A stretch of 53,309 bases of DNA from Lophium mytilinum (lineage: Eukaryota). The notes under the pieces were generated by a model that did not search any database, was not told the origin of the DNA, and worked only from the letters and a program-made list of their open reading frames with translations. Position numbers and translations under genes: made by a program. Positions 1 through 53,309 of the stretch are shown here, one piece after another. Where the stretch lies: NCBI GenBank assembly GCA_010093605.1, contig MU004194.1:1712323-1765631 (forward strand), in the 5' to 3' direction. Each line of letters begins with the position of its first letter. Position 1 is the first letter of the stretch.

Positions 1-433
1 TTTAAAAAAGGTAGAAAGAATATAGTAGAGAATAGAGCTTTCTAATTTTATTTACTTAAATAAAGAGGATATCTAGAAGGCACTAGAGAATACTATAGTA
101 TATATTACTAGCCTATATAATAGGCTAGAAGATAGTAAATTAAATACTAAGGTAATCTAAATTAATTATATAGTAAAGATTTAAGAAGCTATTAATATAC
201 TAGCGACCCTCTAGCTATATAAGAAGTAGTAGGAGGATAGTAAATTACTATTAATTTCCTCTCTTTATTGCTATAAACGGCGGCTATAAGGAAGGAGAAT
301 ATAATACTCTAAATAAACCTTAATTTTAGACTATTTTTATAGAAAGGATACTTAAATTATAGCCTTATAAATAAGAATATAAGATATTATCGACTAATTG
401 TTATTTACTAGGTGGATTACTAAGAACTCTTAA
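1..433. repeat. AT-rich, RIP-mutated repeat relic (unclassified)
   Basis: Very low GC, TpA excess and near absence of CpA/TpG; abrupt switch to ~50% GC after ~506. Confidence 0.75.
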
Positions 434-506
434 TACAGTAATACTCTCTGTATAGTGATACAACCCCTCGCAAAAACCCGTATCACTATAACAGGGGTTT
501 ACTGTA
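434..506. mobile_element. Tc1/mariner(pogo)-type miniature inverted-repeat element or transposon terminus
   Basis: TA-CAGTAATACTCTCTGTATAGTGATAC (434-461) pairs with GTATCACTATAACAGGGGTTTACTG-TA (480-506): imperfect ~25 bp inverted repeats with CAGT/ACTG ends and TA on both sides. Confidence 0.6.
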
Positions 507-1156
507 ATCTGAAGCCACCCTCTATGTCATCGCTTCGGTAGGCGCGGCGATGAAAATCCCTACTAAATTGGCTACTTAGCTGACGATCGAGTACAGCGGG
601 AGCGCTGCGAACGCACGCGACGCACTTCTTGTTATCGGGTCGGTGTTTAGGTACGATCGACTCGTGGCGGTCTCAGCCTTGCAATCCCAGCGCTTGCGGC
701 CCCTCGCCGCTCCCGCCCGCTGATAGTGGAGATATTTGCAAAGCCAGCCATGAAACGTTAAAGCTAGCTTGATAGTCATGCTTGTTCAGATCAGTACGAG
801 GGTTTCCAGAAGAGAGCACAAGGCAAACGGCGAGAGGACGTAGAGTTTTCAGCCTTGCGTTCTGGACGCATCTTTCAAACCGCCATTTCTTATTTCGTCG
901 GCATCTTCTCAGCTGTCCTTGATTTAGAACGCAAGCCACAGGCAGGGGGAGGCAACCATCAGGAACCGTTCCTACGAGCCGATCGCAATGGATGGAAGGC
1001 CGTCTGCAGTACAAGAGCTTCTCTTGTACTCCAAAGTGCGACCCTACCTCTGATTGATCAGTAGCTTTTTACTGCTGACTCTCTGCGTACCTTGCTTGCA
1101 GCGAAGCCCTCATAACCTCCTGCTCGGCAGCTTACACCAAGTGCTATTCTTGTTAT

Positions 1157-3487
1157 ATGATGGCCTCTGCACATAACTCGCCGAAAGGAAAAAGGAAGCG
1201 AGCAAGCGCTACTTCCCAAGGAGAAAACCCCTCAAAGCGACCCCGCGGCCGGGGGAGTGGCAGACCACCTTCATCTAAGAATGGTACTCGCGCAGCTCCA
1301 ACAGCAGATGATGCGGTGCCAGGCGCACAGGGATCGAGCACAAATCCTGTTGCACATAGCGGAGCCGCAAATGGGAGCACTGAACTAGCCAAGAACCGCC
1401 TTACAACCGATTCTAGAGAGGATCAAGGCAGCGCCATGAGAACCTCTCACGACTATGAATACAGCGCTCTTCCCCAAGACACAATCCGAATACTCATCGT
1501 ACATCCGGGCGATGCCAAATCCGAACTATATTGTACTTTGAGGAATCGTCGCCTTCGACCCTTGGACGCTCACGGTCGGCCAAAGCGGATCGAGGAGAAC
1601 GGAGTGGAAGTAGAGCTGCAGCCATACGAGGCATTATCATACTCCTGGCAAGACCAGAAGCCAGGACACGACATCCGAATTTCGGATTCCGACCACGGCA
1701 ACTACAAACTCAATAAAATAACGGAAAACTTACGAGACGCTCTCGTTACGCTCCGCCACGAGTCCAAAGAGCGACACTTCTGGGTTGATGCCGTTTGCAT
1801 GAACCAGGAGAACCTGGTGGAGAAGAGCAGACAATTGCCGTTGATGGCTAGAATATACAGTGAAGCATCCAATGTCGTTGTCTGGCTCGGGCTGGAGAAC
1901 GAGAAAGAGAACACCTCGAAGGCATTTGATTTGATGAAAAAGATCAGAACTTTGCGAGATTTCGAAGTTCTGGTTGAAAAGAAGACAGATTGCGACGACT
2001 GGGAGGCTTTCATAGCCTTGATGACGAGAAATTGGTTTAGCAGGCGATGGGTCGTTCAAGAAATCACCCTAGCAAGCAAAGCGACCCTCCATTGCGGTGG
2101 CAGAGAAATATTGTGGAAGAGCTTTGCAGAGGCCGTGGCTTTATTAGAAGTCATGATCGATCGGGTGAAAGAAAAGTTTGCGGGCTCTACCCGGAATCCA
2201 GACAAGTTTGGTGATATCAAGGAGTTCAGCGCGAGCCGATTAGTACGGGTCACGAGCAACATGGTGGCCAAAAATGATGCCGGGCAAGTTGTGCAGAAGA
2301 TGCAGAGCTTGGAATATTTGGTAACCGCCTTGACGCCCTTCGAAGCTAAGTCGCCTCACGACATCATCTACGCAGTGCTTTCACTGGCCAAGGATGTTTC
2401 CGGTTCGACTGTGACTGAGGAGAACAAGGGAAACATCGAATGGACGGTAGATAACGTTCCTCCAGAACTACTCGAGGGCCACAGAGATCCGGAAGGAGTC
2501 CTCAATACCCTCAAACGTGCCTCCAGGCTCTTTAAGGTTGATAAATTCCCGGTCCACTACGGAAAAGACTTCTATCAGGTCTGCGAAGACTTTCTGAAAT
2601 TCTCGACTGGGCAGTCTAAGTCCCTAGATATGATATGTCGTCCCTGGGCTCCTGTCGCCCTGGAAACTTCGAAAGCACTGCCAAGTTGGATTCGAACCTT
2701 AGCGGATGCTCCATTTGGACGCGATCAAAATGGCCATTGGGATCGACAAAACGCAAACGTTCTAGTGGGCGTACCAGGGCAGAGCCCGTATGAAGCGTCG
2801 GGAACATACCGCAGCACGTGGAAGTTTGAGATGGACGAAGTGGCACCACTACTGACGGTCCAAGGGTTCCAACTCGACGTCATCGAACGCCTGGAGGATC
2901 CTGCACGGGCTGGAGTAATCCCCTCTAGTTGGTTAGAGTACGGAGACCTCAAGGGCAAGCAATTCAAGCCGCTTGAAGACAACACGGAAACGACCAGCAA
3001 CGTTACTGAGTCTTTTTGGCGGACAATGGTAGCGAACAAGGGCCCAGATGGAGAAGCGCCGCCTCCCCATTACGCGTTTCTGTGCGAGAAGACGTTTACT
3101 ACAATTGTCAAGCATGGCGACGTCATGCTAGACCGGATCCACGATCGATCAGAGTACACGTTGCAAAAAGCGTATATCCGACGTGTCCAGTCCGTAGTCT
3201 GGGGACGCAAGCTCACGAAGACGGCGAGGTTTTTGGCTTTGGTCCCAAAAGATACTAAAGAGGGCGACATTATCGCTATTGTCTTCGGCATCAGTGTCCC
3301 GGTGGTACTGCGTAAGCGTCTATCTGATGATGGAGAGCAATTCGACCTCGTCGGCGAGTGCTATGCGCATGGAGCAATGGCCGGAGAGGCGTTCGATATC
3401 AGGAATCGAATGAGGGATGACCAGCGTTCAGAGATAGCCACTGCTGTCATTTGGGACTGCGGCAATAGGAGCTTCCGTATCCGGTAG
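1157..3487 (+). CDS. Heterokaryon incompatibility (HET domain, HET-6-like) protein, 776 aa, single exon
   Basis: Motifs IRILIVHPG, YEALSYSW, FWVDAVCMNQ...EKSRQLPLMARIYSEASNVVVWLG, WFSRRWVVQEI, DIIYAVLSL, LPSW and GDIIAIVFG..VPVVLR...LVGECYAHG. Confidence 0.93.
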   Translation: MMASAHNSPKGKRKRASATSQGENPSKRPRGRGSGRPPSSKNGTRAAPTADDAVPGAQGSSTNPVAHSGAANGSTELAKNRLTTDSREDQGSAMRTSHDYEYSALPQDTIRILIVHPGDAKSELYCTLRNRRLRPLDAHGRPKRIEENGVEVELQPYEALSYSWQDQKPGHDIRISDSDHGNYKLNKITENLRDALVTLRHESKERHFWVDAVCMNQENLVEKSRQLPLMARIYSEASNVVVWLGLENEKENTSKAFDLMKKIRTLRDFEVLVEKKTDCDDWEAFIALMTRNWFSRRWVVQEITLASKATLHCGGREILWKSFAEAVALLEVMIDRVKEKFAGSTRNPDKFGDIKEFSASRLVRVTSNMVAKNDAGQVVQKMQSLEYLVTALTPFEAKSPHDIIYAVLSLAKDVSGSTVTEENKGNIEWTVDNVPPELLEGHRDPEGVLNTLKRASRLFKVDKFPVHYGKDFYQVCEDFLKFSTGQSKSLDMICRPWAPVALETSKALPSWIRTLADAPFGRDQNGHWDRQNANVLVGVPGQSPYEASGTYRSTWKFEMDEVAPLLTVQGFQLDVIERLEDPARAGVIPSSWLEYGDLKGKQFKPLEDNTETTSNVTESFWRTMVANKGPDGEAPPPHYAFLCEKTFTTIVKHGDVMLDRIHDRSEYTLQKAYIRRVQSVVWGRKLTKTARFLALVPKDTKEGDIIAIVFGISVPVVLRKRLSDDGEQFDLVGECYAHGAMAGEAFDIRNRMRDDQRSEIATAVIWDCGNRSFRIR

Positions 3488-4033
3488 TCTCTACGACGGT
3501 ATGGTGGTCTCTATGTTGGATCATGAAGATTAGTGATGGACGGAGGAGATGGTGTTGATGGAAAGTGTTGGAGCGGCGTGGAATTCGGGAGGAAAAGCCA
3601 CAAACCGCCACGACGCCACATCGGCATTTGCTGTCGCCGACGTGGATATTCTAGACCAACGGGGCATCTCCATTCATCAGCGGCCGCGCACTCTCCTTTG
3701 CCTACTCGCAACAACAGTCATAAAGGTGGTGTACGCGGCACGGTAGCCTCTCCATCTTTCGTCTAGCATGTTCGAGAGCCATCCAGGATTCGTGATTGCT
3801 TTGGCTCTGATTGGAGACTCGGGGAGTCGGGCGCCAGCTTGAGGGCGATCTCCCGATGACCAACACCATACCCGCCTGATGGGTGGCGATGTACGTATGC
3901 AGCCGTCTGCCTGCTTTTGTTGTATATAAGATGGCTGCTGGTGAGGCTCCTCAGTTATCTTCCTTCATCTCATCTCATCTACCACCTCATTCTACAAAAC
4001 ATCATCACACCAACCATCAACCACTCAACAATC

Positions 4034-4882
4034 ATGCCTTCAATACGCTACGTCAATCAAAGTGCTCCCTTCTGGGATTTTGTTGCAAACTTGGAACAAC
4101 AAGGACAGGCCCACCCCTTCTTCGCCTCTCAGGGACGTGAAGGAGGCGAAGAGCGCGAATCATCTGGAGACGAGCAGCCCTTTGGACCATGGGGCCATCC
4201 TTGGGCTCGTCGCGGTCCTCGAGGTCACCGCGGACCCCCTCCTCCTCCTGCAGAGCCTGCAGCTCCAGCAGCTCCTGGCGAACCTTCCTCGAACCCTCCA
4301 CCGCCCCCTCATCATGAGCATCCTCACCACGAACATCCTCGCCACGATGGACCACCGCATCACCGCGGCTGCGGTGGAAGACGCGGCCGGGGCTTTGGTG
4401 GCCGTGGAGGCTTTGGAGGTCCCTGGGGATCAATGGGCATGGGCGGCGGGCCTTTCAACTTCGCCGGCCTAGCAACCCAACTCTTCGGACAAGACAACGA
4501 AAGCGGAACCAAAGAAGCCTCTTCCGAAGATTTCAAGCCTGAAGCTGATGTATTCGACACCGAGTCTGCCTTTGTTATCCACGTCTCTCTTCCGGGAGCC
4601 AAGAAGGAAGATGTCGGCGTGAACTGGGACGCAGAGAAGAGCGAGGTCAGCATCGCTGGCGTTATCTACAGACCTGGCGATGAGGACTTCTTGAAGACTC
4701 TTGCTTTGGACGAGCGGAAGATTGGCGCTTTTGAGAGGAAGGTCCGTCTTGGAAGTCGTGCCAATCCGGCTCAAGTCGATGCGGATATGATCACCGCAAA
4801 GCTCGAAGATGGCATCTTGCGAGTGGAGGTTCCAAAGCAGGATAGGGACTATGTCGAGATCAAGAAGGTCGACATCGAGTAG
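4034..4882 (+). CDS. Small heat-shock protein (Hsp20/alpha-crystallin domain) with long low-complexity N-terminus
   Basis: ATG at 4034 (MPSIRY); C-terminal [26 protein letters not shown]...[10 protein letters not shown]...[16 protein letters not shown] and terminal IKKVDIE (IxI-like). Confidence 0.92.
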
Positions 4883-5428
4883 CGATCTCAGCAATGGGAA
4901 TGAGAAGTCGAAGGGAGCGAGGGAAGAGAAGGGGCTTAACGATCCGTGCTTTTGGCGTATGCAAGGTTTCATAGGATAATCTAATCTTTGGGGGCGTATC
5001 TCTTTGACATATTGCCGTGATGTTTCCTCTCCACTCAAAATGCTACAACAATCAAGTGAAGGTTTTCTTTGCGTATGGGCACTACATTTCCATCTTCTTG
5101 GCATTGTCGATGCGTACCGAAGAAGCCAGTGTGATATCCAAGCTTAAGCACTAATCCAACGATCATCCCAAAATTTTACGCAGCAAGTCAAATATTCCTT
5201 GAAGGCGACCACATTTGGTTTGTACATACGATGCACCTCTCGGCTCCACCTGCCCTAGCAATTGCGGGGTTCTAGGGCGGGGTGCAGCTTCCCCAGCGAT
5301 GACGCAGGACAAACGACAAGCAAATCACGCCGTGCCAAACTCTTCATTTTCTACATCAATCACTTTGCCCCCCTCAATACAACAACAACCCTACTTCTAC
5401 GAGACTACAAGCTTCAATTGCAATCAGA

Positions 5429-6081
5429 ATGTCCATCCCAACCTCCACCTCTGTCACTGAGTCCGCTGTCATCGAAGCTCCCCTGAGCTCCGTCTGGGTA
5501 TGTCACTCCACCTCAGTCGAACCTCGCAAGTGTCTGACGGAAAGGCGCATTGCTGACGGTGTGAATGGATATAGCATCTCATCAAACTACAAGATTTCTC
5601 CAAGTTCTGGAGCAAGCTGGACAAGAGCGAGTATGTCAAGGGCGCGTCAGACGAGACGGATATCGTGAAGTGGGCGTTCAAGGACGGAACTGTATTGGAG
5701 ATGAAGCAAGAAGAGCACTCGGTATGTTTATCCATCTGCATCATTTCGTTCCGCCTTAGAGACATGAGCTGATGACCGCAGTCCATCGACCACTACATTA
5801 CATACAGCATCATCTCCTCTCAGCCAGCCTTGAGCTATACCTCCGTTGTTAGCACCGTGCGCCTGTACTCTGTCACGTCGGGCAAGCATGAAGGACAGAC
5901 GTTCGTGACGTGGACGGGCAACTTTTCGAGCGATGCTGATGCTGGTGAGTTGCGCTTGCGTTTCTGTCAATACTTTGTTAGTGCTGACCACTCTTTGTAA
6001 TACTCAGGAGTCATCGAAGATGCCAAGTTCAAGCGCCGTGAAGCCCTCGCTGATCTCGCGGCCGCTGCTGGAAAGAAATGA
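5429..6081 (+). CDS. Bet v1-like / START (polyketide cyclase-dehydrase fold) protein, ~150 aa, 4 exons (5429-5497, 5575-5721, 5782-5944, 6008-6081)
   Basis: GT..AG introns with CTGAC/CTGAT branch sites; spliced frame MSIPTSTSVTESAVIEAPLSSVWHLIKLQDFSKFWS...TFVTWTGNFSSDADAGVIEDAKFKRREALADL. Confidence 0.88.
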
Positions 6082-7898
6082 GGAGGAAGAGACCCATACG
6101 ACGGTGCATAAGTTGGGGAGGTTGAGTGAGGGCTGAGGGCTGAGCGATTCAAGATGGGATGGAAAAGCGAAGCGGCTACACCGATGGCTGGTAAATGACT
6201 GTATCATACCATGAAAATTGCGTGCTTTGCAAAGCAAGGGAACAATGTATGTTCCTAAAAATTCAATATAAGTCCCGCGGGAAGGTTTGATGAACGAATG
6301 TGCGAGATACTATTAGCCCGCATTGTGGATAATTGCACGTTTTTCACCACTGTCTGTGATTCTTCCGTGCAGATCAGCCGCTGCCAACTCTTCGCAGACA
6401 TGACGAGTCATTGCATGCCTCTTGATCGATCATTTGTGGGAGAAGAAACATATCGATAGTGAATACAGGGGTATTTATCAATTGACCAATGAATCGGCAT
6501 GTCGCATCGTTAGCGGATTCCATCAGATTGATTCCCGTCCGCCACCTCACCCTCTCCCTTTTTCCACCACTGTCACCTCCAAAAGCTACCAACATGCTGA
6601 CTTCATCCGACTCAGAACTTGCTCTCACTTGATGAGACCACACCTATTCCAGCACCTTTTCAACCGAGGCTTTAACACCCCTAAGATCCACCAGGCTTCC
6701 AACTAGGACTTTATCCTCAAACGCGCTTATCATAGAGACGTATATGTCTTTCTTGAAACAGAACCCCCTGGCCCTGCACGTCTCTAAACGACACCACGAC
6801 GCGTCGATCCGGCTATTGTATGCTCTCAGGGTGATTAAATGCAGCGGGCCGTGCGACAGGCTCGTGCCTACCTGCATTCATCAACAATTCCACCGCATCT
6901 GCATCCTGTTCCACACGTGACTATAGCATCGAAATTCTTCGGGAATTGTGGTATATGAAAGACCCTCCTTGTCGCAGCATACCCAGTCTTTGACGCGTCA
7001 TCTCTTCGCGGCGCCAAAAGTCTACACGGAAAATTATTTTTTCTTGCCCCACTTATTACAGCCTTTCATCAATCTTGCCATACCTGCTTGCAAAATTTTG
7101 AGGCTTGCGTTATCACTAATGTATCTGCCCATTTCGAGACTTGAGAGAAGCTGTTTTGATTGGTAGCAAAGACCGAACGAGTGTTCCGTAGTCGAGCCGC
7201 AATAGGAGGTACCTGCGACGTGCCAACCACACCAGGGTCCGAAGCCTTTCCGAACACCTCATTCTACAGAGATTTGAGACACAGAAGAGAAACGCGTGGA
7301 AAGTCTAATACGACTCATTGAACGACTACGACAATATCACGCAATCATTCATCAGAAACGTGTTCACATTCTCCTCAATCTAGTTCCAGGGATACGTCTA
7401 CGCGGCTTAATACCCCACTAATGTTTCGCCCCTGTGAAACAAACTTGTCGGCTTGAGACAACCCAATCATGGGCCCACTCCATGCAGTGAAACTCTGGCC
7501 TTGATTGCTGACCCACATTTTCCCGCTATACTATGTACGCCTGGGATTGATAGGGTGATTGAAGGAGGCTCCGCGAATGATTGGGGAAGATCGACGTCTT
7601 CTTGCCGCCTATAGCTCCACCACTCCGAACGGCAGGGAAACAAATTGGCCCTATCATCGGTCTACGCATCTACATACGGATGCGCGGGAAAAGCCACCGT
7701 AATCCACAGGCCACGTCTTCTACCGATGGCGATGATGAAGCCATTTTCGCTAATGAGAAAGCAGGCCTAACATATAAAGAAGGATGTGAAGTCAACCGGA
7801 TCTTCTTATTCCTCACAGCAAACATTCTTTCATTCTTTCCTCCTTTCAATCTTTCATCCAGTTATCCAGCGCCGGTTCGCTACTATCATACCATCATC

Positions 7899-8608
7899 AT
7901 GCTCCATACCGTCAAAATTGCGCTCGTGGCGCTTCTTGCGTCCAGGTAAGGAACGTCAATTTCACATCGGCGGGCATTTTTGCTGATATAGATCCAGCGC
8001 CGTCGCTGCTCCAATTGGCGATAAGCCAGAATTCAGTGCTCATCACCACAGCGGCGCTCCCCATCCCAGCGGCGGATTCCCGATCAGCTTCCCTGTGCCG
8101 TCCGGTGGATTCCCTGTGCCGTCTGGCGGATTCCCGAAGCCTACGGGCTTCCCCCCTTTGCCCTCTGGTACGTAATTCTTCAACACTCATTCACATCGCG
8201 AATCGATGTCTAGTAGATTCACATGAGGATGCAAACACAATCTAAGTGACCTTTGAACACTGGCAACGAAGGACCTAGCATACATACCAAGCCTCTTTTC
8301 TTATACACTAGTGCATATTTTGACGTCTTTTAGGAGGCTTCTCTGGATTTTCTGGTGTCCCCACTCCCACAGTCTCTCTCGATAAACGTCAATTCCCAAC
8401 TGGCGGATGGCCCACGAACTTGCCTTCATTCTCTCCTCCAAGTGTGCCTTCGGGAGGGTTCCCAGTCCCTTCAGGAGGGTTTCCAGTGCCTTCGGGAGGT
8501 TTCCCAGCTCATTCGTTCTCGGGACCCGCGCCTACAGGAGGTTTTCCAGGCCCATCTGGGTTGCCTTCATTCTCGAAGCCCGCTCCGGCTTCAACCCCTA
8601 TCGCTTAG
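7899..8608 (+). CDS. Small secreted Pro/Gly-rich protein with (V)PSGGFP repeats, ~163 aa, 3 exons (7899-7945, 7998-8167, 8334-8608)
   Basis: TATAAA at ~7773; signal peptide MLHTVKIALVALLASSAVAAP; canonical introns give an open frame; about 9 PS/TGG(F/W) repeats; internal DKR-Q site. Confidence 0.8.
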
Positions 8609-9911
8609 ATGTGCTGGAAACCAAGAGCAAGAATGTTGGTACAATGGTAGCTGAATGGTTGGTGGGTTGATGGTATTTTTTGGATTCTTTTCTCTCGTTG
8701 AACGGGTTCTGTTGATATTTGGTTGTGCTTGAGATAAAAATGTTGAAAGCTTTGGTCTTTTGACCCTTTTCGTATGCGCTTTGAATGAGTGTCACGTCAT
8801 GTTAACTGTATTGCGGTGACAGTTCTGTAGTAGGCAGCTTCCGACTAACCTATGCTGAGATGAAATGGAGAACTCGTTCCCCTGCGAAGCCTTGCCTAGA
8901 TTGGCGTCCTGGCTGAATGAGTACGTCATCAAGCCGCGCGTGTAGAATAGTAAGTCAAGAGTACCTGTCCCAGGCTTCAATCTCATCTAACACATGCCCG
9001 AGTATTGTTGTCCAAGTCCGTCCACTGCGAATCGACCGTCAACTCCAGTCTCTTATGTCACTCATCCTAGGGTGGATCCTTTCACTCCGCCGGTTGCAAG
9101 CCCACTTCTCAGACGAACTTTCAAGCTAGGAATACATGGTCGAGAGAACGCTTCAATACAGAACACTACACTCTCGTAGTCGGACTGCGACTGGTAGTTG
9201 CGAGGATGCTCATCTTGTGCTCCGGTCTGACCTAGAATAACAACAGCCCCGCAGGTTTGCCGCCTCGCCAGCGGCTTCTGGCCCTCACCAAGTGATCTTT
9301 CACCAACCTCCATATCGCCATTATATCTAACACTCGCGTATAGGTCTCGTCGATCAGGTCTAATCAAATCGACGTCAACGCGACCACTCTGCGCGAGGTG
9401 ATCTACATATCCGACGACGAAGAAAATGATCACCGCAACCACAACCACGTTACCAATGGCATATACAAGCTGGATGTCGCAACCCTGGACAGCGAAGATG
9501 ACAACAACAACCACTATCTACGATCCTGCCTATCACTTATCCTCATCCCACACCGAGACTCATCCAGCTATTTTTTGTCGGTCGCAAAATGAGAAGCCTC
9601 GCCGTCGATTCAGCCTCGCGGCACATATTCATGTATATCAGGCTGCCAGTCAGACCACCCTTGCTAGAACATGCTTCTCGTAAATGTATTTCTATAAATT
9701 ATACGAGTGCCACTGGATACCATGGTATATTCCCCAACGCCTCAAGCATACCCCTGCCCATCCCATTCAACGTATCGACAGATTGCCACCCCTTGGCCCG
9801 ATAAAGAATTAGATCAAGCTCATCCATCCATCAACTATCCACACCCCAATTTCAGCGAGTCTGAAATAGATATAAATCGGATCAGACTCATTTGCATGAA
9901 TCAGATCTCAG

Positions 9912-11875
9912 TCACCCCTCCAAACACTTCCCACCCAGAGCCCCACGCGCCCTCTCCGCTTCCACGTACCTCGGCCACGTATTTGTAAAAACAAGATACT
10001 TGATACTCTCGAACGCGGCATCGAAGATGCCCACCTCGAAGTCCTTGGGTACATGGTCGATTCCCATGCCAGACTCGCTCTTCACGCTGTCGGCGCGGCC
10101 TAGCAACCCGCCAAGCATCAGCGCGTCGTCCTCCCACGGGCACACCACATTCTCACGCTTCGAGTGCTCGGAGATGGTGTCGCACTCGTAGGGGTCGAAG
10201 ACTACGCTTGAGAAGAGGGATTGTAGATGCCGGAAGACTTTGTACTCAATGTTGATGGGAGTCTCGGCGGTGAATGGGTTAATCAGCGTGAAGAAGATTA
10301 GGGAGGCTTCGGTGAACTGCTGGCGGCGTTGTTGAGCGGTGATGGAGCTCGGTCCTGCTTTAGGTTGCTTATCGATCTCTTTGCCGAGCGAGCTGGGAGA
10401 TGGTTGCGTTTGGTGCTGGGGATGCTCGAGACTGCGATCCCACCGTTGACGGAAGTTGCGTACTTCGCGCAGGAATACCATGTTCTCGGCGGTGAATTCT
10501 TTGCGCGCAGCCCAGCTAATGAGGGGCTCGATGTTGTGCTTGATGACATATTCGAGGGCTTGCATACTGCCTTTGTGCTTGAGGGTTGCGGAGGAAGAGG
10601 ATGAGATGTGGGAGGTGTGCGAGGTGAGGGAGGAGGTGCTGGTCCGGCGGGAAGGATTGAGGGCGGACTTGTAGGCGTCCCAGAGGGGGAGGATAAAGGT
10701 GACTTGTTGGATGGTTATCAGACAAGGGAGAAACCTGAGATAAAGCTACGTATTAGTGTTGCTCTTATGGGAGTAGAACATAGAGCTCAGCTTCTTCCGG
10801 AGGCGGTGCAGGGTGGCTTCTAAAGGCATGCGACTTACCATCCTGAAGTAGGGAAGTACTTATTGATGGTCAACATCGCGGGGATCTTTGTGTACGTGAA
10901 GGCGAGCCAGAGCGGTGTTCCAGGAAGACTTAATTGGCGATCAGTACGTACTCCATACACGAATGACTAGTAATCTCACCCTGCAATAATTGCTAATCGA
11001 GTCTGCCACGCCCAGTAGTGGACATCATTGACTTTACGAATCTTCCAAAGCAAATAGGGCCCGAAGATGGTGGTCCAGAACAGCTGTAGAAAAATGGATG
11101 GGACCCTGTTCATGTGTGAGAACCGTGTCGTTCGAGATGGGAAGCGGCCTACCATTCTGCTCCCCTGCGGCAGCTAGTTTGGTCGGCAACGTGACCGAAA
11201 AAGCCATAGGAACGATGGAAACGGCGCGAGCCAAAGTATAGTATAGTAGATGGAATGAACTGACCCGGGCCAGTAAGCACTCATGATATTTCGATCCGAA
11301 TCCGGGTACGTACCGAGATTGCTAGACCAAGAATGATCCCTACATACGTCTTTGCAGCAGCGTCAAGACGTAAGTAGGCCTCCAAGAGACCTTTGGGACT
11401 CCAAATGACTCTTTTCTTGCGAGCCCCCTCGGTGTAGTTACGAGCAAGTCTTGCTTGACTCTCGTAGTACTTGAGAAGCCTTGCATTGGCAGCTGAGACA
11501 TGATAAGCGAGAGTATCGGGAAATCACCAGCGTGCTGGAATACCGACCTTGAAACAAGGCCATGCCGAGCGGTAGGAACACTGACATGATCCAGTACTCG
11601 GCAACGCAGGGCCAGTTCCCATTCTCGGGGTAAGCGAGAAGAACGAGAACGAGGTACACATGGAGCATCGAGACGGAGCCAATGAGGACATTGAAGCCGC
11701 GTATACGAATGGAGTGATTGGACCGATGGCGATGCAGCAAGTATATCTCGACGGCCACGAAGAGGGAGTAGACGATCGCCACCAGGACGTAGAAGATACC
11801 TAGAGCATCGAGGTTGGCTCGGCCGCCGTTGAGCTCTCGAGTAGCGACGGTTTGTCTGAGAATGAGGCTCGCCAT
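9912..11875 (-). CDS. gprK: GprK-type fungal GPCR with C-terminal RGS domain (multi-exon)
   Basis: N-terminal TM segments (DALGIFYVLVAIVYSLF; IRIRG; CVAEYWIMSVFLPLGMALFQ), several GT..AG introns, WFLPCLITIQQVTFILPLWD, and RGS motifs AARKEFTAENMVFL, PINIEYK, IFDAAFESIKYLVFTNTWPRY. Confidence 0.88.
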
Positions 11876-14800
11876 AGTGATAATGATGAAAGGATAGTTG
11901 GATACGATTAAGAGCGGACAGCTGAAGGAACGCTGGAGCTTATATCAAGCTCGATCTAAAGGGCAAGACTCGCAGTCAATGGAGCCGGAGGTACACGAGA
12001 ATTGGAGAAAGCAAAGCTGGAGGTTACATAAGCGAGGGGATGTACCCAGGTACGGACAGAAACGGCGTGTCGAGTAAATTAGACGATGGAGAAGATGCAG
12101 AGATCGGGGGGAAAGGAAGGGAGGGCGACAGCATGTGTTCTTGTCCAGCAGAAGTGCAGCAGCGCACGCGGCAGTAAGGGAGGGTTAAGAGGTCGTGGTC
12201 GGATGGACCCGAGACAATGAAGCGCCGTGGAGCTCGACTGGGCTGCCAGTGCGTTTGGTGCAACATAGGAAGGGAGGGGTGCTCACGAGATGGCGATGCG
12301 GTGGGACAGGAATCGCGGTTGCAACACGCTCGACCACCTGTCCGACGACACTTGCAGCCCTCACGCGGGCGCGCGCAGGGGCAGCTCCATGGCGGACAAG
12401 AGCATGATACCAAGCCGTAGAAGAATAAAACATGATGTATTTGGGGGGTTTTTCGCCGTGTTAGCTTATATGGCAGCGCAGTGTTTGCGCAGTGCAGGGT
12501 GCGGCAGGCAGCGTTTAGGGAGGAGACAGAGAGGCTCTCTTTGGGCGCGCCGCGTGCTCGGGCCGCCCGCATTAGGCCCCGCAGCGTAGCTGTCCCGGCA
12601 TGGCTTGGTTCCTGGCTGCCCCTGGAGCCCTTCACTCCTCGCTGTCCAGCATCCACTCACCACCCACCACCACCACCACTACGCTATGGCGGTATCGAGA
12701 TATCTAGCATCACCCTGCCACGCTGCAGCTGCTGTTGGTACTCATCCGATATGCCTTATGCGCTCACGATAACTCTGCCAGGAACTGCATTGCGGACGCT
12801 GGCTCGTTACTGTTTCTATTCTTGCCCACGATATAGATCTACTTCCTGTCTCATGCCTTCTTCTATAAGTTCCCATTATCCACCTTGAAGCTTGAACCTG
12901 TGTTAGTAGGCCCTGCTGCCCACGACTTTCATGCAGAATCTCCCTCGGCTCGAGTTGTCCTCTGTCCAGTTCCCAGGTTGGACGAAACGCCAAAGCGCAG
13001 GTCATCCAATATAATGCTGAAAGACGTGGTTCCCGGACTTGCCAGTGTATGAGACAGTTGTGAGTAGGCGCTGTAACTCGGTGGCTGCCTCCTCCCGAGT
13101 ACGCCAGACGGGATGCGAGAGCCAGCATCCCCGCCGCAATACATGCACAACCTGCAGAAGTCACAAGTGCGGAGAAGCTGAAGATAGTGCCTCAAACATT
13201 GATTGCAGCGGGAACATGCAAATGCTGACTAGGCCTCAACAAACCACGCTATTTTGACAAAATTGCGGTGAGAAGAGCCAGAATTTTGAACTTCGAACGG
13301 CTCCTTCATGCTGGTAAAGTAGCCAGTACCCAGCATCCTTCTTGTCAGTCATCACAACGACACGCATAGGTTGACCTTTTCACCTACTCGGAAATGAGAG
13401 GACTCGTCGCGAGTAGCCTCAAACATGGGCAAATGCAAATTCAGAAACGATCTTGATGATTCGTTACTCGACTGCGCCTGTCCAAGTGGAGTTTTACAGT
13501 CAAGAGCAGCACCAAAGCGGTAGCGAGAAAGTATGCATACCCTTATGCTCGAATACTCTGACTACTCTACCCTTGTTCCTCGAGCATAGTCTGGGGACAC
13601 GCGTGGCCGCCCGCATTCCATGCCGACCACCCACGACATCCTTCAAAACTAAGTCCACTGAAACTCTCCGGCTTCCGTCTCGCTCACAAGCCCCACTTCA
13701 TCGGCACCGTGCCGAGGGGCGCGCTTAGGCGAGCTGCTTCCCTGAGAGTATGACATGTCCAATCGGATCTTACTATCCCAAGGGCGGCCGATATGGCTTG
13801 TTCACAACCTTGATCTGTTACCCGAAAGTCATCGACAGGTTCCATCGCGATACCTCAGCTGCAGAACTCCATCGGACCTAAAGAACTACGGTATTGCTGA
13901 TTTGTTTGTTACTTGCTCTGCGGCGTTCCTCGCGACGATGAATCTATACATCCGGGAGCCACGCTAAGAAGGCGTGAGTGGTTGATTGCGGGGTCTAAGA
14001 CGACCGTCTATGTTTCTCTTCCATCAGTTTGCTCTTCAGGCGATGATATGCTATCACTAAGACCACGTATAGTCGCAATATCAAAGCATACCGGCACACT
14101 CCCACGATTGCAGTCCGAGATCTCTTCGTCACAATCGTCCTATCACTTCGCACGAGCCGTTTTTGCCCGATCTATGGTTCCGCCATTCAAAGTTCAAGAA
14201 CCTTAAAATAGGACGCTATTTGATCATTTGAACGTTATGACACCGGAGCGCAAGTCTAAAAGCATATCTGCACCTCGATCATCCTCCGCCTCAAAATGTA
14301 GTGACACTGAAATCTTGCTTCCATATCCCCAACCATAAAAGCCTGGGGTGTATCAATCTACTTTAAAGGTTTTGGACGACATGTCAGGCCATTCTGAGCT
14401 GCTAGTTACCTCAACGGGCCACCGCAGACGGCGTGCTCGGCTGTATGTATTTACCGAGTTCTACGAGAACATGAGAGCATAGAACCCCAACCTCGATGAT
14501 TTTGGTTACAGCTCTGCCGACTGGACAGTGCAGAAGATGCAGTCCTACCGTGTTGTCTCTCGTCCCTCCCTTCTCCTGCTGGGATCATAAGGAGGAAAGG
14601 AAGCCTCAGTGAAGAATACTGACGGCATGGACGAGGAGCTTTCCGACGCTACCAACAACGAGCTAGACATCGTCACGAGCATCAACCAAGCTTGTAGAAA
14701 ATGCGGGAGTGTTGCAATTTCAATCTGCTTTGACTTCGATCGCGGGCTAGGACACACAATACATCGCCGATGTTTCCCTGTAGCAGGCCTGCCCATTAGA

Positions 14801-16149
14801 ATCTTCTCAGAGCGAGCGACACAGGAATGAGATTAGGCACAATTACCTCGAAAGAAATGACAAGCGATTCGACCAAAATCGTATTTCTGGTACGATGCAG
14901 ACATGCTCCGCCTTTCATCTTAGAATTCGGTCACGATCTCCGGGTTTTCTTGATATGCAGACGCGTGTAGCGTGGCAGCGTGCTTGCCACTCACTGCATT
15001 GACGTCGGCACCATGATCAAGTAGCTTAATGAATGTGGTGGAGCCGTTGTAGAAGTGCTATCACTCTCTACTGTGATGTCGATAGACTCTGCGATTAGAT
15101 TGAGGCGGATCCATGGTTCGAAATGAGACAGACTGCCGAATCCTTACTGCACATGCTCGAATTCATCTCGATCTTTCCGCCCTAACCTCGCTTTTATGAT
15201 TAGAGATTGATTCTGCGCCAAATCTGAAGGACTTTGTCTTTGGAGGTTTGGTTCTACCCTATTGCTCTTTCATCAAAAGCGAAAACTTAAGACCTATCAG
15301 ACAGAGGTTGGAAAATTTGGGGAAAGAAGTGGCCAATCTATTCGCACGCAGTGTCTGCTTCGGAGCTATGAAGCTGCACAAATGAAAAAGGCTACGATAT
15401 AGCGACCCCGCAAGATGGTCGATGAGAGGAACGACAGAGAAGGGCGGAAAGACCGGGCGATATGCACGTGAGAGTCACGTGGACATTTGGCCGAAAGTTT
15501 CGAAAGCAAGCATCGTGAAGGCCCTCTACAGACGTCATCTTTGAGCTTGGAATACCTCGTGAGTCATGTAAGCCCATCTGTCGGTGTCGGTAGTTCTCTT
15601 GCAAACCTCGCTGCGTTGCGAGTTGGATTCGGGTTTCGAGGGCTATTTCCGTTTTAAGACCAAGGGCTACGACTAAAGGCAGCGCCCGGCCGAGGTAAGG
15701 GACTTTGAATAGCGAGCTTAAGACTGTGTATGTACGGCTTCAACTCCTATGGAGAAATATACAAATGAAGTGTGATCTCACAGAGACTCAGGTGGCTAGT
15801 GTGTGTCTCAAGGGGGCTAGCACCTACTTTTCTTGGCCTATCCCCGCCCCCTGGCGTCGCCGCCAAATTCTACGGGCTGCCAACCACAACCTCAATCCCT
15901 CAATCCACAGTCAGATGGCCGAATCCATGCCCTGGCCCTGTCCAACGTCTCCGTCCATCACGTCGGAAACGCCGTCCCTGTTTTCTAGAAGGCATCGCGT
16001 GTTTCATTTGACACCTCCACAATACACTCTAGCTGAGACACGATGCTTCTGCATCTTTCATAAGGGGTCCTTCAGCGCTGCTTCACGTCTGTCGCGTCCG
16101 CTGCTCCTCACATTCGTTTCTAGACACACTTCGTTCCAACGCTGTCACT

Positions 16150-17156
16150 ATGCGCCTGCTTGTTTGTGCCTTCCTTCCGCTCGCTGCGCTTGCTGCACGG
16201 ATCGTGCAATCGAATGACGATGGATGGGCCGAAATCAACATTAGAACTCTCTACAACGTCCTTACAAACGCGGGCAATGATGTGATTCTTTCTGCTCCTG
16301 CGGAGAATCAATCGGGCAGAGGTTAGAAGCATTTTCTTTTGGTCCGTTTAGGATGGTAACCGCCGCATTTCGAGCCCATCCCATTCGACTGGTCTCTTGA
16401 TCGAATTCATGTTGATGAGTTCTAGGATCTTTGGACTCGCCGCCGACCAACCGAACTTCCCCATGCGAGTTCAATAGCTGCCAAGCTGGGGGTGCAACTG
16501 GCTTCAACGCAACCAACCCTCGGCTGAACTGGGTCAACTCGTTCCCAGTCACTTCAATAAAGCACGGTATTGATAGCGTCGCGCCTCAATTCTTCGGTAC
16601 TTCTAGGCCCGACATCGCTGTCACTGGCCCCAACGTGGGCTCCAATCTAGGCTTGATCAACTCATTCTCTGGAACAGTAGGAGCAGCTTCATATGCGGCC
16701 GGTACTGCATCAATTCCGGCTATCGCCTTCTCAGGGAAATCTGGAGAACAAACCGCCTTCGACCAGCCAACGCCGCTTTACGCCAGCGTGTACGCAGACT
16801 TAGCCCTTAACTTGACTTCCGCCGTTGTCGCATCCGGCGCTCCTCTACTACCTGCCGGGGTCTTTCTGAACGTCAACTTCCCTGAAGTTTCTGTGAATAC
16901 GTGTAGCAGTGCTAGCGATTTCAAGTTCGTGTTCAGTCGAATTCATACAAACATTCTGCCCGTCTCCGTAGACCCCGACGTCGACACGTGCGGAAACGGC
17001 AAAAGACTTCCCACTGAAAGCAAGGTGGTCGGAACAGCGGGCTGCTACGTGAGCGTAAGCCCAGGGAAGTCATCCGACAAGTCCACTGTTGATGCTGCGA
17101 CTCAAGCGTTCGTGCTGGACAAGCTCAAGGGCATTCTATCTTGTCTGCCAGCTTGA
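16150..17156 (+). CDS. surE: Secreted SurE-like 5'/3'-nucleotidase / acid phosphatase, ~300 aa (exons 16150-16321, 16426-17156)
   Basis: Signal peptide followed by RIVQSNDDGW, SAPAENQSG, PDIAVTGPNVGSNLG, SGTVGAA, IPAIAFS and LNVNFP SurE motifs. Confidence 0.92.
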
Positions 17157-17411
17157 AGTGAGCCATTCTGGTAGCAATTCACGCCAATACTACCTCGACC
17201 GATTCTTCTCTTCGCTGCGGTTTTTTATACCTCTAAAAATCACTAAGAGGCTGCTCTGATTATGATTAGAGAAACACAGTCCGCAGACCTAACATCGTAG
17301 CATTATTGCAACAGCTAGCTTCCACGTGAGGTGCCTCCACACAAAACGTTTACCGAACCAGAAACGTATGAAGCCTTAGGTCTACAAGTAACAATAGCGC
17401 ACCGGGACGGC

Positions 17412-19198
17412 CTAAAATTGAAATTTCCCGGTCTCATCCACTCTTGACTTGATCAGAATTTTCATGTCCGGATTTGGTATCAGATCGGCACCCATATGCA
17501 TTGGCACTGGCCTCTCCGTAACCCCATCTGAGAACTTCACGTCGTACTTTGTTAACAAATGTACAAGAATAATCTTTATCTCGTTCGAAGCAAAAAACCG
17601 GCCCGGACACGCGTGCTTTCCGTGTCCAAAGACGATACTGTCGTTGCTTGTGCTGACAAACTGATACTTGGTCGCGCCGCCGGGCTCTTGGCTGAGGTTC
17701 AGAAACCGATGGCCGTCGAATTTGAAGGGATCGGGAAAGACGGATGGGTCGACCGACCGCAGCGTAGGGACACCGAGGGTGGCGCCCTTTGGAATAACGG
17801 TGCCATCGGAGAGAGTCACTGTTTCTTCGGCAACCCGGTTCACCGGTACTTTTAGGGCGTAAGTATAGCATGCTGGCGTGGGAAAGCAGAACACTTACAC
17901 ATCGTCACGGGCGTAAGCCGCGAGCTTTCCTTCATGAAACTGTCCATCAATTTCAACTTTCCCAACGCCAATTTATCCCACTTCCCTGTCTGCTGGTAGA
18001 CATCGTGAATCTCCTTGCGCAACAGCTCAATATACTCAGGATGGGCAATCAGGTCGTAGAGAATGTTCACAAATGTTACAGACGTCGTATGCACGGCTCC
18101 GAGAGTATAATTCAGCTGCGCGTATACAGGATCGACGTACACACCTTTGGCGTCTGCCACAGACTGGACCCATTGGATTGCATCTACCGGTTTTGTGACT
18201 GGCTCTCCCGCTTCCCGTTCTTTTTCCTGCGCCCGCCGCCTCGCCTCAAGCTCAGGTTCCAGAATGCGACGAGCTGTTCGAATTGATGCGCGCAGTTTCC
18301 TCGTTTGGGGGAGGAACCAATGTGCGATCGGGCGGAGGATAGGTGGGCAAAGGCGCAGTACAAATGCACCTGTGAAGAAATCGACGGTGTAGTCGACGGC
18401 AATGTTGAGCCATTCCTCATTCCTGGCAAGGGCTGGGATGAAGATTCGAGTGGAGAGACGCGCGATGATCTTCAATGCAGCTTGGTCGAACTGGTATTCG
18501 TGCCACTCTGTACGCTGTCAGAGTTGTGTGGTTAGTATTGAAGGGGTGGAATACCTGTGCTGAATGGGAACAGTTCTTCCAGGGTCAAAGAGGCCTCGGG
18601 AGATAGTATCTCTGTCACATGACCTAAAATTCTGTAAGCATTCTTCTCTCTATCACACTGACCGTTCATCCGATAGAGAACCATCGAAACTTACTGAGAG
18701 ACTGTGTAAGGCCGATTCTCACCGAATCCGTGAAAACGTTACTATCCACCGCAGGTTTGAATCCCTGAAAGCCTGGATAAGTAGTGAAGAAATGCTGCTT
18801 GAGCCATGCTTTGAACGTCATTCTATCGTCGTTCCTAATTTCATCCATCATCACCGGAGGCAAAAGGATCAAAGGCCCGCAATTTGCCATAACTTGAAAT
18901 GGGGATTTTGTCTGGGCATTGTAAGCATTCTCTCCGGGAGGCTATTGAAAGACTAGGGATCCCGTACGCTTCGTAGTCCCTCAACCATTATATCTTTCGC
19001 CGAGGCTAGCCACCGCTGCTTTGCCTTCCACGAGTTTTCATCCTTCCCAATCCTCACGAAGCCGGCGTAGGGGCGGTCGTTGAAATAGATAGATAACGTC
19101 AAGATGATCACAAAGGCTGTCACAGCGATGGCAGCCTTGAGACCAACGCCAGTATCGATAAACATGGTCGAAATGGATGCAGGAGGAAGAGATGGCAT
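17412..19198 (-). CDS. Cytochrome P450 monooxygenase (secondary-metabolism type, ent-kaurene-oxidase-like), 5 exons
   Basis: N-terminal TM anchor, I-helix GAVHTTS, ExxR (KESSR), FDGHRF and heme motif FGHGKHACPGRFFA; four GT..AG introns restore the frame. Confidence 0.93.
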
Positions 19199-19488
19199 GG
19201 CGAAGGATTGGAGTGGCGTCCCAGTCTCCGTTGCGGGATTGATTTCGAAAGATAAATACGCTTGATGAGTGTTTTGGCAAATCTTGGACATTGAAATGCG
19301 GTATATTGTATATTAGTGAAGGCATCGGAAGCTCTAGTACCCGCTCCGAAGAAGCGGAAGCGAGGGAGCATAACCGCCCTAGACGGCAACTCCCCCAGAT
19401 TCACCCCGCCTTTTCTGGTCCCCGCAGCTCAAAGTTCTCTTAGCGCAGATCTTGATGGATCTAAACCCCCTTTGAAACATCTTGTACA

Positions 19489-20349
19489 CTAAGCCATCGG
19501 CTTTCTTCCCCAAGCGTACCTGATGACATACTCAGCCCCGAGTTCCGCCATTTCCGCAAGTAATCTTGGAATCAGAGTCTCCAACTCCTCCGTAGTCAAC
19601 GACTTGACCCCTCCAGGAAGCATCCTGGTATGGCCTAGGATCCCATTTAGAGCTACCGACATAGAGCTATACCCCTTCTCCCTCAAGCATGCATCAGGCT
19701 GTCTACACCCATACGGAATGGGTACAACTGCGGTCTCCACGTCCTCGAATCCTGCTTCCTGGAGCCACTGCGGCAATGCATGTGCATAAGTCATCGGAAC
19801 CCGCATGAAGCCGAAGAACTCCCCCATCAGCGAGATGAACTGATGCATTACCGGCCCGTCGTTGGGGCCAATTGCTTGCTCAGCTTCCACGAACTGGACC
19901 CAGCCACCTGGTTTCACGAGTTGAAGGGTTTGCCGAACATTGTTCTCGGTGTTGGGACCAGCGGCTGCGAGCATCAGGCGTTGATGGACCAGGTCGAATG
20001 TGCCCAGTAGGTTCTCTGGCCAGGGCTCTAGAATGTTTTGTTTCTGGAAACTCATTCCCTTCACCGGGCTCGAAGGGAAGTGGGATCCAAGCAGGTCGAC
20101 GCCAAGAAGCTGGTCGGTCTCGCGAATGTGCGCGGGGATGAAATGATGGTATAAGTCCAAGAGCAAGGTGCCATCGTACGTGCCAACGTCGAGGATATGG
20201 AGATTGGATTTGTTTAGATCGATAGGAGCGAGAATGATTTTGTTGCCGTTCGCGGCTTTGAACATCTCGTGCTGATCTCTGAGACGGCGGCCTTCTGCAT
20301 CAGACTCCAAGAGATATTCGCGTCCGTTGAATTCATCCTGGGTCGCCAT
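19489..20349 (-). CDS. SAM-dependent methyltransferase (LaeA/GliN-like family), 286 aa
   Basis: YLL...EGRRLRDQH, ILDVGTYDG motif I, FDLVHQR, LVKPGGWVQFVE, EAGFEDV and C-terminal AWGRKP. Confidence 0.9.
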   Translation of the reverse strand: MATQDEFNGREYLLESDAEGRRLRDQHEMFKAANGNKIILAPIDLNKSNLHILDVGTYDGTLLLDLYHHFIPAHIRETDQLLGVDLLGSHFPSSPVKGMSFQKQNILEPWPENLLGTFDLVHQRLMLAAAGPNTENNVRQTLQLVKPGGWVQFVEAEQAIGPNDGPVMHQFISLMGEFFGFMRVPMTYAHALPQWLQEAGFEDVETAVVPIPYGCRQPDACLREKGYSSMSVALNGILGHTRMLPGGVKSLTTEELETLIPRLLAEMAELGAEYVIRYAWGRKPMA

Positions 20350-20814
20350 ATTTTTTATTGTGAAAATGCTTACAATCGGTATCGAACTTGTAGCTTGACA
20401 TTAAACCGTGCCGTCTCTGTTATTTAAGGTGGAAAAGGTATGATGCGGAGACATACCGGAGACTTTTGCAGAGATGAGTAAGATTTTAGACCAGTTGTAG
20501 GCCTTAAGGCCTCACATCAGCGCAATAGAAGAACGGTGGATTAGGTCCGTCAATCTCACCCGGCAAAATCCGATCATCGCGGTGTATTTGTCAGTACCTC
20601 ACGTTGTGTAAATCATTCGTGCGAAGTTAAATCCTGCGTTTTCGATATCTCGATTGAGTCAGAACGAATCAGCCAAGAATTGCTCTTCTTGGTCCTTTTG
20701 CGCGTTCAAGAAGTGCAACTCCTTGGGCTCGACTACCTTCCCGCCGTGCTCAGCTCTTTGCAAACTATTTACGAGAAGCTTTACGCGCTGCCAGATATCA
20801 GATGCGCAACGAGT

Positions 20815-21666
20815 CTACCAGGGTTGCACCCCATCCCTAAGTATGACTTTTCCCACATCGGAATCTCTTGCGCCCTCCAGAACAGCTTTTATGAAATCAC
20901 CCGCAACAGCTGGATCACCAGCGCCCCTCTTCTTGTTCGCTTCTTGGCTCCCTCCAAGCCCTGTGGCGAGGTAACCGGGAGAGATACACCATACCTTGAC
21001 CCCATCTTCCTTCAGGACCCGATACCAATCCCGCATCATCATGTTCATGCCAGTCTTGCTGCTCCGGTATGCTGGAATGCTGAACTCGTCCTTTGGCCAT
21101 CCCTTTGCAGGAGACTTATTGACAAAAATGGCAAGGTTCTCTGACCCAGCCAGGGTGGACGTCCCGCTGGTTATGAACAGAAGACGGGGGTTCGGAGACT
21201 GGACAAGGAGCTCCATGAAAGTAGACGTCATGATGTGTGTTCCCACAGTGTTGACGTTCCAGGACGCGTTCCACATTTGCCGCACGGTCATGTGACCAGC
21301 CTTGACTTCCTGGTCCAGTTGGGCACCTAGAGAATGTTAGCTGAGTGCTGGGCGTCGCCGAATTTGAAGGATGTACGTACCTGCATTGTTGACGAGAGCA
21401 TCAAGCCGGCCGTACTTGGATTGTACCTCGGTGAAGGCTGTAGTGATAGAATCGTCGTCTTCGATGTCAACTTGGATGGGGAACAGCTTGCTGCGAGAGG
21501 ACGGGAACTCCTTAACAGCGACATCAATTGCTTCTTCAGCTTTGGCGAGGGATCTGCCGCCCAGGAGAATAGTGTAGCTTTCATCGGACGAGTACAGGGC
21601 CCGAATGATCTGAAATCCAAGACCGGTGTTGGCGCCGGTGACCAAGATGACGTCCTGTGAAGGCAT
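20815..21666 (-). CDS. Short-chain dehydrogenase/reductase, ~265 aa (exons 21666-21381, 21326-20815)
   Basis: TGANTGLG Rossmann motif, LDALVNNAG, catalytic YRSSK, PGYLATGL; one canonical intron. Confidence 0.93.
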
Positions 21667-21800
21667 GTTCGGAACAATGTGGTGCAGAATAGCTCAAGAT
21701 GGATTGATAAGGAGGATGGTCGATGGTTGAAGTCGGTAGCTCGAGATGATTTGAGAAGGAGGATAGTTGGTGTAGCTCCCTGCTTTTATGATCGAAATGG

Positions 21801-21855
21801 TCGCCCGACTCGCCCGCATCACGTGACCTCTCACCCGACTCACCCGACTCACCCG
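21801..21855. promoter_or_regulatory. Candidate regulatory array in the SDR promoter: TC(A/G)CCCG repeats around a TCACGTGA E-box
   Basis: tcgcccgac-tcgcccgca-tcacgtga-cctc-tcacccgac-tcacccgac-tcacccg, with 9-bp spacing of CCG triplets, 135-190 bp upstream of the SDR ATG. Confidence 0.4.
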
Positions 21856-23705
21856 TCGAAAAGAAATGGATCCACGTCGTCATAGGATAGGTCTAGGAAC
21901 TGCTCCAAATAGGCCCATTCGTCGTTTATCGTCATCGGATATTCAGTTAGCGACCAGTCCCATTCATCGTTGCTTAGTCGCGAAACGGTAGCTTCAATCA
22001 GCCGCCGCACTCTCCGCGTGTCCTTGCTCTTCGCCTCTTTCTCTTCACACAACTTTCCCGCATCCCGCAGCAGTCCTAGTGAGGCCACTCGATCTATTGC
22101 TACACCGCTCGTTTGCGCGGGTAGTTGCCTCGTTATGCACAGAACGAGACACAACGCCATGCATCCGAGCAAGAAATCATGCCATGTGATGCTGCCCATG
22201 AACCACTTCTCAGTCTCCAGCTGCCCACCAGGCTCGAACTCGGTGCGGAGTTGCAGGGATCGCCGTAAGAGATCGGTTGCTGCGGTGCAGCACGTCTGGA
22301 CACTCTCTTTCCGACCACGGGTAACGAATCTTCTATGTAAGACGCAGAGGCATTTCAGGTATATGAATTCGACGCACAGTCGCGTCACAATGATCGAGGG
22401 ACTGTCAGCGACTGATTCCGCCAGAGACCGGGGCTGGAACACAATGGGAAGACTAGTGTGTATGACACGTAGTTCTGCATCGATGGCGTCGACTTCGCTA
22501 TCCGTATAGGCCCCCACAGACTGGGTTAGACGAACGATCTTCTCAAAGACTGCCATGAGCTTGTGCTTGGCGACGTAGAATAGCAGCTCTGTGTGCTCCG
22601 TGTCCGGGCGTGCAGGTGGCAATTCTATGGTGTCTTCATCAAAATCCGAATCTAGGAGATTGGTGGGCGGAGGCGTGTCCCAGGTGGGATATTGGACTGT
22701 GCTAGGCAGGCCAAGTTGGAAGGAGACGAACAGGTCTAGTTGCATGGCGAGAGACCAAGTGCGACGACGCATTTCGACTGCGAAGGGGGATATGCCGACG
22801 ATTTTGGACGCATCGCGGTGGTAGCCCTGTGTTATTGCAAGGCGAATGAGTATTCCAAAAAGAACAGCAAGATCGGAGGACATGTCCATGCTCGTGATGC
22901 ACTTCCGCTGCGCGTAGAGTACCAAGGCTTCGACAGCTAATGGCCGAGCGCGAAAGTACGACCCAGCAGTAAGGCAATGTGCAGCCGCAACGGCAAAGCG
23001 GCTGTGGCTCCCGGCTGAGCTTTGAGACAAGGTTCTCGCTGAAATGTCAAGGACGGAGAATAGGATCGATGTCCAGAGCGGCGAGGTGGAAGCGGGATCG
23101 TCCCAGAATTTATGGTACATCCTGCTGAACTGCCCCGAATGAATGAAGGGAGCCACGATAGCCTTGGATCTGAAGTACGAGGCGACTAGTCTATCAGCGT
23201 CTCTTCGGGGTGGGAGGAACTGGGAGAGAATCTCGCGATACGGCAACGGTTTGCCTTGGCCGAAAAGCAGCCTTGTTCCATCATCGTCGTCGATGGCGCT
23301 GGAGAGATCAGAGCCCCCTTCCCCAGATCCTAGCTCTTCCACGTCCTCTAGCATGGCAGACCAGTGCGTCGAGCCATTGTACATGACTTCACTGGGCGGG
23401 AGAGCTGTGATTTCCACCTCTCCACTTGACACAGTAGTCTCATCACCGTCACCACTGCTTGACCGCGAGAGCTGCTGGACCAGCTGTTCCAGATACTCGA
23501 CCCGGGCCTCCGCCCGCAACCTCATATCGTGCTCTTCCTGGATCCCCGTAATGTTGCGATCGTACACGCACGTCGCGCCGGCATTCCTCCGCGTGCACGC
23601 GCTACAAGGCGAGCGCCTGTCGCACTTGAGTTTGCGAATGCGGCACTCGATGCACGCACGCAGCTCGCGATTGCGCGTGATTTTGGTCCGCGGTTGGGTT
23701 GACAT
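21849..23705 (-). CDS. Zn(II)2Cys6 transcription factor with fungal-specific TF domain, 618 aa
   Basis: ACIECRIRKLKCDRRSPCSACTRRNAGATCVY; GYHRD...EMRRRTW...PPTNLLDSD middle homology region. Confidence 0.95.
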   Translation of the reverse strand: MSTQPRTKITRNRELRACIECRIRKLKCDRRSPCSACTRRNAGATCVYDRNITGIQEEHDMRLRAEARVEYLEQLVQQLSRSSSGDGDETTVSSGEVEITALPPSEVMYNGSTHWSAMLEDVEELGSGEGGSDLSSAIDDDDGTRLLFGQGKPLPYREILSQFLPPRRDADRLVASYFRSKAIVAPFIHSGQFSRMYHKFWDDPASTSPLWTSILFSVLDISARTLSQSSAGSHSRFAVAAAHCLTAGSYFRARPLAVEALVLYAQRKCITSMDMSSDLAVLFGILIRLAITQGYHRDASKIVGISPFAVEMRRRTWSLAMQLDLFVSFQLGLPSTVQYPTWDTPPPTNLLDSDFDEDTIELPPARPDTEHTELLFYVAKHKLMAVFEKIVRLTQSVGAYTDSEVDAIDAELRVIHTSLPIVFQPRSLAESVADSPSIIVTRLCVEFIYLKCLCVLHRRFVTRGRKESVQTCCTAATDLLRRSLQLRTEFEPGGQLETEKWFMGSITWHDFLLGCMALCLVLCITRQLPAQTSGVAIDRVASLGLLRDAGKLCEEKEAKSKDTRRVRRLIEATVSRLSNDEWDWSLTEYPMTINDEWAYLEQFLDLSYDDVDPFLFDG

Positions 23706-23898
23706 TTGATGGACTGGATCTGCATTGTTGTTGGGGTGGGGCTACAGATCGTGGTTCCTAGCTCTGCGATCTTCTTTGACCGTAGTCTTAATCAGGGCTA
23801 GCAGCAAGCCCCCATTATTCCCCATATAAGCTAACTCTTCACTACCTTATTACTACCCTTCTCGAGCAAAACGTCTACCTCTTTCCAACTAACCGCTC

Positions 23899-24159
23899 TT
23901 GCTAACGACGTACTGCATTGCCGCTCTGCCCTCCAAGTCTCCAGCTAGCATTGCCGTCTACGACATCTACAGCTCAGCTTCCACGACGACGGCATCATCG
24001 AGCAGTTCCGCCCCGTCGACATCGCCAACTAGCAACGGTCTCGGTGTCAGCACTGGCACTCTGATTGGCATTGTGATCTCAGTAGTGTGCAGCGTCAGCG
24101 GTCTCGCATTCGGAATAGGCTTCAGAATTTACAAGTATCGCGACGTGCACAGGACGTAG
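23899..24159 (+). pseudogene. Fragment encoding a Ser/Thr-rich stretch, one TM helix and a basic tail; no ATG start
   Basis: SSASTTTASSSSSAPSTSPTSNGLGVSTGTLIGIVISVVCSVSGLAFGIGFRIYK resembles the C-terminal part of a single-pass membrane protein. Confidence 0.4.
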
Positions 24160-25055
24160 AAGACTGAGCTCTAACACCTGAGCACAAACGTAGATTTGTT
24201 ACTATTTAGGGGCAAAAGAAGGATGTTGCTAAAATAACCCTGTCTTTTTGCTACATTCATCACTCCCTTTCACTTCGCGCACCACGCCTCTTTTCTCGGG
24301 CTGTCAGTTCTGGCCGTACGTTATAAAAATGGAAAGCCTTCGGCATTTTCAGTGTGGCACAGCTTCTTGAAACAAGCACATGAGAAGAGAGGCTGCGAAC
24401 ATTGGAAGACTTCCTACTACCGGAACAACACGTACGCCGGTCCTATTCTAGGGTAGCCATCGAGGTCGCCAGGGACACGAAAACATGGCTTCGTTGTAAG
24501 TCTCCATCGCGACACCAGCTGCTTCCACGTGGCCTGAATCAAAATATCAGCTGGCTCAATCCTGAGCATAGCCTGAAGATTCCCTCCGGCGCCGCCCGCG
24601 CCGCCGCGTCCGACATGGCAATCCTGAACACTGATAGGTGTAGTGCTGTCTTGCGGGAGTCCCTATTGAACACGCTGGACTCGTTCTTTGGGCCAGAACA
24701 AACGCTGTTCGCCACCAACACCAGAATTTGGAAAGCATCCCGTGTCTCGTTAGGTTTCATCCTCATGGTATGCAATCAATTTGAAACTAGGAATATGATA
24801 TGATTAGCTTGAGAACAAGCGGCAAGCTTGAGGACAGTTCAACGACACTTTGAAAGGATCCGTACCATTTTGAAGAGCCCACAATGTTCTTAAACAGTAT
24901 AAAGGTTCATATGCCCCGATCTCAGTCACGTACTGGCAGTTGCATTTTGAATTTTCCTTTCCCTCCCCAATTTGCTCACTCAGTCTTTCTCCGTCCCCGC
25001 TATCTGCTCTCAAACCCGGTAGCTTTACATATCGAGACTAGCCTCTTCTTCCCCT

Positions 25056-27047
25056 ATGCGTGCGTTCCTTTTTCTGGGCCTCGTCGGTCTTTCAGAAGCC
25101 ACTAGCGGCCTCCTTCGAGATGCATCCATCACATCCAGTATAAACGCCGACTCGGACGGGCCTCGCATCGCACCCATCACAAAACGCGCACTTGCTCCAT
25201 CTCCGTCAGCCACCGAGAACTTGCAGTACCAGCCTTTGCCGACTATTGAGAACCTGTATAAACTACCTACATTTCTTAAGAGGGAACCAGGCTGTACCTG
25301 TACACAAACATGTTTTACATCAACCCAACCATCACCAACGCCACCCGCAACTACCTGTGCTGAACCAACATGCACGACTTCCCAGTGCACCACCTCTGCC
25401 AGCACCTCGACGTTCTATACAACAGATCACGCTCGTTGCATTTCCGCCGGTCCACCCAGTGTTGCGCAGGTAACTGCATGCCCTGGGGGTCCAACCGAGC
25501 AACGCGTCGATAGACCCGATGACTATCAGGACCAACCAGGAGTTCCTAGAATTGTCCCTTTCCTAGCGATGGAAATTGGAAAGGCCCGGAACCAGAACAA
25601 CATGGTCCCCATCAATCAAGCGGGCCCGAACCCATTCCCAGGCAAAGCATCAGAGATCCATCGCCCGTTTGGCAGTGCCTGGTTCAACAGTGCCGTAGTT
25701 GACCTTAGCGGCTGCACGGTCGTCATTGTTATTTCCAAGCAGGGCCTGTGGGTATCGCACCTTTGGGAAGTTCCAGGCTTTGAGATCACTGATGTGGTCA
25801 ATGGCCAGCCTGATCAGACGAGATGGAGACCACAGACCAACGGAGCGTTCGATGCCGAGGTAAAAAACTTCATAGGATGGGGCAATGGACCGCGTACGTA
25901 TGCTCCCTCGTTGCATGCTTTGGTTAGCTAACACGAATGCCCATAGAATGGCTTGGTCTTGGCCAGCTCAACCACCCTACTGGAATCTTTGCAAATCCTA
26001 ACGATGTTCTCGATATTCTAGTGGTTACCCCCAGATACGAGGTCGGCTCACCAGGTTGGCTTAGATGGGGCACGAGAGCTAGGGAGCTCGGCGCCGAGGC
26101 GGCTGCCTTTGTGAAGCCCGGATACGGGCCAAAGTACATAGATTACGCCGGATATGACCGCAACCATCCCGCCAAACAGCCGTGGCACGGAACGGTTCTG
26201 ATTCAATATGATCCCCATGACAACCCGAACGACCCTGGGGGAAGGGAGGCATTGGTCCGAGTATATGTGGGCGGACGCTGGGAAACAGACAGCAGATGGA
26301 TTCCACTACCGCACCAACTGAAGCGTGGTCTATCGCCGCGCGATGATGTTTGCGGCAGCCCTATACCGGGACCGCCTCTGAACTCGACCTTACTGACGAT
26401 GATCAGCCCTGGTCCATCTCCGGAATCTTTAGCACCACCGCCTCCTTTGCCTTCCTCAACACCACCGCCTCCTCCGCCGTCCTCAACAACGCCGCCTCCT
26501 CTTCCGTCCTCAGAAGCGCCGCCTCCTTCGCCGTCCTCAGCAGCACCGCCTGCTCCACCGCCTCCCCCAGCTACACCAGGGAAGTATACAATTCATCTTC
26601 ATCAGAAGATGGAGCGCAAAACGAGCTCCCTTGAGTAAGTTTTCCTCTTTAACATAAGAAAAGAACCCCCAAGCGGCCTATAAGTTCCACTAACCGTTCC
26701 TCAGATGGACTTTGCTCGACTCGAACGCGGTCACAGTCGCGGGGCCCAACATGACTGGAACGATTCCCCAGGACGGCGAAAAGCGTAACAAGGTCAAAAT
26801 TGAAGTCGACCATCCAACTAATAAGGACAAGACGATCGTCTCGTTTACGCTGTACACCAGTGCTGATGGCGGCTGTTATCCAGGATGGAGCACGAACAAC
26901 GGTGGAACCGAGTTCATTGATTGGTGTGGGAAGGCCAATCGCAAGTTGTATGGTTGTGACATGAAAAAGGCAGACTGGGTGCCGTTGAATGCAGGATTTG
27001 AAAGAGAGTTCGATTGCTTTTGGCAGGATATTGGGAAGCCTAAGTGA
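25056..27047 (+). CDS. Secreted modular protein with putative CNF1/CheD-like Cys-His deamidase domain, Pro/Ser linker and Cys-containing C-terminal domain, ~622 aa (exons 25056-25893, 25947-26634, 26705-27047)
   Basis: Signal peptide, KR sites, Cys/Thr-rich segment and DLSGCTVVIVISKQGLWVSHLWE. Two canonical introns with CTAAC branch points join three ORFs in frame. The gene model is well supported; the function is inferred. Confidence 0.8.
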
Positions 27048-27452
27048 GGTCGGTTGTATCGCATGGAAGTTGTTTTCATGCAGTCCCCGCTGGCGGAGGC
27101 AATCTCAGTATCTCGGCTATGTCTGGTCTGAGCATGACCAGTTGAAAGAATCTGGCACTAGGAGTGCGAGCGGCGTCGTCGGTTCTATTCCTAAATTCTC
27201 AAGATGAGTTATTTCGTGATCACAAGACTTAAACTAAGGTGACGTGTGGGCTGCATGCAGGATTGCGGCGTCTACCACCCTTCGCCTTGCTGCACTGCCT
27301 GGCAGCCCGACAGCCCCATCCTACAGCCCCATCCTACAGCCATGCCCTTATTCTATATACATAACTCCATCCTTTCATCCTGTCCTTGCAAGTACGTGGC
27401 CATTCCGTCTTGCTCCTGACTCAAACGCATCGCCGTCATATCTAAACCAATC

Positions 27453-28565
27453 ATGACCGATCTTCGGCCGCCACCGCCACAACAAATGGCCAATCCTCGC
27501 GCCTCGCCCCAGCCATTTGACCCCCTAGACCCTCGAATATCCAGTGAAGAGTACAGAAAGTTATATGCTGCCTGTGACTCAGACGAGCCCGCAAGCCTGG
27601 ACGCCTTTCTGGCAACTTTAGGTCCACGGAAGACGCTCCGCGGGCTAGACGCGGGATTCAGACACGCGATGAGCCATGGAAAATACAGACTAATGAGACA
27701 CCTTCTTAGCAATAAGAGCATCATCATTGACGAAGCGGTTGTGCAAGATGCGTTGAGCATTGGATCAATGCAACTTCTCGACTTCCTCCGCGAGTCGGGC
27801 TGGGATGATGTAAATATGCAGGTGCAGCCTGGGTGTACGCCGTTGCTGTAAGCTAAACTCTTCTCATGAAAGTAAATGCGTGCTTAAAGGGCCAAAAGCG
27901 CATCTCGTGGGGAAAACTGGATACTGGGAAATCCACAGCGCGGGTTTTACGTCGTCTTTGTCCATATCAGTGTTTTAGTCTACGCGATGTCTTCCTTTAG
28001 CTTTTATGAGAATTCTGATCCAGTTACGATCAACCTCGGACGAAGCTAACAGCTCCCTTTCAGCCTCGTGCATTCCAACCTACCTCTAGTCTCGTATCTT
28101 CTTTCGTACGGCGCGGACCCAAATCTTGGCCCCGCTATTAACGCAGCAGTCGGGATGGCGGGTGCACATCAACTGGTTCCCGACTCCGGCGCAATACTCA
28201 GTGGCGCAGTAAGATGGGGAAGCATCGAATGCGTAGATCTGCTCATCTCTCATGGAGCCATTCTGGGAAATGCTAGCCCCGTGCATGCTTCAGTTGAAGG
28301 AGGGTCAATGGACATGCTTCTGCATGTACTTGGCATTGGTGGCAATGTGGACGAAATGGATAGCTTTGCGATATTTGGACGGGAATGTTGCGGCACGCCG
28401 TTGATAAGGGCGATCAAGAAAGGAGAGTTGGAAATGGTCAGGGTGTTGCTTGCGAAGGGAGGTAGTAGGACAATTAGAGGGTACCGGGGCTGTGGCACCC
28501 CGCTGGAACTGGTGAAAGAGGAGTGGGTGCTTCCAGATATCAAAGTCATAGTCGAGAATTACTAA
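27453..28565 (+). CDS. Ankyrin-repeat protein, ~298 aa (exons 27453-27847, 28064-28565), no signal peptide
   Basis: LVSYLLSYGADPN, CVDLLISHGA, SPVHASVEGG, GTPLIRAIKKGELEMVRVLLAKG, GTPLELV; GTAAGC..GCTAAC..CAG intron. Confidence 0.88.
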
Positions 28566-28858
28566 GAAGCGTGCTACGTAGAACTCAAGCTGAACGTATC
28601 CAATGCCGGGAAAAGACAAGGATTGGGGGCCACGGAGGAATCCTCGGGCGCTGCTGCTCGCCTAATTAAGACTGCATAGCCACAACTGTGCCGCAACGGG
28701 CAGCAGGTACAATATTAGAGGGTTGCCCACGCCCTCCCATTAGGTTGCTGTAGAGATCCTTTCCAAGTTCTTCGAATTCTCCGCAAAACATACGCGTCTG
28801 GGCAGCCTTCAATCTCGATCTACCTCGCAGTCGACATCGTAGCTAAAACCCACCTCAC

Positions 28859-29491
28859 ATGGCTTTTCCCAACATCGCATTCGGCCTCCGACAGGCATCC
28901 CTCGCTGTCCAAGCTCAGCTCCCGTACCAAACGCACCCCATTTACCAGCTCCGCCGTGCCAGCATCTGCGTCGCAATCATCGGCTGCACCCTCACCCTCT
29001 TAACATCCACATCCGACGACTATCACAGCAACGAGCAGCCTATTTACGGCTCTGCCCTCATCCTACTCTTTATCTCCTTCCTCTTTTGCTGCTACGACTT
29101 GGCGACCTACGCTATCGCAAAGATAACTCCGGCGCCCGTCCAGCAGCCTTCACTTCTCCCTTCGACCTGTACCAAAGCACAGCACTCCAACGACGGGGGT
29201 GATGACGATGATCCGGAACCTCAATGGCCGCGAAAGAGCTTCCTAATTGCTGATGGCATTCTCCCGGTCCTGCTCCATGCAATGTTTTGGTTCATTATGG
29301 CGTCCGAGTCGTACTACTCTACAGCGACTGGGGCGTCGGCGGGTTTAGCGAGCTTGGTCGCAAGTGCACTGCACGGAATAGCCTTTTACTACGGATACAC
29401 GGCGTGGAAACATATTATAGAGTTAGAAGCGACCGCTTATAGAAAATATAGGTTTCTTAACTTAGACCTTAAGAATAAAGAAATAGTTTAA
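28859..29491 (+). CDS. Hypothetical multi-pass membrane protein, 3' end apparently altered by RIP leakage
   Basis: About four hydrophobic segments; GC-rich coding sequence turns TA-rich from ~29410 while staying in frame. Confidence 0.7.
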   Translation: MAFPNIAFGLRQASLAVQAQLPYQTHPIYQLRRASICVAIIGCTLTLLTSTSDDYHSNEQPIYGSALILLFISFLFCCYDLATYAIAKITPAPVQQPSLLPSTCTKAQHSNDGGDDDDPEPQWPRKSFLIADGILPVLLHAMFWFIMASESYYSTATGASAGLASLVASALHGIAFYYGYTAWKHIIELEATAYRKYRFLNLDLKNKEIV

Positions 29492-29599
29492 ACTTTAAAT
29501 TAGAGAGACTAGTAATACTATATTAGATTCTTTCTTTATATATACTAGATTAATTTCTACTCTACTTATATAAATAATAGAGAATATAATATAATTAAG

Positions 29600-32125
29600 C
29601 TTATAGTATCTTAAAAATATAATTTAAAAAGAGCCTCTAGGCTCTATTTAAGGCCCTTTAAATAATTATATATAGTCTTAAAGCTCTATAAGTAGTACTA
29701 GTAGTATTATAGTAGGTTAATATATTATAACCCCTAACGCGCTACTTCTCTAGAACTAATAATAATACTAATACTATTAATAATAATTCTAATACTATTT
29801 AAAGCCCTTTTAAAATACCTACTAAGGTATCTAAAATACTTTCTATAAAGCTTAGTATATATAGGCCTATCTATAGAATAAGCTACCTACTTTAATAGAA
29901 ATAAACTAATTCTACTAGTTTATTTAGAGGTTTATTAGACGCGTTATTAATAACCTATTAAGTATATTAGCTAAGCTATACTAGAAACTATAGGTATAAT
30001 TAATAAGAAAGATAGAGAATATAAAGAAAGAGATAATAAAAAAGGTATATATATTATTATTATAAGAAAGAATATATACTATAGTAGTAGCAGCTATTAG
30101 AATAGAACTAGAGGCTATAGGCTATAGTAAAACTAAGTAGGCCTATAGTAAAACTATAGAAAATAAGTTATATATAATATAATCTTTAGAGGTCTATAAG
30201 ATTACTATCTATATTAAGAATAATAATAAGTAAGCTACTACTAGAGAAAATACTAATATAACTATTATATAAAAGCTTTAGGCTATAGAACCTCTAAATA
30301 TATCTAGAATATATAGTATTAAAAAGCTCTAGAGTAGAAATATAAAGATATATATAGCTAATAAGGCTATAAAAGTATTTTTACTAAAAAAGAAGAAATA
30401 AGTAATAGTACTAGGTAAGTTAGTATATATATAATAGCCTATAGTACTTATAAAGGTATATAAAGTACCTAAGAATATAAATATAAGTAGCCTAGAATTT
30501 AAATATACTATTATTAAGGGTAGCGTACTAACTAACCCCGGCCTTATAATTAAAAAAATTATATAGAAGAATAATAAAGGCATTAAAATAGCTAGAAATA
30601 ATCTAAACTACTATACTAGCTCTATTATTATTAGCGTCTATATAGAGCTAATAGTAGATATAGCTACTAAATAAGAACTTACTATAAATAGATACCTACT
30701 TATAGCCTTCTAGTATAAGATAGAATTTATAGCTATATAGTACTTTAAGTACTAAAAATATAGATATATAGCTAGGTACTATAAAAAGAATATATAGTGC
30801 GCGCTATATATAGAAGAATATAATACCTAATAGTATAAAGTAATAGAACTAAAGAAGTATATAAACTATAAGAGAAACTATTTAGTATATAGTATAGAAT
30901 ATAGTATATAAAAAGGGGCCTAGCTATATACCTTAATAAAGAGATAAACTATACTAACTTACTATAATACTAGAGAAATAAACTAAAATAGATACTAGAC
31001 TTAACTAGAAGAATATATAACCTAGTTATTATAAAGTAAGAAAAGAAAGGTAAAAGATAATATACTATATAGTAGTAGTATAAAACCTAGCCCTATACTA
31101 GAAATACTTAAAAGAGTAGTAGAAAGACTTCTATTAAATATCTAGATTAATATAGACCTAAAATAGCCTTCTATTAATAGTATACTATATACTATCTATA
31201 GTTTCTTATAGCCTTTCTATTTAATATAGCCTTCTATATAGACCTTAATTTAGTTCTTCTATTTTATAGATTAGTCTATCTATTCTATAGCTTAGCTCTT
31301 ACTACTCTTACTATCTATATAGGCTACTTAAACTATAGTATATAGAGATATTAATAGACTATTATAGTTTATATAGTAGAGCCTTATATAGGTGCCCTTC
31401 TTCTAAAAGAATAATATTAACTGCTAGCTATATAAGAAAGTAGAACGGGCTAGTATAGATATAGATATAGATTTTATAGACCTTAATTAATAATAGAATA
31501 ACCTAATAAACTTACTATTATATAGTATAATATTAATAAAAGCTATAATACTTAGAAGAAAGTTCTTAAAAAGATAGAGGTTGCCTAGCTTTAACTACTA
31601 GTGCTAGCTATATAAAAATTATAGAAAAATATCTAAAAGTATACTATACTATATATAAAATTATATTATCTACTATATAGAGAAAGCCTAAATACTAGAA
31701 TATATATATATAAGTATCTAGACTTAAGCTAGTAAACTATTAAGTACTACTCTCTAGACCTTATTACCCTCTCTCTCTAGGCTATAAAAGAGGATATTTA
31801 AATTTATAATATCTATAATCTAAAGCTATATAGAATTATAGCTATACTACTCTCTATACTATATAAGAAAGTAGAGTATATACTTATAGGTAATATAAAC
31901 TAATACTACTTATCTTAGAAAGAAATATAGATAGTTAGTATAGAAAAATAGATAGAGAAGCTTATCTATATTACTATAGAAGCGGGTATAAATCTAGCTA
32001 TAGAGAAGGGTATAGAAATATAAATAAAAGAAATATTATAGACTATAATTAATCTTATATTTATAACTAGATAGCTTATAGAATAAATAATTATTATATA
32101 GTTTCTTAGTATTCTCTTAGTAGTT
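29600..32125 (+). mobile_element. RIP-degenerate Tad1-like LINE: ORF1 zinc knuckles plus start of ORF2 AP-endonuclease, truncated by an LTR insertion (5' end approximate)
   Basis: De-RIP reading at ~30735-30900 gives three Cys-His knuckles (QCFKCQKYGH..., C..C..EH..., CVNCKGNH...). At ~31510-32070 it gives QYNVNKS, IHNVYNP, GDMN.HH and TTIDL endonuclease motifs. Confidence 0.75.
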
Positions 32126-32139
32126 ATTAAGGTTAGGGG

Positions 32140-34527
32140 TTATTATATATATAGATATTATATAATCTCTAGGCTAAGAGTTCTTCTAGCGCCCGGGGTT
32201 CTACTAGCGCCTAGAGTTTTACTAGCGCGCACTTAACTATATAGTAGGCTTATAGCTAAAGCCTCTCTTCTCTCTATATAACCTTATTAATAGAAATATA
32301 ACTTCTTTCTAGCTATAAGCCTAATACTAGGTTATATTATTCTTTAAAACCTAGAGATATAGAAACCTTAATTTCTTTTTATATAGCTATACTACTATAT
32401 ATATATATATCTATATAGATACTACTACTAGCTTTAAGATTTAGCTATATAATTAATTAATTACTAACCTTAAAACTAATACGTTTTCTTTTCTTACTTA
32501 CTTACTCTAATACTCTCTTCTTATCTTCTATAACTATATAAAGCCTAGGCCTTACTATAAATAACTAGGTATAACTAACTATATTAATATACCTAGTAGG
32601 TAACTCTATAACTCTAATATTTTATAAGGTAAGGGGGGGGTTAGTTACTAGAACTTTAATAAGATATAGAACTATACTTAAGGTAATATCTTTAAGAAAG
32701 TAGATAAGAAGGTACTATAAGTAGATCTTAACTACTTAGCCTTATATATAAAGAATTAATAAAACTATCTTACTAAGTAGTATAAGTATATTAGCAAGCT
32801 ACTTAATATAGCTATAGTAGAGGCCCTTAATACCTAGAACTTTTATACTATTAGTATAGACTTCTAGATTATAGAAAGCTCTATTACTTTTAACCTTCTT
32901 CTAGATCTATATAATATTAAAAACCTAACTATAAAGCTAGAAGAGACTATATTCTAAAACTTATTTAAGTTCTATTAATAGGTAAATTCTAAACCGCTTA
33001 AAGCCTTTAAACTACTATATACTCTAGTTAAAAGTACTAATATCTATATTAATAACTATAGTACTAGCTTAGAGAAATAGAAAAATATATTTATAAACCT
33101 CTATAAGTAGTTTAATAAGATAGATAAGACTATTAGAGACTTAAAGATCTAGCTTAATAACTCTAAGCTTAATCTCTAGGCTATCTAAGCGCACGCGTAT
33201 AACCTCTAATAATAATAGTCTAAATCTACTAAAACGCCTAAAGAACCTATTTATTTTAATAATAATAAGCGGCGTAATAATAATATTAACTATTAGTAGA
33301 TAAATAGTGGGGCCGGAGAATAACTACTAGGTAGGCTAGATAACTATAGTTATAATAACTACGCAGAACCTAGATATACTTCTTCTATTCTAAATACTAA
33401 CCTGCGCAGTAGTAGTAATTAAACCTGCTACTCTACCTCTCTATATAATAAACACTTAGATAACTAGTATTATAATAATAGCTACTATAATAGCTATACT
33501 CTACTATATACTTAGCTATTATTAATATCCTACTAGTATAATTACTACTAGCTAGATCTAGTTATATTTAATAGAGAGAACCTTAATATATATTTAATCT
33601 AGTATAGTAAAGCTTTTACTAAGATCTACTATACCTTTTCTAAAGAGATAGATAGCTATAAGCTTAACTATATTAAGAGTATTCTATTAGGCGGACTCTT
33701 TAAGTATATCTAGGTATAGTACTATAATTAGATTATCTATAATAAGACTAACGCTCTCCGCTCTCTTAATAATAGCTATAGTAAATATAATATTAAGGCT
33801 AAGGTGCTAATATAACTAGAAACTCTCTATATAGGTAATAACTTATTTATAACCTTTTATAACTACTTTTTTAATATTATTAGTAACCTTAACTAAGGGC
33901 TAGCTAAGCTTATCTACTAATTTAAAATACGCCTTACACCCTACCTATAATCTAAACTAGTTAATAGTATAATATATAATTACTTTAATAACTTTATATA
34001 ATATATTTATACTATAGATATATAGAATATAGCCTTCTAGTAGGCTAAAAAGTATAATACTCTTATCTTCTAGCCTTATTAGGCTATAATAACCTCTACA
34101 ATAACTACTTAATCTACTTGCGGCCAGGGCTGCAGCTATAGCGGCTACTTATTTACGCCTACTATAGGTGCTAATATAATAACTATAACTATAATAACTT
34201 TTTTAATAACTACTATAAGTACTCTACGCGCATCTACTATTATAGCTATAGCTAGTATAGAATAATACTTATATACTATAAATCTAGCAGATAAACTAGT
34301 ATATATCTAGAGTATTAGTAAGCTTACTAAAGCTAATAAAGAGAGAATATATATAGTAGGCGCATATAACTATTACTACTATATTAGTTACTATACTATT
34401 AATAATAATTACCCTCTTTAAAACTTCTCTATCTAGATAACTAGCGGCCTTCCCCTACGCGCTACTAATACTACGTTTTCTAGCTAGGAAAATAAGTAGT
34501 TCTTAAGTATAGTTGCGCCTAAGAACC
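32140..34527 (+). mobile_element. RIP-degenerate Ty3/Gypsy element A: putative 5' LTR (~32140-32340) plus long gag, interrupted near the end of gag
   Basis: LTR-like ~200 bp segment with three 19-bp internal repeats; gag-like de-RIP reading at 33530-33960 (DP..FDGE, LDDSYG..D..A.A...L..LRM); typical gag end before the 34528 junction. Confidence 0.55.
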
Positions 34528-37500
34528 TATTATAGATAGTAAGGTATAGAGGTATATAGAATAAGAAGTAGAATTATATTATAAGATATACTATAAGAAG
34601 CTAAAGTATAAAGCTGCTTGTAATTCTATCTAGAAATACGCCGGTAGTAGAATAATAATATTTCTAGTAAGTATATAACTATTAGGCATATACTAGATTT
34701 ATAGCTAGAAAAGAGGCCTAGATCTATTATACTACCCCCCCCTATTAAGAAAGAGAAACCTTTTTTCTAATTAAAAACTATATAAACTATAAAGCTGTAG
34801 GGCCGTAGTAAGTATATAGAAGGCTGCGGAACTATAGTAAGTATATAGTAGGCTACGGGGCCGTAGTAAGTATATAGGTAGAGGCTAAAATAAAAAGAAC
34901 TAATTATAATAGAAGAACTAATTATAATAGAAGAACTATTTTTAGAGGTTATAGAATTAGAATATTAGTAAGTATCTACCTATATATTAGTAGCCCTATA
35001 ACCTTAGTATACTTAGTAGAAGTCTAGTGCATACTATACTATAACTTATAATTATAGATAAACCTAAAGTCTTATAGCAGTATACTTATAGTATTACTAA
35101 ATAATAACCTTCTCTTATAACTTAGTAGAAACTATATAGTAGAGAATCTAATCTAAAGTAAAGAGTTTAGTCTTACTTTAATTAGCTAGCTAACCTTATA
35201 GCTTATATTATAATTTTTAAGCTATTAACTTTAACTAATTCTAGCTATAGGGCTACTATATACATATACTTAGTATTATTTAAATCCGGGTTCTTATTAT
35301 ATTACTAATCTTCTAGTAGTTTTAGAAAGTTCTAATAGGGGCTATCCTTACGCGGGTATAGCTAGTAGAAACGCTATACTAGTTTCTAAGCGCCTTCTCC
35401 TTTAAAGTAACTCTAATTCTTCTAATTACTTAGTATAGTATAACTAGTCTACTAGGGTTTATATTATAGTTTCTAATAGTATCTATATCTTTACTATCTA
35501 CTAGTAATAATATTCTTAATAGGGTACTCTATATTCTCTTATTCTATATTATTAATAACTATAATAGGCAGCAGCTTAGGCTATTATTAGCCTTTAATAG
35601 GTAAGGTATTATAGAGATATAGTAAGTATAGTAAGAAAACTAGCTAGATTTATTTAGCTAGTATATTCTATAGAAGCTTAAGCTTATATATAGCGCTATA
35701 GTTAATAACTTTCTTAATTTAGTATAGTCTAATATTCTTATAGTCTAAGAACTTATTCTTATATTCTATTTTAATATTCTAAGCGTTAAGCTAGACCTAG
35801 ATATTTACTTTTATTAGTAGTAGTAGATTACAGTATTAATTTATAAATTTAGCTTATTTATTCTTAGCCTAAGTTATTTACTATTATTCCTCTATAAGTA
35901 CTTCTTATAGATAAGTAATATATTAGTTAGTAAGTATTAAGTTTATATAGGTGTAGTATATAAGGCCTTACTCTAATAGAGCTAGTAGTTCTATACCTTA
36001 CTTTAGATAAAAGCTATAGTTAAAGAAAAAGGGTAAGAATTCTATAGAGGCGTTAACTATATTATTTATAATAAATTTACTAATAGGTAGCTAGTTAATC
36101 TAGTTACTTTACTAGTAGTTAATAAATAGCTATAGAAAGGCTTTTATAAATAAGTTAGTATTCTCTATCTACCTATCTATTTTAGGGTAATATACTATAG
36201 ATATTTATAGATTAACGCCTAGGCGCATATAAACGCGGCGCTAGAAATCTAATATAAAGTTAGTATTTAAGTTACTAATAATTCTCTATAGTAATCTATA
36301 TAGGCGGAAGATTTTCTATATAAATGCATTAGTAATATCTTTAGCTATTATTTCTACTATAGAAATATAGTGTTGCTGCTTAGATAAGTAGTTAATAATA
36401 ATAAGAATTAAGGTATATTTAATACTATTCCTAATATAGAAAGAAAGATCTATAATAAAATTAAATATAATATTAGTCTAATAGTATTTACCTATAGGTA
36501 AGCTATAAAGTAGGCCTTACTTCTTACTTCTAGAAGCCTTAGCTCGGCGGCAACTATAGCAGGCCTTAGTAAATTACTTAACTAACTCTATTATTTTAGG
36601 CTAGAAGTAATACCTTTAGAGAAGCTTATATATTCTATATTTTTCTAGGTAACTACTAGTTAGTACTATATATAAGATCTAGAGTAGATATAGATATAGT
36701 ATAGTATAGTCTAGAATATATAATCTACTATAATAATATAAGTAGGTATTCTAGTTATTACCTTCTATAATAACTTTAAACGCGCCTATATTAAGATTAC
36801 TAAGTAGCTATTATAGTTCTATAGAGAGAGTACGCGCTTTATTCTATACTAGTACTATTAGTAAGTATACTATAGAGTTTATTAGTTTCTCTAGTAGTAA
36901 TAGTAATTAGTATATATTATTAATTAGGTTACTAAGTAACTTTTTAGGCTTAGTACTAGGTTTAGGCGCTACTATAGGTAGCGTACTATCTTCTTATATA
37001 GCGGCGGGAGCAAGCTAAAAGAAGTTAAGATAGAGGCTTGCAGCTAGTAATAGGTTAAGTATAAGGTAATATAGAAGCTCTTTAAATAAGAAGCTTAGTA
37101 TAGAGTTAGCTAATAGGCTACTTATTATATAGCTTATCTATTTAAAGTCTTCTAATATATTGCCTAGTTTCTTATTACTATTAGTTAGTACTATACCTAG
37201 GCCTAGGTAATAGCTCTTAAGTATAGTCTAATACTAAAACTAGTTATATAGATTATCTAGCCTATATAGTAGATTCTATAATTATCTAGTTAAGCTATTA
37301 GGCTTAACTCTAAATATACCTAGTTAATAGATAATTTTAAAATTAAACCTAGTAAGAAATTCTACCTACTATACCTAATATCTATTTAGCTACTTAGTTA
37401 TTATAAACTATTTAAGGTTATAATAGTCTATAAGGATTTCTATAGAGTTCTCTAAGTCTATACTAGCTAGCTTAGGTTACTACTACTTAAAGGCTTTTAT

Positions 37501-40382
37501 AATTATAAGTAACTTCTTATTATATATTTTATAGTTTATTTCTTATAGTATTATCTTTATAAAGAAGAAGGTAATAGGGTATAATAGCCTATCTTCTTCT
37601 ATCTATAATATAACGCTAGTAATAATATAGTCTAATGCGTCTATCTTAATATAGACCTTTTTACTATATTAGAAATAAGCTAGTACTAAGTATAGATATA
37701 AAAGCTTCTTTTAGAATTTAAAATACTTTCTTATAGTTATCTATCTAGGTAAATCTTAGCTAGGGTGTTTCTTTCTTATTCTTCTTATTACTATTAGACG
37801 TGCGCATTATTAAAGTAAGTAGGTAAATAATATAAGAGAAGCTATAAATAAAATATTAATAGAAATTAGCTAGGCTAAGAAAAGCTTATATATCTTTAAT
37901 ATATATAGATATCTACTAGCTTATAATAGCTTCTACCTTTTTAAAATCTATATAAATGCCTTCTAGTATAATAATTAGGCCTAGATATTTTACCTTCTTA
38001 ATACTAAATTCTAATTTCTTAATATTAGCTTGCAGGCTGTACTTTTATAACTACTAGAGCACCTTTTTAATATGCTTCTTATATTAAGCCTTATCTATAG
38101 AGTATATTAGAATATTATCTAAGTATATAGAGTAGAAATTATTAAGAAAGTTATAAAGTATATTATTAATATAGCTTTAGAAGGTTACTAGCCCCCCTAT
38201 AAGACTAAATAGAAGAACCTTAGACTTAAATATACTATAGTATATAGTAAACCCTATAAAATACTTATCTTCTAGTCTTATTTAGATTCTATTAAATGCG
38301 CTAATAATATCTAGTTTAGTAAACTACTTAGCGTAGCTAAGTTAGTTTATAGTTTCTTATATTAATAGAATAGAATACTATAATTTAATAGTAAGAGCGT
38401 TAATAGTATAGTAGTCTATATAAAAATATACTCTACCGCCCGGCTTATAGATAAGAAGAATTAGTAAAGATATATTAGATTAAGCTAGTTTAATAAAGCT
38501 CTTAGTAAGGTTATTATCTATCTATTTCTTTACTATCTAGAGTTTACTCTTTAATATTAGGTATAGTTATACTTATAGTAGTTTCTCTTCTACTCTAAAG
38601 AGTAGATAGATCTTATAGTCTATACCGGGTTAATTAGATAGAGGCGTGTTAGCGTTAGTTTAATTAAATATATTAGTAAACTAATAATATTTCTTAGAAA
38701 GCTTATATAGAATATCCTTCTTAGTTATATAGGTCTTAGCCTGCAGAAATTTATTAATATCTATTATAGTAATTGCGTTAACGCGTTTAGGTATATTAGT
38801 ACCTTATTATATAATAAGAACCTAGATACTATTATTATATATTAATATATTATAATTAGCGTTAATTTCTTATAGTATATAGAGCAGTAGCTTCTCTATA
38901 AGCTAGCCCTTTTATATATAGATATAAGTTAGCCTAGCTAAAATATAGTATATATTAGCCGCGTTATTTTCTATTATAGAAAAAGAAGTAGTTTAAGGGT
39001 AATAAAACGGGCTCTATACTAATATACTTAAGCTATTTCTTATTTAGTAACGCCTATAGTATAGGTAGAAGAAATTAATATAGTATTCTTACTAATTAAT
39101 TATAAGGTTATATCTTTTAAGCTATTTATAGCCTAGAATAATTAATACTAGGCTAAGGTCTATAATAAAAGCTTTAAACTATTCTGTATACCTATTTAGA
39201 CTAAAATAGATAAGTATAGTATAAGTAATCTTCTTTATAATAGCTTCTCTATCTATAAGTTTAAGGGTATAGGCTTTTATTAGGGGGATAAGAGAAAGGT
39301 TATTAGTATGCGCGTAAGTAGTATTAATAAAAATATATATAGCTCTACTATTAAGTAGAGAAAAAGTAGGTATTATAGATAGAGGCTTACTATTTTTATA
39401 TATCTAGATGTCTTCTATAAGCTTTAAATAGTATTTATTCTAGAGAGGAATATCTATCTAAATTAAAGCCTTACTAATCTTAAGAGTATCTATAGATTCT
39501 AGCCTAAGTTTATCTAGCTTATTTATTATATCTACTATTTCTTTATATATTAACTATATAACTAGTACTAAGTTAAAACTACTTACTATAGGCCCTAAGT
39601 TGCGGCTATAATCTAGGGCTAGGTATTTCCCTATCTATATTCTTACTAAGTAGCTAAGTTTATAGTATAAATAGCTAGAGCGCTAGATTAATATAGAGGT
39701 AAGGCGGGGCGCTAAGCTATAAGCTAAGCTATAGAGTAATTAGGGTTATTCTTCTTATAACTAGATATATAATAGTAGTAGTAGGTACTATTAGCTCTTA
39801 GTATAGTATACTTAGTATTAGTTATTATACCCGGAGGCTTCTAGCTATTTAGAATATTAACTAGGGCCTATAGTTAATCTATATATAGGTTAGTATTATT
39901 AATACTAGTAGCTATAATAGTAAGAGGTTAGTTAGACTAAAAGGCGTAGGTATATAGGCCGCGTTATAACTAGTAACCTCTATAGTTATTATAGCCTTCT
40001 TAGTATTCTCTATATCTACCGCGCTAGTTTCTACCTTACTAGATTATTAGGTTAACGCGGTAGACTATATAGGTATAGATTAATATATTATTATTACACT
40101 AATAGTAGTATATAGCTACTACTATATTTATAGTTCTAGTAAATAGCTTTTCTATTATAGCGCCCTTATTAATCTAGATAAGTTCTTACTTCTAAATTAT
40201 AGTTATTATATTATTATTCTTATTCTACTTAGGTATTATATTAGCTTACTTAGTAATATAGCTCTAGAAATTATCTATTAATTTATTTTATTTCTAGAAT
40301 ATTATATAGATCTTATTCTAGGCTATATTCTCTATATTAGAGTTAAGAAATTAATTATCTATAAAGGCCTAGGCGTCTACTA
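34528..40382 (-). mobile_element. RIP-degenerate chromovirus (Ty3/Gypsy) element B: 3' LTR 34528-34731, PPT, chromodomain, integrase, RNase H, RT, protease and partial gag (continues at ~48250-48700)
   Basis: Poly-C tract (minus-strand PPT) next to 34731; RT motif reads YLDNILIYS (YLDD) at ~38100-38127; protease LLNSRA (LLDSGA) at ~39340-39358; Gypsy domain order. Confidence 0.85.
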
Positions 40383-40584
40383 TATTATAGACTATAAGAG
40401 GCAAGGCATAGAGCACGGTATTAAATAAGAAATAGGGTATATTTACAAAGATAAAGTCGCGTAGAGATAGAGGTTCTACGCGGCGCAGGCTAAATATAGG
40501 CTAGAGGTGCAAAACCGCGCTAGCGCACGGGCTTATATAATGTAGCCGAGGGCACGTAATATATATAGAGCTAGATCCGTTACA
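40383..40584 (-). repeat. 3' LTR of element C (202 bp)
   Basis: Colinear direct repeat of 48043-48244, differing by transitions; ends ...CCGTTACA. Confidence 0.95.
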
Positions 40585-43500
40585 CTACCCCCCTAAAATA
40601 AAGAAGAAAGGCTATAGAAAGAAAAGGCTATATAGTAAGACTATAGACTAAGGAAATAAATACTAAGGAAATATAGTTATAAGTAATTAGATAAAAATTG
40701 CGTAAGAAAGGGGCGTGCTTACAGCGTTATAAAGGTAGGCGTTCCTATTAAGATAGCTCGGCTAGCTAGGTACGGCGGAGAATCTGGGTCTTAGTTAAGT
40801 TGTAAATAATATTATAATATTACTGCGTAAGGTATATAAATATAGTTAGTAAATACGCGCGTTATAGATTATAAGCGCGCGCTTATTAAGAACCTGTTAC
40901 TAATTAGGGTTGGGCCTAAAGTCTAGATAAGGGCCGTTGGCGTTAGAGTAATAGTAATGGAACTTACTAATAAGCTTATTAGTGCTGTACTTACTAAAGT
41001 TAGTCTAGTTCTACTATATCTATAGCTTAGTATAACCTTTATACTAGGCGCGGTATTATAGTTTATAACTATAGCGGCCGTGTTATAACTAGCGGCTATC
41101 TATAATAAAATTAATTAGCTATATATTAACGCGATCTTATTTATTATTAGTTATTCTATAGGGGTTAACGACCTATATAGGCGGGGGTAGTAGTAGATTC
41201 TATTCTAGTATAGGCCTAGGTTTAAATAGGTAGAGAAGGTAAAAATAGAAGATATTATGCGTATAATATTCTTTAAGTAATATTTCTATAAAGTTAAGTT
41301 AGAAGGCGTAACCCTAATTAATAATCTTAGTAATGCGGAAAGGACTAAGGTTCTTATAATTAAGTAAGTAATTAGGGCGTTGGGTCTTAATATTGCGCGC
41401 GTTGAGCTAGACTAGGTTATCTACTTTAAAACGTAGTAGTAGTTAGTAATATTAATTAGTAAAGTAAGCCTATACTACTATAGCCTATATAATAGTATTA
41501 TAATATTCTTTAAGTATATTCTTTATCTAGTTAGCATATTAATCCGCAAGCAGTTATTTATTACGCGCAGCGGCGCGGCCGGTAACTAGTATAGCTGGCT
41601 TAATGCCTAACTATAGGTGGAAGCCGCGGGTAGTAAAGAAGGGAGTAAAGCCTATTAAGGCTAATTTATAGTTATTAACTATAAATTTACTAAGGGGAAA
41701 ATAGTTAACCTAGTTATCTTGCTAGTATAAAATAAATTAACGTAGGTAGGCTTTTATAACGGAGTTAGTATTTTTAGTCTAGCTATTAGTTTTAGAATAG
41801 AAAGCGGTGGAAAACTTAGGTTTAACGCCGAGTTATTTATATAGGCGGCGCTATATAGCGGACATAAATTACACGCTATAATTACTAATAATTACTTTAG
41901 GTAAGCTATATAGTTAAAATACTTTACGGATAAAAGCGTCTATAATATCCTTAATAGTGTCGCCTATTATAGAAATATAGTAGCGTTTCTTAGATAGTTA
42001 GTTAACTATAATAAGAATAAGTATATATGTTTATCTATTTTATGTATAAGGAGGCAGATCTATAATAAAATCTATAGTAATCTTAGTCTATTACTTATCT
42101 AGTATATTAAGGCTACAGAGTAATTCTTGCTATTTATCTTAGAAAGCTTTTACTTAGCGGTAGCCGTAATAGGCACCTATATAGCGCTTAATATCTTTAT
42201 AGAAGTTAGGCTAGAAGTAGTAGCGTTAAAGTAGCTTATAGAAGCCGTGCTTACTAGAATAGCTAGTAATAGAAGTATTATAAGATAGGCTAAGTAGCTT
42301 AGTATATAGCTAGTTGTGGGCTAGTATATATAGACAGTTATAATAGTATAGTTAGTTATCCCGTATTTTAAAGCTATTAATATTAAGGTTGCTAATAAGG
42401 TTATAGAGGGCTTTTAGAATAGAGCAGGTACCGCTCTAGATAATATTTATAAGCTTATATAGTGTGGGGTTATATAGAGGTTAGCGTATGTAGGCCTTAT
42501 TAATAAGGTATTATAGATTATTATTATTATAGTTAATATTATTATTATTATTACCTTAAACTAGCTATACTGCGATAACCTTATTAGCGGCTATAATATC
42601 CTTATTAGCTAATAGAGCTGCAAAAATCTTATTAGCGTTATTAGGTAGCGCCGCAATAGCCTTATTAGCGCTTCTATTACTATCGCTATTATTACTAGCA
42701 CGGTTATAGCTGCGCAGCCTAGCAGGGGCGAGTTAAAGGGGTAAGAGAAAGAGAGAATATATTTAGAGAGAGGATTATAGTAAGGTTATTAGAAGAGGCT
42801 TAAGTAGTTTAGTGCACGGGTAAAGTACGTTAAACGGCCTATAGGCGCCGGGCTTACTTAGCTTAGTATTATTAAGTAAGAGTAATTTACTATTTAGTAT
42901 AACTTCCGGTCTAAGGTTATAAGATTTAAGTACGGTTTAATATTAAAATTAATTCCGTGGATTATTAGGCTCGTGAGGTAGGTCTTATAAACGCTGTGTA
43001 AGGCTATTAGGCTTACCTTCTAGTACGCTAGGGCGGTATATAATCTTAAAGTTAAATCTAGTAAGAAACTTAGCCTAGTATACTTAGCGGCGGTTAAGTT
43101 TCTTAGTAGTTATAAACTATTTTAGATTGCGGTAATCTATAAGAATGTTAGTAGGGTCTATAGAATTAGCACTTATAAGCTTAGGTCTCTATTCTTTAAA
43201 GGCCTTAACTATAGTAAGGAGTTCTTTATTATAGATCTTATAGTTATACTTAGCTAGTAATATTTTAGAAGAGAAGAAGGCAACTAGGTATAGAAGTCTA
43301 TTAGGCCTAATTTAGAATATAACGCCGGCTATTATATAATTAGATGCGTCTATTTCTAGAAAGACCTTTTTACTATATTAGAAATGCATAAGAACGGGTG
43401 CCTCTATAAACGCTTTCTTAAGCGCGCGGAAAGCCTTCTTATAGGCCTATATCTATATAAAGTAAGGTTTCTTTTATTCTTCTTAGAGCTTTATTATATT

Positions 43501-46500
43501 AGTAAGGGGTTTAATAATACGTAAGAAACTATAGATAAATTGCTAGTAGAAATTAGATAGCCTAATAAAGGCTTAGACGTCCTTAATGCAGGTTAGAGTA
43601 TTCTATTTAAGAATGGCGGTAACTTTCTCTAGATTTATGCAAATTCCTTTAGTGGAAATAATTAGTTCTAAGTAGGTAACTTCTTTTTAATTAAACGCGC
43701 ACTTAGATAAGTTAACGTGTAAGCCTGCTGCCTCTAAGCGCTTAAGGATAGCGGCTACGTGGGCCTTATAATCTTCTTTTAAACCTTCTATATAAATAAG
43801 GATATTATCTAGGTATGCTATGCAGAATTTATTAAGGAAATTATATAGTATTTAATTAATAAAGGATTAAAACGTCCCGGGTCCTTCTATAACGCTAAAG
43901 GGCATAATAAGGGACTTATATTTACTATAGCGTGTTATAAAAGCTATCTTATACTTATAGCCTAGAGCTATATAGACTTTATTAAAAGCGGCGATAATAT
44001 TAAGCTTAGTAAACTACTTAGCTTTTCTAAGATAGTAAAGTGTCTCTTATATAAGGGGTATAGAATAATAAGTTTTAATAGTAAGGGCGTTAACGGCTCT
44101 ATAGTTAATATAGAACTAGATACCGCCCCCTAGCTTATATATAAGTAGAATAGGTAAGAAGACTTATAACTATAATTATCTAATATAGCCCTTAGCTAGA
44201 TTATTATTAAGCTATTTCTTAATAATATAAAGTTTATTAGTAGATATAGAGTATAGGCGGGCTTTAGGTAACTTACTTAGGTTAATGCTATTAACCTAGT
44301 TAATCTTGTAGTCTATACCTAGTTAGTGTAGTAGTAAACTATTAGTATTAACTTAGTTAAAGATGCGGATGTATTTATAAAGGCTAGGGGGGAGTTAAGT
44401 AAATATTTCCTTCTTAGTATAATGTTACTTAACTTCTATAAACTTCTTAATGTCGCGTATAGCTAGTTTATAGAGGTAGATAGGTATATTACTTATCTAT
44501 ATAGCTATAACCTGGAGGTAATTTAAATAGATTAGAAAATCCTTATAGGTATTAGCAAGGTCGGCTGCAACATATTAAGGTAAGTTATTAAGCTAGTCTC
44601 CTTTAATAGCGGCTATGCGGTATATAGTAAGGTAGGCTATAACGCCTATATATTGCGTAGAGTCTATAGAATTAAATAGCTATATAATATTATAATTATA
44701 CATAAAATTAGGTAGTGCTAAGCCTTTTATATAGGTACTAGCGCTATTAGTATTATTTATATAGTAATAGCGGTGCAGATAGAAAATCCTATTATATTTC
44801 TCTTTTATAAAGTTAATCTTGCCTATAACCTAGTTAATAGCTAGGTTATAGCGCTAGAACTAGCGGAGGCCTAAGATAATATTATAGTTGCCGAGGTTAG
44901 TAATATAGGCCTATTCGCGGCTCTAATAGCCTTAAATAGCGATAGGGATAAGAGCTTTATAGGTAATCTTTTTAGTAACGGTAGAGCCGTTAGCTAATTT
45001 AAGTATACATAATTTAGGTAAGGGGCAGATTAGAAAGTTTATTTAGTGCGTATAAGTAGTATCTATAAATTTATTAGTTGCTCTAGTATTGCTGTAAAGG
45101 TATTCTTTAATTATATCTAGTAGTTATCCTTTATAGAAACGCTAGACTTTAGCTAGAACTAGAAAGCTATAGAGGGTCTTTTTATTAGTTTAACCCGCTT
45201 AAACATTATTACTAAGAGAGGCAGCTAAAATAACTAACCTTCTTAACTATAACTATATAGATTCTTTTTTATTTTTATAGTATTAGACTACTTAAGTAAT
45301 AATACGCCCTAGATCGCGACTATAATCTAGGACTAAGCATTTCCTAAGTAGCTCTAGTATTAAGATTGGCTATATCCTATAAACGGTCCTCCTGCGCCTC
45401 TAGATAAGATAAAAGTATTAATACCTACTTTAGTAGAAGCTAGAGTAAATATAGTAGGGGCTATATATATAGAAGGAGCGTATATAGATAGGGGCGCGTA
45501 TATAGATAGGGCGTATATAGATAGAGCTAGGGTTATAATATTATTAGAATATATAGTAACGCCTTATAGAGCGAGTATAGAGCGCTCTATAGGATACTAC
45601 TAGTTAGTAGATATATAACTAATAAGTTGGCAGTAGAAGTAGTAATTCTTACTTATAAGTTAACGCTTTTAGTTATCTATAAGACGGCCTAGGGCTAGGC
45701 GCTACTAGTTGGCAGAAATATTAATAGGAAAGTTTATAACTTTATGTATCTATAGTGCAGACATCTAGTAATTCTAGCTAGGCGCGTTTATTATATTCTA
45801 GGTTTATCCTTAGCTATAGTTATTCTAGTAGCCTTAGTTTTAAGTATTCTAAGTAACCTAGTTTTAAGTGGCTTAAAACTAGCCTATTAGGGTCTAGTTA
45901 GAAGGGTTCTAGGGCTTATTACCGCGGTAGCCTCCGTAGTAGCTATTATTATTAGTCTAGTTATTAGGCTATTAGCTATACTATCTAGGCTAGTTATTAT
46001 ATTATTAGTGTAGCTGTATATAATCTACTATAGCTTAATTAAGAAGCTAGTCGCGGCATGCGTTAATAACTTTATATCCCTTCTTATAATATTTTCCTAG
46101 GACGCCCGCAGGCTTAGTAATACCGGGGCGGATCTTTACCTTAAGCGCGGTAACATCCTAATAGTGTTCTTAATTTAGTAGTTATACTATAAGCGCTTAG
46201 TATTTTATATAGAATATATTAAGATTATTATTACCCTATATTAGTTAGTTAAGTTGCTAGAAAGTAATAGCTTTAGAGTTGTATAGTAGGTTCTTAATAT
46301 TAAGGCGCTTAATAGCGTTATTAAGAGTGTAAAAAGGCTAATAGTCTATTATCCGCGCTATATAGTTGCTAAGAGATATACTAGTAAGATATATACCTAG
46401 AAAGTAGAGGCGGAAGCCTTTATTATATTAGTAGAGGCAGCTACCGTAGGTAAACTTACTAAGGACCTAGTAACGCTAGATAATATACTTAGATTTATTA

Positions 46501-48042
46501 CTATTATACTTAGGGGGGTATAGTATAGTTTTATCCTTATTCTAGTTAGCGCGTGTTCTATAGTTAATATTATACGGGGGTAGTAGGGCGCTATTAGGTT
46601 CTATAAAAGATATAGGTGGTGTATATAGTTACGGGCTATAAATTAAATTATAGTTGCGGAAGTCCTTATTATTATTACTATTACTAGAATTAGAGGGGGG
46701 TCTACTACCGCCTCTAGTGGGGCGTATATAGCTCTATTAACTATAAAGGGGCTTATTAGGGCGGCGGGGTAGTAAGGGTTTATATTACTAGCGGTTGCGG
46801 CCGCGTAAGTAATCTCGGCTAGGTAGAATAAAAGGGCGATATTCTAGCTTAGCACCTTCTTTAGCTATAATGTAGGCTATAAGCTTATATTAATAGCTTA
46901 TAGTAGCGGTAAGCTGTATAGTAATCTTAGGGGGAGAGCTATTAGCGCGGGCTATAGGGCCGCAGATAGTAGTGTTCTAGAGACTATTAATATAAACTTT
47001 AGTAGTAGTAAGAGCTTTTTTAACATTCTTAATATAGGCTTTAAGCTTAGTAATATACTTAGCTAAAGCTTTACTATAGGCCTTAAGCTTAGTAATACGC
47101 TTTACTACTATTACATTAATAGTATCTATCTAGGCGGTAAACGCTGCTATATTAGTAATATATTTATATATAATTTTATCTTTAGCGTTCCTAGCATAGA
47201 TAGCGTTATCTCTATCTTAGATAGTATTGTCGCGGTTATTATAGGCCTAGTCCCGGTCCTCTTTAGCTTTAATAATGTTAGATTTATATTAGAATTTTAT
47301 ATTAGTAATAGCCTTTTCTAGGCGCTTAATATTGTTCTTTACGGCTAGAAGGTAATTATTTTATTACTAGATTATATTATAAGCTTGCTTATTAAGCTTA
47401 GCCTATACTTCTATAGAAGCCTTATTATACTCTAGTTAGTTACATAGTTAACGGATCTTAGCTTTATATAAACGGGTTAATTTAAAAGCTATTACCTTAT
47501 CTTTAGTAATAAAGTCTATAAAGGCTTTAGCATCCGGGACCTTATATATAATAGGGGCTTTATTAGCGTCTTATTTATTAATAGCGGAATAATTAATAAG
47601 TTTATTTACTTTAAGGATAGAAGTCTTAAAGGCGCCGGGCATCTTAGGGTAGTAGACGTAGCTACTAGCGTTAGGTTAATTAGGGTGTTCCTAAAGTTTA
47701 TCTTTAAGGAAAGCATTGTTATTAGTAAGGTTATCTTTAGTATTATCTTAATTATAGTCGCGTGCATGCTATAAGTTTCTAGTAATTATCTAGGAGTCTC
47801 CGGCTACAGTTTAGAAGTCTTAGTTCTAGAAGTCTTAAGTTAAGGCCTAGAAGTCTAAGGGTATAAGGATAGTGCGCTATAAGAGGAGGTCTTAGAGCTT
47901 CTATATACTAGTTATGCTAAGAGGGTTAGAGTTATTAGCTATAGTATTAATGGCCGCGCGGGGTAGAGTATTATAGTTTACTAGCAGCGGATTATAGTTT
48001 AAGGACTTAGTAGAATAGTAGCTAGGTAGAGTAACTTTATAG

Positions 48043-48244
48043 TGTTATAGACTATAAAAGGTAAGGCATAGAGCATAGTATTAAATAAGGAATAGGGTGT
48101 ATTTATAAAGATAAAGTCGCGTAGAGATAGAGGTTCTACGCGGCGCAGGCTAAATATAGGCTAGAGGTGCGAAACCGCGCTAGCGCATGGGCTTACGTAA
48201 CGTAGCCGAGGGCACGTAATATATGCGGAGCTAGATCCGTTACA
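48043..48244 (-). repeat. 5' LTR of element C (202 bp)
   Basis: TGTTATAG...CCGTTACA with TG..CA termini; matches 40383-40584. Confidence 0.95.
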
Positions 48245-49028
48245 TACTAGAGTAATAAGCTTATTTTTTAATATCTACTTAAATATTATATATTATTCTA
48301 CTACTAAGTTAAGCTTAATTTAGAAGATTATATATCTAAGCTATAGATAGTTATTTTAAAACTTATAGCTACTACTAGAAATTTTAAGTATAATATAAGC
48401 CTTCTAGCTAGAATACTATATTTTATTACTAGTAAATTCTAGGGCGTTTATAATATAGTTGCGTATATATAATCTTAAATATAAGTATAAATAGTAGTAT
48501 TTTAAGTAGTATTAATTATAACTATAACTATAGTAGTCTTTATCTAAGTTAGATAAACTAGTAGAGCTATTAGAGCTACTAGAGTTATTCTTACTATATA
48601 GCTTACTTTAATAAGACTTATACTTTTTAGACTACTACTTATACTTATATAGATTCTTATTATTATTATAGTTACTATTACTAAATAGATTATAGGGGCT
48701 AGAGGGTTAGAGTTATATAGGGAGAAGTAAGTTTAATATAGAGAAAATTAATCTTTAAGAATTGCATGCAGTATAACCTTATACCGCCGCATTTAACTAC
48801 TATAATATAAAATAGAGTATGCATGCAAAGAAGAATACTTAGAATATAATATAATAGCGTTCTATTAACTTTAATTTAATTTATAAGCTATAGTAGTAGC
48901 TTAAGGTAGATATAAAGAGGCTGCAGGGTGCATAGATATAGAATAGAAATTACTAAAAGGGTTTAGTATAAGAATAGCCTTGCAATTAAAAATTAGTATA
49001 ACTACTACTATATATAACTACTATAATA

Positions 49029-49163
49029 TAGTATAGAAGAAATATATANNNNNNNNNNNNNNNNNNNNNNNNNNNNNNNNNNNNNNNNNNNNNNNNNNNN
49101 NNNNNNNNNNNNNNNNNNNNNNNNNNNNNNNNNNNNNNNNNNNNNNNNNNNNNNNNNNNNNNN
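49029..49163. other. Assembly gap (N run)
   Basis: Run of N characters. Confidence 1.
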
Positions 49164-50129
49164 ATATAAGATTAAAAATATTTATAAGAAAAGTTACTTA
49201 TTATATAATATAATAGTATTCTAGTAATTTAGAAAAATTTTATAGGCTATAGTTATAGCTCTAGATAGGTATAGAGGGTAAGAGAAGAGAGTAGCTAGTA
49301 GTATAAAGTATAGCTCTATAATTAAGTAGCCTTCTACTACTATATATAATAACTTCTAGATATTAAAATACTATAATAGAGTTATAATACTATATATAGT
49401 ATATATAATTAAATTTAAAGTATTATAGAAAAGGCGAAGTTCTAGTAGTAGGTACCTATAGAGGGTAATAGATATAATAGAAAGGGTCTTATATTATAAT
49501 AGCCTTACCTTAGTATAGGTTACTACTAGATAGTATTCTTATATAATAGAAATTTTAGCTGCATTAAATAAAATATATAAAGTAAAGGGTAGAATATAGT
49601 TTATATAATATTTATAGATAAAGTAATTAATAGAGCTACTATAGAAAGCCTTCCTACTAGGGCCCTTCCCTAGTAATATTAACTAAGTAGCTATATCTAT
49701 AAGGGGTATTAAAATAGGTTAGGCGGGGTAAGCCCTATAATAAGAATATTAATAAATTCTTATTTTTAACTAATTATACTCTCTAACTACTTTCTACTTC
49801 TTAGCTCTATATTTTAAACTATTATCCCTCTTACTACTATACCTAGTAGTTAGTATAGAATGCCCCTAAAAGTACTAGAATAAAAAAAAGTAAAAAGTAG
49901 CTAAATTACATTTAATAGTGGATTTAAACTAATATAAGAAAGATAAAAAGAAGAGGGCTGTAGACTAAATAGCTATAGTAGAAGAGGCTAGTAAGCCTAC
50001 TTTTACTTCTATTCTAGATTTATTTCTAATTATCTTTAAAAACCCTAGAAGTCTTTCTAGTATAAATATTAGGGCCCCTTATTCTACTATAATACTACTG
50101 CCACTGGTAATAATACTATTAATGGTAGT

Positions 50130-51230
50130 AATACTAGTAGTAATAGAAATAATAGGATTTAATAGTAATTACTAGCTAATATTAAATATACTAATAAAAC
50201 TAAGCTATACTAAGCTAAAACTAGTAAAATTAGCTTATTTTATATAGCTACTAGCTTAGTAATATATATAAATAGTAGAAAAGTTAATAGTAATAATAAG
50301 CTAATACTAAGCTTACTAATAAAACTATACTATAATAAGTAACTACTAGTAGTAATACTTAGAAAAAGAAATAAATTAACTGGTAGTAATACTAGTAGTA
50401 ATAGAAAAGTAAATAGTAGTAATAGAAAAGTAAACGGTAGTAATAGAAATAATAAGATTTAATAGTAATAAGAAGTTATTATTAAGTATACTAATAAACC
50501 TAGGCTATATTAAGTTATAACTACTAGAAATAGTTTATTTTATATAGCTACTAGCATAGTAATAGTATTAAATAATAATAAAAGTACTTAGTAGTAGAAA
50601 AATTAACCGGTAGTAATAGAAATACTAAGATATAATAATAATTACTAGCTAATATTATATATACTAGTAAAACTAAGCTATAATAAGTAGTAACTAGTAT
50701 AATTAGCTTATAATATATAGATACTAGCTTAGTAATATACCTAAATAGTAAAAAAAGTACTAAATAATAGAAAAAGTAACTAGTAGTAGTACTAGTAGTA
50801 ATAGATATAAGAAGATATACTTACTAATACTAACTATTACTAAGCTTACTAGTAGTACTAAGCTATAATAAGTTATAACTAGTAGATTTATCTTATAATA
50901 TATAGCTACTAGCCTAATAATAATACTAAATAGTAATAAAATAGAAAATAGTAGTAAAAGTAACTAGTAGTAATAGAAATAATAAGATATACTTATAAAT
51001 ACTAACTAATACTAAGTCTAATAGTAAGACTAATCTATAGAAAGTAATAAATAGTAGAGTTTAGCTATAATATATAGCTATTTACTTAGTAGTAATACTT
51101 AATATAAATAGAAGTAAAAGTAACTAGTAGTAATATAAATAATAAAATATACTTATACTATATACCTAATACTAAGTCTACTAGTAATACTTACCTATAC
51201 TAAGTAGTAGTAGAATAATTTTATAATATA
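50130..51230. repeat. Degenerate tandem array, ~160-185 bp unit, about 6 copies
   Basis: Recurrent AC(T/C)(A/G)GTAGTAATAGAAATAATAAGAT...CTAAGCTATA...TATATAGCTACTAGCTTAGTAAT at ~50130, 50434, 50606, 50791, 50962 and 51122. Confidence 0.75.
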
Positions 51231-51621
51231 AAGCTAGTAGTAAGAAATAATAATAAAATATAGATATATAATATAAAAGTATTAACTACTTAGTAATAAT
51301 ATTAGTCTATATTTTAACTATTAATAGCTTATATCTTATTAATTAGCGCCTCTAAGTAAAAAATATATACTAGATATAAAGTTAATAGTACTCTAAATTC
51401 TAAAAATATATAGTTAGTAGTTAGTAAATAGAAATAGAATATATAAGTATAATAGCTTAAATTAAAAATCTATCTAAACTATATACTAGTTTTTTTTTCT
51501 TTCTTATAAAAACTTCTAGAAAAGTACTCTCTAACGCCTTAATAGTAATATAACCCTAAACTAAACCTTTAACTATATAGAATAAACTCTAATACTAAGT
51601 AGTTTTTAGAACTACTATATA

Positions 51622-53309
51622 TTAAACCTTTATCTTACTATAAATATAGTCTAGATTTAATTCTAGTATTAAATCTAAGCCTCTAATATAAGAAGTATCT
51701 TCTTTAATAGTAAAGATAGTTCTAGTAAAGTCTTCTACTAAGTAGTAAGTATCTTTATTACCTTCTAATAACTTAAAGCTATATAAATCTCTACCTTCTA
51801 GATTTCTAGCTAAATAAGTAGCTAATAGAATAATATCTTTATATATACATATAATAGGCTCTATTCTATTAGCTAGGCATACTTCTAAAGGTAGAAAGCA
51901 TTCTAAGCAGGTATTAGTATTATTTAATAAGCCTAAGTTAGATATTTCTTCTTTAATAGGTAGAATAGCTTTAAATATTAGTTTACTTTTAGAATTAGGG
52001 CAGTTATATATACTATGCCACTTATAATTACTATCTCTATTATTAAAGTAGTAAAAGCAGATTTCTTTTAAAGTATCTAGCCGTTCTAATATACTAATAA
52101 TATAGCTATTATCTTCTTCTTTTTCTAGTTCTTCTAAGAATAAAAGCTTAGAACTAGATTTAGATTTAGTAGTAATATTCTCTTCTTCTTCTCTTTCTAT
52201 ATCTTCTAAGAAGCCAAGCTTTTTAGTAGGGCTAGTTAAAGTAGTACTAGTATTCTTTTTAGCTTTAGTATTAATAGATAGCTTACTAGAATAGGTATTA
52301 GGTACTCTACTAGTATTAGATAAGCTAGGCTCTTTATCTTTTCTAATAATACTACTAGGATAAGTATTAGGTACTATACTACTACTAGGTAATATAGTAT
52401 CTCTATTTCTTTTAGTAATACTAGAAGGATAAGTATTAGGTACTCTAGTAGGACTAGGGCTATTACTAGGTAATAAAAGTAGATTATTACTAGAAGTAGA
52501 AGGAGAGTTATTAGAACTTATTTCTATATACTCTTTATCTTTACTTTTAAGTATATACCTAGTACTTCTACTAATAGATATATTATTACTAGAAGAAGAA
52601 TCTTTTCTAGCTTTACTTTTAGATTTACTTTTCTTTTTTAAGCTAGTAGGTATATTAATACTAGTATTACTAGAAGAACTATCTTCTATTTCTATACTTT
52701 TAAGCTTAGCTTTCTTAGTTATAGTAGAACTAGTAGAATTATTTATACTAGATTTCTGCCGTCTATGCTTTCTACTAGAGCTACTAGCTATAGAATTAGT
52801 ATTTTTATCTACTAGCTTAATAGGAGCTAAACTAGAAATAAAAGTAATATTAAAAGGGTTACCTTCTAGCTCTATTAGATTAAAGTAAGTTAAAAATCTA
52901 ATACTAGCTAAAAAGAACTCTTCTTCTAAAGGCTTAGTAGTATTTCTAGCTAAGCTAAAAGGGCGGCCGTAGTTTCTATTACTAGTAATAGTATTTCTAT
53001 TAGCTTGCATATCTTCTATAGTAATAGTATCTTTAAAAGTATCTTTATTAATAGTTTTAGTACCTATTTTATACTTTAAAATATAATCTATTAACTACCT
53101 ATAGTTACTAATATTAATTCCTACTTTAAAGAAGTTCTTAGTTTCTTTAACTAGTAGATTAGAGATAGAACTAGATTTAATAATAGTATTATTATACTCT
53201 AGTAAATAAGGACTAATAGTAGTAATTCCTAAGGCTTTAATAGATAGAAAGTTATAAAAAGGTAGTACTACTAGTAGATATAGCTTAAGTATATTACTTA
53301 GCTTAGGCC
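51622..53309 (-). CDS. AT-rich ORF running off the window (single TAG at 53095-53097): tyrosine-recombinase-like C-terminal motifs, Ser-rich linker and Cys-rich domain, resembling fungal telomere-linked helicase proteins without the helicase core
   Basis: The frame reads ...YLLVVLPF...GINISNYR*LI...EDMQANRNTITSNRNYGR...FFLASIRFLTYF, later ICFYYF...WHSIYNCP...CLECFLPLEVC...CIYKDII. Confidence 0.6.

Follow-up and report, generated by a model that had tools for sequence, protein, structure and literature searches.

Examination of the distal end of the 53,309-nucleotide stretch analysed here (the window) revealed a gene fragment read from the minus strand (Table 1). The frame running from 53307 to 51622 comprises 562 codons with a sole internal stop, and reads, in order, as 70 codons open to the window end, a TAG (cta on the plus strand), 490 codons and a TAA. 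Together with the composition indices considered below, this frame bears out the first-pass annotation, in which some 560 codons with a single stop were described in DNA as AT-rich as its neighbours. No frameshift was seen across the 562 codons. The possibility of an intron at the stop codon (AG-GTAGTT) was rejected, as homology resumes in frame right after the TAG. About 700 N-terminal codons would, judging from the relatives, be placed past the window end at position 53309. The open frame on the opposite strand is probably no gene but a consequence of A-N-T codons also reading A-N-T on that strand.

Table 1. Features of the gene fragment and of the neighbouring retroelement, in window coordinates.
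Feature	Position	Strand	Remarks
Upstream 70 codons, inside TLH domain	53098..53309	-	Aligns to residues ~700-770 of 33 relatives
Arg70, family-invariant Arg of 'NPYR' motif	53098-53100	-	R214 of alignment A2
In-frame stop TAG, codon 71	53095..53097	-	His, Gln or Lys in relatives' column
TLH domain end and following motif, residues 72-146, IEDMQANR..Y113	52870..53094	-	N247 and Y257 columns invariant
Arg104, in His/Arg column	52996-52998	-	Family alignment
Tyr113 codon	52969-52971	-	Y257 column
Ser/Thr/Asn/Lys-rich low-complexity linker, 258 residues	52096..52869	-	Occupies place of relatives' RecQ helicase core
Linker motif K-H-x-R-x-x-S-S, with His181 and Gln184	52756-52767	-	Consensus KHxRxxSS in family alignment
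Linker tandem repeats	52112-52249, 52284-52458, 52521-52751	-	Repeat search
C-terminal Cys/His domain, residues 405-561	51625..52095	-	Family alignment A3
C417	52057-52059	-	A3 C18, invariant
Y420 (Cys in X1 and X4)	52048-52050	-	A3 C21, at least 90%
H431	52015-52017	-	A3 H32, at least 90%
C436	52000-52002	-	A3 C37, at least 90%
C467	51907-51909	-	A3 C68, at least 90%
C470	51898-51900	-	A3 C71, at least 90%
C477	51877-51879	-	A3 C78, at least 90%
C487	51847-51849	-	A3 C88, at least 90%
Terminal stop TAA	51622..51624	-	Close to end of several relatives
Antisense open frame, 151 codons	52433..52888	+	Probable by-product
LTR retroelement, Gypsy-type, RIP-degraded, dead	40385..48244	-	Internal control
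LTR-like repeats, 93% identical	40385-40584 and 48045-48244		Repeat search
RT/RNase H stretch	43054-44106	-	Pfam RVT_1 1e-16, RT_RNaseH_2 2.5e-20

When the translated fragment was used as query, a word-indexed protein search at near lengths gave no match and the ESM Atlas no usable one. A phmmer search of 1.84 billion representatives returned three matches, of which two are real (P0001, 1.9e-42; P0003, 7.9e-9) and the third is low-complexity. Residues 1-146, which cover only the rear of the TLH domain, its first half lying beyond the window end, match the corresponding C-terminal portion in all 33 long relatives (blastp/tblastn E 1e-8 to 1e-31), each of which carries OrsD, DEAD and Helicase_C. 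In P0007, residues 1-146 correspond to 703-844 and residues ~405-555 to 1375-1524, such that the two aligned blocks flank the DEAD (969-1119) and Helicase_C (1166-1267) domains. The helicase part of the relatives matches RECQ5, BLM, RECQ1 and WRN at ~1e-38 when the A2 profile is compared with PDB sequences. At the other end, P0001 stops a few residues past the window TAA, and P0012 is aligned to residue 1493 of 1501. By homology, 51622-53309 represents the terminal 562 codons of a TLH-family-derived gene without the helicase core. In the family, a pair of N-terminal C2H2 motifs (Pfam OrsD) is followed by the TLH domain, then by a RecQ-type helicase and, at the C-terminus, by a Cys/His domain. 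Earlier reports describe TLH genes as present in multiple subtelomeric copies and as encoding C2H2 motifs along with a TLH domain and RecQ motifs (10.1101/2024.02.27.582403; 10.1101/2022.03.07.483234). The fragment is like these genes in aligning to the TLH domain end and the C-terminal domain of the OrsD/DEAD/Helicase_C proteins, and unlike them in having the linker instead of the RecQ helicase core.

Indeed, Pfam returned nothing above noise for the RecQ-type core in the 490- and 561-residue reads, as was also the case when P0001, P0003, P0004 and P0005 were submitted, and tblastn with 37 family proteins detected no trace of a helicase across the whole window. Helicase-less forms occur elsewhere. 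Locus L001, the DNA of which is also RIP-like, holds two tandem copies, one helicase-less and one helicase-bearing, with OrsD and DEAD domains present. The helicase-less copy 1 (OrsD 2.5e-6) contains three stops, one on an invariant Arg and one at the column of the window TAG, and no frameshift in 1137 codons, and the second Cys cluster is missing from P0001, which is likewise helicase-less. Because of that loss and of the three stops, the helicase-less branch in general may be decaying. Comparison of the window flank with L001 gave low-complexity noise only, with no shared ends. No terminal repeats were found around the gene and no second copy of it within the 53-kb window, and the A4 alignment-based DNA search gave no relative in viral_contigs or genome_contigs. 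The one telomere-like match in the window is a 12-mer with one mismatch; at least one such match was obtained in 33 of 100 shuffles. Read depth in run X1, which is no measure of copy number, was ~460-580 over the ORF versus 559 over the flank. Run X10, presumed to be RNA, gave no contig over the gene, a result that carries no information on expression.

In the C-terminal domain, eight ligand-like Cys/His positions are predicted to bind zinc. The AF2 model of this domain reached a pLDDT of 85.4. Comparison with solved structures gave a best Foldseek E of 2.7 and a best VIA Z of 2.9 (48,161 chains), values that are no proof of a new fold.

The TLH domain, as modelled by AF2 in the relative L001 (12130-13080), is predicted to adopt a tyrosine-recombinase fold. 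The model has a pLDDT of 72.5 overall, ~90 in the core (residues 60-225) and <50 in the His-Tyr stretch (residues 230-266). Every one of the first 46 Foldseek rows listed was a recombinase or a type IB topoisomerase (best E 1.4e-3), and VIA returned 40 chains at a Z of at least 8, with XerH at 10.9 (rmsd 2.7 A over 138 residues), XerA at 10.4, and XerD and Cre at 10.2. R91, K128, R214, N247 and Y257 show no variation among 34 sequences and follow the expected recombinase order, with His/Arg248 nine residues before the Tyr, these candidate catalytic residues having been placed by sequence order; the window itself holds only R70, R104 and Y113 of the recombinase-like residues. In its predicted catalytic fold and its invariant order of Arg, Lys, Arg and Tyr, the TLH domain would resemble XerH, XerA, XerD and Cre. 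No sequence-level match accompanies this likeness: Pfam found no integrase domain in the window or in the relatives searched, and only helicases, with no recombinase, appeared among the best 60 rows when the A2 profile was compared with PDB sequences. Cryptons and the captains of Starships are examples of elements using tyrosine recombinases; a fusion to a RecQ helicase is not known as a recombinase layout, and no publication joining 'telomere-linked helicase' and 'tyrosine recombinase' was found in the library searched.

RIP, a fungal mutation defence, converts CpA to TpA (seen on the complementary strand as TpG to TpA), and is usually called at cut-offs of 0.89 for TpA/ApT and 1.03 for (CpA+TpG)/(ApC+GpT). 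Positions 51622-53309, with a GC content of 0.26, give 2.02 and 0.09, respectively, and so lie on the RIP side of both. The AT-rich DNA nearby gives 1.76-1.83 and 0.08-0.26, whereas the GC-normal positions 1-29000 give 0.69 and 1.24. In the fragment, odds ratios are 0.12 for CpA and 0.05 for TpG, ~0.9 for ApC and GpT, and 1.54 for TpA. Depletion is confined to CpA and TpG, and the low GC content here is most probably a RIP effect. As to how RIP reached the gene, spillover from adjoining repeats is an alternative to duplication of the gene itself.

Set against this background, the length of the open frame stands out. Elsewhere in the AT-rich DNA (22 kb), open runs reach 97 codons at most, as compared with 490 here; simulating the region 1000 times with a first-order Markov model gave longest runs of 46 codons on average and of 91 at the maximum. 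Of 29 TA dinucleotides in frame, 2 have A or G as the next base, a proportion that rises to 200 of 327 out of frame (Fisher p = 6e-9). The RT/RNase H stretch of the retroelement, by comparison, contains 18 stops in 351 codons (Fisher p = 3e-7 versus the gene); no Pfam domain was found on the plus strand of 40001-48501.

Only 13 CpA/TpG sites are left in the 562 codons, 12 of them in Cys, His, Gln, Trp or Met codons. Eleven lie at codon positions 1-2 (six in Cys, two in His, two in Gln and one in Trp codons), the other two being found in an ATG and at the codon junction CTT-GGC. Outside Gln and His codons there is no CpA, and outside Cys, Trp and Met codons that junction is the sole TpG; the entire fragment encodes one Trp, one Met and two Gln. 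The leftovers are where the first-pass annotation had placed them, namely, in Cys codons between 51847 and 52059, in TGG-CAT (52015-52020), in CAT/CAG (52756-52767) and in ATG-CAA (53005-53010). The comparison with shuffled controls that it had proposed revealed depletion at codon junctions beyond every shuffle. In 2000 shuffles of codon order, 22.5 +/- 3.2 C-A junctions (minimum 9) and 48.6 +/- 4.4 T-G junctions (minimum 32) were obtained, as compared with the 0 and 1 observed, and 2000 synonymous-codon shuffles gave a mean of 35.6 junction CA and TG (minimum 24) versus 1. By codon phase, the leftovers divide 11/1/1 in the gene and 8/9/9 in the RT/RNase H stretch (Fisher p = 0.002). That targets had been purged while essential residues were kept held in its first half, all synonymous junction sites and nearly all tolerated sites having been cleared. 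The second half held for the most part: 10 of the 12 in-codon CpA/TpG fall in family-conserved columns, whereas Trp430 and Met100 occupy variable ones.

Recent changes were considered by comparison with DNA from runs X1 (a close strain) and X4 (relatives from an air metagenome), using 36 listed differences of ~195 drawn from several metagenome contigs that may represent more than one organism. The X1 contigs contain further, unlisted differences in the repeat-bearing linker, and a frame open over the full length in X1 is not certain. Three of the listed differences (53097, 52049 and 51847) are RIP-type, all on the window side, while none of the other 33 is; every difference from the close relatives at a remaining CpA/TpG site is C-to-T or G-to-A. 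The three changes turned Gln71 into a stop and the predicted zinc ligand Cys420 into Tyr, the third being silent. The TAG had been thought to derive from CAG, and at codon 71 the X1 contigs indeed read CAG, with the X4 contigs reading CAA. To describe the gene as RIP-evading, however, was too strong, as the window copy was hit at three sites with damaging effect at two: this copy is hardened, not immune. Given the stop codon, the lost conserved Cys and the missing enzyme core, it may be a pseudogene in the sequenced strain.

The same make-up is seen across the family. Nearly half of the long relatives (16 of 33), uninterrupted and 1140-1869 residues long, are nearly without Gln, Trp, Met and non-conserved His, containing 4-19 Gln, 0-3 Trp and 1-3 Met each, as compared with 45-137 Gln plus Trp in eight 'normal' relatives; for these intact proteins, the RIP reading draws on amino acid make-up alone. 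Since the pattern recurs in 16 of 33 relatives, it is a property of the lineage. Conserved columns account for 96 of the 128 His and 185 of the 228 Cys of these hardened relatives, but for only 46 of their 157 Gln. In light of this Gln count and of the variable columns of Trp430 and Met100, not every surviving target is 'essential'. In earlier work, proteins of AT-rich regions were found to be depleted in Arg, Trp and Gln, enriched in Phe, Tyr, Lys, Ile and Asn, and encoded with more TpA codons (PMC4943192), and RIP was described as able to shorten ORFs via Gln, Trp and Arg codons (PMC4943192; PMC3105345). In the genes of Leptosphaeria maculans AT isochores and of the OcculterCut survey, the general composition effect is the same; the window gene differs in being far more extreme in its loss of Trp, Met, Gln and CpA/TpG, in belonging to a repeat-type family rather than to the short effector genes, and in reaching an end state that recurs in the 16 relatives at lengths of up to 1869 residues. 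Zymoseptoria is reported to have 13 subtelomeric RecQ copies, seven of full length, with a coding GC content of 34.7% (PMC4522978), which the window gene resembles in combining a long ORF with very low GC. In the portions seen of the TLH papers (10.1101/2024.02.27.582403; 10.1101/2022.03.07.483234; PMC4522978), no RIP-based account of low GC was found, nor was a RIP-based reading of TLH genes or mention of 'RIP-resistant' coding found in the literature covered.

The reading favoured here, at a probability of roughly 0.6, is that the fragment belongs to a TLH-derived gene lineage that lost its helicase core and was shaped by recurrent RIP together with purifying selection. A lineage residing in a RIP-affected, AT-rich block would have met RIP many times while its protein was under purifying selection. 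Silent or tolerable targets would have been converted, and Gln and Trp codons, the sole ones from which CpA/TpG-directed RIP makes stops, would have been replaced over time, something that requires non-RIP mutations and selection. Targets would stay only at needed residues, namely, at eight Cys/His resembling zinc ligands and at a small number of residues within motifs. RIP would then find little to mutate. With few targets and only four codons convertible to stops, the frame could stay open beside a stop-riddled retroelement, and the low target content would slow further damage. Protection would be incomplete, with 3 of 16 remaining sites freshly hit, leading to the stop at codon 71 and the Cys420-to-Tyr change. 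No evasion strategy need be assumed, since repeated RIP and purifying selection would leave the same pattern.

A less likely but still serious alternative is that the gene has been functionless since the helicase was lost, its frame being preserved from RIP by a target-poor ancestor and from ordinary mutation by lack of time. The missing core, the stop and Cys-to-Tyr change in the window copy, the three stops of L001 copy 1, including that on an invariant Arg, and the absence of the second Cys cluster from P0001 would all fit such a relic, as would the linker, which evolves freely (1 silent versus 14 replacing among the listed X4 differences). In the two domains, however, those differences are mostly silent, 13 versus 7, or 13 versus 4 without the window's own lesions, which make up 3 of the 7. 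With a neutral silent fraction of 0.21-0.31, the domain excess has a p between 3e-5 and 2e-3, and domains and linker differ in silent/replacing changes at p = 6e-4. In X1 and X4, none of the eight ligand positions has been lost. Likewise, helicase-less relatives at 43% identity share the same layout, with domain blocks 54-56% identical and a linker that is unalignable, which requires constraint after helicase loss, and frameshifts are absent from both the 562 codons here and the 1137 codons of L001 copy 1. These observations suggest that selection acted on a working protein.

The first-pass annotation, taken strictly, described an active multicopy mobile element in which loss of targets is an adaptation letting new copies pass RIP. 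This appears improbable. The family is reported to be multicopy elsewhere (PMC4522978; 10.1101/2022.03.07.483234), L001 carries its copies in tandem, many family members share the hardened make-up, and the predicted recombinase fold, with its invariant R, K, R and Y, would offer a possible means of moving. The 53-kb window, however, holds a single copy without terminal repeats and with a flank unlike that of L001, that copy did receive RIP-type changes, and adaptation is not distinguishable by these data from a mutation-selection end state. Finally, while a GC of 0.26 and a protein rich in Asn, Lys and Ile could be expected of any AT-rich genome, general AT bias or foreign origin (an organelle, plasmid or AT-rich donor) can be set aside almost entirely, given the CpA- and TpG-specific depletion, the 29 kb of GC-normal flank without such bias, the lack of C-A junctions where 22.5 are expected from the gene's own codons, the near-absence of Met and Trp and the exclusively C-to-T or G-to-A changes at remaining sites.

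Returning to a TLH-derived lineage shaped by RIP and selection, the case and its relatives would provide a picture of a repeat-type coding sequence after long coexistence with RIP. RIP is thought to be nearly prohibitive for repeated genes in many ascomycetes. Neurospora crassa and Trichoderma reesei, both with strong RIP, are reported to have no TLH genes (PMC4812632). Hardening of the kind described would offer a testable reason for the persistence of TLH genes in Dothideomycete-type genomes. Leftover targets, in marking needed residues, could serve as a simple readout of functional residues in RIP-worn genes, and those annotating genomes may note that long ORFs inside AT-rich blocks can be real. 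More tentatively, TLH genes might, rather than being ordinary host genes, be elements driven by a tyrosine recombinase, combining a recombinase-fold domain with a RecQ helicase and RIP-hardened in RIP-competent fungi, with the window gene being a helicase-less offshoot just hit three times. If true, this would account for the survival of a repeated family at the ends of chromosomes in genomes that destroy their other repeats, and the recombinase fold, if confirmed, would be the first mechanistic handle on the spread of TLH genes among chromosome ends.

The window is of normal composition from 1 to 29.4 kb (GC about 0.51) and AT-rich from 29.5 to 53.3 kb (GC 0.21-0.32). The AT-rich part bears the signature of RIP, the fungal mutation defence that converts CpA to TpA (TpG to TpA on the opposite strand), with TpA/ApT at 1.76-2.02, as compared to 0.69 in the GC-normal part, and (CpA+TpG)/(ApC+GpT) at 0.08-0.26, as compared to 1.24. 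Here lies the target ORF, read from 53307 to 51622 and numbered from 53307, which indeed comprises about 560 codons with a single stop, as the first-pass annotation had described. Elsewhere in the AT-rich block, the longest open run is 97 codons, and no further stop-to-stop frame of at least 110 codons was found in this DNA apart from one antisense to the ORF, opposite its linker. This antisense frame of 151 codons probably arises because codons of the A-N-T type are A-N-T again when read on the opposite strand. Two further long frames sit at the GC-normal edge of the block (28843-29491).

Coordinates of features in the AT-rich part of the window
Feature	Positions	Strand	Basis or remark
LTR retroelement, RIP-degraded	40385-48244	minus	LTR-like repeats; RVT_1, RT_RNaseH_2
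LTR-like repeats	40385-40584 and 48045-48244		93% identical
RT/RNase H stretch	43054-44106	minus	RVT_1 and RT_RNaseH_2 matches
Assembly gap	49049-49163		115 N; separates retroelement from ORF's flank
5' open codons (n = 70)	from 53307, open at window end	minus	frame reading
Internal stop TAG	53095-53097	minus	frame reading
490 open codons after TAG, then TAA	ending at 51622	minus	frame reading
Second half of TLH domain	52969-53309		Arg70, Arg104, Tyr113
Linker repeats	52112-52751		three pairs, imperfect, tandem, ~69-83 bp
C-terminal domain	51625-52095	minus	family alignment
Antisense open frame	52433-52888	plus	frame reading

Only 13 CpA/TpG dinucleotides are left in the ORF. Eleven of these occupy codon positions 1-2 (six Cys, two His, two Gln and one Trp), with the other two found in the sole ATG and at a codon junction, such that 12 of the 13 are placed in Cys/Trp/His/Gln/Met codons, as had been claimed. 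When the gene's own codons were shuffled (n = 2000), 22.5 junctions of C with A and 48.6 of T with G were predicted, as opposed to 0 and 1 observed, values approached in none of the shuffles. TpA is distributed over codon positions 1-2, 2-3 and 3-1 as 29/94/233, and an A or G comes after 2 of the 29 TA in frame, as compared to 200 of the 327 out of frame (p = 6e-9). The retroelement 8 kb away offers a picture of unselected RIP on a normal gene, its RT/RNase H stretch containing 18 stops in 351 codons and leftover CpA/TpG over the codon phases of 8/9/9. Because the ORF departs from this control (p = 0.002 for CpA/TpG phase; p = 3e-7 for stops), the codon pattern is confirmed as real and well above chance.

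Neither Pfam nor a word-indexed protein search gave a match to the ORF. A HMMER scan of 1.84 billion representatives returned two true relatives, P0001 (333 aa, 1.9e-42) and P0003; a third match was rejected as a low-complexity false match. The cluster of P0001 led to L001, a 14-kb metagenome contig that is likewise RIP-like and that contains two related family copies in tandem, at 4425-7835 (copy 1) and 10478-14067 (copy 2). Copy 2 continues into a DEAD-box helicase, and its use as query revealed 33 proteins (1140-1895 residues) that combine OrsD, DEAD and Helicase_C domains, some named RecQ-type helicases by JGI. Matches to RECQ5, BLM, RECQ1 and WRN were obtained for the helicase part at about 1e-38. 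The layout of this telomere-linked helicase (TLH) family places a conserved domain of ~250 residues between two C2H2 motifs and the RecQ helicase. In the relative P0007, residues 703-844, where the TLH domain ends, align with residues 1-146 of the window's gene and residues 1375-1524, after the helicase, with about 405-555; DEAD and Helicase_C (969-1267) fall between these blocks. P0001, the helicase-less copy 1 and the window's gene have, instead of the helicase core, a linker rich in Ser, Thr, Asn and Lys that contains tandem repeats; that of the window's gene spans 258 residues. The linker repeats contain the motif VPNTYPSS three times, and public contigs break in them. Copy 1 is a single 1137-codon frame interrupted by three stops, one on the invariant Arg of 'SPLRGEE'; upstream, in the same frame, is a 659-codon ORF with a Pfam OrsD (two C2H2) domain. 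Within the known TLH family, the window's gene stands as a new variant that lacks the helicase, and ~700 of its N-terminal codons must lie beyond the window end. Multicopy subtelomeric RecQ genes of Zymoseptoria are reported to be of very low GC (PMC4522978).

For the TLH domain, AlphaFold gave a model (L001:12130-13080; 34-sequence alignment) with a pLDDT of 72.5, and about 90 in the core. Each of the first 46 Foldseek matches listed was a recombinase or a type IB topoisomerase (best E 1.4e-3), and structure comparison by VIA yielded 40 chains at Z of 8 or more, among them XerH at 10.9, superposed over 138 residues with an rmsd of 2.7 A, XerA at 10.4, and both XerD and Cre at 10.2. Arg91, Lys128, Arg214, Asn247 and Tyr257 are invariant in the family alignment of 34 sequences, with His/Arg nine residues ahead of Tyr257, in the order of recombinase catalytic residues. 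The predicted structure shows the TLH domain to have the tyrosine-recombinase/type IB topoisomerase catalytic fold, a claim confined to fold rather than chemistry, since the His-Tyr stretch is poorly modelled. No paper linking TLH with tyrosine recombinases was found in the literature searched. The first half of this domain lies beyond the window end.

The family C-terminal domain presents eight conserved Cys/His in two ligand sets, C-x2-C-x(10-13)-H-x4-C and C-x2-C-x6-C-x(9-11)-C. Its model is confident (pLDDT 85.4, pTM 0.83), and no solved structural relative was detected by Foldseek (best E 2.7) or VIA (best Z 2.9, 48,161 chains). In the window's gene, C417, H431, C436, C467, C470, C477 and C487 of this domain are in-frame TG/CA codons, as is a Trp on a variable column. 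Gln101 lies within the conserved IED-x-Q-A-N motif, and His181 and Gln184 within K-H-x-R-x-x-S-S, likewise conserved; 10 of the 12 in-codon CpA/TpG are on conserved family columns.

Sixteen of the 33 long relatives are similarly hardened, containing 4-19 Gln, 0-3 Trp and 1-3 Met in 1140-1869 residues, and eight 'normal' relatives contain 45-137 Gln+Trp. Saturating RIP on a normal relative would generate as many stops as its 45-137 Gln+Trp; hardened relatives are proteins without interruption. As CpA-directed RIP can only make a Gln codon a stop, loss of Gln requires other mutations together with selection. Where normal members have a Gln column, the hardened group has Gln (0.34), Leu (0.20) or Glu (0.09), and 96 of its 128 His and 185 of its 228 Cys are placed on conserved columns.

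The window copy was compared with X1, a DNA run of a very close strain, in which single contigs cover the region, revealing four listed differences. At 53097, X1 reads CAG (Gln) where the window reads TAG, the origin proposed for the stop by the first-pass annotation. At 52049, TGC (Cys420, restoring C-x2-C) stands for TAC; at 51847, a silent TGC for TGT, each followed by A; and at 51854, the difference is a transversion. X1 differs at further, unlisted places in the repeat-bearing linker, and its frame may therefore not be open throughout. Because X4, an air-metagenome run, agrees with X1 at all four sites and X3, another public run, at the two it spans (51847 and 51854), the window's states are derived. 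At three of these four positions the window has gone from CpA/TpG to TpA, out of only 16 such sites, and the remaining 33 listed differences include no change of this type; RIP-type mutation thus still acts on the window copy, and is harmful where it does. One stop in L001 copy 1 shares a Gln/His column with that of the window, which is not surprising given how few convertible codons remain.

X4 contigs are 85-95% alike to the window. Among the 36 differences listed, those in the two domains comprise 13 silent and 7 replacing ones and those in the linker 1 and 14, against a neutral expectation of 21-31% silent. Because the list covers 36 of some 195 differences, possibly from more than one organism, the silent bias in the domains is supportive of selection but not decisive.

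With a probability of about 0.6, purifying selection would have kept this TLH-derived gene through RIP exposure, recurrent RIP would have removed each dispensable CpA/TpG from its lineage, and the allele in the assembly would be one only recently damaged. The main rival, that the frame of a helicase-less relic persists by inertia, draws on the missing helicase and on the decay in P0001 and L001 copy 1, yet appears unlikely in view of the silent-biased differences, the ligands that both X1 and X4 retain, and the conservation by blocks that is still seen at 43% identity. Slimmer still are the chances of the idea of the first-pass annotation in its strict form, an active element in many copies whose adaptation lets it escape RIP, for which the Lophium mytilinum data in the window offer no support. 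AT bias unrelated to RIP is highly improbable, since it conflicts with the specificity for particular dinucleotides. 'RIP evasion' is better described as hardening against RIP under selection, with the gene still open to damage at the few sites that selection keeps, as three RIP-type hits attest.

The literature searched yielded no explanation of TLH genes in terms of RIP; general amino-acid and codon shifts are reported for genes in AT-rich regions (PMC4943192). The codon pattern of this gene, in our reading held by selection under repeated RIP, is a property of its lineage, throughout which a known effect has been carried to an extreme.
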